This document shows, in pieces, positions 1 through 64,000 of a stretch of DNA of 64,000 nt. Positions within the stretch are counted from its first letter, which is position 1, and every line of letters begins with the position of its first letter. The stretch lies in assembly GCA_963575745.1 (NCBI GenBank), contig CAUYUJ010000295.1, positions 1-64,000 of the forward strand, written 5' to 3'. The translations under genes were made by a program, and so were the position numbers. This stretch comes from Prorocentrum cordatum. Its lineage: Eukaryota. The notes under the pieces were generated by a model, which saw nothing but the letters and a program-made list of their open reading frames with translations, was not told the origin of the DNA and searched no databases.

Positions 1-955
1 CTCCTCCTCCTCCTCCCTCCTCCTCCTCCTCCTCCTCCTCCTCCTCCTCCTCCTCCTCCTCCTCCTCCTCCTCCCTCTCCTTCTCCTGCCCAGCTCCTCC
101 TCCTGCCCAGCTCCTCCTCCTCCTCCTCCTCCTGCTCCTCCTCCTCCTCCTCCTCGAGCCATCAGGGAGGGAGCCCCCAGGCTTCGCCCCCCAGGCCCGA
201 GCTCGAGCACGAGCACGAGCGCGAGCCCGAGATCGAGCACGAGCACGAGCCCGGGCCTGGGCCCGAGCCGGAGCGCCAGCCCGAGCGCGAGCCCATGCCT
301 GGCTCCCCTTGGCCCGCCCCACGGGCGGCGCTCCGGCGCACGAGCTCCGAGAGACTCGGTCAACGCGGCGAGCTCCGAGAGACTCGGTCAACGGGGCTGA
401 GGCTCAGAGGAGGGAGGAGAAACCAGCGCCCCGCGGAGAAGGCAAGAGGGGGAGCGAGCGCCCCGCGGAGAAGGAAGATGGGGCTGAGGCTCGGAGAAGG
501 AAGGGGAAACGAGGACCAGGAGAAGGCGGAGGAGAACGAGCGCCCAGCGGGGAGGGAAGAGGGGGCTGAGAATCGGAGGATGAGGGAGGAGAAACGAGGA
601 CCAGGAGAAGGCGAAGGAGAACGAGCGCCCCGCGGAGACACCTCCTCAGACCTTCCCCTGAATCCTCTCAGCCTCATCCCTCCTCGTCCATCCTCCTCGT
701 CCCTCATCCTCCTCCTCCTCCTCCACCTCCTTCGCCTCCTCCTCCTCCTCCTCCTCCTCCTCCTCCCACTCCTCCCCCTCCTCCTCCTCCTCCTCCTCCA
801 CCTCCTCCTTCATCCTCCCTCCTCCTCCTCCTGCGCTCCTCCCTCCTCTCCTCCTCCTCCTCCTCCTCCTCCCTCCTCCTCCCTCCACTGCCCGCCCTCC
901 TCCCTCCCTCCCTCCCTCCCTCCATCCCTCCCTCCCTCCCTCCCTCCCTCCCTCC
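1..955. repeat. (CCT)n low-complexity tracts (1-155, 680-955) with a GA-rich and GAGCAC/GAGCCC spacer
   Basis: Direct inspection; intronic relative to the RBX1 exon. Confidence 0.9.
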
Positions 956-957
956 TA

Positions 958-1149
<192 letters not shown>

Positions 1150-1169
1150 CTAGGATTGTAAGAGGGGCC

Positions 1170-1335
1170 CAGGGACACACGAACGAGTAGACACAAATCC
1201 CAGGATTCCCCGTAGTTTCCCATTTCTGGGTTTTCGTCTTCCCCCACTTCTCAGAAGTGTCCACTATCTTCCCATACTTTCCTCCACCATGTTCCAATAG
1301 TTTCCTGGTGTCGGTGTGTGCCTTTCCCCTCCTGA
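1170..1335. mobile_element. Dispersed ~160-bp repeat, family F; other copies ~7455-7615, ~33575-33727, ~61812-61935
   Basis: Shared core 'cacaaatccc..gattcc...ttttcgtcttcccccacttccca' in four places. Confidence 0.65.
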
Positions 1336-1556
1336 CGCGTGGGCCCTCCTGGCCCCGCATGGGCAAACGTAACTACGGTCGGAGCTGGACAGATGTCGCG
1401 TGCAGCGCCGGTCTCTGCGAACAAACGCACGCCGCACGCCAACCCCGTGAAGCGATTCCCCCCCGCGAGAGCCGCTTCCGTGCACGGCGCCCCCGCGTGC
1501 CAGGGCTTCTTCGGTGCGCGCGCTGTCCCCGAGGCGGAGGGGAAAGCGTGCACCGA

Positions 1557-2520
1557 AGAGGAGGAGGAGGAGGAGGAGGAGGAGGAGGAGGAGGAGGAGG
1601 TGGAGGAGGAGGAGGAGGAGGAGGAAGAGAGAGGAGGAGGAGGAGGAGGAGGATTGAGGAGGAGGAGGAGGAGGAGGAGGAGGAGGAGGAGGAGGAGGAG
1701 GAGGAGGGAGGAGGAGGAGGAAGGAGGAGGAGGAGGAGGAGGAATGGGGAGGAGGAGGAGGAGGAGGGGATGGAGGAGGGGAGGACGGGCAGGAGGAGGA
1801 GGAGGAGGGAGGAGGAAGGGGATGATGATGATGCTGATGATGATGATGCTGCTGCTGATGATGATGATGATGAGGAGGAGGAGGAGGAGGAGGGAGGATG
1901 GGGGGAGGATGGAGGGAATGGAGGATGGAGAGATGGGAGGATGGAGGATGGAGGATGGAGGATGGAGGATGGAGGAGGAGGAGGAGGGGAGGGGAGGAGG
2001 AGGAGGAGGAGGAGGAGCAGGAGAGGGAGCGGCCCATTTCGCCCAACCGATGGGAAGGCGGCGGCGGGCGCGCGAGCGCGCCTCCGGCGGCGGAGGAGGA
2101 GGAGGAAGAGTAGGAGGAGGGGGAGGAGGGGAAAGAGGAGAGGAAGGAGGGTGGGAGGAGGAGAGGAGGAGGAGGAGGAGGAGGAGGAGGAGGAGGATGG
2201 GGATGGATGGGATGGTGATGGGAGGATGGAGGATGGAGGATGGAGGATGGAGGATGGAGGACGGAGGAGGAGGATGGAGGATGGAGGAGGAGGGGAGGAG
2301 GAGAGGAGGAGGACAGGAGGAGGCGCGGCCATTCGCCCGGCGCCCGGCGGGGCGCGCGCGCGCCTCGGCGGCGGAGGAGGAGGAGGAGGAAGAGTAGGAG
2401 GAGGGGGAGGAGGGGAAAGAGGAGAGGAAGGAGGGTGGGAGGAGGAGGAGGAGGAGGAGGAGGAGGAGGAGGAGGAGGAGGAGGAGGAGGAGGAGGAGGA
2501 GGATGGAGGAGGAGGAGGAC
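1557..2520. repeat. (GGA)n / (GGATGGA)n tract with a duplicated GC-rich island
   Basis: Direct inspection; the island 'gcggcc(c)att(t)cgccc...gcgcctc(c)ggcggcgg' occurs at ~2030 and ~2325. Confidence 0.9.
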
Positions 2521-2989
2521 TAATGTTAAAATGGGCGGGGAAGAGGAGGAAGGAGGAGGGGCAAGCTCCATCGGAAGGTCAATATCCCTCCTCCGTCGCT
2601 TGCTAACCACACGCCGTCCACGGTGCAATTGCCAGGTCCGAGCCCCCCCCCTTTGCGGCCGCCGCCCGCACGCGCGCGGAGCGCCGCTCGGCGCCCCCCC
2701 CCTCTCGGTCGGGGGCGCGCAAACATGAATCAACGGTCCATGGGTTTGGCGCGCGGTCGCCAAATCCACGTCCGGAGGTGACGTGCTGAGCGGCAGCGTT
2801 TTTCGGCGAACGCCTTACTGCAACGTATCCAATGTATCCAATGATTGCATACTTGCCACATGTTGTATTGTGTTACATTATTATGTCTCCCCCCTAACCC
2901 CCCTGGGAGCTGCGCCACACCGCCGGACCAAAGTGCCCCCCCCCTCCCGGGGCTCAGAAACCTACCAAAACTTATAGAACATCGATGAT

Positions 2990-4135
2990 TTCGACCTCTT
3001 GGGCCTCTTGGGGGGCCGAGAGGGCGCCAAGACGGTTCAAGATGGGCTCTGTGCGGGCCAAAACGGCCCCGAGACGGTCCGAGATGGTTCCAAGAGGGCC
3101 CCAAAAACCCAAATGACAGCCCAAGGGGGCCCAAAGAGCGCCCACAACTGCGCCTCCAGAGGGCAAAATCATTGATGTTCCTATGGTTTGGGCGCTATTT
3201 TTGCGTTCTCGCCTTTGCGGCCCAAGCAGCTTCGCAAATCGTTCCAGCACAACCCAAAAAGCCCCCAAGAGGGCCCCGAGACGGCCCAACAAAACCCCAA
3301 GACGGCCCAAAGAGGCCCCCAAAACGGTCCAAGAGGCCCCTATGACGGCCCAAGGGGACCCCAAGACGGCTCCAAGGCGGCCCCGAGAGGCCCCCAAGAC
3401 GGCCTCCGAAGGGGCGAAACGGCGCAAAAGCGCCCCAATACGGCCAATGACGCCCCCAAGAGGCCCCAAGAGGCCCCCAAGAGGACCCCAAGGGGCCCCC
3501 ACGAGCCCCCAAGAGGCCTCCGAGATGTCTTCAAGAAACCTCCCAAAAGGCACCAAAGAAGCCCCCCGAAGGACACGCAGCGACTGGAGTGTAATGTCAT
3601 GTTGCCAACCTGGGCGAACTGCGGCGCAGCGGCAGCCAGGTGGAAGTTGGAAGCCCCCAAGAGGGCCCCAATACGACCCAACAGAGCCTCCAGACGGCCC
3701 AAATAGGCCCCCAAGACGGTCCAAGAGGCCCCTATGACGGCCCAAGAGGACCCCAAGACGGCCCCAAGGCGGCCGCGAGAGGCCCCCAAGACGGCCTCCG
3801 AAGGGGCGAAACGGAGCAAAAGCGCTCCAATACTGCCAAAAACGCCCCCAAGAGGCCCCAAGAGGCCCCCAAGAGGCCCCCAAGGGGCCCCAAAAGGCCT
3901 CCAAGATGTCTTCAAGAAGCCTCTCAAAAGGCTCCAAAGAAGCCCCCCAAAGGCCACACAGCGACTAGAGTGCAATCCCATTTTCCCAACCTGGGCGAAT
4001 TGCGGCGCAGCGCCAGCCACGTGGAAGTTGGTCACAGCGGCGCCCATGATTAGAGCTGGCGCTGGAAGGAAATATGAGGAGGGAGCGTGAAAAGGAGGAA
4101 GAGAGGCCCCAAAGAAGTCCCCAAGAGGCCCAAGG
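2990..4135. repeat. 'ccaagaggccc/ccaagacggccc' satellite-like repeat, family G, with an internal ~370-bp tandem duplication; related blocks ~16020-16230, ~19850-20260, ~53340-53900
   Basis: Recurrent 11-12-nt motif; ~3280-3650 is repeated at ~3650-4030. Confidence 0.8.
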
Positions 4136-4903
4136 AAACGTGTACGTGCTCCGGACGTGCACCCCGCGAAGCGAGAGGATCCATGGATCGGGGGAGGTGC
4201 CCTCCCCAGAATGCGGCCGGTGCTGCCCCGTTCGGCGGTGGAAATGTGTGATTTCCCACGGAAGCGGGGCCCGTCGCTGATCCACAACCCCCTGGATCCA
4301 TGTCTGCGATCGCCCGACTCGGGCGCTGCTCCCGGGGGGGGGGGGGGGGGCGGCCACGCACGGTGGGCGAGGGGAGGCTCGGCCTCGAACTCCGAGCCCT
4401 GCCCTCGCCGGTCGACGACTCAGGGCAACTCGGCAACTCTCGAGGGTCGGCGGGGGGCAGGGCTCGGAATGCGTCGAGCGCCCGGCGAAACCCCGACCCC
4501 AGCCGCGCCGCACTTTTCGTGCACCCTTTGGAGCCATAAACAAGGGCCCCCTTTCCTGCGACTCTAGGTGCCCCCCTTCCCATAGAATAAGAACAAATGA
4601 CATAAACATGAGCTTTTGGCGCTCCGCGTGGATTTCTTGGATCTGCGCGCGGAGGCGCCAACAGCCCATGTTCATGTCGCCTTCTCTTCGACCCCGCTCG
4701 TAGCCCCCGCCTCATTGCGAGACGCTGGATCTTGGGCCCCCCACCCCTCCCATAGCTGTTCTGAGCCCGCTCGGCGTCTCTCGTCGAGGCACTGGCCACC
4801 AGAGGCCCGGGCCGCGATCCCCGCCGTGCCTCCCGCGAGTGCCCTGAGGGTCGGGGCCCGTCTCTCCGAGCCAGCAGACGCTGGGACGCACAGAGACATA
4901 CTA

Positions 4904-5025
4904 CAGGGCAGTTTTTAATACATATGATTTTTGAACAGATCGGATTTTTAATACATGAGTAATTTGTGGATGAACTTATGCATGAACATGATCCGCACGC
5001 GGAGCATGTATTAAAAACAGCACTG
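4904..5025. mobile_element. Tc1/mariner-like MITE
   Basis: TIRs cagggcagtttttaatacat / atgtattaaaaacagcactg, flanked by TA on both sides. Confidence 0.7.
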
Positions 5026-5209
5026 TACTACATGTCCTCTTTGGAGGCGCGCGTCCGACCCAAACATGTAGTATATCCATCTTGTAGTATATCGTTTCCC
5101 GAGCGAAATGGCCAGAAAGCGCCCGCCACAACGCCGTATACTACAAGATTTCTCGGTGCGCGCGTCGCCCCTGGGGGTGGGGTGGGGGGGGCGACGCACA
5201 CATAATCTT

Positions 5210-5515
5210 AGTATGTTGGGGGGACGCCGATACGCCATCCTCTCGGCGGACAGTATGTAGTCCAAACGCTGAACTAATCCAGGCCTCCCAAATCGGGCAA
5301 GAGTAGTAGGGTCAGTGGAGCGCGCCGCTTCTTGAGCAGGGACCGACCGCACTCCCATGATCAAATCAAGCCGATGTATCAAAGGCAAGACGGTCTGAGC
5401 CACAGGAGGTTCAACGAGCATCTCGTGCAAGCCGCAACAGCAATGTTCCAACATCATTTGATGGACTATGGGCAAACCAAAGCGCCTCGCCACTGCTTTG
5501 TGATCGCAAAATGCC
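5210..5515 (-). pseudogene. Decayed LINE apurinic-endonuclease fragment; related fragment ~10200-10420
   Basis: Reads ...LHEMLVE...QRLDYILS, resembling the APE RIDYI motif; shares 'gcctcgccactgctt' with 10376. Confidence 0.4.
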
Positions 5516-7039
5516 AATACCGCTACTCCCCCTAGACCTCTCCCCGGGTGCGCTCTGACCAGAATTTCGAAAAGAATCCTGCAGTGGCGACGAGGGCCTC
5601 CCAGGAGGCGCAAAGAGGGCGAGAACGAAGACAGGGTAGCGGTCTCAGTACCTGTTCCGCCTTTGCTGCTTGAGCTTCGTCGCTGCATCGGCGACGCTGC
5701 TCCCCAGAGCCCCGACGTCATGATTTTGGCACGGCGCGACCCCCCAGAGGTCCGAACCCATTCCCCGGGACTGGCTCTTCATCCCGAATATTTTCCGACG
5801 GTCCCGAGGCCTGGTGAGTGCCCCCCCAGAGGCCAAAAATTCAGGAGAGACAGCGGTACCACTACCACCAGCTAGGGGGGTGGCCGCTCCCTCCCCTCGA
5901 GCTGGTGGCACCTCCTTCTGGGAACTCTCTGGAGGCATGCCCGGAACGAGGCGCCACCAGCTCGAGAGGGTGGCACAGCCACTGCCCTAGCTGGTGGCCG
6001 TGGTACTTTTGTCTCTGGTGAAGAGTGGCCAAAACCCTCCCGTCGTGATTTCTTCACGACTCGACGTGGGTCTGGGTCGATAGGAGAAGGAGGAGGAGGG
6101 GAGGAGGAGGAGGAGGAGGAGAAGGAGGAGGAGGGAGGAGGAGGAGAGGAGGAGGAGAAGGAGGAGGGGAGGAGGAGGAGGGGAGGAGGAGGAGGAGGAG
6201 GAGGAGGAGGAGGAGGAGGAGGGGAGGAGGGAGCCCGCTTTTTTCTCCGCGCCGGCGTCGCCGATCCCGCGGAGCCGCGCGCGCCTCGCGGCTCTGGCAC
6301 CCTCGCGGGCGCCAAGGAGCCGCGGCGCGCGCCGAGAAGCGGGCGGGCGGGCGGGCGTTCGCTCTCGCGCGCCCACTCTCGAGGAGGCGCAAGACATCTG
6401 CGGCTCCCTTCCCATCCTGTTTTCCCTCCTCTCGGGCCGGGCGAAAGGGGGGGATGGCAAAGGCGCGGTTTGAGAGTCAGCTCACGTAGCTGATTTTCCC
6501 GGCGCCTCCCGGCGCCGGGAGGCGCCCATGTATCGAGGAACGAGCCCCTCGGTGGGGCCGAAACCAGCTGCATGCAGCAGATTTCGTACCCCCCCCCTTT
6601 CTCCATCCCCCCCTTTCGTTCGGCCCGATCCTCCTGAACACGCCTCGTGCGAGGAGGAGGGCGTGGAGCCGGAGGGGAAGGAGGAAACAGGAAGGCGACG
6701 GACGGGACGAGGAGGACGAGGAGGAGGAGGGCGAGGAGGAGGAGGACGACGACGCCAGCGGGGCCCGCCTGCGCGCCCGTTGGGCCATGGGAGGATTCCA
6801 GAGAGAAAGGACGACGACGAGATTTACGTTGCTCTCATCTCGACTACACGCAAGAGTGACCCTGCGTAAGAGTGACCTTTGGTGCGCGGTTTTTTGGGGG
6901 CTGCGGGGGGACCAACCACAAGCGCGCGAGACGCTACTATCGCACCGCGTTCGGCGATCGGGGGACCCCAACGGGCCCGCACCAAAGGTCGCTCCGGCGA
7001 AGGGTCACTCTTACGTTTAGTCGACCACCGCACTTGAGA

Positions 7040-7172
7040 ACCACATCCCAGAGATGATTTCGAGCACCCAGAGAAGTATCGAAATGGTGTCGAACGAGTA
7101 TCGCCTCCTGGTGCCGGACGCGTGACAACCCTCCGATTTCGGTACTTTCCTGGTGCTCGAAATGCTCCCTGG
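7040..7172. mobile_element. ~130-bp TIR repeat; second copy ~14908-15040
   Basis: atttcgagcacc ... ggtgctcgaaat inverted ends; the two copies are colinear. Confidence 0.65.
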
Positions 7173-8429
7173 TGATCAAAGATAAAACAAGTTGGACTAT
7201 CATAACGTAAGACTCGTGTACAGGGGGACTCGAGTTGGCCTGACGGGGCCATCATGAAAATTACGAGGCCCAATGTCTGAAATCTGACGCGAGCTCCCGC
7301 TGCAAGCATCCCACGAAAATCGGACCGTCAAAATCCAGGACGCGCTCATCAGACAAGTCGGCAAATCTGAGTTCTGGTTTACTCGAGTCTTACGTTTCCC
7401 CGACTCTAGGAAGTCGGGGCTGATTGGAGAGAACTCGCGAGAGTCAAGGGGCTCAAGGACACACGCCAAGAAACATACACAAATCCCCAAAATCCTCCAT
7501 GTATTTTCCCATGCTTTCTGTGTTTTCCGTCTTCCCCACCCCCACTTCCCATAGTTTCCCATATTTCCCTGGGATGCGACGATTCATTGTGTCTGTGTGT
7601 TTTTCCCCTCCCGAAGAACACGCGAAAGGACACAAGACCATTCCGAGGGTCAGATTAGTGCAGAAGGCATGGGTCGCGAGACACAGGACACAAGGGTACC
7701 CCTGGTTTTGCAGGTAGAAGACCCTGACTTTGCAGGCACAAGAAGAAACAACTGCATAAATAGAAACTTCTGGCCATCCGCGCGGATGCCTTGGATCTGC
7801 GCTGGACCCCCCTCCCTGGCGCGCGGAGCGCGCCAGGGGCGGCGCCGGAGGCGCTGCCAGGGCACTCCAGCGCAGATTCGACTGTATATAAAGTTATATG
7901 TATATATATATATATATATGCACACGTGTGTATATATATGTATATAGGTATGTATGTCTAATCATATTTATATAGATCCATATCTGTTTCCCTCTCTCTC
8001 TCTCTATCTCTCTCTCTCTCTTCGAAGAGACGTGAGGCTCGAGCTCTCGACGCGCCCTCCGTCCACACCCGCCGGTGTGGAGCAACGCCCGTGGACACGT
8101 CGCGGGGGCTTAGCAACCACTGTGTTGATGCTGAGCTGCACTTGGTGTGCTTGTTTTCCACCGCCACCACCGGTGCCACCAGCTCGGGGAGAAGAGCGGC
8201 CAGCCCCCCTAGCTGGTGGTGGTGGTTCTTTCTTCTCGTGTGAATTGGCCCGACGGGGCTGTCGGGAAAAAACTGACGAGGCCCGGCGTGACATCTGCCG
8301 CGAGGCTCCCGCTGCAGACCCTTTCACCGAACGCTGGACCGGCGCAAGGCTCGGGACGGCCGTCCGTCAGCCAAAGAGCGCAGGCACACGCGAGATCTGC
8401 GGCAACTCGTGGGAGAGGTGATCCAGGAT

Positions 8430-8670
8430 GCTCCTCGATGGTCCTCGCAGAGATACATTACACACGTCCGAGCGATGCCACGTGACTGGCGAACGGAGCC
8501 TTACGCTTCCTCTCTCTCTCTCTCTCTCTCGCGGGCCCAGCGACGCGCGGCGCGCGCCAGGCTCCTCGACGGCCCTCGCGGAGAAAAAGTGCACACGTCC
8601 GAGCGATGCCACGTGACTTGCGAACGGAGCCTTACGCTTCCCTGATCTCTCTCTCTCTCTCTCGCTCTTC
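8430..8670. repeat. Tandem duplication of a ~131-bp unit ending in (CT)n
   Basis: 'cacacgtccgagcgatgccacgtgact.gcgaacggagccttacgcttcc' at 8461 and 8593. Confidence 0.85.
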
Positions 8671-11633
8671 TCTCAGAGGGGCAACAATAGGGGGACTGGC
8701 ACAGGGGGGATGCATCGACCTGGAATCGGCGATACATCGCCGATAGATCGGCGATAGGGCTCCGATCGTGAGTCCGCACCTTCCTGGGCAGGTCGGGGCT
8801 ATCGGGCCCCTATCGGCGATCCATGGGCGATTGGGGGTCGATGCATCCCCTCCCTGTGCCTATTCCCCCCCTGATCGTTGCCCCTGACTCTCTCTCTCTC
8901 TCTCTGTCGCCGAGCCCAGCGGCGCGCGGCGCTCGCCGGCGGCGCGCCGGTGGCGGCCGGCGACGGGGCCTGCGGGCCGCCCGTCGTCGTGGTGGGAGCG
9001 CGGCAGGGCAGACCGTCGGGACGGCGGCGACGCCGACGACGACGCCGCCGAGGACGACGACGCCCGGAAGGACCCTTGTGCTGCATCCTCGGGGGACCTT
9101 GTCTGTTCCGTCGGGGCCCTATCCGCGTCGAATCCGTGTCGACTCAATCGATAGAGGCGGATCGGCGATCGAAATACATCGGGTCAGCGGAAATCGGCAG
9201 CCGAGTCGGGCAAGTCGAATCGGAGGAAATCGACAGGCTAGAATGTCTCCACCAAGGAAACGGAGCCCAAATCGGAACCAAAGCCGAACCGAATCGGCAT
9301 CGGAAGCCATCGAAATCGAATCGAATCGAATCAGAGGAATCGAAACGAGCCCGGGGGGGGGGCACGCGGACCCGAGCGTCGAAAGATCCGCAGATCGAGC
9401 GCCGAAGGATCGCTGGACTCATCTTTTTCCCGTCGGCGGAGGGGGCACTGCCCGAGCAACGAGGGAGCATGGTGGAACCCGCACGCACCCGCCGAGACCC
9501 GTCGGGCGGGGTTGGTTTGGTACGTCGGGAAGTCCCCCCGCCCCCGGGGGCTCCGTCCGTCGGGAAGCAAGAGTCGGGGGCCAATACAAGCGCTAAGTCG
9601 GGCGTGTCTCCCTACAGGGGGATTTTCGAGGAAAAATGAAAAAAATACTGACAGAATGCTCCCACATGAAGAAAAATACAGCAAAAACAAATCCTCAGAC
9701 TCTTTTCTTTTTAAAGCAATTTTTGAATATTCCTCCTGTAGAGGGACGGGCCCGCCTTCATGCAAGCGGGAGTCAACCAGAACGCCGGATCTTGGGGCGC
9801 ACTGGCCCAGGTCTGGGTGCATGATCCTGCAAGATCCTGCAAGGCCTGACTGACACGGGTTTGGATTGACCCGGGTCAGAAGATCCCCGAATCCGATGTG
9901 ATCGATCGCCCCCGGCCCGATTCGCTTCGACTCTGTGCGCCCTCAGGACGCGCAAGGGTCACTGAGGTGTCGGAATCGACCCGAACTCCTGACGTCATGA
10001 TGTTTGCATGACACGACCCCGCAGAGATCCCAACCCATTCCCGGGACCAGCTTTTCGTCCTGAGTCGTTTTTAACGGTCCCGAGTCCAAGTAAAGGGCCC
10101 CCCACGGGCCGAAAATAGCGAGAAACCTCCCGTCGTGAATTTTTGTTTTCATGACTCGAGGGGCGGATCGAGCCTGGGGCGATGGTTATCGACCGAGGCC
10201 GATTTTGTCCGGATAAGCAGGGGCCGACCGTCCCGGCATTCGTATTGACCTACCACGAACTATTCAAAGAACGGAGCCAATGTTCTTGGAACGTTAGCCC
10301 GATGTGTTACAACAAGACGGCAGACCAGACCTTAGACAACATTCCCTGGTGGGCCAACTGATGGGCCAGCCAAGACGCCTCGCCACTGCTTGACAAAAGG
10401 ATTGGTGGGGTCGGACTGACCTGGGTCAATCCAGACCATGTCAGCCGGGCCTTGCAGGATCCTGTAAGACCCCGCAGGATCCTGCACCCAAACCCAGGTT
10501 CAAATCGGGCGTGTCCCCCTACAGGGGGATCGTCGACGAAAAATAAAAGAATGCTCCCAAATGGTCAACAAATGCGCAAAAAATAATCCCCATATTATGT
10601 TTTTGACTATTTTTGAATATTCCTCCTGTAGAAGGGCGGGCCCGACTTAAACCCAGCGCAGTGCGACCCTGGCCCTCCAGGATCCTGCAGGACCTGGCGC
10701 TCTGGCGGACCCCCGTGGCCGCAAGGCTGCCTTCCTCGCCGTGGCGCGCCGCTGTCGGGGCCCGGGGGGGGGGGGGGGCGCCGGACGATCCTGCCCACTT
10801 CGGGCGCCTCCCATCGCCCCTCGGAACCTCCCTTGGGGGCCCCTCGTGCGACTCGCGGGGCGCCCAAAAGGCCTCCGAGATAATGGCTCCCAGGGTGGCC
10901 GGAGAGGCCCCCGAGAGGGTCCCAGGAATTCTTTCCGAGGGCGCAGCATGAACTGGAGCAAACAACCACATGTTTGTTTCTCCACTTATTCTTCTTCTTC
11001 TTCTTCTTCTTCTTCTTCTTCTTCTTCTTCATCGTCTATACTTCGCCACGGCCGCCCACCGCGCTCTGGCCCTGCGCGCCTGGCTGCTGCTGCCCGCCGG
11101 CAGCTCATCGTCGAAATCTTCGGCGTCTGAGCGTCCCTCCTTCCTCTCGGCCTCCCCACTCCTTCTTGCACGCCGGCCAATTCGCGAATTAGTGCCCCCA
11201 CCGAGCTGTTCGCTGGAGCGGATTTCGCCGCCTCGCCGCTGATGAGAAAATGTCTCCACTTCTTCTTTCCAGCTTCATCCACGGTCTTCGACCCCGGTGG
11301 GCACCGCTTGGGTTGTTCGGCGATCTGGGGGGTCCTCCGGGGCCGTCCTGGACCCCTGTCACGCCCTGTGTTATTTACATGTTCAACTTCTCTCACCATG
11401 ACGCCCGCCGTGTGTGAACGGGCTTCGCACCTGGCTACATGTTCACAGATGCGACCACGTTCCAAACATGTGGAGCGGCAGCATCTGCCCCCTCTGCAGC
11501 GTTGAAGCGAACAGCTCTAGCCAAGATAGGGGTCACCAACTGCATCAAGACAAAAACCTGCTCTCCCGAAAAGGACATGCTGCATGACCTGGTGCGGGCC
11601 GCACCTCACGCGCCGGACGACGCACCGCTCTGG

Positions 11634-11835
11634 TAAGGGAAGAAGCAACGGCATAAATATTAAAACAAATCGGAGGTCCGCGCGGATTCCTCGGATCCGC
11701 GCTGTGGCCCCCTGGCGGCGCCTTTGGCGCCGCCCCTGGCGCGCTCCGCGCGCCATGGAGGGGGGTCCAGCGCGGATCCGACAAACCCGTGCTAACCTCA
11801 GAATTTGTATGTTTATGCCATTTTTTGTTCCCCTA
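11634..11835. mobile_element. MITE family A (~200 bp, ~75-bp TIRs, 5-bp TSD). Copies: 4583-4691 (internally deleted), ~7740-7885 (partial), 11634-11835, 14455-14652, 20811-21013, 25155-25848 (expanded), ~26791-26995, 48764-48963, 49121-49325, 58886-59084, 59573-59771
   Basis: Ends T(C/A)GGGGAAC...GTTCCCC(G/T)A with 'tccgcgcgga' arms. Perfect TSDs: ACACC (20806/21014), GCATC (49116/49326), GATCC (58881/59085). Near-perfect: TCTGG/TCTTG, TAGAA/TCGAA. Confidence 0.9.
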
Positions 11836-11851
11836 TCTTGGGGAGGCCAGA

Positions 11852-12004
11852 AGGTATCGATACCGCTACTCCCCCGCTACTCCCCAAATCTCTCCCAGGG
11901 TGCGTTTCGACCAGGATTCGAAACGAATCCGATGGTGGCGACGAGGGCATCCGAGGAGGCCCCAACAAAGGGAAAAACGAGGAAAGGGTAGCGGTATGGA
12001 TACC
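11852..12004. mobile_element. TIR repeat family I; other copies ~5510-5655, ~47770-47910
   Basis: ggtatcgataccgctac ... gtagcggtatggatacc inverted ends. Confidence 0.7.
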
Positions 12005-13894
12005 TTTTCCTCCTCTGGCATCTGGGGCCGGGGGCCCCTACGACAACAGGCGGGCCCTCGCACACTGCGCCCGCCGCGCGCCCTCGGCCACAGGCGGCGG
12101 GTGTCGCACCCTGTGGGCGTGCGCGGCGCGGGCCCGAGAGCAACCCGCGCTCGGGCCCCGTCCCCAGCGGGGACACGCCCGCCCCCTGCGAAGGCGACCA
12201 GGCGAGGGGCCTGGGGACCCCATGCCGAGAGGGGCCTCCTCCTCCTTCTCCTTCTCCCCCTCCCTTTCTCATTCCTCCTCCTCCTCGTCCTCCCTCCTCC
12301 TCTTCCTCATCTGGAAGCCGGCCCCCATATGATCCGGGCCCCGCTGAAATCCGGGCGCGGGCGGCGGACCGGGCGAGGGGCCAGCGGTTGCTAAAAAATA
12401 GCCTTCCAGACCTATAGACCTATCTGGGCCGCCGAAAACCTCGACAAGAGTTAAGATGTCGAGGTCCTCGTGCAATCTTTCAGCCCTCCTGGAAGGTCAG
12501 GGCCCGGTTGGGGGCCCCCGACCTGGACCCCACGGGGGGGAAGCTGGGCCCCCCTGAGACCCGGGCGCTGCAATTCTTCAGCGCCGTGGGCGTCTCTGCG
12601 CGGTGTCGGGCCCCGGGGCCATCACAAACGGCTGCGGCTTGGCAGCTGCCGCAAAAATTGGCACGGGGCTCTGGATGGGATTTTTCGCGACGTTGCAGCT
12701 CTTCATGACGTCGGATCTCAGGCTTGGTCACCGACGATGCAAGGGTCCTCCTCGCGAGTCGGCGACGGCTGGCCTGGACCAAGACCAAGGCTGGCGCCGA
12801 CGAAGTCCCACGACATCTCGGTCATGGCCATCGTTCTTTCCTCGTCGTTTGCGTATGCGTTGACAGGACTATTGGAAAGGCTGGGGGGGAAGCGAAACAA
12901 CAAAAACAATCAAACAAATATTGGGTGTCGCCCCGCCTCCGAACGCGGAATGCAAACGGAAGCCCCTTCGATCGTTGAGATACGAAAGCACTCCATGTAC
13001 AGTCATCGTGCTACTACAAGGGAGCGCTGAGTAGGGAACGAAGGGGCTCCTCTGCATACAACGAGCCTCGGCCACGAGTAGGCTCGCCGGCCCGGATCGA
13101 AGGAGCGGCCCGGAACCGGGAACCCCCCCCGCCCTCAGTCCGACGTGGTCGTTATCTCGGCGTCCTGACTGTATGCTCGGATCTGCAAGTCTAGACACAG
13201 CATACCTCATGCCAGCGAAGCGGTCTGGACGGCTGCTTGCCCGCGTGTTTCCTTCTCTTGGTCCGTCTGCGCGCGCGGCCGCTATTTCATCGGCCCGCGC
13301 GTGCGTGGCTTGTCTTTTCGTGCCCTCCTTTCTTGTTGCAAGAGGGAAAAGATTTACACTGCCCCATGCCTGCAGTCCGCGGAGCACCTGGTCTGGTCCA
13401 GGTGTTTCGAAACACCTGCCGCTCCACAAAATGCAGGACTAATCTATACATTTAGATATGAGGCAAAGAAACGGTCTCACAAAAAATGTATTAGGCACGC
13501 CAGAAGTACACTCAGGATTCAAGCCTGTCGCCGAATCATCGTGCACGTCCTGCACTGAAAGATCTGTCCCGTATGAGGTCAAAAATGATTGGCCTGGCAC
13601 TGCGTCCGATCTTGTGCCTTCTCATCGCGACGTCCCTGCCCCCGAACTTGCACTACAAACTAATTCGGACATCTCAGAGGCTCTACCCCGAGGTTGTGTC
13701 CATGTAAAAAGAAAAAGGCATGGTGGAGGTCCGCGAGGATTATTGGACTTACGAGCCAGATGTACCGCCAGGAGGGGGCGTTTTTGTTCCTGGTCTTCGC
13801 ATGTAGGAGGCTCTACCCCGAAGCGCGTTCGGTGATGCCATGCAGAGGCCTGCTGTCGTGTGGGCATCGGCCACTGCCAGCACCGTCGCTGCCA

Positions 13895-14452
13895 TCAGTC
13901 GCTGCTGCTCGCATCGTCACTGCTGCTCCCACCTTCGCCGTCTTCGAAGCTTTCGTGAATCGTCTCGCTCTTATCTCTTGCCATCGTGGGATTAGCGTCG
14001 TTGAGCGCATTCCAGATCTCATTCTGAGTATTCACCCTGACCATGTCCATGGCAATCTCTTCCTGAGTCTCCTTTTCATTCGCATCAAACTTCTTCTTTG
14101 GCACACGTGAGACGCCCATGCGCTGCGACGTGCCCAACACTGCGAACACGGCAGCCAAGCTGAGATAGCCAATCATGAAGGCCGCCTGCGAGACGCCGAA
14201 TGCACCCTTAGTGCCTGTGAAATTCTGAAACGTAAGATCCGCACGAGGTTGGTGGACAATACCGAAGGTCGACAAGAACGCTCCCACAAGCGCCCAAATC
14301 GAACACTGCATGAAATTGGCATTGATGGCGAAGACGACCATTGCTGTCAGGATGATCGCAGATAGCAGGGAGCCATAGCCGAGAGCCATCAGCGAGGGAC
14401 TCCCTGCCCCTGGAGGCATCTGAGAGTTCGCCCAGTCTGCGATGGCTGGCAT
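13895..14452 (-). CDS. NCS2/AzgA-related nucleobase permease, last exon (exon 9)
   Basis: MPAIADWANS...GYGSLLSAIILTAMVVF...LSTFGIVH...GYLSLAAVF then an acidic tail and stop; several TM helices; taag| acceptor. Confidence 0.9.
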   Translation of the reverse strand: MPAIADWANSQMPPGAGSPSLMALGYGSLLSAIILTAMVVFAINANFMQCSIWALVGAFLSTFGIVHQPRADLTFQNFTGTKGAFGVSQAAFMIGYLSLAAVFAVLGTSQRMGVSRVPKKKFDANEKETQEEIAMDMVRVNTQNEIWNALNDANPTMARDKSETIHESFEDGEGGSSSDDASSSD

Positions 14453-14655
14453 CTTAGGGGAACGGAACATTACATAAACAGAGAACTCGGAGCTCCGCGC
14501 GGATTCCTTGGATCCGCGCCGTTCCCCCCTCCCTGGCGAGCGGAGCGCGCCCGGGGCGGCGCCGGAGGCGCCGCCAGGGGGGTCCAGCGCGGATCCGAGA
14601 AATCCGCGCGGACCTCCGAGTTTGTATGTTGATGTCATTGTTCGTTCCCCGACAT

Positions 14656-14844
14656 GAGTCCGATGATAGCTGCAGGGAGGTGCCGATTCTCGATGTTGCC
14701 GAACGTGTCCTGGTTGATCGCGAGCCCAATGAACAGCACGATCGGCGCGATGGCATACGGAGGGACGAGCGCGGCCACCATCGAGAACTGCCCGGTAACG
14801 CACATGAAGCAGAACAGCGCGCAGTTGAAGAAAGAATAACTCGC
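14656..14844 (-). CDS. Permease exon 8 (both boundaries ambiguous by a few nt)
   Basis: ASYSFFNCALFCFMCVTG...APIVLFIGLAINQDTF...HLPAAIIGL matches the family motifs GYS..NG, PIL..IGL.I..Q.F and HAPA..GL.P. Confidence 0.88.
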
Positions 14845-15615
14845 TGGCCCAATGGGCCAGAGGCGTGCTGAGATCTCTGGTTGTGTTGCTCCCATCGCGC
14901 TTAAGGACCATCTCCCAGAAATAATTTCGAGCACCCAGAAAAGTATCGAAACTGTGTCGGACGAGTATCGCCTCCCAGGGCCAGACACGTGGAAACCTTC
15001 AAGTTTTGGTACTTCCTTGGTGCGCGAAATCCCACCAGTCCTCTGGGCGTAGGTGGTCTAGGGAGCTTCCTCTTCCAATTCCCTTCTTCCCCGTCGGGGA
15101 GGGATTTATCACTGTTCCCTATTCATAAACACCCCCTCCCCCACCTGGCCTGCAGCCAACCCAGAATCATGCGGGCCCCCCCCCCCCAACATCCCTGCCA
15201 ACAACACAATACAAAATGCACATTGCGGGGCCCACCCTGCCAACACCCTCCACAATCCCTGTCCACAAAAATATACGAAGTGCACTTTGCAGCAAAATCT
15301 GGGCAGTGCGCTGGCGCCCTTGGAGCACGTGGTGTTGTTTTGCTGACAGGGATGGCGGGGCACCCCTAATGAAACCACTTTGTGCAGGACCACCCTCCGT
15401 GTCAAAAACAATGCAAAGTGCACGTTGCAACAACGTCGTGGGCGTTGTGCTGGCCAACCGCGATCACTTTGTATTGTTTTTGACCGGGACGGCGGTGGTG
15501 CTCGCATGATGATGTTTGCTATGCGCAAGCCCAGAACAATGCTGGCGCCCCCCACGTCAGCACCTGGACTATGCGGACGGGGGGGCATCACGTTTTTTTG
15601 TTGTTTTGTTTTTGT

Positions 15616-15651
<36 letters not shown>

Positions 15652-17525
15652 CTTACAAGGATGGCGCACCACCCGCATGTGGAGCCCGCGGCGAGCGTCG
15701 CGCCCCTGGCGTCCGCTTTGGTTCCCAATGGCTGTCCATCCAGTGGCGACCCCTGGCTATGCCGAGACTCGGATGCCACTTATATGGCGGGGGGGCGGGT
15801 GGGAGTGAGCTAAACGGCTTGCGTGCGGAGAGGGTGTCTTGACTCCTCCCCCCACCCCCCTCCCCTGGACCTGGACGGGGGGGCCGCGACGCGTTGGAGC
15901 GTCCAAAACGGTTCCGGCGAGAAAACGGATCTCATTTGTTCAAAAACAGTTGTGACCCCATTTTGGCATCTTGGGGGGGCAATGCTAATTAAAACTCTCC
16001 CTTTTTTTTGATCGATGTCCTCCAAGATGGCCCCAAGAGCGCTCCCAAGGCTCTCAGAAGCGCTTCAGCAGGGCCCCAAGAGGCGCATGGGAGGCCCCAG
16101 GAGGCCCCAAGAGGCGCCCGAGAGGCCTCCAAGAGGCTCCCAAGAGACCCCCAATGGGCACGAAGCATCCAAGACCCTCCAAGAGGCCTCCGGGTCAGCC
16201 AAGGGGCCCCCAGGACGCTCCAAGAGGCTCCTCTGCGTGCTGCCCACTTCCCTGATCGAGGCAACTCCTCCGGGCATCGTTTCTGGATGGGCTGGTGGAG
16301 TTACTTTTTGAATCGCGGCCCGCAAGGAGAAGTCCAGAGGGCGGTGTGACCGAGGCTGGGGCACAGCGACAGATAATTGGCGCGACATCGCGCAGAGTGC
16401 ACCTGCAGATAATTAAAAAGAGACGACCACGGTTCAACCCGCGGGTGGAAGCGAACCGAACGCGAGCCCAGCCGCTGAGCATGTGTCGGCAGAAGAGGGC
16501 AACCGCGGTGGGGAGAGCAGAAGCCCTGGTGCCACCACGCGGACCCCGAAAGCCGCTGAGCGTGTGCCAGCAGAAAAGGGCCAGGCGGGAACAGGTCGGA
16601 CCCGCAGGTGGAGTACCGACTGCCAGGAGGCGCGAGGAGAGATGGACAGCAAAACCTAGGGGGAAGCGTGGCAAATCCACTCACTTGACTCCCAGTGCGT
16701 GGGCCAGCGTGTACGCGGGCCACACACAAGCCACCGGGGGGGTTCGTGCCACAGAGCATACTTTTCACGGCCCGCACTCCCAGTCAATGCCTGGGAAAGG
16801 TTATTCAGCCGTCCACAGGGGAGGCCCGCGGTGGCCGCAGGTGCCATGACGGTGTGGTGCCTCCGCTCCCAGGAGGCACAAACTGTGGCCAGAGCCAACA
16901 TCTAGCTAGACGGCAGGGCGGTGCCTTTGGCCGTCGACCCTGTCCGCCGCGGGCCGGCAAGCGGCCAAACTATGAGTCCAAAAATGCCGACCGCACTGTC
17001 TACACGCCCATGTGTATGGGGGTCAGAAGTGGTAGTCGCTCCTGCGAGCGACGACGTGGAAGTCACTGCACGTTGCCGACTCCAAAGGATGGGGCACATG
17101 GAGGGGCCGCGTGGTGGAGTTACGCGAAGCGTCTAGAATTATTTCTGGTGGTCATAACTAAAATAGGTTGGAATCTCATACTCTCTGGTAGCGGATTTGC
17201 AGCTCTTCTAATTCGCGCGTTCCTCTTGGGCTGCCTTGTGGCATTATTGGGGGCCTCCTGGGCCGCGTCGGGCCGTCGCGCGCCCGAAAAGGCGGTGGCG
17301 CTCAAATGCTTCAGACACCCTGGGAACATAAGTACTTATTGGCTCTCTGGGTCTTCTTCGGGGTTCGTTTGAAGCGCCGTTTGGGTGTTCTAGAAGCCTC
17401 CTTCATGGACATCTTGCGGCGCTCTTGGACTGTCTCGGACCCGCGTGGCCTCGCTGCAGGCTTCGATGAAGGCTCATGGAACTCCTGGACGCCCAGACAA
17501 AAAAAAAAACATCCCTGACCCAGGG

Positions 17526-17704
17526 TCGGGGGCGTTCAAGAGGGTGGGGGCGCAAATCATGGCGGGCGGCACGTGCGCGGTCAAAGGGGGGGGGGGGCCG
17601 GGGTATTGAAATAAGAAAAAGTGCCGTGAAATGTGGGGCGACATCATGGCTCCCGCCATGAGATCCCCCACCCTAATCATCACCCCCCTCTTGGCCGCCC
17701 CCGA
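17526..17704. mobile_element. MITE family B (~180-200 bp); other copies 22096-22288 and 24878-25075
   Basis: TIR tcgggggcggtcaagagggg ... cccctcttgaccgcccccga; 5-bp flanks aatgc/aatac and tcttt/ttttt (no clear TSD at this copy). Confidence 0.85.
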
Positions 17705-18217
17705 CGCAAGGGTGGCCGGGCTGCGCCCAGGCTGCGCCCGGGACACTTTTCGCCCAGGGGACCCAGGCGGCCCAAGAGGCCCCTCTTTCTTCCCAAGGTG
17801 GCTCGAGACGTCTCAAGTTCTGTGCGTGTGAAACCATCACAGCTGCATTTTGCGGCGGTATTCGCCGTTCCTGCAGCCAAGGGTCTGACATGCCCCTCCA
17901 TGTTCGGCTGCCAGCACACGGCCCTGTCGTCTCTGTCCAAGGACTCCGCAAAGTCGTCTGGGAGAGGCTCTATCGCCCCCGAGCGTAGCATCTCCGTGCA
18001 TGCGTTGGGGGGGGGGCATCCCGAGGAGGTGACGAGTGCAGCGGAAGCGCTGCCGGAAGTCACGTTGGCACGCTGGGCAAACGCCGTCCGCCTTGACGTA
18101 CCTCTAGGTCGGGCATGTCCCCCCACAGGGGGATTTGGGACGAAAAATCAAAACAACAAAAATATGCTAACGGAGTTCCTCACATAAAGATGTTACGGGG
18201 TTCCATTGCTTCTTGAC

Positions 18218-19428
18218 TGCGCTCTGGTGGGGCCTCCCTGGAGGGGTGGGAGGGGCACGAAACCTGATGAATAATATGGTGTGCGAATACCCTGCCCGCT
18301 CTGGTGGGGCCTCCCTGGAGGGGTGGGAGGGGCACGAAACCTGATAAATAATATGGTGTACGGATACCCTGCCCGCTCTGGTGGGGCCTCCCTGGAGGGG
18401 TGGGAGGGGCACGACACCTGATAAATAACATGGTGTGCGAATACCCTGCCCGCTCTGGTGGGGCCTCCCTGGAGGGGCGGGAACGGCACGAAACCTAATA
18501 ATAAAATATGGCGTGCGAATACCCTGCCCGCTCTGGCGGGGCCTCCCTGGAGTGGCGGGAGGGGCACGAAACCTGATAAATAATATGGTGTGCGAATGCC
18601 CTGCCCGCTCTGGTGGGGCCTCCCTGGAGGGGTGGGAGGGGCATGAAACCTGATAAATCATATGGTGTGCGAATACCCTGCCCGCTCTGGCGGGGCCTCC
18701 CTGGAATGTTGGGAGGGGCGCGAAACCTGATAAATAACATGGTGTGCGGATACCCTGCCCGCTCTGGTGGGGCCTCCCTGGAGGGGTGGAGGGGCACGAA
18801 ACCTGATAAATAATATGGTGTGCGAATACCCTGCCCGCTCTGGTGGGGCCTCCCTGGAGGGGTGGGAGGGGCACGAAACCTGATAAATAACATGGTGTGC
18901 GAATACCCTGCTCGCTCAGGCGGGGCCTCCCTGGAGGGGTGGGAGGGGCACGAAACCTGATAAATAACATGGTGTGCGAATACCTTGCTTGCTCAGGCTG
19001 GGCCTCCCTGGAGGGGTGGGAGAGGCACGAAAACTTATAAATAACATGGTGTGCGAATACCCTGCTCGCTCAGGCGGGGCCTCCCTGGAGGGGTGGGAGG
19101 GGCACGATACCTGATAAATAACATGGTGTGCGAATACCCTGCCCGCTCTGGTGGAGCCTCCCTGGAGGGGCGGGAGGGGCACGAAACCTGATAAATAGCA
19201 TGGTGTGCGAATACCCTGCTCGCTCAGGCGGGGCCCCTCTGGAGGGGTGGGAGGGGCACGAAACCTGATAAATAACATGGTGTGCGAATACCCTGCTCGC
19301 TCAGGCGGGGCCTCCCTGGAGGGGTGGGAGGGGCACGAAACCTGATGTATAAATAATACCCTGCCCGCTCAGGCGGGGCCTCCCTGGAGGGGTGGGAGGG
19401 GCACGAAACCTGATAAATAACATGGTGT
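18218..19428. repeat. 77-bp minisatellite, about 15.7 copies, intronic
   Basis: Unit gaataccctgcccgctctggtggggcctccctggaggggtgggaggggcacgaaacctgataaataacatggtgtgc; unit starts at 18285, 18362, 18439. Confidence 0.95.
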
Positions 19429-20365
19429 GAGGAAAGGCATGGTATGGTATGGGATGATGGATGCATGGTATGGTATGGTAAGGTATGGTATGGAGTGGCA
19501 TGGTATTGGTATGGTACGATACAGTATGGGATGGTGGAGGAAGCGGGAGGAGGAGGAGGAGGAGGAGGAGGAGGAGGAGGAGAGGATGTTCTGGGAAAAC
19601 AAGAACCCCACTCAGGACGTGGGGAAAAAAACTACCCCGAACATGCTCAAACCTAGCCAAACAAATTATCAAAGCATCGTCCCCCTATTATTTGTTGGAC
19701 TATGTTGGGGTCTTCCTGCTGTAGAGAGACAGGCCGGACTTAAAACGTGCCGCCTCGCTTCGTCCCCGACGCCGTGAGCGGCGACGAGCCGGTGCTGCGC
19801 GGGGCCCCTCACGAGAGGCGCCGCGAGGCTCTCGAGAGAGCCGCCGCGAGGGGGGCCCCCGAGGCCGCCGGCAGGCCCCCGAGAGGCCCCGAGGGGCCGT
19901 TGGTACAGGGCACGAGGAGGAAGCGCGGTGACACAACACAATCCGAGAACTCCGTTGAGCACGCGCATGTGCTCGCAGCACATGCAAGCACGATTCACAG
20001 CACAAAAACGACGGGAACGTCCAGAAAACGAGAGGCCCCGAGCGGCCCCGAGCAGCGGATCCCCCGAGAGGCCCCCAGGATCTGTCTCTTCTCAGCGCAG
20101 CACCGTCTCGCAACCAGAAAGCCCCCGGAGATCCCCAGGAATGCGGCCAAGCCGCCCCCCAGGAGGCCTCCCAGAAGACCTCACGCCTCTCAAAGGGGCG
20201 TCTTGCCCACGACCCGCTTTGGCCCCCAGGAGTGCCCCAACAAGCCATCGAGAGGCCTCCTCCTCCTCCCCCTCCTCTTCCTGCTTATCGCTCGCCACTG
20301 GCACGCCACCAGAGCAGCAGTGATGCAGTATGGGCCGGCGGGATGAACGAAGCGATTGAATATAT

Positions 20366-20809
20366 TGTCCCTCCCGCGCGCTTGAGTGGCTTGTGGCTGC
20401 AGAAAACGCACGTGCCGAAAGGGGACCCAAACAAAGCGGACACCATCGTCGTGCATCCATCGACGACCAGCGTCTCCTTCACGCTGTACGGGTCACCCGC
20501 CTCGTGCGCATTGTACACAGACACCAATGTGTTGATAGCGCCGACAAAGGCTACAGGCAGAATGACCGAAATGTTTTCCAGTGCCACCTCTGGTATCTCA
20601 AAGAAGGCCTGCGTATCCAAAAGCCTAGGCGTATAGAAACGGAAGATCGAGGCGGCATTCTTGACCGACTCCCAAGTGCCGCCATCCTTGTCGACCTTGT
20701 CCTCTGGCCACCCTGAGCTGAACACCCATCCCATGAAGGCGCCAGCCAACATGATCATGACTGCGTTTGGAATCGGGTAGAACTTGACCCCGACGAAGTA
20801 ACCCAACAC
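20366..20809 (-). CDS. Permease exon 7
   Basis: VLGYFVGVKFYPIP...SVYNAHEAGDPYSVKETLVVDGCTTMVSALFGSPFGTCVFCSHKPLKRAGGT contains the hallmark A..AGD.Y...DG...LFGSPF; ctag|GTG acceptor. Confidence 0.93.
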
Positions 20810-21017
20810 CTAGAACACCAAATAACTAAGGAAAATTACAATTCTGGAGACCCGCGCGGATTTCTCGGACCGATGCTGGGCCCACATCTCCAGAGCGCGC
20901 CGGGGGTGGCGCCAAAGGCCCCGCGAGGGGTGCGGAGAGAAGGCCAGCGCTGGCGCAAGAAGTCCACGCGGGCCTCCAAATGATCTACGTTTGTACAGTG
21001 TCTCCGTTCCCGAACAC

Positions 21018-21140
21018 CGCAGTGGCCAGTGGCACAAAGCCCAAGTGCCCCGCGGCGAAGACCTTCATCAGCTGGGCGATGCCCAAGTGCGTCAGGCCGA
21101 CGCCAGCTAATGCGATCAGCAGCGCTGGTTTCGGGGCCAC
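21018..21140 (-). CDS. Permease exon 6
   Basis: 123 nt, VAPKPALLIALAGVGLTHLGIAQLMKVFAAGHLGFVPLATA (P..ALL..LAG motif); AG and GT boundaries. Confidence 0.92.
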
Positions 21141-21344
21141 CTTCATGTGTTGTTGTGCGCGTGGGTCTGTAAGAACATATACATCACTTCATAGGCAATT
21201 GTATGCAAGTGTGTATGCTTCTATCTATATTCTCAAATGCGCTTACGTATGTGTGTGGGCATATGCGTGCAGTTGCTAACCTGTGCAGTTATGATGTTTG
21301 CAGATCTTGATACCCAACCTCACAAGAACACATGTTGGAAGAAC

Positions 21345-21419
21345 CTTCATGATGGCCGGGCCAGCGAACCCGACCAAGGCAGCAATGAATCCAGCGGCAA
21401 GGTTCGCCACGGTGGTCAC
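21345..21419 (-). CDS. Permease exon 5
   Basis: 75 nt, VTTVANLAAGFIAALVGFAGPAIMK; gaag|GTG and AAG|gt boundaries. Confidence 0.9.
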
Positions 21420-23931
21420 CTTCGTCGCGGAAGCGCGCAAAAGAAAGACTCAGAATGAGACGCATCTCTGCTGGCACGACGGATCAGGGTCATGAAATGA
21501 GGGTAGCGGGTCCACGACAACTGGGCTTGCATCGGACTTCTTTGTCATTTTGAATGGCTTTCGGCGGACCCGAGTGAAACCCCTGATCTTCCTAGTCGCC
21601 TTCAAAATCAGTAGTTTGCTGAACCAAAGTCTCAACATTGTTTCCGACGCGACATTTCGTCATCAATAGATTGTAATGCGCCCTGAACTTGGACACGTTG
21701 GCCTGCACATTCCGAACTTCGCCCATCCCATTCCGCAATGCCGCCCCATTCTGGCCAGCTTGCCTGCCCCCCAATCGCGACCCCACAGTCACCCTGACTC
21801 CCTGGTGGCACTGCTCACTGTGACAGCACGTGCTAGACTCGTGTTGTCTGACTTCGCTAGCATAACCACTGATCAGATCCGCCACCGTACCGCAGGCTCG
21901 GAATGGACAAGTCCCTCTGAGTTCTCCATGTTGGATTAAGTAAAAAGCCTCTTGGGGCGCGCACGGGCGCTCCGTGTTTTCTCCCGCGTGGCCATTCTCC
22001 CCGAGGCCTCGGGACGGACGGCGTGCCTGTTCAGTTCCCACTTTTGGGGATTGTTACTGTTGGTCTTCCTTGTCTGATGCTCCGCTTGATTCTTTTCGGG
22101 GGCGGTCAAGAGGGGGGCGTCTCAGAGGGGGGGGTGCAAATCATGGCCGGCGGCACGTGCGCGGCCCAAGGAGGGGCCAGGGACGTAATGCAATGAGAAG
22201 AGCCGCCATGAAATCTGGGGACATATCATGGCCCACGCCATGATATCCACCCCCCCTTAGTCATCACCCCCCTCGTTGCCGCCCCCAATTTTTAATCGAA
22301 GAGCCCCTCCCGGGGCTCGCACCCTGTTTTTTAGAAAGGGAATTAATTGGCTGGCCACGTGGCCCCCGAACCACAACAACGTATTCGGCCTCGCGCACCC
22401 GCGCAGGGCCTCCTCACAGTGTGTGCAAGGATCGCGCTCTCGCGCGGGACTTCCTCGCCGCCTACTCACAAAGCGAAACCATGACACTCGGGCATGACGC
22501 TCTCGCCCTGGACTTCCTGACGATCTCCTTGGGATCGCGCTATCGCTCGAGACTGCCTAGCGGGTCATATAAGACTGACGCTTCAGCGACCCGCCCGCTC
22601 GACCTGGCCGCTTGGGCCCGCCCGCCCGCCAAGGTCCTCCCGCCCGACCCGCCCGTCTGGTTGTGCCACTGGTTTTCATGCTCCCATCCCCTGAGAATCT
22701 CGCTCATGTTCCGTTCTGCTCCGTCCCCCGTGTCCCGTCCTTCCATCCTCCCTCTCGTCCCCTGGGGCTGCACCAACTACACAGAGCAGGTAAGGTAGGT
22801 AACCCCCCCCCCAAAGGGACACGATCGAAGACGAAGAGGGCGGGTATCGAAGGTTTGGGATATACGTTCTGAATGGCATGCGAGCAAATAAAAAACAAGC
22901 ATTCTTAAATTGATTGCTGTTGCTGAATTCTCATGTCGAAGGTCAGTGAATGTGCTCCTCCTGGGGTTCGCACCCTGTTTTCTTAGAGGGGAAGGTCTTG
23001 TGCATCAGACTGCGCCCCCGCCACCGTTGTGCAACAGCAGCGGCTCCCGCCTGATACGCCCTGACAATTTAATCCAAGTCGCGCTCTCGCGCAGGACTTG
23101 CTGGCAGTGGACATGGATACACTCAGCCTACTCAGGGCCCGAACATATCTAGATGCACCGCCTGCAGGCCCCCCAGGCGCATGGGCAGGTCCCCGCGTTG
23201 GAATGGTGGCCTTCCCGAAATCAGCATTTGGTCGGGCGGGTCCCCCTACGGGCGGTTTTTTGGGTGAAAACTGCAAACTAGTCCAGCAATAATCCAAAAT
23301 ATAACAATATACTAGAAATATCGTCCCCATACTATTTTGACATGTTTTTGCATATACCTCCTGTAGAAAGACAGGCCCGACTTACGATCAGCAACCCCTG
23401 GGCCGCAACGAGCCATGTGCCATGCCGGGCTGACTGGGCGGGGTACAGACAGAGCTCCACGACGGCACGGGGGCGGGAGGGATGCCGCGGCCACGGCGAG
23501 GGCGCCGGGATCCGCTTGTGGCGGACGCTGCCGCGGCAGTCTTCGACACGACCGGGACCCTCCTCCAGGAACAGGCGCGGCTGGCTGGGGTCCTGCCCAC
23601 CCAGACCCCCGACGTCATGACTTTTCCATGACGCGACCCCCAGAGGTCTGGACCCATTCTCCGGGACCGGCTTCTCATCCCGAGTCGGTTTTTGGCGGTC
23701 CTGAGGCCCGTGAAGGGCCCCCAGAGAGCGAAAGTAGCGAAAAACCTTACGTCGTGACTTTTTCATGACTCGAGGGGGTCCTGCCGACCTGGGCGCTGGC
23801 CCCCGACACCGCGCGCAGCGTCGTCACCCTGGAGCGATGGAGGGTTCTGCCGATGGCGCCGGATCGCTCGACGTCGGCCGGCCGACCCAAGGACCACGCG
23901 CGGCGCTCCACCTGGAACGCCCGCGCTGGGG

Positions 23932-24100
23932 CCAGGTCGGGCACGTCCCCCCTGCAGGCGGATTTTTGGACGGCAAGTGTTTCAAACGTCACACATGCAA
24001 AAATAGCACAAATATGTATGATAAAAACAAAAAGCCGCCCCAGACCATGTTTTTAACGATCTTGGACTGCTCCTCCTGTAGAGGGGCGTGCCCGACTCAA
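23932..24100. mobile_element. MITE family C (hAT-like, ~130-170 bp, 8-bp TSD). Copies ~9593-9760, 10501-10650, 18105 (partial), 19610-19743, 23227-23385, 23932-24100, 24266-24432, 45765-45918, 46881-47041, 50510-50660, 55822-55952, 58452-58610, 58693-58845, 60450-60613, 63590-63750
   Basis: TIR ttaagtcgggcgtgtccccctacagg ... cctgtagagggacaggcccgacttaa; TSDs cgctgggg/cgctgggg, gatcaggg/gatcaggg, aatcagca/gatcagca, ggcaagga/ggcaaggt. Confidence 0.9.
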
Positions 24101-24568
24101 CGCTGGGGTCGCCGCCGCCTCGACACATCACGGCACGAGCCTGCTGCTCCCTGGGGACAGATGCATGCCTCCGCCCTGATTGCGCCCCACTCTGGACCGC
24201 CCGCCCGAGGCGAGAGATAAGTATCTCCCCCCCCCGGCATGCGGAGGATTTCGCACGGATTGAACTCAGACCGGGTATGCCATCCTACAGGCGGATTCTG
24301 GAAGGAAACAGCAAACACGGTCAAACCAGATTCAGAGATCTGCAAGAAGTAGTCGAAACATCGTCCTCTGACTATTTTGTTGACTATCTTTGAATGTTCC
24401 TCCTGTCGAGGGACATGCTCGACCCAAGGTTAAACATGATGAACGATGAATCAGAATCTAAATCACCCAGAGGAATCATAAGATTGGATCTTACGCTTCA
24501 ATTCCCGTCTGTGGCACTGCAAACGGGAAGCCATCATGTTTCATATTTGGACCACCCTTCTTCGTCGC

Positions 24569-24876
24569 CTTCCAAGCGTAATTGATGCCTTCCTCCCATT
24601 CCATGCCAGCCTCCTTAGCATCGCGTGCAGCCACGGCCATGATGTTGTAGACGAACGCAAATGCTGCAGCAGTGTTGACGCCGTACGGCATGCACATGTG
24701 GTCGCTCCGGCCGTCTACCCTCATCATGCGAATCGCCATCCAGGCATAGTAAAAATTACCGAATATCATGGTGATGCACATGCCATTGAGGATCCTGCCG
24801 TAGATGAGGCCCGAAATGAAGTCGTTCATCTGCGCCGTATCCACGCCTTCGTCCCCCTTCCAGGGTGATGACAATG
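24569..24876 (-). CDS. Permease exon 4
   Basis: ...GRILNGMCITMIFGNFYYAWMAIRMMRVDGRSDHMCMPYGVNTAAAFAFVY...YAWK contains the family motif GN..Y...A......GR.D...PYG.NT; GC donor AAG|gc. Confidence 0.92.
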
Positions 24877-25082
24877 CTCGGGGGCTGCCAAGATGGGGGC
24901 GTCCAAGATGGGAGGGCGCAAATCATGGCCAGCGGCATGTGCGCGGCCCAGAGGGGTGGCCAGGGACGTATTGAACTATATAAGAGAAGGCGCCATGAAA
25001 TCTGGGGAGATATCATGGGACCCGCCATGAAATCGACCTTCCCTTAGTCATCAGCCCCCTCTTGACCGCCCCCGAAATACAC

Positions 25083-25148
25083 CACGCATCCCCCCCACGA
25101 CTGCGACGATCGTACCCGTGATCTGAAAGAATAAGTTCAGGCCACAGT
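25083..25148 (-). CDS. Permease exon 3 (boundaries ambiguous by about 5 nt)
   Basis: DCGLNLFFQITGTIVAVVGGMR is the first TM helix following the GDxD motif; bounded on both sides by MITE termini. Confidence 0.78.
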
Positions 25149-25848
25149 CGATGATCGAGGAAGAAACACACGCGTGCGAACAGAACAACTGCCGGAAATC
25201 CGCGCGCGGTTTTCTCCCGGTTCGGCGCTGGACCCCCCCTTTCTCTGGCGCGGTGCTAGAGCGCCAGGGGCGGCGCCCAAGTTGGACGCAAATAAATGGG
25301 GTGGGCGAGAAAAAGACGATTCCAGAAACCCTGAACCCAAAAACGTTTTCATCTCTTTTGGGCGCATTTGTTACTTCCGCCACCTTCCACCGCCCTTCCG
25401 CCGGCTTCCGCCAGCGGAGGCGGCCTCGTTTCACTTCGGCCACCCTTCCGCCGCCCTTCCGCGGCGGAAGAGATGATAACTCCTTCGATCCTCGCAGGCA
25501 AGGCGATTTTTGGAACGCCTCAGCTGGTGGAGGGGGGGAAGAAAGGGGCGACTCGGGCCCTCAAGGCCCTCTTCTGGGCCCCAGCAGGCCTCTCCAAGGG
25601 CCCATTGTAGGGCCGCGCTTCGGCAGCCCTCGCCGTCCCCTCATTTATCGCCCCACCCATTCGCGCGCCCTCCAACCCAGGAGCCGCCCAAGGGGGTCCT
25701 GCGCCGACCCAAGCACTCCGCGCGGACTCCTCCTCCTCCTCCTCCTCCTCCTCCTCCTCCTCCTCCTCCTCCTCCTCCTCCTCTCCCCCTCGTTTCCCCT
25801 CCCCCTCCTCCCCCTCCCTGTCTGCTTCTGCAGGTGTTTCCTCTTCGA

Positions 25849-25890
25849 GATGTCGCCTACCGCCGGGGCGACGGGGAGGAGCCCGCGGAC
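25849..25890 (-). CDS. Permease exon 2
   Basis: caag|GTC acceptor; VRGLLPVAPAVGDI. Joined to exon 3 it gives GDID, the conserved N-terminal motif. Ends exactly at a family-A terminus. Confidence 0.7.
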
Positions 25891-26267
25891 CTTGCAGCAT
25901 CGAATTGGCATCGAAGCGGCAAAATCGGATCGGACCGACATGTGCGTCGGATCGGGCTGCATCGGCACGGAGTCGGAATCGAATCGGATCGGCCACGCCT
26001 GTTTTCCACCACCACCACCACCATAAGTTGGAGGGGGGAAGGAGGTGGAGGATGAGGAGGAAGAAGAGGAGGACCCCCTCCCCCCTCAAACTTATGGTGG
26101 TGGTGGTGGTGATGGAAAATAGGCACAACAGGATCGGCCACGCGGCCAAGCCACCTTGCACGGCAACGCCAGGCAACCATCGGGCCGCATCGGAGTGTCG
26201 GCACATCGGGATCGGATCGAATCGGGCCAGCCACCATCGACATCGAATTGTGTCGATTGGACCGAAA

Positions 26268-26457
26268 CCCAGACCCCCGACGTCATGTTTTTTTCCATGA
26301 CGCGAACCCAATAAATACGCATGGACCCATTTCCAGGAACTGGTTTTTCATCCTGAGTCGTTGTTTGACGGTCACGAAACCAGGTAAGGGTACCCAGAGG
26401 CCGAAAATAGCGAAACGCCTTCCGTCGTGACTTTTTCATGACTCGAGGGGGTATGGG
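26268..26457. mobile_element. MITE family E (CCC...GGG termini, 2-bp TSD, CMC/EnSpm-like). Copies ~5702-6076 (interrupted), ~9981-10165, ~23601-23783, 26268-26457, 45371-45552, 61022-61209
   Basis: cccagacccccgacgtcatga ... tcatgactcgagggggtctggg; flanks AA/AA, AA/AA, AC/AC. Confidence 0.8.
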
Positions 26458-26707
26458 AATAAACCCTGCCTTGGCACGCTTGGACTTCTTCGGCGGCTCG
26501 CCGGCCATAACCGGAATCTCGCAGACGGTCGGGCGGTGCCCCTTCGGCCGTAAGAAGCCCCCGCTGCGCGCACTCGGGCAGCCTGGATCCAAAAAAATCT
26601 GCGCACGCGCGCGCGGGAGTGAGCGATCGACGTCGGCGTCGCAGGCGGCACAGTGAAGATAACAACTAAAGGAAAACGGCCAGCGAAGTACAACCGAAGA
26701 GCTTGAC

Positions 26708-26734
26708 GAGCACGCGCGGGGGCTCTTGTCGCAT
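26708..26734 (-). CDS. Putative permease first coding exon (MRQEPPRVL)
   Basis: gacgccATG context; in-phase CTC|gt donor; UTR-like sequence upstream. Tentative. Confidence 0.45.
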
Positions 26735-27121
26735 GGCGTCGACAAAGAGCAAGTGCAACAGCTGTGGTTTCAGAACAGCTGTGGCTGAGGTCGAGGAACA
26801 CCAGAGTCCACCACATGAGCATGAACTTCCCGAGGTCCGCGCGGATCTCCTGGACCAGTGCGAGACCCCCCTGGCGGCGTCTCCCGCGCCGCGACTGGCG
26901 CGCTCAGCGCGCTAGGGAAGGGGTCCAGCACAGATCCAAGATATCAGCGCGGATCTCCAACAATTCATGTTTATGTAACTGTTGTTCCGCCCCCGCTCTT
27001 CTTCTCCCCCCCCTCCCCCTCAGAGGCACAACGTTTGCTCTCCGTTGCGCGCGTGCTTGTTCAGGCCACTGCGCTGTAGCCTCGCCCGTTTACGGGCCAA
27101 CCCATGTGGTTTGATCGGGCC

Positions 27122-27170
<49 letters not shown>

Positions 27171-27619
27171 AATCGTTCCTCGATTGGGGCCCTGGGGTCG
27201 GGCGCACGCTAGCATACACTACGGACCCGTGGACCTGGCGCGCGGGCGCCAGATCCGTGGATCAGTGAAACACTACCCCCGAAACTCGAGCCGAGCGAAC
27301 GCCCGAACTGGCGACGGAGCGCGCGAATTCCGTGCGGGGTCGGGACACGTCGCGGATCCGCGCGCCTCGATCCGTGTTGGCGCTTCCTCGGCTTCAGGCC
27401 AGCCCCTACTTGCATCGCCGCGGGGGGTGCTAAGTGGACAGAGGGTTATGAGTGGATGATACTGTGGGTTCCATTTGGCCTGGCACAGCTCAGGGGGGTA
27501 GAGATTCGGGCTGAATGGGCTCCGCCCACTTAGAGAAGTTATCGAACCCACCTAAACCCCTTAGGGCACGCCAGATATGTAGCGCACTAATAAGCTAGGT
27601 TACGCAGATGTAAGCTACC

Positions 27620-28330
27620 TTGGCATCCACTTGTACCCCCCTATCTCCTTAGCGGCCACCGCTGTGATTCCAATCATGTTGCCCTGCGGCTTGCGGGTCA
27701 CGACCCGGGTCTTTGGTGCACGTTCGTGACAAGCCAGGCCCCCCCCCTGATGCCTCTCGGCAAGTCGCAGCTGCTGAAACGCACCTCGAGGCTGGACATC
27801 CACCGAGAACCTTAGAAAAACGCCCCCGAAAACCGTTCCTCGAGACCACGACGCTGGCTCTGTCCAGAGTGCGACGCTTCTTCGACGGGGGCGCCCAGAA
27901 CGTGGCCGAAATCGGCGCGCTCCCCCCCGCAAAAATGGGACGCCCGAAGCGTGCACGGGAAACATGGGCACGATACTGCACCCAGCAACACATGTTGTGG
28001 ACTACCGTCAGCGACCGCTGTGTTGCCAGGCGACTTCTTGCTTCAAATGGACAACGCCCGCGGCGACACCGACAGCGACTTCGGTGCAAACTGGACTGGA
28101 GCTTCTGTTGCTACCCCTTCTTTCAAAGTACCCACTCCGATCGCATCGACACAGAACGCCGACCACCGCTGCCCGAAGGTGGTGGACCTCCGCCGGCGCC
28201 CGCGGGCACGCGCCTGCGGCCGAGCGGAGGAGGGGTGCCACCCCTTCGAGCCTCAGCGGACCGTCCCGCGGTGGGATGAGGTGCGGCGCGGGTCCCCGTC
28301 TGCGAAGGAGACCCGGGCGGGTCCCGAAAG
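27620..28330 (-). pseudogene. Decayed Copia-like integrase fragment
   Basis: Frameshifted ...SPRALS..., ...NGFRGRFSKVL...EA...GL..., resembling an rve core; same strand as, and downstream of, the LTR/PBS at 32455-32741. Confidence 0.4.
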
Positions 28331-28994
28331 CATCAGGGCGTGAGGCTATTGGCCGTGTTGAGCCGTCGGGGGCCCCTGCCCGGGCCCTGGGACCGTCAAC
28401 TGACGACTCGAGATGAAAAGCGGGTCCCTAAGAAGGGGTCGGGACTTCCGGGGACCCCATACTGACATCGCACGTCTGGGAATGGGTCCTCGAGGAAACC
28501 AGGAAATCCGATCGACATGGGCGTCGGACCTGGCTGCCTCGGAATGTTGCGCGCAGTCGGGAGCTGCGTAATGAAGCAGGATGAGGGTGGTGTGGCGGGT
28601 GAGCAGGAGGAGGAACAGAGAACAAATGATGAATCTGTGGACGGAGGACGAAGGCGAGCATCAACAGCACCAAGAGTTGGAGTGGAAAGACCGGGAGAAA
28701 CAGGAGGATCAGGGGAAGGCCGAGGAGGGAGAATACGGAGGGCGACAACGATGAAAAAGAACTCGGATCCAGAAAAGTGGTCCATGTTGGGGCGAGAGGG
28801 CCATTCTGAACGACCGGAGCCGATCCGAAAATGCGTCCCTCGCTGCAGCGGGAACGCCATGGGAATACCGAAAGCCATCGAAGTGCAAACTACGATACAT
28901 AAACCGTTGCTTCAAATCCTGCGTGCGAGGAACAAAACATGTACGCGGAGAGGGGGGAACATCTTACGCACAGAGTCTGGGGAAATAAAAATAA

Positions 28995-29170
28995 GAAGAG
29001 TAGCACAGCAGGAGCCCGACCACCAGAAACCCTCCACAAGACACCCGAACCCAGAACCCCAGGACGTCCCTGGATATTTCTGGCCTGGGCACGTCACGTC
29101 TTCCACAGCAGAAGCCATCGACATCCAGGAGACCCAGGGCACCCCTGGAGGCACGCCCCCCCACTGCAGG
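28995..29170. repeat. Dispersed repeat family K; other copies ~56320-56480, ~63100-63270
   Basis: Shared 'accttccac...ccaagacgtcc...aaaaccatcg...cccagggcaccctggagg...ccactgca'. Confidence 0.7.
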
Positions 29171-30409
29171 CGCAACACGCGATCGCTCCAGGAGGCGGGC
29201 GGAGCGCGCGCGGAGAGGCGTGGCGCGGGGGAGGCGGCCGTTGCTTCGAAGGCCCCTGGCCCTGTTCGAAGCCGGGCCGCCTTCTGAGAGGGCCGCGGCC
29301 ACCTGGCGCAACCCCTGTGCGCAGGCCGCCACCAAGGAGGAGGGGGGCGACCCGGGCGACCCTCCTCGGTCCTTCTCCTCGGCCCTCCTCGGCCCTCCTC
29401 CTCCTCCTCCTCGATCCTCATCCTCGATCCTGCTCCATCGGTCCTCGGCCCTCATCCTCATCCTCCTCTTCCTCGGCCCTCCTCCTCGGTCCTCCTCGAT
29501 CCTCCTCATCATCCACTCTTCTCCCTGGTTCTCGGCCCTCCTCTCCACCTCCTGTGGAACCCTCGATCCTCGACCCTCTTCCTCCTCCTCAGCGTTGCCC
29601 TCGTCGACCCGCGAGGAGGAGCAGGAGGAAGAGGAGCAGGAGGAGGAGGAGGAAAGGGAGGAGGAGGAGGAGGAGGAGGAGGAGGAGGAGGAGGAGGAGG
29701 AGGAGGAGGAGGAGGAGGAGGAGGAAGAAGAGAACGAGGAAAAGTCGCGACGCGCGCGGATCAACGACGGGCCCCGTTGCCGTGCAGACTCGGGGGGCGC
29801 TCCGTCGCCGGACATCGGGCGGCGCTGGCCTCCCGCTTCGGCGGGGTATCCCTCCCCGATGCGCGGACCTGGCACCCGGGCGCCAGGTCCAGGGATCCCC
29901 CTGCTCCTGCTGCTCCTGCTGCTCCTGCTGCTCCTGCTGCTCCTGCTGCTCCTGCTGCTGCTCCTCCTCCCTCCTCTCCTCCTCCCCTCCTCCTCCTCCT
30001 CCTCCTCCTCCTCCTCCTCCTCCTCCCTCCTCCCCTCCTCCTCCCCCCCCCGCCCCTGCTGCCTGCCGTGTCGTCTCTTCGTCGTCGTTGCTCGTTTCTC
30101 TTGCCTCGGGGCACCCCGCGGCTGGTAAAAAAGAGTGCCCGAGTCCCTCGGTCCTCGATCCTCCTCCTCCCTCCCACCCTCCCTCCCTGGTACTATCGGG
30201 CGGGTGTGGGTCATGGGGCCCCTGTCGGCGACCAATAGGCGATTCGGGGTCGGTGCATCCCCCTGAGCCTATCCCCTCCTAGTGTTGCCCCTGACCTCCT
30301 GGGTCCTCCTCGTCCCCCCCCTGGGATCCCTCGATCCTCCTCCTCCCTGCCTCTCTGGCTCTCTCGACCCCCCAAGTTTCCTGGTACGCGCCTTCAACAA
30401 CTTCAACAG

Positions 30410-31585
30410 CACAGCACAGACCGTTGCATAATGCGCAACCAAACCTATTATAACATTGCCAAAACATTTCATAGCAGAACACCATGAGCTATGACAGCAC
30501 ATATCATACAGAAAAGCGCATACCATCACACCACATAACAAATCATAACAATGCATAACATACCGCATCGTGACCGAACATGTCAGAGGATACTACACCG
30601 TGACCGAGCATAGCAGACCATATCACAGTATCACAGCAGATACCACTCCATTGCATGACGACGCAAGCATACTAGAACACACCAGCTCACACCATATCAC
30701 ATAATACTTACCATGCCAGCACATGCCATCGCATAACACAAAGTAGCAACGCATGCCATGGCAGAGAGGAACCCACATAACATAACAAGCCAACATACGC
30801 CATTGCTTCAGTTTGCATAACATACCCCAATATGACAGACCACAGCATAACGACACATGCCGTGGCATACCACATCATACCACAATACAACACCCCAGCA
30901 CATCGCATTCCTTAACATTGTATGTAATGGTATACCAGTGCGGGGTATAGCATGCTATACCACAGCAGATCGTAGCATACTATGGCCTCAAAAACTATGC
31001 CACCGCAGATCATGCATCACACTTGGTGACATCGCACCTCGTCCGATCACATAACAGAGCATCACATACCACACCATGACAGAGCATGTCATACCATAGC
31101 GTAACATATCATAGCAAATCATCACACCGCATGACACTCTACACGATGACATGTAATAGCATGATAGAGCGCAGCATGTCATACCATAGCAACTCATTCC
31201 ATTACATTAACACCATAACATAACAACTCATACTGCACCATGTGAAACCATAGCATAACATGACACATCACCATAACGCACATACAATGGCATACCATAT
31301 AATACTTAGCATCGCAACACACACCACACAACATAACAATGCGCAATGCAACACATCTGAACATAAAACAACGTAACATAACATCACTGTTCCCACAATG
31401 GCATGACATACCAACACATACGACAAAACACCATGGCACGCCATTCCAACACATAGCAACATATACTAATCATCACCGCGACCTACCACACTATCACGTA
31501 GCAGCACATACCAAGGCAACGAACATCAAGCAACGACATATCAACATACAGTAACGCAGCCTCGAGCACACCGTAACATAACAAT
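30410..31585. repeat. Degenerate (CATAC/CATAA/CACCA)-type pentamer low-complexity tract
   Basis: A/C-rich ~5-nt periodicity; the complementary (GTATG)n occurs at 19437-19532. Confidence 0.8.
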
Positions 31586-31708
31586 GCAGGCTGGCCAAGA
31601 CAACTGGGCCCCGCGCGCGTCGTTCAAGGAGGTGCGCGCGCTGTCGTGAGCAAACACCGAAGGTTCTGGTGGGGGCCCTGGACCAGGGAGAATTGGCGGC
31701 GAGCGCCA

Positions 31709-31876
31709 GGGGGAAGTGAGAAAGGGCGGGCCTTCTCAGAAGGCTCGGAAGTCCCCCGGTCTTCTGAGAAATCTTCGAAACCTTTCCCAAAGACACAGAA
31801 CACTTTCAAAGGCGCGAGGGCTTCTGAACAGTCTGGCCGCCTTCTGAGAAGGCCTTTTCCTTTTCACTTCCCCCCC
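31709..31876. mobile_element. TIR repeat family H; other copies ~60838-61009, ~62189-62366
   Basis: gggggaagtga...ggccttctcagaagg ... ccttctgagaaggcc...tcacttcccccc. Confidence 0.75.
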
Positions 31877-32454
31877 TCGGCTCGCCGCCGGGAGAAGAGA
31901 GGAGATCTCGCCGCGCGCGGCCGCCGCTCCCTGCCTGCTGGCCGCCGCTGCGGCTGGCGGCGGGTGGCGCTGACCGCTCGCCTGCGGGAGGCGGGCTGCG
32001 CGAGTACCCCGGCCGGCCAAGAGGATGCGTCCACACAGTTGTTCCCGTCAGCGGCGAAGCAGAGAATCTGCTCCAGCGGGTGGCGATTCGGGGCGACCGA
32101 AAGGCGAATTGGCCAGCGTGCAGGAGCGGGACGCAGGATGCGTCCACGCAGGCCGACGAAGACGACGAGGAGGGCGACACGGCTGACGACGATGGGGAGG
32201 ACTACGGTGATGACGACGCACGTTTTCGTGGACTCTGGATGCGCTCCAGCAGCTGCGCTTTGCCGAGAAGTTTCTGGGGGTGCTCCGTTCGTCCCGAAAC
32301 CCTGGAGCGGGGCCAGCGGTCGGGCAGCGCCGACGGGGGATCGCCACCACGCGCGCGAAGACACGCTCGGTGCCACGACGGCAACGACGACCCTCACGGG
32401 CGGGCCCGCGCGGGTTGTACCGATGCCCTGGCCGCCTCTAAGGACGCCCTGCTG

Positions 32455-32741
32455 TCCCACGGGCGACAGTAATGACAATCAACAGTGTCTAGATGCTATC
32501 TTCCTCTGTCCAGACTGTGCAGACGAGCGCTCCAAAACACAGCACGCACACGATGGTAACCAGTGCGAGAGGTGGGAGAGGGGGTGAATGTGATGTGCGG
32601 TAGTGGAAAGGAAATGGGCATTGTGGGACTTGAGCCAACATGGCTACGACCATCCATCTCAAGCCCAAGGGGGGATCTGCCCACAAAAATGGGATTATGA
32701 AACACGAATGCTCAGAGGGTCTCATTCCGTCAGTCCCCCGA
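32455..32741 (-). mobile_element. Copia-like 5' LTR (32473-32741, 269 bp) plus decayed tRNA-Leu-like PBS
   Basis: Colinear with 44701-44969 and the same length; on minus it ends ...CA followed by TACTGTCGCCCGTGGGA (cf. TGGTGTCnnnnGTGGG). Confidence 0.7.
32629..32650 (-). other. Relict dinoflagellate spliced leader inside the LTR
   Basis: GTCGTAGCCATGTTGGCTCAAG versus DCCGTAGCCATTTTGGCTCAAG = 20/22; the equivalent site at 44861-44882 is 15/22. Confidence 0.9.
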
Positions 32742-32998
32742 AATACGGAGCCGAACTCTATACACCGACGCTTTTTTCCGCCCCGCACTGAAACTCGCAC
32801 TGGAGAGCGTATCCTGGTGTATACGGGGTCCTGGTGTATGTATTTGTCGCCGTCTCCCTGGAGAAGCGGGGAAAAAGCATACACCACACCAGCCCGACGT
32901 CGTCCCCGACCCTCAAAAAAGTCCTGGGATTGAAGGAGGGCCCGCCACTGGAGGGACACGCTCGACGACTCCCCTGGGCACGAGCCTGGATCCCCCTC

Positions 32999-33440
32999 TG
33001 GAGGAGGAGGAGGGGAGGAGGGGGAGGGGGAGGAGAAGGAGGAGGAGGAGGAGGAGGGGGAGGAGGGGGAGGGAGAGGAGAGGAAGGGGAGGAGGGGAGG
33101 AGGAGGAGGAGGAGGGAGGAGGGGGAGGAGGAGGGGAGGAGGAGGAGAGGAGGAGGAGGAGGAGGGGGAGGAGGGAGGGGGAGGGGGAGGGGAGGGGGAG
33201 GGGGAGGGGGAGGAGGAGGAGTAGGAGGAGGAGGAGCAGGAGCAGCAGGAGCAGGAGGGGGAGGAGGAGGAGGGAGGGGAGGGGAGGAGGAGGAGAAGGA
33301 GGAGGAGGAGGAGGAGGAGGAGGAGGAGGAGGAGGGAGGAGGAGGAGGAGGAGGAGGAGGAGGAGGAGGAGAGGAGGAGGGGAGGAGAGGAGGAGAGGAG
33401 GAGGAGGAGGAGGAAGAGGAGGAGGAGGAGGGAGGAGGGA
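32999..33440. repeat. (GGA)n tract; other major GGA/CCT tracts at 6085-6230, 29370-30050, 57010-57155, 58078-58360, 61214-61635
   Basis: Direct inspection. Confidence 0.9.
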
Positions 33441-35689
33441 ACGCGCGACGATTCGTCTGGACACAGGCCTGCCCCCCCCCCCCCCTCCCCTCCGGGCCCT
33501 GGGCTCTGGGAGGGTCGCGCCCGCTCCTGCACGCACCGTGCGCTGCCGCCGGCGCCGACGACGTCGAAGGGCCCCTGGGAAACGCAAAGAAATACTCACA
33601 GACAACAGGATTCCACATATCTTGCCATGTTTTTGGGGGGATTTTCGTCTTCCCCCACTTCCCATGTTTTGCATGTTTTCCGGGGAATCGACGATTCATT
33701 GTGCCTGTGTTTTTTTTTCCCTGCTGAGAAGCTCTCGTCCGAAACGAAAAACGGCACAGCAACTACACGACCGCATCGGGTCCTGGAACTTCGAACGTAT
33801 CAATGCCCTGCTCTGTTGCGTGGGAATCAAATTTCCACCCGGACTTTGAGCGGCGGTCTTTCCAACAACATCCCCCCCTCCTGCTGATGGAGCTGTGTGT
33901 GGGACTCAGCCGTTGAGCGTCTTTTCGTGCGCAGGTCTGCAGGCGGCCCTCCAGAAACCTGGCCTCCGCTGCCAGAAGAAAACATCCCGACTCAAACAGC
34001 TAGAACTGAGCGGCGCTCGTCTTGGCGACATCAAACTTTGTCATACAGTCCGCGGGCAACAACAGATGCGGCATCCATCCGATAACCTGACTTACCCTGC
34101 CCATCAAATCTATGACCACGGCCACATCTATACCAACTCTCCTATCGGCCGTCGATACGTCAGACAGCTTGCTGAGAGTGCCGTGAATACCTGTAGCATC
34201 TACACTACTCAGACACTTGTTCTAGAGGGGGGGTAAGGAATGACAGGTTTAGGGTATCAGGGCCACGATCGATCCAACCATGTCCTGCCAAAAATCGTTG
34301 ACCACGCTTCCCCGGGTAGCGTTTTCGAACATGAGATGTGACCACTGGGCCTCAGCAAGGACCCCTGATAAGGCCAGAGTCTCACCGGCTAGTGTCTTAA
34401 CTACCAGCACCTTTGGACCCGGCAAAACCTCCAGGCCAGAGGGGTGGCCCTCGCGCGCTGACCAAAAGCACGAGGCTGATCGGCTAAGTACACATGCCAA
34501 GCCTGCTGCGGGTGAAAAATGTCGCCGGCACCCACCCTGCCGCCAACGCTGGCCGCGGCGAAAACGCACCGGCTCTGGTCGAAGCGGTGAATGAGCATGG
34601 GCAGTGCTGTAGACGGACGAGGGCGGTCTACCACCTTGTGGGCCTCCAGAAGGTCTTTCGTTCGGGGAGGGATAGCTCGAGTGGCCAGTATCGAGCGGAT
34701 CTGGCTGCTTCGGCGCGAGCTTTGAATATCAACCACTTCGAAGCCCACAAGAGGGGCGTCGTGATCCGACTGAACGAAAATTTGGGCCAACTGCAGAAGA
34801 GTGACTTTTTTCCTGATCCACCCATGTTCTGGGAGTATGTAACCAATCCCCTTTTCCTGAGCATGTTCTTAGGGTGGAGGGCTCAGAGCGAAATCCATAT
34901 GGACTTCTGCACCTCGAAAGTCATATCGAATTGTGATTCACCTACTGCAGATTCAAAACTCGAAAATTCATTAAAACGGCATTTCACATCTCACCCTTTG
35001 CCGTCCACCCACAAAAAGTGTTTGGTTTGCATCAAAACGCTCCTTTTTCCCGGCATGGTGCCTCTTCTTGGACTCGACCGAGATACCTGTGTTCCTGGCC
35101 CATCGGGATAACTATGGCCCCGTCGTCGGCCTCCAGAAACATTTGACAAAACGATTCTCCTGGAACGCCTCTGGGCCAACGCGCGCGGCTCGGGTTTCGT
35201 GCGTTCCAAGCCCGGGCCTTCCAGGAACCTGGAGACGTCTCGTGAAAAACGAGGGGGGCGTCGTCGAGACCACGCACAAGAGCTACTAATTATACGAGGG
35301 CTCCAGGGGCCAGACCCAAGCCCTAACAGGGTTCAACGGAGCCCCCCCTCTTGGTCTTTTGAGTGGATCGGATTGACGAAACAGTTTTGATATCGCCTAC
35401 GAAATTCCATGTTGCACACCAGGGAAATGGTGAGAAACCTCATGACGGACTCCATACTCGGGGTGGGCGGGCAAACGTGCAGCTCAGCCGTGCTTTCATC
35501 CTCGTGGCCCCTGAATCCTCGGGGTGTGGCCTTTTTTCGATTCGATTCGATTTGCGTTCGCTCTTGGATCAGTCTCCGTGCCCAGGAGGCCGCGAACGTT
35601 CAGGCCGTAGCCTCTCCGCGAAACTCCAATTGACCAGGATGGGGTCCGACTGTCAACATGGGAAAAGCGTGCACCGCTAGCGTCGTGGC

Positions 35690-38600
35690 GCATGCTGATG
35701 TCATGTATTGTAGTGTTGGCTCTCCGTGCCGGTGCTCCGATGAATCCCTCCTCGATCTGCAGCCATGATGTGGTGTCGGCGGCTGTCGTCATGCATATGA
35801 TGTCGCTCGGGTCATGAGAATGTCGGAGGCTCTGCGGGGTTACCGGGTGTCGGTCAGGGAGCTGGGTTCGAAGGTAGTTCGTTTGGTCGTTATCCCAACG
35901 CTTGGCTTGTCGGCCTTGCCCTCTCTTTCCGTTTTGACGGTGGTTATGCGTCGGGTGCCAATGGGCGACAGATATTGCCCATCTGTGAGTCGGGTGGTTG
36001 GTCACAGTGCTTGCGAAACGCCATGTCAGACGTCGCTGCGTAGCAATCTAGACCTCGACGCTGCGATGCTGCATGAAATGTGTCGCGCGGTGAGTTGCTC
36101 GATGCACAAAAGTCATCCCTTGGCTCGAAGTCGTTGATGTTGTCGGCGATGCGTTCTTCAAGGTGCGCGTCCTCGCGGGCGCGGTCGACGCCGGCAGCAA
36201 ATGGATTGCTGTCTACATCGTCTGTGGAAGATGTAGCGTCGAACCCGGGCGTTGGATGCAGTGCACAAGCTGTCGCGGTGCATGGGGCGATGAGTTGGGA
36301 TGGTGGTCGTGGCTGTCGGCGTCTGGGCTTGCTGATGGTCGCGCGGAGCATGCGCATTTGGGTGGCGCGCAGCTGCCGTCGCTGAGGTTCTGTGAGCGCC
36401 CGCGCTGCTGCAGCGTGGAATGCGGTGGGCGAAACCGTCGAATCGAAAGGCCGGGGTCGGCGGGGTGGCCTTCGGGGCTTGGCCTTTGGGCCGTCGGGGC
36501 TGGAATCGAAGAGCAATCGGGGTTTGGCCTCCGGGCGATCATACATGGCCGCCTTGAGGCTTCCACCCGCTGACCACGCCGTTCGACGCTACTCGATTTG
36601 AAAAAAACTACCGGAGAAGCTTCTCTACATCTGGCGCATGGACCTGGGCAGACTTGGTAACCCCGTTGCTTTCCCGCTCGGCCCGATGCTCTCTTGGATT
36701 GGGCGGGATGCTTCAAGCGTGCCGGGCTGCCTCTCTGCGCGAGCAGCGACGAATGCGCTTGACCTGAGAAGATGGGATCGAGCCGAAGAGACCCTGACTG
36801 CTGCCGAGGCTCTCTACGGCTGTCTATGCGGGCTGAAGCCGTTGCCAGAGCTCAAGCCGGAGGCCTGCTTTGCAGACCTGCGCGCCGCCACGCTGCTTCC
36901 GGGCAGGCTGTGCTGTCCGGCGAGGGGGAGGCGGGGGAGGAGGAGGAGGAGGAAAAACGCGGCGAGCAGACATACCCATGCAGGAGGAGAGGGGGGAAGG
37001 GAGGCGGCAAAGGAGCAGCAGGCAAGCAAGCACGGACGACGGGGGCGGGCGGGGGGCGGGGGGGGCGAGGGTCGTCGGTTGCGTACGGGTGGTCGTCGTG
37101 GGTCGCCGTGCCACTGGGGGTCGTCGCGAGTCGTCGGGGGAGGGGCGGAGGGTCGTCGTGGGGCTGGGGCGGAGGGTCGTCAGGGGAAGGGAGGGTCGTC
37201 GCGGGGCAGGGGCGGGGGGCCGCGGGGCCGGGGCGGAGGGCCGTCGGGGGCCGGGGCGGAGGGTCGTCGTGGGGCTGGGGCGGAGGGTCGTCGGGGGGAG
37301 GGGCGGAGGGTCGTCAGGGGAAGGGAGGGGCGGAGGGCCAGCCGGAGCCGACGGCGACTCACACGGCGTCGGCTGCGGCCGCCGCCGTGGCCGCTGCTAG
37401 GCGCGCCGCCGCCGCGCCCGTCGACGGCTGCAGCCGCCGCAGCACCGCCCGCGCGTTCTCCCGATGAAGGGAGATTGAGAGTCGCTGGGCGTGCCGGTCC
37501 GCCACTACGGCGTTTACGTTGTGGTACGCGCTCCAGTCTTCGCTGCAATCCTCCTGGCTGGTGGCGTCCTCGCAGTGTTCGTAGAAAGTCGCCAGATCGG
37601 CGCCGCTCAAGTCTGCGGGCGACGCGAGAGGCTCATCGGATTATCTAACAATGATGCCTGAGAGAGAAGCGACTGAATTGACGGCTGCTCTACAAACGTC
37701 GCTGGAGATGGCTCCGGAGCGTTCGCCATCTCGGGGCCTTCGGGGGTGGGTCTGTTTGGGGGCTTGGAGCGATGCCCGCCATTCTTGTCCTGGCTATCTA
37801 GCACCTGGGCTCGACCCCCTTCCAGCCTGGATCGTTTGGAAGTTCTCTCCGAGATGGGGAATTCTAAGCGGACTAGCTCTCCTGGCCCGGACGCCCACTA
37901 CTTCGCCACGCAAGCGGCCGGTTTGAAACGTCTCTCGGCCACGGGCGCTGGGCACGGCGTTGCTCGGCACTTTGAGCTCTCCCGCTGGCGTCCACTCGAC
38001 CTTCCTTCAGCTGGCCCGGCGCGCATGCCGTGCTGATTGCAGCCTGCGAGGGAATGGAAGGGAAAGCAGCAGGTGAGTCAGTTGATTTTCTTTTGAGTCG
38101 CCTTCGGTGCCTGATAGACCTGGCCCACTCCTGAACATCTCCGAGATCAGCAGCCTGCCTGGGTCTGGGATGTCCATTGGAATCCGGAAGGGCCGCATTT
38201 CCGGCCTCGGCCGCGTTGGCCCAGAATTCGATCGTGGTCGATGCGCGGCGAGCGAGCCGAGGGAGGTGGCCCAGGCGCGTTGCGAGGCGGAGCTGAGGAG
38301 GAAGCAGAATGAACGGCTGAATGGAGAATGGGAAACGGGTCGATTTTCCACCGCGCGACCTGCCCCCCAGGCTTCTCGATGGGGCGGCCCCTCCGAAGCC
38401 GCGTTCGCCCCGGCCCTCGCCTGGCCTGCGTGGGCCTGGCGAAGATGTGCCGGGCCGCTGGGTCCGACGTGACTTCGGCCATTCTCGCCCCTGGAGATGT
38501 GGCGGGGCGAACCTGCTCGGGGAATCACGTCTCCCATGGCCACCCAGACGGTGTTCCTGGCCTGGAAGATGCCCAGACTGGGCCCGACCCATCGATCGCG

Positions 38601-39900
38601 CTGCAGGGCGAACGTCGTCCGACTCTGGGATGGCGGGGCCCCGCGCCAAACAGAAGCCGCCGTCGCGGGTGGGCCCCGGAGTTTTCGCGGACCCGAGCTT
38701 TGGAAGCCTTGGCCAGTCGCCGACCTGCTGGATGATTTGAAAATCTCAAGTGCCAAGTCGCGGTTGGCGCGCTGGCGAGCATAGTCCGCTGCCGCCGCGT
38801 CCTGGCCCCAAGCTGACTGCTCGAGGTCCACATCCCCGACCAGCGGGGCCCCATCGTCGGAGAGAGTGCCATTATGAATACGGGCGTTAAGTCGAAGGCG
38901 AGTCGAAACAAGGCGAAACGCCCATCGGCGCAGGCACCTGCCCTAGGCCGACAACATCTCGCGCAACAGTGACTCGAGCTCCGCCCGGCTGGCGACGGCG
39001 GAAATCTATTGCACGCGGACGAACGCGTCCATCTGCCGCGCGGCACAAAGCGCCCGTTCCCCCGCAGGACTCAAGGGTCGATCGCGTGACGAAACGCCCC
39101 CACATGCTCGATGCCCCTTCCGGAATGCCCCTCGGATTCGGCGCCCCCTTCTAATGGGGGCATTTCGGATCGTCCGAAAGGGCGGCCCAGGCCCTGCGAA
39201 AAGGCCCTCCAGGCCCCTTCCGCAGTGCAATCAAACACTGCCACCACCTAACGGCTGAGACTGCGGCGAAAACAGCCGAGCACCAGGATGCTCTCAGCCT
39301 CGAAGCTTAATTTAAGGCATCCATGGCAATGACCTCATCAAGTTGGAAGGCGTGAAACATGGCCATCGCGCGGACATGGGCTGGGCGAGCCGGAGAATCG
39401 CAATCGGTGCGCGAGTTGAAGTCTCTGATCTATTTGACTATTTCTGGGCGGGCTTGAGCGGCACGCACGACCTTCAGAAATGCGTCTTTGTGAACCAGAC
39501 ACAAATTTCAACGTGCCTTGTGGATGAGCTGCTTGATCGGGGCCGAGCCCTCGATGTCTGATTCTTGGAGGGGGGCCTCTTGCCCCCGGCCCTCTCCCCC
39601 TTCGGGCCCTTCCGCACCGGGCCCTGGAGACGGCTTGGGGCGCTCAGCTCGTCGGGCCCTGCGTTCCGACCCGGCGGCGAGGGCTGCGCCGACGTGCCAG
39701 CTTCTGCAAATCCCCAGATGGTCCTGGCCCATAGTGGCCTGCGCTGGTTGGGACTCCCACTGCCGACGGTGTTTTAGGGGGTGCGCCTGGGATCTTCGGG
39801 TATTGGGCCCAGTCCACCTTGCGTCGACGCGCTGTCAGACGTCTCAACAGAAGGACGTCGTCGGTCATGGTCCCAATTGACTTTCTGGCAAAGACTCTCA
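35690..39900 (-). mobile_element. Decayed non-LTR retrotransposon (APE-RT, RTE-like) ORF2
   Basis: Motifs in correct order: RDFNSR (~39420), RAIDF (~39005), DLTPVF (~38885), GKQRGY (~36665), then the RTE-type tail QLRATQMRMLR...HRW...W.P...GRQAKRWDN...AADTTSWLQIEEGFI. Many frameshifts; GC-rich satellite insert at 37070-37335. Confidence 0.75.
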
Positions 39901-40049
39901 TTCATTCGCTTTCCGCGCCGGCGCACATCAAAGACGACCTCCTCGGCCCCCGGGAGCCTGCGAACCATCTCCGCCCCCTCCGCGCGCCGCGAGTCCGCTC
40001 CGTCCAGATGCGCCCGCGCGGGCGCGAGCTCGAGATGAAAAGGCGACAT

Positions 40050-41550
40050 GGCTCAGGGTCTCCTGTCGGACGCGCTCGCCTCCTCGGGACGTGGATGGAG
40101 AAGCTTCTCGCGCTGAACTCGGCGCGTGGAGGCTCCAGAAAATCGCCCGGGGCCGTCTCTATGGACTCGGGCTTTTGCCCTCCCTGCGCCCCCCGTACTT
40201 CGCATGCTATATCCGGCGATAAGGCCCCGCCAGTCTACCGATTGTCGCCCCAAGCACTCGCGGCATGGAGCTGCGCGAAGCGGAGAAAACATTCCGAGTG
40301 GCGACCTGGGCCTCGGCCCTCCTGCAGTGCGGCGGGCGCAGGAGGGGGCTGGAAGCTGGTTCTTCTTCCCTTTGGTAAGGTGGACCTCTGCGTCGGCCTC
40401 GCTGCTATCTTCCAAAGCACCCCCCCCCCCCCCCGCCCCCTGCAAGTGGGCGCAATCTCGGGGCCCTCGGACCCGACGCAGGCCCCGAGCGCCAAACTGG
40501 AATCCAGCGTTTGGCGATGAGTGTCTGGGTTGACTTTCAACCGCTGAGAACTTGCGAGCCCAGCCCTGAACTGATGACTTGAGAACGAGGCGGACGCGGG
40601 CCCGCTTGCCGCAGCCGCGCGCGGCCCGCCGGGGGGTCGCGCGCCAATGCTGCCACTTCTGATCTGCCGCCTCCTTGGCCGCGGCCAGCTCCTCCCGGAT
40701 CTCCTGGACCTCTCCTTCCGCGGGGTCGACGGAGACGCCGTCGCCGCCGGGGCGGTCGCTGGAGCTCCTATCCTGGTCGTCTTGTCCCTCAGGGGCCCCG
40801 AAGGATGCTGGAGGGCCCCTCCGCCGCCGCCGCCGCCGTCTGCCGCGGCGGGGGCCCGCCTCGGCGGCGGCCCGCGCGCGGAGCGTCGCCTGAGGCTGTG
40901 CGGCAAGCGGCGCCATGGTGGGGCCCAGAGGCGACGCGGCGACTCGCGGCCTCGCGAGCAGCGGGGTCGCCGATGAGAACGCCGCCCCCGCCGACGGCGG
41001 GCCCCTTCCCCCACGAGAATTGCTGGCGGGGCCCCCGCCGCCGGGGCCGCAACCTGGGCCGCGGTCGCCGCGGGCTCGAGCACGATGGCCCCTGCGCGTG
41101 CTAAGACGCCGCCAATGCCAACGCGCCCACCTGCTGGGCCAGCCGTTTCGCCTCCTGAGCCTGGCCTTGAACCATCGCGATCGCCTCCGCGTGCTTCGAG
41201 ACGGCGCTCTTCGTCTCGCCGACCTGCTTCTGCTAGGCTTCTGGCGTGGCCGCGATGATGTTCGCCATCTCATCGAACCTGCTTTGGGGGCCCTCTGGGC
41301 CCTGCCCCATCTTGGCGCGGAGGCCCATCATCTCGCCGTCGAAGGATGACCGCATCACGTCCATGGGCTCTTTGTCCGCCTCCGAGCTCCTCTTGGGAAA
41401 TGCCGCGCGACGAGAACTGGCGGCCCTGGACAGCTCCATCTGGGCGTTGACAAGGTCGTCCACCATTTCGTCTGCCGGTTTGACGACATGCACGCGTTTC
41501 GTCGGGCTGGCTCTGCGCGGGCACCGCCGGATGGAATGGCATGGCGCGCT
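40050..41550 (-). pseudogene. Possible decayed LINE ORF1 (coiled-coil)
   Basis: Helical fragments EMVDDLVNAQMELSR and EVQEIREELAAAKEAADQKW directly upstream of the APE relic. Confidence 0.35.
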
Positions 41551-41599
41551 TCGCTCTTGGGGGCGACTTTGGAACCTGCGCCACCGCAGAACAAGTCGG

Positions 41600-44500
41600 G
41601 TCAGGGGCGTTCTGAGACAACCCCGGACCGCGCGGCAAGCGCACCCCCTGGTTCTCCTTGCACGGGCCCACTTCTCCCCCCTCGCTACGCCCCTCGACGG
41701 GCGCAGATCCTGCCGCGCCATCCTCGCGTCGCAGCCGTTGCGCGAGAACCGCGGTGACCATGGCCGGCGGGCGCTAACAGTTGCGGCGCGCGTTCGCAAC
41801 GATCCTGGGCGACTTGGGCAGGTTGGTGGGCCATGCCCTTGTAATCTTCATCAGGTTGCCGAGGTCCGAGGTCGCCCCATCCGCCCTCCAGAATGCAACC
41901 GCTCGTTGGGTCGTCTCGAACATGGCCGGTCGTCGTGCGAGGGCGATCCGGGCCGCGACGAGGCTCGGGGGCCCCCGCCGCCCCCTGCGCCACGGCGGCG
42001 TGCTTCGCCTTGCTGCTGCGCGCCCGACGCGAGGACATGCCCATCGCGAGTGGCGATCTGATCGGGGGCGGCCGCGCTGCCGCCTGCAGGCAGCGTGGGC
42101 CTCGGGCGAGGCAAAGGCCCAAGTGTCACTGGTAAGGAAGTAAAGCGCGAGGTTGGCGAGGAGGGGCGCGCCGCCGCTGTGCTGGCGCCGACCCCGGCAT
42201 ATCCACATGAAGAGGTTCTCCGCGGCAATGTTTCGGGCGCTGAACGGATGGGCGGCCGGGGGCCCGACCTGTCGTCGCCCATTCTCTCGGGGTCACCTGA
42301 AGCCCTGAATGCACGTGAGACCGAGACTCATTATCCATGTGTCTTTCCACTTCGGGACCTCTCGAACCTCGACGGGGACCTCCTGGGCCTGCTCCGCAGG
42401 CGTGTCAAAGCGGCCCCAATGAACCCCGGAGTCTCCATCGGGGTCCGCCGCGGGCCCGCTGATCCGCTGGGCGACGATCGACGATGGCGCGCAGATGTTG
42501 GCTGAAAGGCGCCCGATTTGGATCGACCCGTGGCCTGCGGTGGGAGGCGATTCATCGGAATCGTAAGTGCGAGCTTCTTGACAGACGTAGCATAGCAGGG
42601 GGGTTGACGACGCCCCCCAGCGCGCCCCAAAATCCCACTGGCAAGAGGGGGGGCGCCCGACTCTAAAACGTTTCGCTCCACCGCTCCGCGCTTGCCCTAG
42701 ATCCTAAGAAGAATCAGAGCGGCGCTCAGAGATCGGGCCCCCTCCCGCCCCGCGCCCTCGGCGTCGTGGCTTCTGGGCGGAACTACTGGCGCAGCGCGCC
42801 CTTTCCCCCTCGCATGTCCTACAAACCGCTAGTGGGCTGGCTCTCCCGCTAGAACTTGCCTGGCGGCCGCGCCCATCGCCGCGGCCCCTGGATCGACGGC
42901 GAGGGCGAGGGCTGCCTCCCGACAGGAACCCGTGGACATGGCAGCGGACGAATCCGCTGCGCTGTTGTGCGCGCGCCCCGCGAAGGCAGTGACGGCGTCT
43001 TTCTTCTGCCAACCGCCCCGTCCATTATAGTGGCACCCTCGCTCCCGTTGCCAATTTTGATAGCGCAGCCGGCAACGGGCGCGCCTCGTGGGCTCCTCCA
43101 ACGGAAGGCGCTGCTTCCTGGAGCGAAATGGACCAATGGCCGCCCTGTGAGTTGGCTTTCGCTGTCGACCTCGCGCGTCACTGCCGCGGGCCCTGGACTG
43201 GCTGCGCAACTGTCGGCCCGCTTGGAGCGGCTTCTTCAAGCTGCGATTATGCTTCTAAGTCGTCCGACGGCCCGACTGGTTGCTGCCATCGCCGCCGGAA
43301 AATCATCAACGTTGGGGCTGGCGGCTGCGCTGGTGGCAGACACCTCGGCCTCGCTTTCAGTCGAGAGAACGACGCGTCCGAATACTCGAGGGTCGGAACA
43401 GTTTCCTCGTCGCACTGCAGATCTGAATTGGAAGAGCTGAGACATGCCAAAGCGCTCGAGCTGGAACGACGACTGTCAAGTAGTTGCAACCCTTCCCCAT
43501 CGTTGTGAAAGATGCCAATCTCCCTTGTTGCCTTCAGGGCCCCCCGTGGTGTTGGAGCCGATCATGAAAATGCTGCTGAGCTGGAACTTTTTCTCGACGA
43601 GGGACACCCCACTTTCCAGGAACATCAGTTTCGAGGCGCCTGGGGGCGTCAGCCCCTGAACAGCGACCTGGCCGAAAGCCGAAGTGTATGCGGGCTGCGT
43701 ATTCCATGAGGTTCCCGCATTTCTTCTTTGGGGTTGAATCAAGCAAATGTTCTCGAGCGGCCTTTCGGCGATAATTTCCTTGGCGTTCCCCAAATCAGAG
43801 GTCGAGGCGGGCGATAATGGCGTCCGTCCTTCTTCGCTGGTCAAGACCGCGCCGCCTACGTCCTCGAACTTCCGCTGTAGGTCGGCATTCAGAGAACGAA
43901 AGATGCTGTCCGCGAGCTTGTAAAGCTTGACGCCCGTCGAAGTCCGCCGTCGTTGGATCTTACAACGCCGTATTTTGTAGTCAAGCAGTCCGGCCAATTT
44001 GTCTGGATCTGAATGGTCACGGCCTTTTTCATCCATCAAGTCTGGCTCTATTTTGGTATCCGTCCAGGGCCTGGCGTCGTCATGGCGAGGGTGCGCAAAA
44101 TGATATTGGGCTCCCCATTGCGAAGCGACGAAAAGGTCGCACCACGACGACCAGTCCCAAAAGAGTGACTTTGGGCCAGCCGCACATCCACGAAGGGCCC
44201 TTCTGTGGCGTCGTCCATTCCGAGCTTTCCCATGGCTGCTAGGTAGCAGGATGTCGACGTGGAGTTTGACCAGGTCAGGCACTGGAACGTCGGTGCTGCA
44301 GATACTCCGCTCGACGCTGTCCCCACCAACTGTCCCCGTCAACACCCACTGCTTCCACGTATTTGCCCTTATCGTGCGCCAGGAATCTTGTGACTCGCTG
44401 GTCTTGACCTCCTGGGGTTTGGTCTTAATGACCGTCTCGTCCTCTGACAGCCGCCCGAAACCGCTGGAACTCTCCTGGGACCTCGTCATATCGCGGCCTC

Positions 44501-44969
44501 CGGAGTCCTGTGGTGATGAGCAATCAGCCTGTCTGAACTGTGCAGACCCGTTTGTTTCAATGTGTGCATGATTTCATGCTCGGGCGTTCGTCCCTTTCCA
44601 GTTTCGGACTCCTCCGGATTATCTGCAGCCGCGGTCATGGTCCGTCAGTTCAGACCTGCTCACAACTCCGTGACCACGGCCGCCCCACGGACGACAGCAG
44701 TGAAAATCAACAATGTCTCGACGATCTGATTCTCATGACAAGACTGTGCTGACGAGCGCTCCAGTACACAGCGCGCACACGCTGGCAACAAATGTGAGCC
44801 ATGGGGAAGTGGCAATGGCTGCGATGAGTGCTCGTTCAGCAAGGAACGGGCATTGTGGGTCTTGAACCAGCATAGCGGCGACCCTCCATCTCAAACTCAA
44901 GGGGGGGCTGGTAAAAAAAAATCAGACTGTGAAGCAAGGGTCGAGGGACTCATCCCGTCAGTCCCCTCA
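41600..44969 (-). mobile_element. Decayed Copia-like LTR retrotransposon, 5' half: LTR 44701-44969 (TG...CA), PBS 44683-44699, gag, Zn knuckle, protease and pre-integrase relics
   Basis: Gag-like ...LDYKIRRCKIQRRRT...SIFRSLNADLQRKFEDVG...LTSEEG...LMEYAAR; knuckle relic LEEPTRRARCRL (~43080); LMKITRAW (~41845). Confidence 0.7.
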
Positions 44970-47900
44970 CGTCAGTCCTCACTCATTCAGTAGGCTGGGG
45001 GTGATTTGAGTTGTGCGACACACAGAATGAGCACTTGCACGGCAAGATGTCGCGGCCTTACGCAGCCGCTTATGCGGACCGCCAACGTGGCACACCGCGT
45101 GAAGAAGCGGTCGAGTACGCGCGATCTTACACCCGCCTGCGGGAGCGAGTGTGCGCGCAGTCGACATCGTTTTTCTTTCACTGCTCATTTGGATTCGGGT
45201 AAGGTGGGCGCCCTTACTCCCATACGAGGATCGACCCGGAGCCAGCTGGACGGAACGCAGAGGTCACTGCACGTGCAGCGGGTCCACGCTACTAGCACGG
45301 ATTGGCCAGCATGCTCTTCTAATACATGACTCAACCATCATGCATCTCACCTGGCCCATAATTTCGAGAACCCAGACTCCCGACGTCATGATCTTGTCAT
45401 GACGCGACCCCAGGCCCTAACCCATTCCCTGGGACAGGTTTTTCATCCCGAGCCGTTTTTTGACGGCCCCGAGGCCCGGTAAGAGCCCCTGGAGGCCGAA
45501 AATTGCGAAAAACCTCCCGTCGTGATTTTTTCATGACTCGAGGGGGTCTGGGAATGGGGGGATGGCGAGTAGGATCGAGGAAGGTCGAGGGGGGAGGGAC
45601 CCTGACCTCAGCAGGCGGGCTGGCAGCACGAACGCCAGGACAGTGGAACTTTGGATTCCAGCCGTGGCCCCACGCGGTGCCGATGAGTCTCTGGGTCTGC
45701 AAGGAGCTATGCCTGCTACCCCCCTTCGGGGGGGGGGGAGGGGGGGGAGAGGCCTGGATGGGGGCGTTCCCCTCTACACAGGCGGATTTTGGGCGAAAGG
45801 ATTTTCAAAATGCAGCAGCAAATATTCAAACATCTCCAGACATGATACGAAATCATCCCCAGGCTATGCTTGGACTGTTTTTGAGTTTGCCTCCTGTAGA
45901 GGGACGGGCCCGACTGAAGGCGAGGCGGGTCGAGGAAGATCGCGGGGGGGATGAGGGGGAGCAGGCGCGCTCGCACAGGCAAGAGAGGGTGGGGCGACGG
46001 GGGGAGGGTCGGGAGAGTCCGATGGGGGGGGGCGAGAAACATTTTGTCTCGTCGGCGGCGAGGCAGAGGCAGTCCACACCAGCGTGGGGCGAATCGGGGC
46101 AGCCGATGGGCAAAGCGTCTGGCGTGCAAGAGAAAGAGAGAGAGAGAGAGAAAGAAAGAAAGGCGAAGACGAGGACGGCCGCGCGAGGGAAGGAGGGGCA
46201 GGGCGCCCAGACGCGGAAGAGTTCCGCGGTGAGCAGGGGCCGAGGAACAGGGAGGCCTCCAAAGGAATGGCCGGGGAAGGTCGAAGAGAGGGGCGAGAAG
46301 GGAGCGGGCGGACGGTCGAGGCAGATCAGGGCAGATCGAGAGGGAGGGGGGCGAGGACGAGCGCGGAAGATCCAGGAGCGGCGGGGGTGGTCGTGGAAGA
46401 TCTGCGGGGGGGACTCGGGAGTCCGAGCCCTTGATTGTTCCAGTGCGGGGCCCCTGCTGATCCAGACCTTTTACCTCCGCCCGAAGCTGGTGTTTCCTCC
46501 GGACGGTCTTCCTTGACGGCGCCCAAAGCCCCAAAACGGCCCTCCGACACGACGCACGGCAAACACATCTGCCCCCGGTCTTCGCAAGACGTTGGCCATC
46601 CGGGCGGGAGGGGGGACCCGGAACAAAAAAAAACAACTCTACGAACACAATCTTTCGGAGTGCCGGGCAAATTGTCCTTGCCCGGCGCACCCCCGACAGT
46701 TTAACCCGCGTGTGCAATCAAAACGCATAATGAGGATGCTCGGGCCTTGGAAGGCCATGACGACGTTCTTCGATCGGGGCGCGGCCCAGTACCGAAGGAT
46801 GCAAGGGTACCTGGGTACCATGGCACACCCCCATCCTGGCCGAATTGGCGCCTGGGCCGGATGGGCCGAAGGGGCAAGGATTAGGTCGGGGATGTCCTCC
46901 TACAGGCGGATGATGGAGGAACAATGCAACATACTCAACAAAGATTTTCACAAGAGATACCCCAAGATGATCAAACACTGTCGCAAAACTATGTTTGACT
47001 ATTTTGAATAATCCCCCTGTAGAGGGACAGGCCCGACTTAAGGCAAGGTTGCAAAGGCAACCTTGGATAATGTATCTCATATTTACTATGCGCTTCGACT
47101 GTAGTCTTCTCCTCTTGCAGAGATCACCTCCACCAGTCAGTGGGCGTGTATGAAAATAGGCCAGTCAGCGGAACAACCTTCGGACACTGCAACGTCAGAG
47201 CAGGACGCACATTTCAACACGACTGTCCCGCGAGGGGGATGAAGCCGAAATGTGACGCAAGCATGCAGCAGCACACGACGACGAAGACGACCACCACAAC
47301 GACGACAACGACGACGACACGACGACGACGACGACGACGACGAGGGACCCTGAGATCCGACGGACCGAACAAATTGCAACATTGCCTAGCATCAAGACCA
47401 GAGCCTGGACGCCAACCTTCTGCGGGATCTCTCTCGGGGCCGAACGACCTGCGAGGGCCCTCGTGCCCCGATCCAGGCGAAGATGCCCTGTGTGAACAGC
47501 AACCTGCGACGCCATGATCTCGGGGAGTCGAGGCTGCTCGGCGGAGTGCGCGTAACGGCGTGGTGCCAGGGCGGTGACCATGCAAGAAGGCGGGGGCCTC
47601 TCACAGAAAGCGGGGGCCTCCCTAGAAGTCGCCCCAAGAGCTCTTCGAGGAGGTGCCCTGCAAGATGGAGGGCCTTCTGGGAAGCTGGGGCTCCAAGGCA
47701 ACCGCACCCAGCACCTCTGGGAAATACATCGAGCTGCTTCCAGCAACGCAGACATGGGGAAACCAGAAGGTGCCGATACCGCTACTCCCCAGACCTCTCC
47801 GGGGGGTTGCGGTCAGACCAGGATTCCGAGGTGAATCCAGCGGAGGCGGCGAGGGCCTACCGGGAGGCCCCAAAAAGGCGGAACGAGGGAGGGGTAGCGG

Positions 47901-47979
47901 TATCAGTGCATCTTCCTCCTCTGAGAAGCTCAGTGCTTTTTCAGAATCCCCCCCGCCTTCTTCAAGGCCGCCCCCTTGC

Positions 47980-48405
47980 CCCAACAACCCTTGTGCGCGC
48001 ACCCACGCTGACTCGGCGCGCCCAAAATGGGTACGGAACATGGGCACGATACCCAACAGCAGAATGTGGTCCAACTCTGACAGCGGAAACTGTCGGGCAG
48101 GTGGGCGACGAAATGAGCAGGGCCTTACGCGAGATGACATAGCCGCGGCTTGCGCGGGCCGCCGGCGCGGTACGCCGCACTGGAGACGAGGGCAATTACG
48201 CGAGACTTTATTACGCGGCAAGCTAAGGCGCCAATGTCGCGGCATACGACCCAATCTTCCTGCGTCGATCCTATGTTGTCCAGATCCGACAGCGGAAGCT
48301 GCTGGACTGGCGACTTTTGTGTCTCAAACGTACAGCGCCCGCGACGACGCCGACAATGGTTCTTGTTCAAAAACGGACAGGAGCTGCTGTCGGTTGAGGA
48401 CAGCA
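47980..48405 (+). pseudogene. Possible Copia RT relic
   Basis: YAALET...TQSSCVDPML resembles YGL.D...QS..DPCL. Confidence 0.3.
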
Positions 48406-50709
48406 TAACCCACACTCACCCCCGCCAGGAACCCCACTCCCGACCTGGTGATCCAGGAGGTCCTGGGGGTGGCGGCCTTTTTGGCCCCCAGGACCTGGCG
48501 GAAGTGCGGGTGGGTTGCGCTGCCCTGAGTCGGCCTCCCTCCTCGTTCTTTCCCTACCGATGCCGATCGCACCGAATGACGATTGAGAAGACCTTTTTTC
48601 GGGCGCGCGCCCCCAGAACCCCTCGAGGCCGGTCCCCTGCGCGCGCCGCGCGCCAAACCCCACAGGCGCGCCGCGGCGGCACTGCCGCCCCCGAAGGGCC
48701 ACTGGCACTGCGGGCGGCCCGAAGCAGGCAGCGGTGCGGTGGCCGGGAGCCTTCTGCGTAGAAGCAGGGACCAAACAAGGACAGAAACATAAAAACTCGC
48801 AGGTCCGCCCGGACATCTTGGATCGGCGCTGGAGCCCCCTGGCGGCGCCTCCGGTGCCGCCCCTTGCGCGCTCCGCGCGCCAAGGAGGGGGGATCCAGCG
48901 CCGATCCAAGAAATCCGCGCGGACCTTCGAGTTGTGATGTGTATGTCACGGTTTGTTCCTCGATCGAAGGGCCGACTGAGGACTCACGACGGCGCTATGG
49001 AGGCCACCCAAAAGGGAATGGAGAAGATGGGGTCGGATGATCGCGCCGCATCGCTGATGCCTCCGTGACGCTGGGACGGAGATAACCAAGCTCCAGCTCG
49101 TGCCGCATTGCCGACGCATCTAGAGAAGACAAATTCACAGAAACATTAACTTTCGGAGGTCTACGAGGTTCTCGTAGATCGGTGCTGGACCACACTTTAC
49201 AGCGCGCGGAGCGCACCAGGGGCGGCGCCGGAGGCGCCGCCAGGGTGGCCCAACGCCGATCCAAGACCCTCGCACGGACCTCCAAAAGGTTAGTTATGCT
49301 CATGTATGTCGATGTTCTTCTGCGAGCATCGGCGATTCAAAGGCGAAGGGAGGAGCGAATAGCCCAGGGGCGGGCCTTACACGCATCCGCCGGGGAGCCT
49401 CGCCGAAGACGTGAACCACCGGCGCCCCTGGATGCGCATGTGCTGTCCCCCCCGGGCTGTTCGCCCCCCATCGTCGCCTCCGAGCGATGCGGCGTGATGG
49501 GCCGACCCCATCTGCTCTGGCCTGCGACTGAAGGGCAACGGTACTCCCGCTCCGGGGGGGGGGGAACGCCGACCTGGAAGCAACGATGCCTCGCGAGTGG
49601 ATTGGCGATGGGCCCCCGAGAGCGAACGTCCGCACGCTCCTGGGCGGGGCGGGCCATCGGGCTTCCATCCGCGTCACGTGGGCACATGGGCGGCTGGGGG
49701 CCGATGCTCAGTATCCCCCTGAACCCGTCCCCCCTCAATAGAAGCTTCGCGCATCGGGTCCCAACAGATAGGGCATGACAGTGTCGGAGGATCGCGCCGC
49801 ATCGCCGCCGCATCGCCGCGATGCACCAACGACAGAACGGTGACGTCGGCGACGCATCGGCGCAGTCGGCGCGGAGAAAATCGGACCCCACGTTGAGCCG
49901 CATCGCCGATGCATCGGCCATACGGCGCGAGTATCCGATTCCACCTGTTCCGACCCCATCTTGGAGGCCCCACTTAGCCCGTACCTTCACCTCCCTCCCC
50001 CTCCCTATACGCCACTCAGGACGCTTCTAACCAAATTGGAAACCACGTTATTCCTAATATGTGTATATAGTTATATATATATATATGTATGTGAACAGAC
50101 ACAAATGCATATCTCTCTATATGTGTATAAAACTATTTATGTACATCTGTACACATACATATGTATATATATGTATGTTTACACATATCTTTAGTACATA
50201 CATGTACATATACATGTGTATATATATATATATATATATGTAGGCAACCCACCTCGGCATCCAATTCATTTTCCATGTAAGTACCCCTCCCCCTTATCAA
50301 TTGATCAACTACCGATGTGTTTCAAGTAATGCTGCCCTGCCAATTGCGAGTCATAGCCCGGGTCTCCAGCGGCCGTTCGGGACGAGCATGTCCAGAATGT
50401 CCGCGCTGACTCTACAACAATTTTGCCCTACTGCGGCGCCGCGAGCTCCGCGCTGCCCATGATCCCCCTGACGCTGCGCCAAGGTCCGCGCCTGCGAGAC
50501 CGGCAGCCAGACTTCGGGCGTGTCCCCTAAAGGCGGATTTCTGATAAACAACATTTGAAACATATTCAAACATATTCACAAAACTAATAGAAACATCGCC
50601 CCAAAACTATTTTTGTTACTATGTTTGAACGTTCCTCCTGTAGAGGGACAGGCCCGACGCCGCGGCGCTCCGCTCAGCCGCTGCGCCTCGGCGGCCGCGA
50701 CCCAGGCTC

Positions 50710-51134
50710 TCACCACTGCGGCACGGCGAGGGGCCCCGCGCCGGCGCCCGCCCACGCGCCCGGCCCGCCGGCCGCAGGTGGCGCAGCAGCCGCCGGCGCG
50801 CCGGGGACGGCGGCCACCGCTGGCGGCGCGCCGTGCGCTGGCGGCGCGCCGTGCGCTGGCGGCCAGGCGGCCGCGCCCGCCGCTGGCGGCGCGCCGGGCG
50901 CGACGGCCGCCGCTGGCGGCGCGCCGTGCGCTGGCGGCCAGGCGGCCGCGGCCCCGCCGGCGGCGCGCCGGGCGCGCCTGGCGCGTGTGCGCCCGCCGCC
51001 AGCGGCGCGCCGGCTGCTGGTGGCGCGTCGGGCGCGTAGCCGATCACGGGCGCGGCGCGAGCGGCGGGGCGCTGGCCGGCGCGGCCGGCGAGCGGGCAGG
51101 CGGCGTGGGCACACTGGAAGCAGCGCAGCTGCGC
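50710..51134 (-). CDS. TOP3: Topoisomerase III-like gene, last exon (one frameshift near 50952)
   Basis: ccag|GCG acceptor; AQLRCFQCAHAACPLAG then an Ala/Pro/Gly tail with WPPAHGAPP repeats ending PQW-TGA if one G is added to a G-run. Confidence 0.75.
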
Positions 51135-51999
51135 CTGGCGCGTGCGGGGACTGGGGGTCGAGCAGGAGACCGACTGCAAAGTTGATTCGCCCCAGAATCA
51201 AACGCTCCGTAGACCCACGGAACATCCTACTCTGTATTTCTTATTTGGGGAATTCGGCGCGCAAATCAAGTTTGGGGTAAGCCGATTCTGTAGTCTGGCT
51301 GGTGAAATGAGGAACGCTAAATAAGGATTGGCACCAGAAGAGCCTGGGTGCACGAGGAAGGCTACAGTCGGACCCAGGTCAGAAGAACATCCCTCAAGAA
51401 CACGAGACCCTCCGACGGCCAACACGCACAGAACATCCAAGGGTACCCTCCCCAGGGTGCACAAGAACACCCAACACACACGATCAACATTCGGGTACCC
51501 TCCCCGAACCGACCTTGATTCTACACCTCGGCCCGCCTGCAGAGGAACAACCACGGAAGGACCCAGGGAACGGCGAGCCCCTTCCGAACCCAAAGTGGTC
51601 CGCGTTTCACGTACTTCAGCGTCTTGGCAGTACACGACCCCCCACTCGAAGGGTGGGGCGAGGGCGGCGGGGGCGGCACGGGCGAGGCTGGGAGCGAGGA
51701 CGAGGCTCTCGTCCGCGCTCAGAGGGCCTTCGAGTGTGGGCGCGCGGCGACGACGTCGAAACCACATGCATACTCAACAGAGTGCATGCCCGAGACCGCG
51801 GCGCGCGACCCCCCCACACGCGAGCGAGGTCGGGAGCGAGGGGGATGAGGGCGGGAGGAGCTGCAACAGCTCGACCTGGGGGGGGAATCCCGGCTCGTGC
51901 GAGAGAAACCCTTGTGTATATGTGTGGATATATGCAGCTACACGACCAAGCTTCGGGTGATATGGAGGTTCGGGGGGAGGAATTAATGTCTCATTCTAC

Positions 52000-52871
52000 C
52001 GGTCTCACTATCAACATCACCCGATCGATCTCACGATCGATCTCACAATCGATCAAGTTACCCCACTTATTGTCAATCTGGCAGCCGATCGCACAACCGA
52101 TGTCACAATCGATCCCACTATAGATCCCACTATCGATATCCCTATCGGTCTCACTTTCGATGTCACAATCGGTCTCAATATCGATATCACTTTCAATAGC
52201 GCTTTCGATGTAATCATCGCTCTCACGATCGAACCCACTATCGATCTCAAAATCAATATCACGGTAAGCCAGGGGACACTACGGGACACCGCGGGACACC
52301 ACAGGACACCATTGGGACACCACGGCGGTACACCGCGGGACAACGCAGAACACCACGGGACTCCATCACGGGACTCCATCACGGGACTCAATCACAGGAC
52401 TCCATCACGGGACTCCACCACGGAACTCCATCACGGGACACCACACGACATCATGGGACACCAAAGAGCAACATCGGAACACCACACCGGGGCACCGCAG
52501 GAAACCATCGACACACTACCATGACACCACCATCGGGACACCATTCGAGACACCGCGGGACACCGTTGGAACACCACGGTGGGACACCCCTGGCAGCCGC
52601 TCGCCGCGTGGCGAGGGGGGGGGAGGGCGCGGAAGTCTGTCCTCGCCGCGCCCTGGCCACAGGAGGGTTTATCCCCCTCGCCCGCCCACGCAGCTTCGCC
52701 TCGAACACACGCACGACACGAACACGACACCGAAACCGATTTCCCAGAGGGGGGCTCTCCGTCCCACTGCGATCTCACCTCCTCGCCTCCGATATATGTG
52801 AATATATATATATATATATAAACACTCACACACACACACCTATACGACCACCCTTCGGGCTATATGTACAT

Positions 52872-52924
<53 letters not shown>

Positions 52925-52982
52925 TGTGTGTATATATGTATATACATGTGTATATATGTATGTGTGTATATTCATATGCTTA

Positions 52983-53013
<31 letters not shown>

Positions 53014-53175
53014 ATGTATGTATGTATGCATGTATGTATGTATGTATGTATGTATGCGTATGTCTGTATGTGCGTATGTATGTGTGCGTATGTATGTATG
53101 TGTGTTTGTATGTATGTATGTATGTATGTATGTATGTATGTAGGTATGTAGATATGCATGTACATGTATATATAT

Positions 53176-53230
<55 letters not shown>

Positions 53231-53296
53231 CACATACATACATACGTACATACATACATACATACATACATATTTACTTTTTATATATATATATAT
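52000..53296. repeat. Stacked low-complexity tracts: (ATCG/ATCAC)-like, (GGGACACC)-like, (TA)n, (TCTG)n, (TATG)n, (TATACA)n; similar at 50058-50240 and 7884-8020
   Basis: Direct inspection. Confidence 0.9.
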
Positions 53297-54581
53297 CACG
53301 GGCAAGCCCCACCACACCGCGCGAATTTCGACCACACCGGGCACCCAAGAGGCCCCCAAGACGGCCCCAAGAAGATCCAAAACAGTTCCAAGACGACCCA
53401 AGACGGCCTCAGATGGCTCCACAAAAACTCAAGAGATCCCCTAAACGCCCCAAAACGCCCCCAAGTAGCTCCAAGAGGCCCCCCAAGACGCCCCGAATAT
53501 CCACAAGAAAACGCCAACCACACCCAAGTAATTCCATTCCTTCGGGGAAACGTACATGTTTAGCCATACTTGCGTTTTTCCGGTCCAAAGCTCCAGAACG
53601 GTTCAAGAGGCCCCCCAAATGGCAGCAAAACTGATCCAGAGGCCCCCACGAAGCCCCAAGAGAGCCCCAACACAGCCACAGAGGGCCCAACGACGGCCCA
53701 AGATCACCCCAAGACGGCCCAAGAGAGCCCCAAGACGGCCCAAGCTAGCCCCAAGAGGCTCCCAAGAAAGGCCGAAGAAACCCCCAGCAGAGCCCCACGA
53801 CGGCCAGAACCCCCTGACACAGCTCACAAAGACCCAAACCTGCCCAAAAGGGCCCGAAGACGGTCCAGAAGGGCCTCTAAAAGAATCCAAACGCGCCCAA
53901 CAATAGGGGCTCGCCTCCCACTCTGTTCGTGTTCGCCTTTCTGTGCTCACGAGTGCTCCAGAAGCTGGGACCCCAAGCGGTCGGCGGATTCGGACCTATC
54001 AGTTGGATACCTACATGTGGGGTTTGATTATTCATATGGTGCTGTACCTGGATGTCCTATCAAACGGATGCCTTTGCATCTTTATCATGCATAAACGCAC
54101 GTATGAATAATGCTTGGCTCGAAGTTGTCTGAAACTTCACTTGGAACAGGATACCCAGTTCTTCAACAACAGCTTGCCATGCCTATGTGATCACCCTTGG
54201 ACATAGACTTTTCGCACCTAGCATCGCATGCATTGGACGGCGGCGTTCAGGACTGCGCCCAGGGAAGCGCTAAAGGATCAAGGATCGCGCTCTCGCCTTC
54301 CTCGGGTAATCTCTTGAATTCCCTCGGTACCCACTCTGGGAGTTTTTGGGGCCCTCTTCCATCGTTCGTAGGGCCCCCAGTGATATCCTTGAGGGCGATG
54401 TTGGGGCTATATCGCATGCCCTTGAACAAGAGAGTCGTAAGTTGGTGGGAGGGGCGTGTTCGCCCTTGACAAGTAAAAATGACCAGGAAACATGAAGGAC
54501 CAATGATACATAACATATTCGTAACACCGATGGTGCTTCCGGCAACACGGAACCTTCGTCCGCTTGGAGATTCTCCCTCTG

Positions 54582-54615
<34 letters not shown>

Positions 54616-55569
54616 GCCCACGCCACGCCTGCCGCATGCGCGCCGATCCTCAAGGGCCAAGGTGCATGGCGCGAAGCGCCCGTGCAGTCTTGTGTCTGTG
54701 TGTATATATACAGATAGATATATCGTAGCCTGTGCCCCTCGCTGGCGCGGCCGCACCACTCCACCACTACAGAGGGGCGGGGGGAGGGGGGAGGAGGACG
54801 GCGAGGACGACGAAGGCGAAGGCAAGAAGGAGGAGGAGGACGAGGAAGGGGGCGACGAGGAAGCGACGAGGATGCGACGGGGAGAACGACGAGCAGGCGG
54901 CGCGGGCGAACGCGAGGACGAGGAGGAGGACGAGGAGGCGACGAGGGCGAACGTGACGAGGAGGAGCAAGAAGATCACACAGAGATCCGGCGTGCCGCTT
55001 TTGCTCAATGCGGGGGGCCCTTCCAGGAAGCCTCGACCCTTTCTCAGCGTTACCTTCCGAGCCGTCTTTGTTGACGTGCGAGGCCAATGTACAGACAACA
55101 CCACCGCCCACAAGCAAAACCAATGGTTGCGACAATTATCGGAGTTAGGGCCCTGACCCCACGCCTTTGCGGCGAACAGGAGTGCAGCGCAGCCCACTGG
55201 CGCCATGCGAAGGGAGTTCCCAACATAGAAACCGCGGTGGTGGTGTATCAAAATCGGGCCCTTCAATCATATTCACCACCGCCACGTTTGTGCTGGTGAA
55301 CCCCGTGCGGGCACGCGTGCGCGAGTGGGGGGGGCCCGTCGTCGTTGGAAGTGGGGCTGCGACAGCGGCTTCCCCACCAGAGCCTAACTGCGCCAAAACG
55401 TATCGCGCGTTGTTTCCCCTGTCTTGGTGGTGGTGGTCATTCACCGTGCTCGGGCTTTTTCACGGCCCGAGGGCCCAACGAGGGCCAATGGATGGCCTAA
55501 AGCAGTGAAACACTTCCGCACTGCGTCCGGTCAATGCGTTGGAGGTCTTGGGAAAACGCCCAGATCAGA

Positions 55570-55813
55570 TAGAGGCCTCGGAGGATGGGGTCGGAGTAGA
55601 TGGGGTCGGAGGATCGCGCCGCCTCGGCGATACATCGGCGATGCATCGGCGATATATCGGCGATGCACCAGCGATGCATCGGCGATGTCGGCGCTGAACC
55701 GCCGACGTTGGCGTGGAGAACATCGGGCTCCGCATCGAGCCGCATCGCCGATGCATCGGCGATGCGGCGCCATCCTCCGACCCCATCTGCTCCGACCCCA
55801 CCTGGGAGGCCTA
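55570..55813. mobile_element. Palindromic MITE family D; other copies 63752-63988, ~49750-49970, ~48998-49110 (interrupted by family A)
   Basis: ggcctc..gatggggtcggagtagatggggtcgg ... ccgaccccatctgctccgacccca..gaggcc, with a catcggcgatg core. Confidence 0.8.
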
Positions 55814-55976
55814 GATCAGGGTCAGGTCGGGCATGTCCCTGCAGGCGGATGCAAACATGGCCAGAGATAGCAGTATAAAACCATCGTCCCCCGACTACCT
55901 TTGGGACTGCTTTTGGAACCTTCCTCCTGTGGAGGGACACGCCCGCCTTTACGATCAGGGCCGCGATCGGCCGCGC

Positions 55977-56048
55977 CTCCCCCGGGTGCAGGTCCGGGGG
56001 CGGGTTGCTGAAGCAGAACGGGCAGATGTTGTGCTCGCGGCGCGTGTC
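55977..56048 (-). CDS. TOP3: Topoisomerase III-like gene, penultimate exon
   Basis: 72 nt, DTRREHNICPFCFSNPPPDLHPGE (cf. TOP3B LCPYCYNHPP); cgag|GAC acceptor, GAG|gc donor; all codons end in G/C. Confidence 0.85.
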
Positions 56049-59000
56049 CTCGCCGGCGAGGGCAGGCTCGGCGCGCGGCCGCCCCCGCGGGAGGGGCAGC
56101 GATACACACAGGACGATACGATTGTGCATGCCATGGCAGTGGACACTCGAACCCTTCTATCACTTAATGCAAGACGTGTTTGAAATGTTAGAAGCATGTT
56201 ATAAAACATGTTGTAAGCATGCTTACAACATGTCTAACACTTGTTTCGGCATCTGGATTGTTTGTTGGACCATGCCTCCTCTCAATTGATAGATTGGCGA
56301 TGCAGTAGGGACTCGGACACGAGAGACCTTCCACAAGAAGCCCAACCCGGAGGCTCCAAGACGTCCACTGACTTCGGGTGTGGGAATGTCGCCCTTCTCA
56401 TCGCAAAACCATCGGAATCCAAGAAACCCGGGGCACCCTGGAGGCGAGCAGGGTGGTTCTTGGCATGGGTCTCCACTGCAGAACCCCGATGGCGAATCCG
56501 GAGCAAGCGGACCCCATATCAGCGATGGACTGGGCGACTGGGGGTCGATGCCTCCCCCATGCATGTTTTCGGGCCATAACTCGGCTCTCCGGCGGCGATC
56601 CAGGCACCCGCGGAACGCCCTCGGCGAGGCGCAGCCGCTGGAAGGCACCCACAGGCTGGAACACCGCCGAGGACCGGCGAGATCGCCCTAAGACCACGCG
56701 CCTCGAAACCTCAAGACTCGAAGCTGCCCTCCCTGCGCCAACCTCCCCCCCCCGACGCTGCCCCTGATCAGCGGCGGCCCTCGCGGTGCCGGGACCCTTC
56801 TCGGCGGCGCTCGAGCGCGGGCCGATCTCCACGGTCCCACGCCCGTTCGGCAAGCCTGCCTCGGCCCCGTCGTGGCCGAGGGGTGGGGTGGGCTGGGGGC
56901 TCTTTTTTGGGTGATAGCTCCCAGCGGCGATGCGCGCCTGGAAGCCTGGATCCTCCCCCCTTCCTGACCCAACTCCGCATCAAGTCTGCCACGTGGAGCC
57001 CTCCTGAGGGGGAGGAGGGGGAGGAGGAGGAGGAGGAGGAGGAGGAGGAGGAGGAGGAGGAGGATAAGGAGGAGGAGGAGGAGGAGGAGGAGGAGGAGGA
57101 GGAGGAGGATAAGGAGGAGGAGGAGGAGGAGGAGGAGGAGGAGGAGGAGGAGGAGGGGTCTCCAGAACAAGAATCCACAACATTGGGCCGTTCTTTTTTC
57201 GAGCGGCCTCCTGCCGTGGCGACGAGGACCTCTGAGGCGGCGACGTCCAGGGTCCTCGGCACTCGATCCGCCTCCTCCCCGTCCCTCGGCGCGGGGCCTC
57301 GGTGCGAGAAAACTGGCTCGGGGTGCTCCTCCCCGTCCTCCTCCGCCTCCGCCTCCTCCGCCTCCGCCTCCTCCTCCTCCTCCTTCCTCTTCCTCCCCCT
57401 CCCTCGGCGCGGGCGGAAAGCATTATGACGATGCCCAGCATCGATCGAATGCTGTGCAACACCGACTGCGGCCGGTGTTGGACAGGCGGCGTTTGTCCTA
57501 ACTCGACGTCGTCTGCGGCGACACCGACAACGAGCCCCGTTGAAAACGGGCAGGAATATGCTGCTGATCGTCCACACTATTTCCGTCCCCATTTTAGACC
57601 GCCCCGAATGGCCTAGGCTGTCCACGGCGACACCAAAAGCGAAACACTGACCAACCCGATAGCGAAGCCGAAACCTGCCGACACCGACAGGCCGAAAGCA
57701 GCCTCAGATGGGCGCAACGACGCAGCCACGGCACGGCAACCGACCGAACCGTACCGACCGAACTAGGACGATAGTGATGTCATGATGCGAGTGGCCCATT
57801 CTAATTTCCAGGAGTTCGGGAGAATCCAGCGGCCATCGGTTATGAAGAGCCTGCGGAATAAGTAAGAAGGAAGTCCAGGCTATCCTGGAAACATCGGGAC
57901 GCAGCAACATCATGGCTTCCATGACTTCTCCTGCTCCTCCGACAAACGCAATTGACAGGTCGAACGCAGCCCAGCAGGGCACCGCGAAGCAGCGACGACA
58001 CACCCGCCGACCGAACCGAACTGACCGATCGTAAAACTTTGGTCCCCTCACGTCGCGCATCGCGTCCAGCAGTGCGCGAGGAGAAGGAGGAGGAGAAGGA
58101 GGAGGAGGAGGAGGAAGGAGGAGGAGGAAGGAGGTGGAGGAGGAGGAGGAGGAGGAGGAGGAGGAGGAGGAGGAAGAGGAGGAAGGATGAGGAGGAGGAG
58201 GAGGAGGAGGAGGAGGAGGAGGACGAGGAGGAGGAGGAGGAGGAGGAGGAGGAGGAGGAGAGGAGGAAGGATGAGGAGGAGGAGGAGGAGGAGGAGGACG
58301 AGGAGGAGGAGGAGGAGGAGGAGGAGGAGGAGGAGGAGGAGGAGGAGGGAGGAGGGGGAGGTTGGCCTCGCGCCCTCGCGCCAATCCCCCTTGGAGCAAG
58401 AGGGCGGGTCCTCCGTCCCAGACCGTGACGCTCGCGAAGCGCGATTCTACTCAAGGTCGTGCGTGTCCCCCCACAGGCGGCTCCTGGAAGAAAACCAAAC
58501 ATAGTCAAAGCACATGCTCGAACATAGTCGAACGACAGTCGAAACCTCGTCCACGACGATGTTTTTTGACCATGTTTGAATATTCCCGACGGAGGGACGG
58601 GCCCGACACGAGATGATGCCTCTTCGCGCCCCCGTGGGCGGCCTCTGCAGCAGCCGTGCTCCCACAAGTGGACAAGCGCGCTCCAATACCTTTCGGTCGG
58701 GCCTGTCCCCCCTACAGGTGGATCTTGGAGGAAACAACCATGAAACATACTCCCAAATAGTCAACAAATAAGAAAAAAAACATCCCCAGACGATTGTTTG
58801 ACTACATTTGAATATTCCTCCTGCAGAGGGACACGCCCGACTCAACACTACCTGCAAAATGACTATTCGCAAATGGCCTCGATCCTAGAGGAAGAACAAG
58901 AATGCCATAGACATAAACTTTTCGCGATCCGCGCGGATTTCTCGGATCTGCACTGGACCCTCCTCCCTGGCGCGCGGAGCGCGCCAGTGGCGGCGCCAGC

Positions 59001-61656
59001 GCCGCCGGGGGGGCCCAGCGCGGATCCTGGAAATCCGCGCGGAGCGCGAACCGTTTCATGTTCATGGCGTTTTTTCTTCTTCGAGATCCGCCGCGGGGGG
59101 TTTACGACACATTACACAGAGGGCGTGTTTTGTTGCTGTTCGGACGTTTGCGAGTAGGCACTTTGGGAGCAGCGGAACGCGCTCGGTGAACAGCGAGTGG
59201 TGGGCTTGCTCTCCACCGCCACCACCATCAGAGGGGGAGGGGGTCCTCCTCCTCCTCCTCCTCCTCCTCCTCCTCCTCCTGCTCCTGCTCCTCCTCCTCC
59301 TCCTCCTCCTCAACTTACGGTTGTGGTGGTGGGAAACAAACCCATCAGAGAGAGCCGCACCGAGAGCGGGTAGGCGCTCCCAGCCACGCCTGGAGCCTCG
59401 GCCTCGAACAGGCTCCCGCCTGCAGGGCCCCAGGCCCGACCACCGGAGTCCCACGCCGTGAGCCCGCAGCGGTCTTTCGCTCGGCACGCTTTGACTGTAA
59501 ACATAAACAAAGACATACAAACTCGGCAACTGGAGACATGAACATAAGCACAAACATAAGCAGAAACGGTCATCGGGGAACGAAAAAGGACATAAACGTA
59601 GAAACTTGGAGGTCCGCGCGGACTTCTCGGATCGGCGCTGAGGCCTCCTGGCGACGCCTCCGGCGCCGCCCCTGGCGCGCTCCGCGCGCCAGGGAGGGGG
59701 GTCCAGCGCCGATCCGAAGAATCCGCGCGGACCTCCGAGTTCTTATGTTTATGTCATTCCTCGTTCCCCAATGACCGCAGGCAGCCGACTGCGACGCAAT
59801 CCCCGTCGCCTAGTGTTCGGGTTATGCAGTCGGCCCGTACCAGAAGGATGCGCGATACGGATGCAGGGGCCTTGGACGCCCATTTCGAAGCTTTTCGCGC
59901 GGGGCGCGGCCAACGAAAGTGGCCAAGGATGGGCCGAGGAGGTAAAAATGCAATGGCACCCTTGGGAAAATCGCTATCCTTACTGTGCGGGTCGACTGTA
60001 ACTCGGGTCCCCGGCGGCCGTTCGGGATGGTTCGGACAAGCCCGGAACGCCCTCGGCGAGGCGCGGCTGCCGGAAAGCATCGCGAGGTTGGGAAGCCGCC
60101 GAGAACCTGAAAACGTGCAACCGAATCGAATCTTCCGAACGCAGCCGACTGCGACGCAGCCGAACCGACTGAATCGCTCACGCCCCTAACCCGCAGCGGG
60201 CCCCGCAAACGGTAAGGTCGCGTTTATGCCATGTGCGAAAACGTTGAGAAACACTGCTCATCAAAACGGGGCAAAACAATTGCTTCAGAATTGGAGCCCG
60301 AACCAGAACTAAAAACAAAAACGGTTGTGGAACCGGGGAATAGAAACGGCTCCGGAACCAACAACAAATCAGCAAAACGGAACCTGCAAAAATCTGCTTC
60401 CTAAAACATCTATCCCTGGACCTCTCCTGGGATGCGTTCTGTCTAGAATTACGACTGACATGTCCTCCTACGGGCGGATTTTGGAGGAACAAGAAAAAAC
60501 TGTCAACATAAATATTCAAAAATAGTAATATAAAAAATTCCCCAAAATCGTGCCCAGACTATTTTTTTACTATTTGTGCATATTCCTCCTGTAGAGGGAC
60601 ACGCCCGACTTACGCCTAGAATTTCGAGGCGGATCCAGGCGTGGCCACGAGAGCGCTCCAGGACGATCAAGAGCATCTAGAGAGCGAACCTCGAACCTCG
60701 AACCCCTGAACCCCTGAACCCGCCCTCGTCCGACGAAAACGCACGACCGAACCAAACCTTCCGAACGCGGCCGACGGCCACGCAACCGAGCCGACCGAAG
60801 CGCGCACGCGCACGACCCACCATCCGGAGGCGAGCGAGGGGGGGAAGTGACACGGAGAAGGCCTTCCCAGAAGGCGGCGGGACTTCTCAGAAGCCCTCGC
60901 GCCTTCCGAGAAGGTCTTCTGCGTCTTCGGGAAAGGCTGAGAAAACTTCTCAGAAGGCCGGGGGATTTCCGAGCCTTCCGAGAAGGCCTGCCCCTTCTCA
61001 CTTCCCCCCCGAGCTCGCCACCCCAGACCCCCGACGTCATGACCTTTCCATGATGCGACCCCCAGAGATCCGGACCCATTCCCCGGGACCGGTTTTTCCT
61101 CCTGAGTCTTTCTCTGACGGTCGCGAGGCCCGGTGAGGGCCCGCCTAGGCCGAAGATTGCGAAAAACCTCTCGCGCCGCGATTGTTTTCACAGCCCGAGG
61201 GGGTCTGGGACCGCTCCTCCTGCTCCTCCTCCTGCTCCTGCTCCTCCTCCTCCTCCTCCTCCTCCTCCTCCTGCTCCTCTTCCTCCTGCTCCTGCTCCTC
61301 CTCCTCCTCCTCCTCCTCCTCCTCCTCCTCCTCCTCTCCTCCTCCTGCTCCTCCTCCTGCTCCTCCTGCTCCTCCTCTCCTCCTCCTCCTCCTCCTCCTC
61401 CTCCTCCTGCTCCTCCTCCTCCTCCTGCTCCTGCTCCTGCTCCTCCTCCTCCTCCTCCCCTCTCCTCCTGCTCCTCGTCCTCCTCCTCCTCCTGCTCCTG
61501 CACCTGCTCCTGCTCCCTCCTCTCCTCCTCCTCCGCTCCTCTCCTGCTCCTGCTCCTCTCCTGCTCCTCCTCCTCCTCCTCCTCCTCCTCCTCCTCCTCC
61601 TCCTCCTCCTCCTCCTCCTCCCCCTCCTCCTCCTCGTGGCGCATCGGCCGGCGGTC

Positions 61657-61786
61657 CTCGTTGCGGATGGTGAGCGCCTGGAAGCCGCAGGCGGGGCAGA
61701 TGTGCCCCTTGGGGCTCGGCGTCTGCCCCGCGCGCGCGGGCACCGGCAGCACCGCGCCGCAGGCCGCGCTGGGGCACACCAGGAAC
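61657..61786 (-). CDS. TOP3: Topoisomerase III-like gene, internal exon
   Basis: (R)FLVCPSAACGAVLPVPARAGQTPSPKGHICPACGFQALTIRNE; tcag|G acceptor, GAG|ga donor; all codons end in G/C; joins the next exon in frame. Confidence 0.85.
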
Positions 61787-62449
61787 CTGAGGGGCAGCAG
61801 CCGAGGGGGCCCAGGGGCACACAAAATTATGCGCACAAATCCCAGGATGCCCCATTTTTTTGTGTATATATATATATATATATATTCTGTGTTTTTGTCT
61901 TCCCCCACTTCCCATATTTCCAAATATTTTCCCTGGGGTCGGCGAATAATTTGACTACCTACCAGACCACCCCAACCCAACCCGAAGACCCGAATTTCGG
62001 GTTGGGGGGGGTAAGGGTTCCACATGTGTTTTTTCGATATTTCCCGGACCCCCCCCCACTGGAAATCGAGGGTAAATCTGAGCCTTCGGGTTGGGTTGGG
62101 GTGGTTTGGTGGGTGGTGATAATTGTCTGTATGCTTTTCTCCTTCCTGAACAACAGGGTCACCGAGAGCAGAAGGTCGGCGGCGGGCGAGGGGGGGAAGT
62201 GAGAGGAGAAGGCCTTCTCGGAAGGCTCGGAAGTCCCCCTGGCCTTCCGAGGAGTTTCCTATAGGCCTTCCCCGAAGACAAACGAAAACTTCTTAGAAGG
62301 CGAGAGGGCCTCTGAGAAGTCCCGCTGCCTTCTGAGAAGGCCCTGTCCTTCTCATTTCCCCCCCCCTCGCTCGCCGCCGAGAACCCCCACCCCAAATAAC
62401 ACGATGGAGACGTGGCCTCACTGAAGTCGCACACTCGAAAGCGAGGGAT

Positions 62450-62900
62450 ATCGAAACCGAGGCCGACCTCACATCGAGAACAGAAGAGCCCCTGACACTC
62501 ATCCGCCGACCCTGTCGGCGTGTGTGAAAGAGCTTTTCCATTCGACCCCGGCTTTTCCGTTGGAATCGTCGACTCCGTCCTCCCCTGTTCAATTTGCCTG
62601 GGCCCCCTTCCTCATACGCACTGTCCAAAGCAAAATTGAACAACATCGGAGTGGAATCGAAGGGAAGCCGCTTCCCCTTGATCCCTTCCCCGCGACGGGG
62701 GGGTTCATCGAGAACAGCAGAACCCCCAACCCTAAGAACACGATGAAGACGTGGCCTCAACGAGGTACCCGTCTTTGCACATTAGGGATCATGCATCTGG
62801 ACGCTTTAGTCCGCTACATCTGCAGAAGAGGCCCCGTCTCTAATGTTTTTGGCCCTCCCAACTTAGGTCCCCTCCCCAAGGGTTAGGGGTCCTTTTTTGG
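62450..62900 (-). pseudogene. LINE reverse-transcriptase relic
   Basis: GIKGKRLPFDSTPMLFNFALD resembles GIKQGCPLSP.LFN..LD. Confidence 0.55.
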
Positions 62901-64000
62901 CTACTCACAAGGGGGACCTGGCTCGAGGGAGGGTAGGACGACGACGCACGACGGCGTTCGAGGTTCGAGGCTCTCGAGAACGGTTTCGTCGGCCCCCCGG
63001 CGGCTTTCCACCAAACTTGGGGGCGTCTCCCAGCGGCTATACACCGCGGCGAGAGGTGCCCGGACGGCCGCCAGAGACGCGAGCTGCAGTAGGAGCTCGA
63101 CCACAAGAGACCTTCCACACGGCACCAAACCCTGAGACGCCAAGACGTCCATCGACTTTTTTGGTGTGGGGACGTCAGGCTCTCCATCGCAAAACCATCG
63201 AAACCATCGAAACCCAGGGCACCCTGGAGGCAAGCAGGGTGTTTCTTGGCATGGGTCTCCACTGCATGGCCCGAAAACCAGTCGGAGGTAACTGCCTCCG
63301 TAAAGGGGCCCGGGCAGACTCAAACAAATCCATACAAAACCGTCACACCTGGGAAAAAGACATGTTCGACATACTGGCTGTTCTCATCTTGACAGCGTTC
63401 AGTTCGGCCCAGTGGGCCCCCCAGATCTTCAAACGACGGCCCCAAGTTGGTGTCGAGACAACCCCGGGGTCGGTGCCTGGCACCCCGTGGATCGGTCCAC
63501 CTCGAGAAAGATCGGCGACTCGTGGATCGCCAGAGCGCTCCGCCATGTTCGCCGATGCTAGTTGGGCCACTCGGGCATGTTCAACAAGAGTTAGTTCGGG
63601 CATGTCCCCCTTCAGGGGACTTTCGGACGACAAATAAAAAATGCTTCCAAAATGCTCAAATATAATGCAAAATAATTGAGAAATCATCCCCAGACTGTTG
63701 TTTGACTATTGTTGAATGTTCCTCCTGTAGAGGGACATGCCCGACATAAAACTAGAGGCCTCCTAGATGGGGTCGGAGTAGATGGGGTCGGGGGATCGCG
63801 CGGCATCGCCGACGCATCGGCGATGCATCGCCGATGCATTGGCGATGCAACGGCGACGTCAGCGATGCATCGGCGACGACGGCGTGGAGAGCATCATCGG
63901 GCCCCACATCGAGCCGCACCGGCGATGCATCGGCCATGCGGAGCGATCCACCGACCCCATCTACTCCGACCCCATCTATGAGGCCTAGATTTACGAGGCA

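Follow-up and report, generated by a model that had tools for sequence, protein, structure and literature searches.

Introduction

Exact excision of hairpin transposons without the usual splice signals was previously known only from parasitic Amoebophrya, whose non-canonical introners are the closest known case to the introns analysed here. In Amoebophrya A25 and A120, RNA-supported introns lack GT-AG borders or any fixed dinucleotide, carry hairpin-capable inverted repeats of 8-20 nt at both ends and direct repeats of 3-5 nt at the borders, and occur against a reported loss of U1 snRNA; the repeats are reported to be variable, without family-specific inverted-repeat motifs (Farhat et al. 2021, PMC7789003).

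In Polarella glacialis and Symbiodinium, introners are described as transposons with terminal inverted repeats (TIRs) that generate duplications of 3, 4, 5 or 8 nt and whose insertion creates an intron; this intron is spliced as the element plus one duplication, with a 5′ G[T/C/A] and a 3′ AG that either the duplication or the element provides (Roy et al., 10.1101/2020.10.14.339549). For Prorocentrum cordatum itself, a pattern search in annotated introns, based on models allowing GT, GC and GA donors only, located 8-20-nt inverted and 3-5-nt direct repeats near the ends of 2.4% of annotated introns (Dougan et al. 2023, PMC10666404), and we found no literature report of non-canonical introner removal in this species. 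Nonconventional introns of euglenids, a lineage unrelated to P. cordatum, are non-canonical at their borders, have ends joined by terminal inverted repeats and duplication-like repeats at the junctions, are likely of MITE origin, and are described as excised in the form of circular RNA after the conventional introns (PMC11282704).

Here we analysed a 64-kb window of DNA from P. cordatum, a red-tide alga, in which an expressed permease gene is interrupted by hairpin elements. The locus has in common with Amoebophrya its RNA-supported non-canonical borders (here at elements B1 and A3, in three runs), terminal inverted repeats, border direct repeats, MITE-like repetition, lack of an own transposase gene, and coexistence of non-canonical with canonical introns. 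It differs in its host, a free-living photosynthetic core dinoflagellate rather than a parasitic syndinian, in its elements, which group into distinct families of conserved termini and constant 5-nt register instead of having variable repeats, and in its scale, one gene rather than a genome-wide count. Organism and general architecture are those of the P. cordatum survey, whereas families, a 5-nt register and non-canonical removal are not described in the part of that survey available to us.

A permease gene of nine exons

The minus strand of the window carries an AzgA-type permease gene, the one recognisable gene within it, which matches a public P. cordatum protein model (P0001). RNA contigs from four studies (run X10, recorded as polyA RNA, and the culture-derived runs X1, X3 and X15) were compared with the window, leaving out a stretch with a 77-nt satellite, and the junction of element A1 lay outside RNA coverage. 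The features are as follows, every exon border being movable by the length of its own boundary repeat.

13895..26599, minus strand: AzgA/NCS2-type purine permease gene (RNA joints and loose ends; homologues; weak Pfam match)
26599-26469, 25889-25849, 25149-25076, minus strand: mRNA exons 1-3 of nine
24872-24568, 21418-21343, 21138-21013, minus strand: mRNA exons 4-6
20804-20359, 14837-14656, 14452-13895, minus strand: mRNA exons 7-9
25890..26468, minus strand: intron 1, 579 nt, GC-AG, 5-nt boundary repeat (RNA joint)
21419..24567, minus strand: intron 4, 3149 nt, GC-AG, 5-nt boundary repeat (joint and loose ends)
21139..21342, minus strand: intron 5, 204 nt, GT-AG (RNA joint, TIR)
14838..20358, minus strand: intron 7, 5521 nt, non-canonical, reading CA..TT, TC..GT or TT..AG (loose ends)

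Six of the eight introns were defined by RNA joints and one by loose ends in all four runs, while the eighth, at A1, is predicted from homology. The intron 1 joint (25889>26469) was present in X1, X10 and X15, and that of intron 5 (21138>21343, with a 9-nt repeat) in all four runs. Intron 4 was joined in X3, and 15-letter loose ends in X1, X10 and X15 matched exon 5; for intron 7, loose ends before 20359 read 30 letters of 14808-14837 in four of four runs. The first-pass annotation had begun the first exon at 26734, which the RNA did not bear out: exon 1 was placed at 26469-26599, with a spliced-leader-like loose end behind 26600. The ATG lies at 26508 and the stop codon at 13897-13895.

Joining the exons, with each element and 5 nt taken out, gave a 615-aa open reading frame without gaps at any of the eight junctions against whichever of 14 homologues spanned them, in agreement with the earlier proposal that removing an element plus one duplication restores the frame. 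The protein was similar to the family over its whole length, with 50-83% identity to homologues of 595-674 aa, some of which carry the source name AGZA-family permease; a Pfam Xan_ur_permease match on exon 7 was weak, confined to that single exon and below the cut-off. Selection on the exons, for which the annotation had argued, has indirect support from the intact frame, from junctions without gaps and from transcripts whose sequence is that of the exons.

Boundary repeats of 2-9 nt were present at all seven observed joints. This resembles a rule that Mendez et al. reportedly described in 2015, by which dinoflagellate introns have 2-9 nt repeated at both borders and one copy stays in the mRNA; the rule is said to concern introns whose splice sites can be recognised, rather than families of transposons or borders of a non-canonical kind.

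Two element families with shared ends and a 5-nt register

Fourteen copies or fragments of two element families, A and B, were found in the window, four of them coinciding with permease introns (A1, A2, A3 and B1) and ten elsewhere (eight of family A, two of family B), close to the number first estimated.

14455..14652, unstranded: A1, family-A hairpin MITE, 198 nt, corresponding to predicted intron 8 (hairpin, TIR, homology)
20811..21013, unstranded: A2, decayed family-A copy, 203 nt, intron 6 (RNA joint)
24878..25075, unstranded: B1, family B, 198 nt, intron 3 (RNA joint, TIR)
25155..25848, unstranded: A3, 694 nt, intron 2 (RNA joint; matches to A1 arms)
11634..11835, unstranded: full family-A copy outside the gene, flanks 4/5
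48764..48963, unstranded: full family-A copy, flanks 4/5
59573..59771, unstranded: full family-A copy, flanks 2/5
17526..17704, unstranded: family-B copy within intron 7, flanks 1/5
22096..22288, unstranded: family-B copy within intron 4, flanks 4/5

The four elements stood at the positions given in the first-pass annotation, which had counted them as four TIR introns among eight; all four coincide with introns, and intron 5 is a fifth TIR intron, its ends carrying a 23-nt TIR (p = 0.003) and a 9-nt direct repeat, with no second copy of its element detected in the window by BLAST. Use as introns was seen in this one gene, in which three family-A copies (A1 by homology) and one family-B copy form introns, and the other copies sit in introns or apparently non-coding DNA; introners in the strict sense, as in Micromonas, Aureococcus and Polarella, supply introns to many unrelated genes from a single family. 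Elements measure 179-203 nt, apart from A3 (694 nt), which comprises family-A ends and inner arms, an unrelated insert of ~400 nt and a CTC microsatellite.

Both families end in T(C/A)GGGG...CCCC(G/T)A, as first noted, or in decayed forms of it. When TIRs at the intron ends were tested against 300 shuffles each, none of the shuffles matched A1, A2 or B1 (p = 0/300), and A3 was marginal (p ~0.04); the repeats span 15 nt in A3, 23 nt in B1 and more than 50 nt in A1. Folding z-scores were -12.4 for A1, a near-perfect hairpin with an RNA minimum free energy of -154.6 kcal/mol, -5.4 for A3, -3.3 for A2 and -2.6 for B1, the predicted structure of B1 being modestly better than its shuffles. In the minimum-energy fold of A3, the outermost TIRs are not each other's pairing partners.

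Over nine full copies, 31 of 45 flank positions matched in the 5-nt register (chance 0.26; p = 2.5e-9), whereas registers 2-4, 6, 7, 9 and 10 were at chance and register 8 was weakly raised (p = 0.012). The 5-bp flanking repeat proposed earlier is perfect in A2 only (5/5, against 4/5 in A3, 4/5 in B1 and 3/5 in A1). Exact boundary repeats of 3 nt at B1, 4 nt at A3, 6 nt at A2 and 3 nt at A1 all fall inside this register.

With TIRs, a target-site duplication of fixed length and short, multi-copy, non-coding bodies, the elements have the properties of MITEs. Long ORFs over the elements matched no Pfam families, and an Rfam search of the window returned no match. A longer element encoding a transposase, which the annotation had suggested seeking, did not appear in the 64-kb window: none of its 247 long ORFs was transposase-like, and no autonomous element with the same termini occurred there. 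The shared termini and shared 5-nt register are consistent with one kind of transposase moving both families.

Removal of the elements from RNA

RNA contigs showed exact removals at three elements, each comprising the element plus one duplication copy. At A2, 208 nt were removed (joint 20804>21013, four of four runs); at B1, 203 nt (24873-25075; joint 24872>25076 in X1, X10 and X15), equal to the element plus 5 nt; and at A3, 699 nt (25150-25848; joint 25149>25849 in X1, X10 and X15), again the element plus 5 nt, the coordinates leaving exactly 41 nt for exon 2. X3 had no contig at B1 and A3. At A1, homology points to the same mode of removal, with a predicted 203 nt (14453-14655, register ±3) whose excision would join RHLPAAIIGL to MPAIADW, a junction without gaps in 13 homologues.

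These elements could all be ordinary spliceosomal introners of the Polarella/Symbiodinium type, spliced at G[T/C/A]-AG with nearby cryptic sites where needed. A2 fits this description exactly, since its perfect 5-nt repeat (ACACC) permits a GT..AG reading (shift 5), and it is an ordinary GT-AG introner in which GT and AG chance to be provided by the duplication and the end of the element; A2 and intron 5 resemble the introners of those two genera, and such elements, including a 5-nt-duplication class, are on record in the same preprint (10.1101/2020.10.14.339549). B1 also contains a GT..AG pair, whose use would remove 206 nt in frame, and A1 has a GT..AG pair at its element ends. The RNA, however, had lost 203 nt rather than 206 nt at B1, and 699 nt at A3, and neither removal has a canonical reading. 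B1 has a slack of 3 nt, giving four registers (TC..TT, TT..AT, TT..CA, AT..GC), and A3 a slack of 4 nt, giving five (TC..TC, CT..AT, TC..CA, AT..TC, CA..AT), and none of the nine reads G[T/C/A]..AG. For A1, the GT-AG pair was rejected, as the loss of 201 nt would throw the sequence out of frame and end the protein after 451 aa. The contigs therefore refute the ordinary reading for B1 and A3, which differ in this from the introners described by Roy et al. (10.1101/2020.10.14.339549), and as an account of all four elements we regard it as very unlikely.

Standard splice sites were accordingly supplied by the element or duplication at A2 only, and not at B1 and A3, where removal must be non-canonical splicing because no G[T/C/A]..AG exists in the required register; A1 probably also lacks one in its required register. 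The earlier claim that the host removes elements without standard sites was thus upheld for B1 and A3, in contigs of three of the four runs; at A1 it has homology on its side, and A2 has standard sites.

Origin of the joints and of the transcripts

Non-canonical joints with short direct repeats across hairpins are the signature of template switching. If reverse transcriptase had jumped between direct repeats across a hairpin, or the contigs had been misassembled, the real mRNA would keep the elements; the joints do fit that signature, and A1 especially folds into a very stable hairpin. Yet the same joints occurred in runs of three studies, and repeats of 3-5 nt are too short to allow a jump in contigs assembled from 31-letter words. 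A3 removes 699 nt with a weak 15-nt terminal repeat, B1 has an exact repeat of just 3 nt, and intron 7, at 5.5 kb with a 2-nt repeat, is likewise non-canonical. In bins over B1 and the start of A3, depth amounted to the exon share only, so that no retention contig was present, although contigs lose rare forms and partial retention or minor isoforms would go unseen. Neighbouring introns in the same contigs read GC-AG or GT-AG, indicating that the data represent spliced RNA. Moreover, an element-keeping mRNA would not encode the conserved protein, whose reading frame is nevertheless intact. Taking these observations together, we consider such an artefact extremely improbable.

Removal of an element plus one duplication also looks exactly like an empty site, so the transcripts might come from an element-free genomic copy (allelic, recently duplicated, or a retrocopy of processed mRNA), in which case the gene analysed here would be silent and transposon-riddled; the P. 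cordatum survey reports extensive gene duplication in this species (PMC10666404). Against this, the culture-derived contigs differed from the window exons by 0-1 letters per piece, while A1, A3 and B1 are decayed in their flanking repeats as well as in their TIRs, which argues for insertions older than any exon divergence. Five further introns are likewise absent from these contigs, so that the source would have to be a fully processed copy, itself derived from mRNA spliced in this way. The exons of the window retain the 615-aa frame, and in an exon-7 search of 5.8 billion proteins, P0001, the model of this locus, was the sole protein above 90% identity among the matches listed; no element-free twin is therefore annotated among them. 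We regard an element-free source as unlikely, if less so than the other two alternatives.

A proposed route of removal

We therefore favour, with good though not full confidence, MITE insertions in an expressed permease that are removed as the element plus one duplication, by non-canonical splicing at B1 and A3. Two short non-autonomous TIR families with shared ends and a 5-bp duplication would have inserted into the permease coding sequence, and the cell would excise from the pre-mRNA precisely each element together with one copy of the duplication, leaving the coding sequence uninterrupted. Base pairing of the TIRs in the RNA may place the two copies of the repeat next to one another, whereupon cutting and joining could take place at equivalent positions of both copies. 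In one register that fits, intron and element would begin with the same base (UCG...), and the intron would extend 5 nt beyond the end of the element. Euglenid introns share with these elements the non-canonical borders, end-pairing repeats, duplication-like repeats and likely MITE origin, but their pairing takes place between short motifs set a few bases in from the ends (PMC11282704), whereas the stems here run from the first base of the element for 15 to more than 50 nt.

Intron 7 bears on the role of the hairpin. It has a 2-nt boundary repeat and holds a family-B copy and the 77-nt satellite, as intron 4 holds the other family-B copy, and it showed no significant terminal inverted repeat (p = 0.14). 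Its non-canonical borders without a significant TIR imply that a hairpin is unnecessary for non-canonical removal, and hence it seems to be the host splicing system, and not the hairpins alone, that tolerates odd borders. Whether P. cordatum, and by implication core dinoflagellates, generally remove introns independently of GT/GC/GA-AG, excising hairpin transposons in a register that the stem and the 5-nt duplication define, we judge to be an evenly balanced question. If they do, non-canonical introners would be an old dinoflagellate trait and not a peculiarity of parasitic Amoebophrya.

Consequences for gene models

The public gene model is wrong exactly at the non-canonical introns. Exons 2-3 are missing from P0001 and its exon 8 is in the wrong frame, the errors to be expected at such introns from a pipeline that accepts G[T/C/A]-AG alone; if removal of this kind is general, thousands of canonical-only gene models would be wrong in the way that P0001 is.

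TIR elements in the introns of the permease gene

The host gene, an AzgA/NCS2-type purine permease on the minus strand (13895-26599; 9 exons, 8 introns), lies in GC-rich eukaryotic DNA (57-70% GC in 2-kb bins). The four TIR elements that a first-pass annotation had matched end to end with introns were recovered at the same positions:

A1, 14455-14652, family A, intron 8: near-perfect hairpin of 198 nt
A2, 20811-21013, family A, intron 6: decayed copy of family A
A3, 25155-25848, family A, intron 2: family-A ends and inner arms enclosing ~400 nt of other sequence
B1, 24878-25075, family B, intron 3: TIR of 23 nt

As RNA, A1 has a predicted MFE of −154.6 kcal/mol versus −92.7 in shuffles (z = −12.4). 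When intron ends were scored for TIRs against 300 shuffles each, the scores of A1, A2 and B1 were never reached, and A3 gave p ~0.04. A BLAST search of the window with the four elements returned the ten further copies or fragments already suspected (family A, eight; family B, two), with the common termini of the copies visible in the alignment.

Each element had also been described as flanked by a 5-bp direct repeat. As a perfect repeat this holds only at A2 (5/5, ACACC), with 4/5 positions matching at A3, 4/5 at B1 and 3/5 at A1. The register itself stands, with 31/45 flanking positions matching at 5 nt in the nine copies whose ends could both be placed (chance 0.26; p = 2.5e-9); in the same copies, registers of 2-4, 6, 7, 9 and 10 nt were at chance and 8 nt was slightly raised (p = 0.012). 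Given this match in the 5-nt register, both families produce a 5-bp target-site duplication (TSD), although most copies now carry it in decayed form. The longer, transposase-encoding element that had been envisaged did not appear: none of the window's 247 long ORFs (143 + 104) matched a Pfam family, and neither a transposase nor a second gene was found among them. A crude GC3 scan of the window gave no further clear coding stretch, and Rfam matched no family there.

RNA joints and intron borders

Contigs of four RNA runs, one from each of four studies (X1, X3, X10 and X15), were aligned to 20200-27100, a stretch chosen to omit the 1.2-kb satellite, a long repeat, of intron 7; the A1 junction lies outside it.

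Joints in the RNA contigs (window positions; length removed; intron; runs)
20804>21013; 208 nt; A2; four runs
21138>21343; 204 nt; intron 5; four runs
21418>24568; 3149 nt; intron 4; X3; 15-letter loose ends agree in X1, X10 and X15
24872>25076; 203 nt; B1; X1, X10, X15
25149>25849; 699 nt; A3; X1, X10, X15
25889>26469; 579 nt; intron 1; X1, X10, X15

Exons 1-5 and these joints account for the whole of one 553-nt contig, with an exon 2 of exactly 41 nt. In all four runs, the loose ends before 20359 read as 30 letters of window 14808-14837, placing intron 7 at 14838-20358. All seven observed joints carry boundary repeats of 2-9 nt, and every register permitted by these repeats was listed for each observed intron. 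A GC..AG reading is possible for introns 1 and 4 and a GT..AG reading for intron 5 and A2. The complete readings are TC..TT, TT..AT, TT..CA or AT..GC for B1; TC..TC, CT..AT, TC..CA, AT..TC or CA..AT for A3; and CA..TT, TC..GT or TT..AG for intron 7. Three introns, B1, A3 and intron 7, are thus cut at borders outside the dinoflagellate GT/GC/GA...AG rule, and two of these three removals, B1 and A3, comprise exactly the element plus 5 nt, corresponding to the transposon with one copy of the TSD.

The RNA joints refute ordinary canonical introner splicing, which has a GT..AG reading available at A2 and an in-frame GT..AG pair at B1, for both B1 and A3; at B1 that pair would take out 206 nt, and the RNA has 203 nt removed. 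The other outcome raised at first pass, mRNAs retaining the elements, was not seen either: bin depth across B1 and the beginning of A3 was exactly the exon share, so that no retention contig is present, in contigs that lose rare forms, and A3 left the RNA as 699 nt. Removal without standard splice sites, originally proposed for elements at which none form, is therefore carried by RNA for B1 and A3, while A2 has its GT..AG reading and A1 would follow from sequence comparison.

Joints with boundary repeats might be ascribed to reverse-transcriptase jumping or assembly error, which does not fit the agreement of three studies, the zero retention, the 699 nt removed at A3 with its weak stem, the 5.5 kb of intron 7 or the intact conserved ORF. 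An element-free gene copy is an unlikely source of the transcripts, since culture-derived contigs differ from the window exons by 0-1 differences per piece while the element repeats are decayed, and such a copy would need to be without all introns; the exon-7 search gave one protein above 90% identity among the matches listed. X10, a metatranscriptome, differs from the window by three substitutions and one inserted base (24617, 24766, 26510, 26557), of which one substitution affects the third base of a codon, another replaces Ile by Val, and the two remaining changes are in the 5′ UTR and at or close to the start codon; its joints are unchanged, so that a slightly different natural population splices the gene alike.

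The RNA also moves the first exon, previously begun at 26734, to 26469-26599, with the ATG at 26508. A loose end of X15 behind 26600 resembles the dinoflagellate spliced leader in its 3′ part, which places a trans-splice acceptor there. In minus-strand reading, this end (26600-26601) appears to lack one A at the junction compared with the conserved spliced-leader end; a variant or an effect of the alignment may be the cause.

The A1 junction and the reconstructed protein

A search of RNA runs with 13895-14900 found 18 runs from six studies, each containing 0.58-0.68 of the sampled words, approximately the exon share of this stretch, indicating that its exons are expressed and that A1 is absent from RNA. 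Cutting 203 nt at A1 gives RHLPAAIIGL up to the junction and MPAIADW after it, as in 13 homologues, whereas the GT..AG pair at the element ends takes out 201 nt and shifts the frame, and the protein stops at 451 aa; A1 is thus probably removed as 203 nt. The exon 9 protein search gave three matches (61-83% identity), none of them a transcript-derived P. cordatum protein across the A1 junction. Joining the RNA-supported exons with this 203-nt cut yields a 615-aa ORF, gapless at 8/8 junctions against 14 homologues wherever a homologue spans the site, which bears out the proposal that removing an element with one TSD restores the frame.

The largest exon matches P0001, a public protein model ('unnamed protein product [Prorocentrum cordatum]'), and homologues of 595-674 aa from other dinoflagellates, some named by their sources as AGZA-family xanthine/uracil permeases. 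The final 184 residues of P0001 are 100% identical to the last exon, so that the window is the P0001 locus or its twin. P0001 runs from exon 1 to mid exon 4, missing exons 2 and 3, and its residues 326-390 read exon 8 in the wrong frame, which alone keeps the model open; the frame is regained via the GT-AG pair at A1. We attribute these errors to the genome-paper pipeline for P. cordatum, limited, according to that paper, to GT, GC and GA donors (Dougan et al. 2023, PMC10666404). The practical consequence is for gene annotation: with two exons skipped and one out of frame here, pipelines restricted to G[T/C/A]-AG will mis-model such genes.

In a relative, a 2267-nt metatranscriptome contig encoding P0002 and P0023 (88% identical) changes frame within the exon-8 counterpart, with ~20 nt absent after ...YYSFFNCA, and the permease is thus called as two proteins; this could be an assembly error or imprecise intron removal in that species. 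Two metagenome scans for relatives' transcripts, intended for dN/dS, gave 52 and 174 pattern-matching stretches, with 0 encoding a relative.

Possible mechanism and relation to known introners

On the best reading, these are MITEs whose excision from the pre-mRNA keeps to a fixed register, with a TIR stem that probably juxtaposes the two repeat copies and a host splicing system that presumably tolerates non-canonical borders. Intron 7 (14838-20358; 5.5 kb) has neither a G[T/C/A]..AG reading (best TT..AG) nor a significant TIR, so that non-canonical removal in this gene is not confined to hairpin elements and host splicing itself would have to tolerate such borders. We rejected a U12-type reading, for which an AT start is possible at B1, A3 and A1, on the grounds that the 3′ ends are not alike (GC, TC and AG) and the 5′ contexts are off the consensus. 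In addition, alveolates are described as lacking the minor spliceosome by Farhat et al. 2021 (PMC7789003). Endonuclease-type excision, by bulge-helix-bulge or RNase III cleavage, appears ill-suited, as the one-sided 5-nt stem offset would match neither geometry.

In the genome paper, introner elements are reported in 2.4% of annotated introns of P. cordatum, from a pattern search within canonical gene models (PMC10666404). Work on Polarella and Symbiodinium describes canonical introners whose duplications measure 3-8 nt, one class having 5 nt (10.1101/2020.10.14.339549). For Amoebophrya A25 and A120, non-canonical introners with inverted repeats of 8-20 nt and direct repeats of 3-5 nt are described (PMC7789003). 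Among dinoflagellates, the accessible parts of two 2024 publications, a review and a survey dealing with transposon-derived introns, give non-canonical introners for Amoebophrya only, and full-text searches of the openly accessible literature gave no report of them for Prorocentrum or another core dinoflagellate. The P. cordatum case belongs to the non-canonical introners of the Amoebophrya type, in a new, experimentally more accessible lineage.

We consider the finding real; of the three elements for which its central proposition is needed, RNA supports it in two. The range of non-canonical transposon-derived introns would widen from a single parasitic lineage to a dinoflagellate that is free-living, forms blooms and has a very large genome. 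As this organism is culturable, the origin and mechanism of such splicing would become open to study. Defined MITE families with a fixed 5-nt duplication and a fixed excision register offer clean test substrates, and a single gene has a canonical sibling, A2, alongside the non-canonical A3 and B1.

Other introns and repeats

Intron 5 (21139-21342), with GT-AG borders, adds a fifth to the TIR-bounded introns; its TIR measures 23 nt (p = 0.003) and its direct repeat 9 nt. BLAST found no further copy of it within the window, and with its longer duplication it resembles a third type of intron created by a transposon. Within intron 7, 18220-19429 holds a 77-nt satellite (15.8 copies, 90% alike), and after it come microsatellites of ATGGT type and of GGA. 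A third short repeat family of ~190 nt, with inverted ends bearing CCCCCGA...CATGA motifs and 70-79% identity, has at least six copies (26267-26460, 23599-23779, 45369-45555, 61022-61210, 9979-10163 and 5703-6076), two of them within permease introns 1 and 4. Intron 1 further contains a near-perfect palindrome at 25997-26124 (arms of 27-36 nt, 93-94% complementary, with CAC/GTG repeats), an area touched by loose ends of X15 contigs.

Follow-up and report, generated by a model that had tools for sequence, protein, structure and literature searches.

The window analyzed here, a stretch of 64,000 nt (64 kb) of Prorocentrum cordatum DNA, bears on its minus strand a gene for a multi-pass membrane protein that runs from about 26508 to 13898 and whose last coding exon is preceded by a 203-nt intron (Table 1). 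The minus-strand sequence is …CAC CTC CCT GCA GCT ATC ATC GGA CTC ATG|TCGGGGAACG…CGTTCCCCTA|AG ATG CCA GCC ATC GCA GAC TGG…, with the A of the first ATG at 14655 and the G of the AG at 14453. An earlier note, made from the letters alone, had given the same sequence at the same coordinates and had interpreted it as a non-canonical intron bounded by a target-site duplication (TSD), an interpretation that is supported by the evidence below.

Table 1. Features of the intron, its element and the neighboring exons and introns; positions are those of the window.
Feature	Position	Strand	Remarks
Intron, AT..AG register	14453..14655	minus	203 nt; RNA contigs join 14449 to 14653
Equivalent placements with identical mRNA	14452-14654 (TG..GA), 14451-14653 (GT..AT), 14450-14652 (TC..TG)	minus	
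Upstream exon (…YSFFNCALFCFMC…NRHLPAAIIGL)	14656..14839	minus	contigs span 14653-14839, departing at 14839
Last coding exon (MPAIADW… to stop at 13895-13897)	13895..14452	minus	contigs cover 13700-14449
Family-A element, TC GGGGAACG ... CGTTCCCC TA	14455..14652	minus	198 nt, near-palindrome, no ORF
5′ terminal inverted repeat core GGGGAACG	14643..14650	minus	hairpin base begins here
3′ terminal inverted repeat = pyrimidine tract (TGTTCCGTTCCCCT)	14457..14470	minus	followed by TA, then AG
Upstream TSD copy TCATG	14653..14657	minus	TC exonic (CTC = Leu); ATG intronic in the AT-AG register
Downstream TSD copy AGATG	14450..14454	minus	AG = last intron bases; ATG = Met of the next exon
Next upstream intron, TT..AG (or TC..GT, CA..TT)	14840..20360	minus	5.5 kb; loose ends at 14839
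Intron 4, comparator, other family-A copy	20810..21017	minus	GT-AG; junction inferred from protein continuity with P0002 (ATAVLGYF)
Intron 4 element	20811-21013	minus	TSD GGTGT at 21014-21018 and 20806-20810

The upstream exon is read in the frame of an ORF at 14635-15057 that ends …HLPAAIIGLMSGNEQ and then a stop, and in that frame the stop is reached seven codons into the insert (…AAIIGLMSGNEQ*). The downstream exon (MPAIADW..., ORF 13895-14998) lies in a different frame, and excision of 203 nt unites both. The sole GT..AG pair in place, GT(14653)..AG(14453), spans 201 nt and breaks the frame, as had been claimed of it: the 201-nt join ran into a stop at codon 232 of a test construct, 21 codons past the junction. 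A GC donor farther upstream (CCT|GCA) would, again as predicted, delete six residues, AAIIGL being lost in frame by the sequence. The 203-nt intron thus lies outside the set of canonical splice sites (GT, GC or the dinoflagellate GA as donor, together with AG), and its existence as a non-GT-AG intron at this position is confirmed.

The RNA evidence bears directly on this excision. Among the 24 runs listed, 20 contain the stretch 13898-14900, 18 of these with half or more of its words; the best word share in any run was 0.68 and the full stretch was present in none, a share that fits transcripts without the intronic parts. We compared the RNA contigs of four runs, from four studies and including one explicit poly-A RNA-seq library, with 13700-15100. 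One contig per run, in all four, joins 14449 to 14653, a skip of exactly 203 nt; the shorter side of the joint measures 105-121 nt, and three bases (ATG) are ambiguous. In plus-strand terms the ends are CA..GA with a 3-base ambiguity, equivalent on the minus strand to TC..TG, GT..AT, TG..GA or AT..AG, and these are the same four end pairs that had been deduced from the letters. Up to the junction, the exon flanks show 0 differences from the assembly in three runs (over 871 nt), and the exon parts of the fourth run, a metatranscriptome, differ from it at 13773 only. The earlier note had named two findings that would speak against it, an indel that makes a GT-AG pair in-frame and cDNA that uses the upstream GC donor; the flanks of the three runs carry no exon indel, and neither a joint from the upstream GC donor nor a 201-nt joint occurs among the contigs of the four runs, a kind of data from which rare isoforms are dropped. 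Within 14524-14650 there are contigs with mismatches and loose ends, which derive from other copies of the repeat family described below. The bin 14452-14498 is covered by no contig in three of the four runs, a count that, coming from contigs, cannot show the absence of unspliced RNA. All of the RNA evidence consists of assembled contigs, in which no lariat is visible and rare isoforms are lost, and the bases on the intron side of each boundary are those of the genome assembly. The mRNA loses exactly 203 nt, which is one transposable element plus one copy of its TSD; the AT-AG and GT-AT registers are indistinguishable from the mRNA.

The proteins of the family are continuous across the same junction. 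A search of 1.84 billion representatives returned 830 relatives at E up to 0.001. With the downstream exon as query, P0001 (574 aa, Prorocentrum cordatum) is 100% identical over the part searched, and P0002 (406 aa, also Prorocentrum cordatum), a paralog, is 73% identical over the part searched. P0002 reads …NRHLPAAIIGLMPAIADWANSQM…, in which the upstream frame passes into the downstream one through one Met, and the RNA-supported three-exon model is open throughout and aligns with P0002 over 357 residues without a gap at either junction. The claim that the conserved join needs a 203-nt excision is therefore borne out by the RNA contigs and by the paralog alignment alike. When P0002 and the two exon translations were aligned with 11 full-length relatives (27-49% identity), the junction was likewise free of gaps in these distant homologs; the 7 columns conserved at ≥90% include G253 and P256, which lie two residues apart on either side of the join. 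The last exon has its 185 codons intact and keeps the family-wide motifs. Pfam gave no match for P0001, P0002 or the exons, and a profile found nothing in the PDB at 0.01; a Xan_ur_permease match occurred in 1 of 14 aligned sequences (1.7e-5) and TIGR00801 NCS2 on the exon had E = 0.022, and the multi-pass membrane protein is possibly NCS2-like.

The intron carries a copy of a repeat that we refer to as family A. The element is 89.2% (174/195) identical to the family consensus, and its roughly 11% divergence is a lower bound, since the consensus includes this copy. It is 80.8% identical to its own reverse complement in a global alignment and 76% over 197 nt by blastn, and, folded as RNA, it forms a single long hairpin (MFE -151.8 kcal/mol, z = -11.6) whose stability was reached by 0 of 200 shuffles. 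Its stem begins at GGGGAACG, 5 nt beyond the 5′ junction of the AT register, and ends at CGTTCCCC (14457), 4 nt before the 3′ junction. The tract TGTTCCGTTCCCCT consists of pyrimidines at 12 of 14 positions; a pyrimidine-rich 3′ arm is, by symmetry, expected in either orientation of the element. With up to 3 mismatches allowed, a 20-mer from the element end matched three times (0.00 expected), blastn found 12 other places in the window that resemble the element, and a profile of six copies found 12 places in the 64-kb window at E ≤0.001, matches that make the element a repeat and not a product of chance. The 12 profile places are 8 near-full copies (this one included), one truncated copy, which is broken by a (TA)n run, and 3 fragments; one of the near-full copies is intron 4 of the same gene. 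Against metagenome contigs, a degenerate core pattern found 1 locus, a half copy without the left end. Many copies, terminal inverted repeats, a lack of coding capacity, a position in a gene and absence from the mRNA are introner features of the element, a non-autonomous, MITE-like palindromic DNA transposon.

Around the other copies, a Pfam scan of 140 of the 427 window ORFs of ≥90 aa (42.3-62.9 kb; around the copies c11, c26, c48, c49, c58 and c59) identified no domain, with a single sub-threshold Nha1_C match, and GC-by-codon-position tests did not mark the flanks of these copies as coding. The TSD of c49, GATGC, would give AT..AG if c49 were an intron. An Rfam search of 14300-14800 gave only Fungi_SRP, whose 14.6 bits fall short of the gathering score of 65, and this match was rejected.

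The 8 near-full copies in the window share a geometry of [5-nt TSD][TC..TA][5-nt TSD], in which the element ends were set at the dinucleotides just outside the G-run and the C-run, TC…TA in most copies. The two TSD copies match at 5/5 positions in intron 4 (GGTGT), c49 (GATGC) and c58 (GGATC), at 4/5 in c11 (TCTGG/TCTTG), at 2/5 in c59, whose flanks are reverse-complementary instead, and at 1/5 in c48 and c26, which show no TSD at that geometry. The chance of ≥3 perfect TSDs among 8 at a fixed geometry is nominally 5e-8, a value that is too small because the TSD boundaries were placed by eye after viewing the flanks (first-guess coordinates gave 3, 1, 1, 4, 4, 1, 2 and 3 of 5). We nevertheless take the 5-bp geometry to be real because the TC…TA ends common to the copies provide an independent check and, judged from these ends and flanks, family A makes 5-bp TSDs. 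The bracket that had been drawn around the element, [TCGGGG…CCCCTA], was right and matches these ends, and the TSD copies proposed for it, TCATG and AGATG, agree with the geometry of the other copies (5/5 in 3 of 8, 4/5 in one).

At the 203-nt intron the two TSD copies match at 3/5 positions, and AGATG differs from TCATG at precisely the two bases that form the AG. The family consensus end (…GTTCCCCTA) does not include this AG, and the exonic upstream copy is still TC (Leu codon CTC), the paralog also having Leu. Two mismatches per 5-nt TSD are not rare at about 11% divergence; what is striking, in what is a single observation, is the identity of the mismatches, an AG directly behind a pyrimidine tract and in the frame-restoring register. 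These features, at one locus, lend moderate support to the view that the AG arose by substitution in the intronic TSD copy, perhaps under selection, and its identity likewise argues, with moderate force, for the AT-AG register.

Two other introns of the same gene allow comparison. Intron 4 derives from a different family-A copy: the exon before it ends …ACT GCG, the intron runs GTGT-TC…TA-G, and the next exon begins GTG TTG. Its donor GT is supplied by TSD bases 2-3 and its acceptor AG by the A of the terminal TA plus TSD base 1. The 3′ architecture (…GTTCTA-G|) is the same as in the 203-nt intron, and the TSD bases inside the intron number 4 and 1 nt in intron 4 versus 3 and 2 in the 203-nt intron. 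The next upstream intron, of 5.5 kb, is recognized from the loose end at 14839, whose single 30-nt consensus, the same in all four runs, matches in reverse complement 20361-20390, where the previous exon ends. The join, …ACA ATA TA|T TAT TCT…, encodes TIYYSF, as in the paralog. The borders of this intron share a 2-nt repeat (TT), TT..AG is the sole register with a canonical half-site, and no register has a GT donor. A reading of the 5.5-kb intron as a hairpin intron was rejected, there being no inverted repeat between its ends. A TT..AG neighbor without a hairpin makes a G donor dispensable in this gene, and one rule, strict for the AG and free for the donor, covers both the 203-nt and the 5.5-kb introns.

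Introners are also known from other algae. Those of Micromonas pusilla and Aureococcus anophagefferens, the subject of work by Huff, Zilberman and Roy in 2016, are reportedly non-autonomous DNA transposons with terminal inverted repeats and TSDs, where the element is said to carry one of the splice sites and to co-opt the other. Micromonas and Aureococcus introners use canonical splice motifs (as summarized in the part of PMC7789003 used here), whereas the 203-nt copy does not. The non-canonical introners of Amoebophrya A25 and A120 (Farhat et al. 2021, PMC7789003), as described in the sections cited here, have no GT-AG and ambiguous borders; an inverted repeat of 8-20 nt lies close to each end, and a direct repeat of 3-5 nt overlaps the borders. 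The 203-nt intron shares with them a repeated intron family, end repeats, a predicted hairpin that unites the exon ends, and the lack of GT-AG; under the Amoebophrya-type definition (Farhat 2021, reused by Dougan 2023), it has an inverted repeat within 30 nt of its ends, a 3-5 nt direct repeat at the borders (ATG) and RNA-supported non-GT-AG borders. Unlike in Amoebophrya, the host here is a free-living core dinoflagellate, Prorocentrum, modeled with GT/GC/GA-AG only; the MITE features (TC…TA terminus, 5-bp TSD) are clear, whereas Farhat et al., in those sections, could not establish them for most introners; an AG acceptor stands behind a pyrimidine tract; and family A is, in the same gene, the source of a canonical GT-AG intron as well. 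In the portions of the dinoflagellate literature consulted, non-GT-AG borders of such freedom are described for Amoebophrya only, some C-starting donors are remarked upon in S. kawagutii, and a non-G donor in a transposon-derived intron of a free-living dinoflagellate is not reported in the parts dealing with introners or non-canonical splicing. The closest precedent is the Amoebophrya non-canonical introners.

The U12-type AT-AC and AT-AG introns of the minor spliceosome place their branch site, TCCTTRAY, some 10-26 nt ahead of the 3′ end. The likeness of the 203-nt intron to them is confined to its possible AT..AG termini, and we rejected a U12 assignment: the 5′ end is ATGTCGGG and not RTATCCTY (the consensus as quoted in PMC5032977), and TCCTTRAY is absent at the usual distance, the nearest resemblance, TTCCCCTAAG, ending at the junction itself. 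The minor spliceosome is, moreover, reported absent from alveolates in the text of PMC7789003 drawn on here. The nonconventional introns of euglenids (PMC3935182, PMC4770533, PMC6221363, PMC12501133, each as excerpted) have variable borders and a secondary structure that unites their ends. Euglenids are an unrelated lineage, and the 203-nt intron has an AG and a pyrimidine tract. Compared by eye with the Euglena code N3-CDG…CH′G-N5-6|R, as given in the excerpt of PMC12501133, only the TG register offers CGG at +4..+6, and it has no complementary CCG 5-6 nt before the 3′ border; this candidate was rejected.

Within dinoflagellates, the introner-like elements of Symbiodinium and Polarella glacialis (Roy et al., 2020 preprint 10.1101/2020.10.14.339549) are introns created by DNA-transposon insertion, which draw the 5′ site from the TSD and the AG from the end of the element, according to the parts of the preprint used here. 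As with those elements, the element and one TSD are removed here and the exon is restored, and intron 4 follows the scheme exactly. The classes set out in those parts have TSDs that begin GH (or AGGH) and a donor that is always G-initial, whereas here the TSD is TCATG and there is no in-frame G donor; their AG lies within the element and here it lies in an altered TSD copy; and the TSD lengths quoted are 4 and 8 nt against the 5 bp of family A. The IRIB of dinoflagellates (Mendez et al. 2015, PMC5032977) are, in the text consulted, 2-9 bp repeated at the intron borders and kept once in the mRNA. ATG at the 203-nt intron and TT at the 5.5-kb intron are repeats of this kind, and the borders are ambiguous accordingly. 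That text describes the repeat as always containing GG or AGG, with the cut between the Gs, whereas neither intron here has a G there; at the 203-nt intron the exon ends CTC| and no G follows the acceptor (AG|A). The P. cordatum genome paper, in the sections available to us, assigns introner elements by the Amoebophrya-type definition to 2.4% of introns, with G-donor models only; all predictors were modified for GC and GA donors, and GT, GC and GA together make up 99.9%. Donors there are GT at 24.7, GC at 51.4 and GA at 23.8%, position +2 being already free in dinoflagellates, and the share of AGG acceptors is 79.7% versus ≥93% in the other non-parasitic dinoflagellates compared.

Taken as a whole, the evidence makes it probable that the 203-nt intron is removed by the spliceosome, with a conventional 3′ end and a 5′ site without G, as AU…AG. 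On this reading a transposon with 5-bp TSDs inserted into the coding sequence CTC ATG CCA of the membrane-protein gene, and the pre-mRNA loses the element and one TSD copy, 203 nt in all, with the pre-insertion frame restored. The terminal repeat of the element would supply the pyrimidine tract, and the AG would come from the downstream TSD copy, whose first two bases replace the TC of the target. The target TCATG offered no G to build on, and the 5′ cut would fall at CTC|AUG to give an AU...AG intron with no G at +1. The hairpin of the element would hold the cut sites within about 9 unpaired bases and may help to pair them. Among the four end pairs, AT..AG alone keeps an AG behind the pyrimidine tract, and we favor this register because of that AG and because of the TT..AG neighbor.

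The same intron could instead be cut in the GT..AT register (14451-14653), with a GU donor and a non-AG acceptor (AU), the AG of the TSD being coincidental. A GT is indeed present at 14653-14652, the mRNA would be identical, and a G at +1 is assumed by every published core-dinoflagellate donor set in the sources consulted; we nevertheless regard this register as unlikely, as its acceptor would be …CTAAGAU|G with an AG left unused 2 nt upstream behind a pyrimidine tract, the TT..AG neighbor has no GT donor in any of its three registers and shows that a G donor is not required in this gene, and the two AG-creating substitutions in the TSD would be left unexplained. Excision guided by the hairpin, as proposed for Amoebophrya and euglenids, with the cuts measured from the stem and the dinucleotides irrelevant, would draw on a stem that spans the whole intron (-151.8 kcal/mol, z -11.6) and reaches to 5 nt after and 4 nt before the junctions, and on an 8-nt inverted repeat and a 3-nt direct repeat that agree with the operational definition of Farhat et al. 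We find it quite improbable, given that the 5.5-kb neighbor, also without a G donor, has no inverted repeat at its ends, that intron 4 is cut at other offsets from its stem and the stem distance is therefore not fixed, that the Euglena code fits none of the four registers, and that the intron has what ordinary 3′ sites have, a pyrimidine tract and then AG. Conversion of the AU donor to IU by A-to-I editing found no support, and it cannot account for the TT donor next door.

The loss of 203 nt might also arise outside splicing at this locus, through a jump of reverse transcriptase between the ATG repeats or through mRNA from an identical gene copy in which the element never landed or has since been lost, this locus then being a disrupted pseudogene. 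Direct repeats that flank a strong hairpin favor template switching by reverse transcriptase, and at 14453-14655 3-nt repeats flank a very stable hairpin. Dinoflagellate genes are, in the literature drawn on here, highly duplicated, and this genome measures 4.75 Gb. The same joint is, however, the contig form in all four runs from four studies, and contigs connect exons 5 and 6 over a distance of 5.5 kb where only a 2-nt repeat exists, which a hairpin jump cannot explain. A processed copy without both introns would itself come from this splicing; the contigs show 0 differences over 871 nt in three runs, while the known paralog has 73-95% protein identity; and the last exon is intact through its 185 codons, with family-wide motifs retained. 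Taken together these points make an origin outside splicing at this locus very improbable. An assembly error at the intron edge, such as a spurious AT after CTC, that hides a 201-nt GT-AG intron is scarcely credible: the intron-side bases are known from the assembly alone, but such an error would need to have produced, by chance, a 3-nt repeat in keeping with the family-A TSD geometry, it would leave a second, independent non-G donor 184 nt upstream, and the exon bases are confirmed by RNA up to both junctions.

The public gene model of this locus, P0001, is mis-framed. It reads …GGTIYSI LFFLQLRAVLLHVRYRAV…SYHRTH MPAIADW…, with the 61-codon upstream exon in the wrong frame, and by inspection it uses a GC donor 7 nt past the true end of exon 5 together with the 201-nt GT-AG pair. 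The 7 + 2 = 9 nt thus added let the frame close again with about 64 residues wrong; P0001 is mis-framed because one forced canonical site is compensated by another. No database protein of 108-2000 aa contains the right-frame exon at 100% identity, and the closest are P0002 at 95% and P0152 at 82%; the protein identity of the known paralog to this locus ranges from 73 to 95%. About 64 wrong residues in a deposited protein follow from the assumption of GT...AG ends and, if such cases are common, proteome and expression studies of bloom-forming P. cordatum would inherit the frame error.

This is an RNA-supported, transposon-made intron in a core dinoflagellate that is removed precisely without a donor G, and the next intron of the gene is likewise non-G. 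One family gives both outcomes in one gene, a GT-AG intron from the target GGTGT and, on the reading favored here, an AT-AG intron from the target TCATG. The acquisition of splice sites by new transposon introns thereby becomes countable, through the TSDs, junctions and AG-creating changes across the copies of the family. Beyond this locus, it is possible, if doubtful, that a 5′ splice site in P. cordatum need not begin with G at all and is marked by a start of the intron that equals the start of the downstream exon (the TSD or IRIB repeat), paired with a 3′ end of pyrimidine tract and AG. If this were true, any family-A insertion, whatever its 5-bp target, could be removable at once or after 1-2 AG-creating substitutions, with canonical and non-canonical introners as parts of a single continuum. 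Of the 85,849 public gene models, built with GT/GC/GA donors only, a sizeable share would then be mis-framed in the same way, and the low AGG-acceptor share of P. cordatum (79.7%) would be the footprint of G-free donors.

Repeated borders are a shared property of the introns in this minus-strand membrane-protein gene, as in all six of them the first base or bases of the intron are also the first base or bases of the next exon. The upstream neighbour of the intron bearing the palindromic, MITE-like family-A element is a 5.5-kb intron that likewise lacks a G donor. Contigs assembled from all four RNA runs join position 20361 directly to 14839, and the excised segment can be read with the ends TT..AG, TC..GT or CA..TT. 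Comparison of the two ends of this intron revealed no inverted repeat between them. A tandem array of 15.8 copies of a 77-bp unit (90% matches) lies within it. At intron 2, the same 9-mer stands at both start and end in the same codon phase, such that the mRNA could encode either AWK|VTT or AWKATK|VTT; the public model chose AWK|VTT.

Coordinates of introns, motif sites and element copies discussed here
Feature	Position	Strand	Border repeat or motif
Intron 1	24860-26469	minus	AAGG
Intron 2, putative GC-AG	21429-24562	minus	GCGACGAAG
Intron 3	21147-21345	minus	CATGAAGGT, 9 nt
5.5-kb intron	14840-20360	minus	TT, 2 nt
Tandem array	18220-19429
Motif site, element in the 203-nt intron	14471-14476		TGTAA[T/C]
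Motif site, intron 4	20830-20840		TGTAA[T/C]
Motif site, c26	26960-26975		TGTAA[T/C]
c59	59573-59771		GGTCA / TGACC
c49	49121-49325	minus	GATGC, 5 nt
Family-A derivative	4589-4650

The deposited P. cordatum protein of this gene, P0001, pairs a GC donor placed 7 nt too far downstream (20354-20360) with the 201-nt GT-AG excision, for a total of +9 nt. The exon between the two junctions (14656-14839) is out of frame in this model, and about 64 residues of P0001 are wrong as a result. No database protein carries the right-frame version of this exon at 100% identity.

The interior of the element (14524-14650) is covered in three runs by high-depth RNA contigs that carry one to three mismatches and have loose ends on both sides, so transcripts from elsewhere in the genome contain other family copies. 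In the 3′ UTR, the metatranscriptome run alone differs at 13773 (A>G plus an inserted GG), probably reflecting a strain variant.

Roughly 20 nt before the 3′ end, TGTAA[T/C] occurs in both copies whose splicing is established, the element in the 203-nt intron and that in intron 4, as well as in c26, a further near-full copy; the same position reads TG[T/C/G]CA[T/C/G] in five other family copies. This motif could represent adaptation towards a branch site, or it could have arisen by chance.

The near-full copy c59 has no TSD: its two flanks are the reverse complement of each other instead of a direct repeat. Its palindrome extends 7 nt past the point where family members normally end (CGGTCAT…ATGACCG). 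This copy might have been produced by fold-back or repair, or might represent a longer parental version of the element. A derivative of about 60 nt keeps only the two outer arms, with profile positions 5-65 and 131-190 overlapping on opposite strands, and is possibly an internal-deletion form.

A search for coding evidence around another near-full copy, c49, using Pfam on ORFs and GC by codon position, found none. Its TSD is perfect, and precise excision of the copy leaves a single open frame of 476 nt. If c49 were exonic, the rule deduced from intron 4 would yield an AT..AG intron (G|ATGC…TA-G|ATGC).

Follow-up and report, generated by a model that had tools for sequence, protein, structure and literature searches.

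Can the insertion of a single mobile element supply both splice sites of a new intron? The question is raised by a 208-nucleotide intron located on the minus strand of a 64,000-nucleotide stretch of DNA, here called the window. The minus strand at the insertion reads ...ACTGC GGTGT / TCGGGAACGG...GGTGTTCTA / GGTGT TGGG, with slashes marking the ends of the inserted element. The intron is composed of four nucleotides from the upstream copy of the target-site duplication, the element, and one nucleotide from the downstream copy. The lengths of the element (203) and the duplication (5) add up to the complete intron, which contains no further sequence. It is very probable that a transposon inserted at GGTGT made this intron and that the insertion created its splice sites. 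A sequence-only reading of the locus had described a perfect GGTGT duplication and a 208-nucleotide GT-AG intron, in which the AG consists of the last A of the element and the first G of the target and the GT consists of target positions 2 and 3. The coordinates and the arrangement are exactly as it claimed, and the derivation of both splice sites holds for this intron. The direct repeat around the element is actually six nucleotides long, GGTGTT, because the first base of the element is T. A five-nucleotide direct repeat flanks a 203-nucleotide stretch at 254 of 63,787 window positions (0.4%).

Table 1 Positions of the introns, exons and copies of the element family in the window.
Feature	Position	Strand	Details	Evidence
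GT-AG intron, 208 nt	20810..21017	minus	phase 0	genomic letters, RNA contigs
Target-site duplication GGTGT, upstream copy	21018..21014	minus	first G ends the upstream exon; the GT after it forms the 5' splice site	
Target-site duplication GGTGT, downstream copy	20810..20806	minus	first G is that of the 3' AG; the downstream exon begins with GTGT	
Non-autonomous element, 203 nt	21013..20811	minus	T to A; inner long palindrome; diverged family member	BLAST, alignments
Upstream exon of AzgA/AGZA-like permease gene	21018..21140	minus	41 codons, ...VPLATA	RNA contigs, tblastn (P0001, P0005, P0007), alignment
Downstream exon	20361..20809	minus	VLGYF...GGTIY; 3' end ambiguous by 2 nt (20359-20361)	RNA contigs
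Neighbouring GT-AG intron, 204 nt	21141..21344	minus	upstream of the 208-nt intron	RNA contigs
5.5-kb intron	14838-20360	minus		cDNA loose ends, 4 runs
Second family copy in the gene, 198 nt	14455..14652	minus	T...A; flanks TCATG and AGATG	BLAST, alignment, homologs
Family-related copy, 691 nt	25158..25848	minus	typical ends; flanks ACATC and TCATC; between two 5' exons	alignment
Family copy	58886..59084	minus	perfect duplication GGATC	alignment, flanks
Family copy	49121..49325	minus	perfect duplication GATGC	alignment, flanks
Family copy	11634..11835	+	flanks TCTGG and TCTTG	alignment, flanks
Family copy	48764..48963	+	flanks TAGAA and TCGAA; first base G rather than T	alignment, flanks
Family copy	59573..59771	+	flanks GGTCA and TGACC	alignment, flanks

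The intron interrupts a permease gene, for which protein searches were run exon by exon. The downstream exon is 99% identical to P0001, a 574-amino acid protein of Prorocentrum cordatum, and judging from this match P. cordatum is the host organism. The G+C content of the window, about 0.6, agrees with the 59.7% reported for the P. cordatum genome (Dougan et al. 2023, PMC10666404). Relatives among metatranscriptome proteins carry the label AGZA-family xanthine/uracil permease-like, and the match of the downstream exon to the Pfam family PF00860 is weak (E 0.0012, under the curated cut-off). The protein search returned the genome model P0001 together with paralogs and relatives, and no transcript-derived product of the permease gene. 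The junction is in phase 0, GCG/GTG, and the protein reads ...PLATA/VLGYF... across it. All eight relatives that cover the region, out of nine aligned, run through this position without a gap, and P0001, P0002 and P0003 are identical there; the comparison was made on protein models.

The removal of the intron from RNA is directly visible in public data. A search for runs listed 20, of which 18 contain about half of the words of the interval 20300-21200, as expected for spliced RNA. RNA from four runs (X1, X14, X4 and X8), one per study and each consisting of assembled contigs, was mapped to positions 19700-22300. In all four, contigs join position 20804 to position 21013 and skip 208 nucleotides, with six ambiguous letters. 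When the skipped piece is shifted five positions to the right, its ends are CT..AC on the plus strand, which corresponds to GT..AG on the minus strand. The 208 nucleotides that the genomic sequence marks as the intron are missing from the cDNA contigs, which are in frame across the junction. No coverage was found among the contigs of the four runs in the bins 20831-21004 inside the intron; because the runs are assembled contigs, rare unspliced or alternative forms may be hidden. At position 20426 in the downstream exon, T was read in run X14 and C in the remaining three runs, as in the window (plus strand); strain variation or RNA editing could account for this.

The six ambiguous letters leave seven equivalent cuts with the ends GG-TA, GT-AG, TG-GG, GT-GT, TT-TG, TC-GT and CG-TT, among which GT-AG is the sole usable splice pair. 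The RNA, the relatives and this enumeration of cuts together show that excision of the element and one copy of the duplication restores the coding sequence.

The element belongs to a family of palindromic sequences about 200 nucleotides long with the inverted ends TCGGGGAACG...CGTTCCCCTA, as seen in alignments. BLAST searches of the window with the insert and four better-conserved copies as queries identified 14 intervals, ten of which have been counted as copies or partial copies, those near 7.7 and 26.8 kb included; the other four, fragments of 30-53 nucleotides, were left out. The family is therefore dispersed, with about ten copies or partial copies within 64 kb. A metagenome scan with the family core found two further loci, one (L002) with both ends and the duplication GGGTA, and the other (L001) matching the right half of the core only. 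A Pfam search of 142 of the 321 window open reading frames of at least 110 amino acids (those from the first 29 kb) returned no family at an E-value of 1e-5.

The family has a characteristic insertion footprint. In the seven copies with both ends, the five-nucleotide flanks are identical in three (GGTGT, GGATC and GATGC), agree at four of five positions in two and at three of five in one, and are inverted in one. The inverted flanks, at the copy at 59573-59771, are reverse complements of each other and thereby lengthen the inverted repeat; they do not constitute a direct duplication. A terminal A on both strands, as claimed for the element, is borne out by the T...A termini of six of the seven copies and by the 691-nucleotide copy, and fails for one copy, which starts with G. 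The terminal 30 nucleotides of the seven copies are 57-77% pyrimidine on either strand. After removal of the element and the duplication, the reading frames across the copies are mostly open, as would be the case by chance at 60% G+C.

Within this family, the 203-nucleotide element appears to be a diverged member, as judged by its length, ends, duplication length and inner palindrome. The inner inverted repeat matches at 18 of 21 positions, and the outermost one is degraded. The element is 68% identical to other window copies over 156 nucleotides (BLAST, E 2e-11); this identity and the worn outermost repeat count against the explanation proposed below. The predicted RNA fold of the element has an energy of -94.4 kcal/mol, compared with -73.7 +/- 4.6 for shuffled sequences (z -4.55), and none of 200 shuffles folded as well.

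These observations suggest how the intron may have formed. A DNA transposon that is non-autonomous, carries inverted ends and duplicates five nucleotides of its target would have inserted into the permease coding sequence at GGTGT. With T as the first and A as the last base of the family, the result would have been ...G/GTGT-(T...A)-G/GTGT.... The spliceosome would then take the GT of the upstream duplication copy as the donor, and the last A of the element together with the G that starts the downstream copy as the acceptor. Removal of the element and five nucleotides would leave an mRNA identical to that of the uninterrupted gene. The hairpin and the pyrimidine-rich 3' end of the element may help the removal. 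The anatomy of the insertion, the family and the exact removal of 208 nucleotides from RNA have been observed directly. The intron probably arose through the insertion and was not already there when the element arrived, because there is no intron sequence outside the element and the duplication, and the removal is probably spliceosomal, because GT-AG is unique among the equivalent cuts.

According to our own reasoning, the targets at which an insertion of the family is spliceable are NNAGG, NAGG(T/C/A), AGG(T/C/A)N and GG(T/C/A)NN, the last of which is the only one that does not need an A in the target. The sequence-only reading had generalized that any insertion into GG(T/C/A)NN yields a precise intron in either orientation. 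By this rule, the copy with the duplication GGATC would form a GA-AG intron if the minus strand were transcribed. Splicing in either orientation is plausible given the A at the ends of both strands and the pyrimidine-rich terminal 30 nucleotides on both strands. Mapping of relatives onto the window identified three family copies that interrupt the coding sequence of the permease gene. All three share one orientation; one has a target of the proposed type (GGTGT), and the other two have (A/T)CATC and (TC/AG)ATG. The generalization is therefore only partly supported.

The two sister copies may be removed in another way than the 208-nucleotide intron. Homologs run ...AAIIGLM/PAIADW... across the 198-nucleotide copy, and its in-frame removal that keeps GLM/PAIADW is possible only with AT-AG, TG-GA, GT-AT or TC-TG ends. 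A canonical alternative would extend from GA at 14660 to AG at 14446 and delete GLMP. A metagenome scan for a spliced message, made with a 24-nucleotide exon word from beside this copy, found no locus. The 691-nucleotide copy is located between exons ending ...PAVGDI and beginning IDCGLNLFF... and holds a GGA-type simple repeat. No AG is present between its 3' end and the exon with the conserved IDCG...; a canonical alternative appears to exist, with a GT at about 25857 and an AG near 25176, and would replace about three residues by about 12. Long GGA/CCT trinucleotide runs are present at many places in the window.

The public gene model P0001 lacks the two 5' exons that flank the 691-nucleotide copy, and 61 of its residues are in another frame compared with the relatives. 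These residues appear to fit a choice of GC-AG and GT-AG introns adding seven and two nucleotides: the model would use a GT-AG pair (two nucleotides more) at the 198-nucleotide copy, offset by seven additional nucleotides at the previous intron.

The cDNA supports four introns of the gene, all of which have boundary repeats (6, 9, 5 and 2 nucleotides). The neighbouring 204-nucleotide intron is skipped in all four runs with nine ambiguous letters, which gives ten equivalent cuts. The nine-nucleotide repeat CATGAAGGT is present at both of its borders, with AG/GT inside the repeat, and its own inverted ends match at about 18 of 23 positions. By these features it is also transposon-like; no further copies of it were found in the window. 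A 3.1-kb intron, supported by RNA contigs, is of the GC-AG type and has a five-nucleotide repeat. The 5.5-kb intron is delimited by loose ends at 20359, which continue at 14837 in all four runs. Its sole possible ends are TT-AG, TC-GT or CA-TT, and a G(T/C/A) donor is impossible. The reading joined over it, ...TIYYSFFNC..., matches P0002 and P0003, and the odd ends may reflect an allele or assembly difference. In terminal inverted repeats, neither of the two large introns exceeds shuffled controls. The 5.5-kb intron contains a tandem array of at least 14 copies of a 77-nucleotide unit at 18143-19432.

The unusual ends of the 5.5-kb intron, the restricted ends of the 198-nucleotide copy and the missing AG beside the 691-nucleotide copy provide the arguments for a different mode of removal, in which the copies are cut at their duplication boundaries by a non-canonical route guided by the repeats or the hairpin, and the GT-AG of the 208-nucleotide intron is incidental. 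The RNA of this intron is predicted to fold into a long hairpin in which the two ends come close to each other, and introner elements of Amoebophrya provide a precedent (Farhat et al. 2021, PMC7789003). Since the two sister copies have no in-frame removal with G(T/C/A)...AG ends, GT-AG may not decide the removal. However, three of the four cDNA-supported introns have G(T/C)...AG at exactly one of their 6-10 possible cuts, which is unlikely to occur by chance. Furthermore, the cases of both sister copies are deduced from homology, and both also have the canonical, protein-changing alternatives described above. Non-canonical removal of the 208-nucleotide intron is therefore improbable. That the element landed in a pre-existing intron, or that the repeat is an ordinary identically repeated boundary and not a transposon footprint, deserves very little credence even though repeats of 2-9 nucleotides (2-11 in the discussion of the source) are a general feature of the introns of dinoflagellates (Mendez et al. 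2015, PMC5032977) and are present in all four cDNA-supported introns of the gene, because the element and the duplication leave nothing over in the intron and the length of the repeat equals that of the duplications of the family elsewhere in the window.

The preferred explanation, an intron made by a transposon insertion, places the locus among the introners. The element is a member of a dispersed family, the element and the duplication make up the whole intron, the coding sequence is uninterrupted after their removal, and both a duplication and inverted repeats are present. The mechanism itself is known from dinoflagellate introner elements. It has been reported that the introner-like elements of Polarella glacialis and Symbiodiniaceae are non-autonomous, have inverted ends, and generate introns by insertion, with duplications of 3, 4, 5 and 8 nucleotides (Roy et al., 10.1101/2020.10.14.339549). 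Some of their classes draw both splice sites from an AGG(T/C/A) duplication. In others, the 5' or the 3' site spans the boundary between the element and the duplication, and some classes are bidirectional. The same study attributes the conserved G(T/C/A) that follows the 3' splice site to this introner-like origin. The connection of such insertions to this motif and to the mixture of donors, which the sequence-only reading had inferred, is thus already published by Roy et al.

The intron resembles classes 9, 12, 13 and 14 of Roy et al. in that its splice sites come from the duplication or span its boundary, and class 12 in the five-nucleotide length of the duplication. By contrast, the element comes from another species and belongs to another sequence family. 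The particular frame of the P. cordatum intron, with the A of the AG provided by the last base of the element and a GG(T)NN duplication, is not spelled out in the available text of Roy et al. In Polarella class 14, the AG is wholly within the AGG(T/C/A) duplication. The 208-nucleotide intron differs in taking its A from the element, whereas the neighbouring 204-nucleotide intron fits this class, with AG/GT within its nine-nucleotide repeat. The same diversity in the origin of introner splice sites has been stated more broadly by Gozashti et al. (2022); Prorocentrum is not named in the main text of that study or of its 2025 follow-up.

Introner elements have been reported to be enriched in P. 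cordatum, where they occupy 2.4% of introns (Dougan et al. 2023, PMC10666404). They were defined in that study as introns with inverted repeats (8-20 nucleotides) together with direct repeats 3-5 nucleotides long near both ends. The organism is the same as here; however, those elements are defined by a pattern, and the available text gives no family, duplication frame or origin of splice sites for them. Mendez et al. (2015, PMC5032977) described dinoflagellate introns with a repeat at both ends that is kept once in the mRNA, spliced between two Gs. The 5' site in their description is AGG, whereas the exon upstream of the 208-nucleotide intron ends CG/G, since it is the element that supplies the A, which is present only at the 3' end. 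The non-canonical introners of the parasite Amoebophrya have inverted repeats, direct repeats of 3-5 nucleotides over the exon/intron borders, and an RNA hairpin (Farhat et al. 2021, PMC7789003). The 208-nucleotide intron shares the repeats at the borders and the hairpin with them, but has a canonical and unique GT-AG. The 198- and 691-nucleotide copies, which are known from homology only, are the ones that might resemble the Amoebophrya case.

The locus provides a clean, RNA-verified case of a single transposon insertion giving rise to a precise intron in the bloom-forming P. cordatum, from which introner families have had no prior description in such detail. It adds one splice-site frame to the catalogue, in which the acceptor is the A of the element plus the G of the target and the donor is target positions 2-3. 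The existing catalogue already explains the boundary repeat of dinoflagellate introns and the G(T/C/A) after the AG. The more useful lead is that GT/GC/GA-AG does not fit three features of the same gene, the two sister copies and a long intron, as a result of which the public model P0001 appears distorted. We consider it rather unlikely, yet worth stating, that P. cordatum cuts family copies out of its mRNA precisely at the edges of their duplications also where G(T/C/A)...AG is lacking, with AT-AG or without any AG, and the 5.5-kb TT-AG intron likewise. If this were true, the non-canonical removal of introners seen in Amoebophrya would extend beyond parasites to a free-living core dinoflagellate. 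Annotation limited to GT/GC/GA-AG introns would then mis-model such genes, as the 61 out-of-frame residues of P0001 suggest. The window also contains dispersed arrays of CCCAAGAGGCC-like units with a period of about 10-11 nucleotides, which are located at 3100-3950, 16050-16160 and 53380-53800.

Follow-up and report, generated by a model that had tools for sequence, protein, structure and literature searches.

The window analysed here, the whole 64,000-nucleotide stretch at the start of Prorocentrum cordatum contig CAUYUJ010000295.1, has a GC content of 0.50–0.70, consistent with the published P. cordatum value of 59.7% (PMC10666404), and carries a permease-like gene on its minus strand. We placed this gene by tblastn of the proteins P0001, P0002 and P0003 against the window. 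The term permease-like reflects that Pfam searches with P0009, P0003 and P0001 returned no family at E ≤ 0.01 and that the name comes solely from P0002, an 82% identical protein named 'AGZA family xanthine/uracil permease-like MFS transporter' by JGI; a solved-structure search for the gene gave one weak, irrelevant match. Outside the gene, Pfam likewise returned no family for 120 long open frames (164 passed a composition filter, and the 44 in the gene span were omitted). As reconstructed, all nine exons are in frame and encode 615 codons, and the homologous proteins are collinear and gap-free at all eight junctions. The region of the gene that concerns us most comprises the following features:

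13898–26586, minus strand: permease-like gene, reconstructed with nine exons; RNA contigs extend to 26586
25849–25890, minus strand: 42-nt exon (...VRGLLPVAPAVGDI), without counterpart in the deposited model
25076–25149, minus strand: 74-nt exon (DCGLNLFFQITGTIVAVVGGMRGV.), without counterpart in the deposited model
25155–25848, minus strand: MITE between the duplications, 694 nt
25150–25848, minus strand: non-canonical intron in register k=0, 699 nt, bounds set by the RNA joint
25836–25848, minus strand: 5′ terminal inverted-repeat arm TCGAAGAGGAAAC, 13 nt
25155–25167, minus strand: 3′ terminal inverted-repeat arm GTTTCTTCCTCGA, 13 nt
25849–25853, minus strand: exonic duplication copy ACATC, part of the D-I codons
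25150–25154, minus strand: intronic duplication copy TCATC, first base diverged
25727–25817, minus strand: (GGA)n microsatellite within the element, 31 units
25679–25727, minus strand: stretch that aligns to the 5′ inner half of the short copies of family A, element positions 122–170
25179–25277, minus strand: stretch that aligns to the 3′ half of the short copies of family A, element positions 572–670

The 694-nt MITE splits the ...VGDI | DCG... motif of the gene, which on the minus strand reads GTA GGC GAC ATC | TCGAAGAGGAAAC ... GTTTCTTCCTCGA TCATC | GAC TGT GGC. Homologues carry the motif uninterrupted, as ...VAPAVGDIDCG[IL]NLFFQITGT... in P0002 and P0009 and as ...IGEINCG... within IGEINCGLNLLCQISGT in P0003–P0006. 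The architecture that an earlier note on this DNA had described at GDI|DCG, with an element, its termini and a duplication ACATC/TCATC, is present in the minus-strand sequence; the element length of 694 nt given there stands, and the start at 25149 is one off, that base being the last of the exon. The two 13-nt arms form Watson–Crick pairs at 11 of 13 positions, or at 12 when one G·U pair is counted by inspection, and a complementarity of at least 11 of 13 occurred in 31 of 300,000 random position pairs of equal spacing in the same window. A pattern search with the arms, allowing at most two mismatches, found 7 matches in the window against 1.6 expected. The flanking 5-mers ACATC and TCATC are alike at four of five positions and share an exact repeat of 4 nt, CATC; the 699-nt intron can slide by up to 4 nt (to 25154–25852) with an identical product. 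Its five equivalent registers are TC..TC, CT..AT, TC..CA, AT..TC and CA..AT, and none of the five is GT/GC/GA..AG or AT..AC, upholding the earlier statement that no canonical register is on offer.

Short copies of this MITE family, family A, are palindromic and roughly 190 nt long. Family-A matches lie at 7755–7877, 11677–11830, 14492–14647, 20849–20933, 26814–26987, 48804–48923, 49143–49262, 58886–59075 and 59578–59759, so that the window holds at least nine matches besides the element itself, two of which are introns of the same gene. These alignments bear out the description of the element as an expanded family copy with recognisable termini, and the suggestion that it grew through unrelated sequence also holds: two family-A halves are kept, and the rest consists of the (GGA)n array and about 400 nt without family match. 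Perfect 5-nt duplications flank the copy at 58886–59075 (GATCC, 58881–58885 and 59076–59080) and the copy at 20810–21017 (ACACC on the plus strand), and duplications alike at four of five positions flank the 25155–25848 element and the copy at 11677–11830; the 5-nt duplication length of family A rests on the two perfect cases among the aligned copies. A second family, B, has copies at 22096–22286 and 17528–17704 and also includes the 203-nt intron at 24873–25075.

To follow the element into RNA we used Logan contigs from 4 runs (X3, X7, X9 and X10) of the 21 listed, drawn from four studies dated 2015–2025. The evidence consists of assembled contigs, in which pre-mRNA, lariats, circles and rare isoforms are invisible, and the run type 'RNA?' is itself a guess. 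Depth in the four runs was 40–700 on exons and zero over 21604–22071, 22306–23241, 25582–25815 and 26050–26283, indicating that the runs behave as RNA. All four contain the joint 25149→25849, which skips 699 nt with four ambiguous letters, and in each run a single contig reads 26469 and above, 25889–25849, 25149–25076 and 24872 onward. Between the flanking pieces every one of the four contigs has exactly 41 letters, equal to 25849–25889, with no insertion. The mature mRNA lacks the element and holds exactly one copy of the duplication, restoring ...GDI|DCG...; in this exact joint, found in 4/4 runs from four studies, the element behaves as an intron, and the joint bears out the GDIDCG sequence that the earlier note expected from precise removal. 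The same register procedure yielded GC..AG for 26469..25891 and GT..AG for both 21344..21141 and 21017..20810, demonstrating on three other introns that the method finds canonical sites where they are present.

Two other products were looked for in the contigs of the four runs. A GA..AG product with its AG 39 nt upstream of the exon, carrying MITE-derived residues into the motif, the outcome that the earlier note had set against its own proposal, occurs in none of them, and the product of an in-frame GT..AG option (GT 25860, AG 25123), which would delete 13 residues, is also absent from the contigs; lack of contig cover is not absence, and either product could exist as a minor isoform.

Direct repeats that flank a hairpin are a classic setting for template switching, and the joint could in principle be a cDNA artefact in which reverse transcriptase jumps the hairpin between the repeats while the element stays in the mRNA. 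Such an artefact would leave the unspliced form dominant, whereas interior depth is zero in 4/4 runs and the flanking exons stand at 40–330. Retention would moreover bring the ribosome to a stop some 68 codons into the element (ORF 25645–26085), and the 5521-nt intron of the same gene is skipped with a 2-nt repeat and without a hairpin; we consider this explanation extremely improbable. Excision at the DNA level in vegetative cells, in the manner of ciliate internal eliminated sequences and with the assembly representing the unexcised form, would account for the exact loss of the element and one duplication copy through a transposase-like cut and repair. We know of no dinoflagellate report of programmed elimination of such elements, and the assembly, presumably made from a vegetative culture, retains the element, which makes this a very improbable source of the joint.

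Removal of the element from RNA of the window locus itself is the reading that we hold to be likely. The mRNA could instead derive from an insertion-free copy or allele, the window copy being transposon-disrupted and the apparent removal simply an empty site. At every repeat-bearing non-canonical junction the product does equal the pre-insertion sequence (GACATCGAC), and dinoflagellate genes are reported to be often multi-copy (PMC5032977, PMC11453091). The case against such a copy is indirect. The window exons are identical to the X7 contigs at 1219/1219 letters and differ from the X3 contigs at one letter in 1221, yet the duplications have diverged at 2/10 positions and the arms at 2/13, and the element body has diverged as well. 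In the two 5-nt duplications the intronic copies differ from the exonic ones (2/10; Fisher p = 6e-5), which makes the insertions old when set against whatever divergence the exons show, an age argument that depends on a 5-nt duplication and is weaker if the true length is 3–4 nt; a dead copy of such age should show exon differences too. The nine-exon frame of the window copy is intact over 615 codons, its four canonical introns fall at mRNA junctions, and P0001 is the single member of its 90% cluster and the sole Prorocentrum-named protein among six matches, with no second Prorocentrum match to represent another copy. We therefore judge an insertion-free source unlikely and continue with removal from RNA of the window locus.

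The GDI|DCG intron is one of several in this gene with unusual boundaries. Non-canonical introns make up 3/7 of those supported by RNA (699, 203 and 5521 nt), or 4/8 with a predicted eighth. The remaining introns are:

24873–25075, minus strand: second non-canonical intron, family-B MITE, 203 nt, arms TCGGGGGCGG...CAGCCCCCGA
14838–20358, minus strand: 5521-nt intron, the third non-canonical one, with registers CA..TT, TC..GT and TT..AG
14450–14652, minus strand: intact short family-A MITE, predicted fourth non-canonical intron, 203 nt, repeat ATG
25891–26469, minus strand: canonical GC..AG intron, 5-nt boundary repeat CAAGG
21420–24568, minus strand: canonical GC..AG intron, imperfect 9-nt boundary repeat GAAGG[C/T]GAC
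21141–21344, minus strand: canonical GT..AG intron, 9-nt boundary repeat
20810–21017, minus strand: canonical GT..AG intron, family-A copy, perfect 5-nt duplication

The RNA-supported 203-nt intron is flanked by GTATT and GCATT, with registers TC..TT, TT..AT, TT..CA and AT..GC; its joint 24872→25076 occurs in X3, X7 and X9, and X10 has the same junction with an adjoining A>G. For the 5521-nt intron, a loose contig end of 30 letters at 20359, present in 4/4 runs, matches 14808–14837 exactly; the boundary repeat is 2 nt and there is no clear terminal inverted repeat. The family-A element at 14450–14652 lies outside the RNA-aligned stretch, and its removal rests on frame and homology. Exact removal gives the 615-codon frame, gap-free against P0009, P0003 and P0005 at eight junctions, whereas the GT..AG alternative (CAT|GT...AG|ATG) shifts the frame and reaches a stop at codon 451; judged from the reading frame, this predicted intron must be removed precisely. 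In all three repeat-bearing non-canonical introns, two by RNA and one by frame and homology, the removed piece equals the element plus one duplication copy, and this removal geometry is common to two unrelated MITE families, A and B. A boundary repeat of 2–9 nt occurs in 7/7 RNA-supported introns. In the canonical family-A intron 20810–21017 the duplication and the end of the element together supply both splice sites (G|GTGT...CTAG|GTGT), from which we conclude that the ordinary route handles family A too. A second contig form of intron 21420–24568 has C for T.

These observations suggest a history and a route of removal. A family-A MITE probably inserted into the permease-like coding sequence with a 5-nt target duplication and so became an intron. 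In the RNA of repeat-bearing introns the element termini would pair and bring the exon ends together, and the helix would then set a constant spacing for cutting and joining, the 5′ cut falling inside the duplication and the 3′ cut equally many bases on; the enzyme could be an altered spliceosome or something else. A route of this kind has been proposed for the introners of Amoebophrya and the nonconventional introns of euglenids. The whole account, of a MITE-born intron removed from the RNA of this locus with helix-guided definition of its ends, seems to us somewhat more probable than its alternatives taken together. That paired termini define the intron ends is the part we infer, and the earlier proposal to this effect fared unevenly. 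In its favour, the arms stand exactly at the ends, the 203-nt intron folds so that its termini close the structure, and other lineages offer precedents; against it, the ends of the 699-nt intron pair with an ordinary energy and its fold bypasses the arms. The arms of the 203-nt intron match ungapped at 18/22 positions (at least 17 in 93 of 300,000 random pairs), and in its minimum-energy fold, with z = −3.6, the termini close the structure, which stacks on an exon–exon helix. Its end duplex, computed with RNAduplex from 50-nt ends, has −54.8 kcal/mol, reached by 14/2000 random pairs, compared with −38.0 kcal/mol for the 699-nt intron, reached by 197/2000, and −20.7 kcal/mol for the 5521-nt intron, which equals background. 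When the whole 699-nt intron is folded to minimum energy, the pyrimidine-rich 3′ arm pairs with (GGA)n and not with the 5′ arm. As a discriminator of terminal pairing we set the RNAduplex energy aside, the window being GC-rich and repeat-rich and about 10% of random pairs equalling the 699-nt intron.

The ordinary end energy of the 699-nt intron, the competing (GGA)n array and the 5521-nt intron without a repeat make a different route a serious alternative, although we rate it as rather unlikely: a U2-type spliceosome that tolerates nearly any boundary dinucleotide may remove the element, with the inverted repeat and duplication as relics without a role. The same RNA joints and registers fit such a permissive spliceosome, as does the unexceptional end pairing of the 699-nt intron (197/2000). 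The 5521-nt intron, which has no convincing terminal repeat, means that such a repeat is not needed for the removal of every non-canonical intron. In dinoflagellates the 5′ sites are described as relaxed to GT, GC and GA already (PMC10666404; bioRxiv 10.1101/2020.10.14.339549), and Fritillaria borealis offers a precedent (PMC11282704); a tolerant spliceosome has also been considered for Amoebophrya. By contrast, only the helix and the duplication mark the cut at GDI|DCG, yet the product is exact in 4/4 runs, and the removal of an element with one duplication copy in 3/3 repeat-bearing cases would be unexpected from the choice of cryptic sites. The nearby pair GT 25860/AG 25123 and the GA..AG option of the earlier note are unused in the contigs. 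Definition of the ends by the paired termini remains our preferred reading for the repeat-bearing introns.

Two further routes were rejected. Stwintron-like nested splicing would need a split GT donor, and no register of the 699-nt intron begins with G. Editing of the boundaries to a canonical form fails in every register, as one A>G or C>U change is never enough to yield a GY or GA start together with an AG end. Rfam covariance models, which include self-splicing group I and II introns among the described RNA families, gave no match at E ≤ 1 in 24800–25900 and none at the gathering score in the whole window. A U12-type (AT-AC) intron does not fit: the U12 5′ site consensus is given as RTATCCTY (PMC5032977), and no register has an RTATCC start or an AC end.

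Comparable introns have been described in other lineages, most closely in the introners of Amoebophrya strains A25 and A120 (Farhat et al. 2021, PMC7789003). As reported there, these RNA-supported introns have no fixed boundary dinucleotides and make up more than 60% of introns; they fall into families and carry an 8–20-nt inverted repeat and a 3–5-nt direct repeat over the boundaries, and they are described as MITE-like and without transposase. The 699-nt intron shares support from RNA for boundaries other than GT/GC/GA-AG (4/4 runs, 5/5 registers), its 13-nt arms and its CATC repeat lie within the reported ranges, and family A, with at least nine further matches, supplies the repeated family. 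Amoebophrya is also a dinoflagellate with a large share of non-canonical introns, here 3/7 or 4/8. It is, however, a parasitic member of the Syndiniales with genomes of 0.1 Gb, according to the same source, whereas P. cordatum belongs to the core dinoflagellates, is photosynthetic and free-living and has a multi-Gb genome, and the 694-nt copy is an expanded one that is likened to the Amoebophrya elements by its architecture. The best reading of the 699-nt intron is a non-canonical introner of the Amoebophrya type that a core dinoflagellate carries and removes from its RNA.

Introners of Symbiodinium and Polarella are described by Roy et al. as DNA-transposon-derived, with terminal repeats and duplications of 4–8 nt that include a 5-nt class (bioRxiv 10.1101/2020.10.14.339549). 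The mRNA retains one copy of the duplication, and the account of Roy et al. has GH and AG supplied by the element or the duplication in every class. Terminal inverted repeats and a fixed 5-nt duplication, perfect in two copies and alike at 4/5 positions in two more, are common to those introners and family A. The sister copy 20810–21017 has such GH and AG sites, and the 699-nt intron, with ACATC and ends TCG...CGA, does not. Dinoflagellate introns with identically repeated intron boundaries (IRIB) have, as described by Mendez et al. 2015, a 2–9-nt repeat at both intron ends, one copy of which is kept in the mRNA, and that repeat always contains GG, usually AGG, with the splice between the Gs (PMC5032977). 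A repeat at both ends is common to all seven RNA-supported introns here, but GG is missing from CATC, ATT and TT. In P. cordatum a repeat pattern is reported for 2.4% of annotated introns, which are canonical by construction, and AGG acceptors are unusually low at 79.7% (PMC10666404). Our literature search for non-GT/GC/GA-AG introns in Prorocentrum or other core dinoflagellates found no report.

Outside the dinoflagellates, euglenid nonconventional introns are described with variable non-GT-AG borders, pairing of the ends, junction repeats and a suspected MITE origin, and they coexist with conventional introns, after which they are described as leaving in the form of full-length circles; the machinery is given as unknown in these sources (PMC12501133; PMC11282704). 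The 699-nt intron resembles them in its non-GT-AG borders, end complementarity, junction repeats, MITE origin and the conventional introns alongside. It departs from the Euglena signature 5′-N3CDG-/-CH′GN5-6|R (Nomura et al. 2025, PMC12501133): positions +4 to +6 in its five registers are AAG, GAA, CGA, TCG and CTC, none of them CDG. Its paired block lies 0–4 nt from the 5′ cut, with spacers that sum to 7 where the euglenid ones sum to 8–9, and the lineages are unrelated. MITE-derived non-canonical introns removed by an adapted U2 spliceosome are reported for Fritillaria borealis, as cited in a review (PMC11282704); there too, on that review's account, transposon insertions in genes are removed despite non-canonical ends.

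The deposited annotation illustrates how such introns are handled at present. P0001, the NCBI 'unnamed protein product [Prorocentrum cordatum]', is 99% identical to the third exon of the gene; a P0001-identical sequence in nr is also labelled Polarella glacialis. The model lacks 44 conserved N-terminal residues, encoded by 25890–25849, 25149–25076 and the first part of the exon that follows. Over 14845–14651 its frame differs from the homologues for about 65 residues, and it regains frame through a spurious GT-AG intron at the family-A element of 14450–14652. We attribute these errors to the P. cordatum genome pipeline, which is described as admitting GT, GC and GA donors only (PMC10666404), and P0001 is thus a concrete failure of annotation restricted to GT/GC/GA-AG. 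Annotated introns of this core dinoflagellate host are solely GT/GC/GA-AG. In searches beyond the window, a metagenome scan for relatives of P0002 gave 174 pattern matches, none confirmed, and a scan with a 37-nt exon/intron boundary stretch gave none; a protein search with the 49-residue open frame around the 24-residue exon returned three candidates, none of them scored.

We tentatively raise a broader possibility, short of an expectation, that core dinoflagellates have a GT-AG-independent route that reads paired MITE termini, cuts the element and one duplication copy exactly from pre-mRNA and gives rise to a good part of all introns, as with 4/8 in this gene. If such a route exists, insertions into exons would be harmless at once through precise excision at the RNA level, and it would have been overlooked because annotation pipelines admit only GT/GC/GA-AG, leaving many dinoflagellate gene models truncated or out of frame. 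For intron birth this would mean that an insertion in a codon of a conserved motif can be tolerated without bringing or finding splice sites. A phenomenon of two Amoebophrya strains would extend to a free-living, culturable, bloom-forming dinoflagellate, and since genome, transcriptome and proteome data are published for P. cordatum, the mechanism of removal would become testable with existing data. Within this one gene the family-A copies form a natural comparison set, canonical at 20810–21017 and non-canonical at 25150–25848 and probably at 14450–14652.

Positions 3–4 read AT in the duplications of all three non-canonical introns that bear repeats (ACATC, GTATT and TCATG). One shared register would begin all three introns with AT-N-TCG, which is only a lead.

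In each of the three repeat-bearing non-canonical introns of the permease-like gene, AT occupies positions 3-4 of the 5-nt target-site duplication flanking the element:

Duplications at repeat-bearing non-canonical introns
25849-25853, minus strand: ACATC, at the 699-nt family A intron
25076-25080, minus strand: GTATT, at the 203-nt family B intron
14653-14657, minus strand: TCATG, at the predicted family A intron

Because of this placement a single shared register is possible, in which each of these introns would start AT-N-TCG, although three introns are too small a sample for judgement. The 5521-nt non-canonical intron carries TCGCT 3 bases inside its 5′ end and AGCGA 3 bases inside its 3′ end, giving a TCG start and CGA end as in MITE families A and B, and this complement may be due to chance:

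20351-20358 and 14838-14845, minus strand: TCGCT / AGCGA, 5-bp complement, 5521-nt intron

Contigs from X10, one of four RNA runs, have G for A at window position 25078, one codon ahead of the 203-nt intron junction, a synonymous change (GTA>GTG) despite which the junction is unaltered. The substitution is either a strain difference or an edit adjoining the non-canonical splice site.

Repeats of 5-9 nt also span the boundaries of each of the gene's four canonical introns, a pattern consistent with transposon insertion as the origin of every intron in it:

Boundary repeats of canonical introns
25891-26469, minus strand: GC..AG intron, CAAGG
21420-24568, minus strand: GC..AG intron, GAAGG[C/T]GAC
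21141-21344, minus strand: GT..AG intron, CATGAAGGT
20810-21017, minus strand: GT..AG intron, GGTGTT

At GC..AG intron 24568..21420 the repeat is imperfect, and assembled contigs contain both versions:

21415-21423 / 24564-24572, minus strand: GAAGGCGAC / GAAGGTGAC

One contig version, ...GAAGGTGACC..., is compatible with canonical splicing. A 15-letter loose end at 24564 (...GGCGAC|CACC...), present in all four runs, reflects a register shift within the repeat (GA..AC), a T/C allele or an edit.

GC..AG intron 26469..25891 contains a long inverted repeat (~26003-26118, minus strand) in which (CCA)n-ATAAGTTTGAGGGG... faces ...CCCCTCCAACTTAT-(GGT)n; it is probably one more small element. Open-frame translations …FFMTRGG…, …SHEKVTT… and …HDVGGLG… recur at 26283-26435, 23388-23762 and 28280-28465, pointing to an additional repeated element family within and near introns of the gene.

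The deposited NCBI protein P0001 is a wrong gene model for this gene (13898-26586, minus strand). It splices 26470 straight to ~24856, omitting 44 conserved residues, and its frame is wrong for ~65 residues across 14845-14651, being restored via a GT..AG intron (14651..14453) that is unusable in the true frame. In nr, the identical P0001 sequence is labelled both Prorocentrum cordatum and Polarella glacialis; the GC content of the window agrees with the former label.

In the window outside 13898-26769, none of 120 composition-filtered open frames of at least 110 residues matched Pfam at E ≤ 0.001. Low-complexity arrays, chiefly (GGA)n/(TCC)n, occur repeatedly in this part of the window (for example, 29400-30100, 33000-33450, 57000-58360 and 61200-61640).
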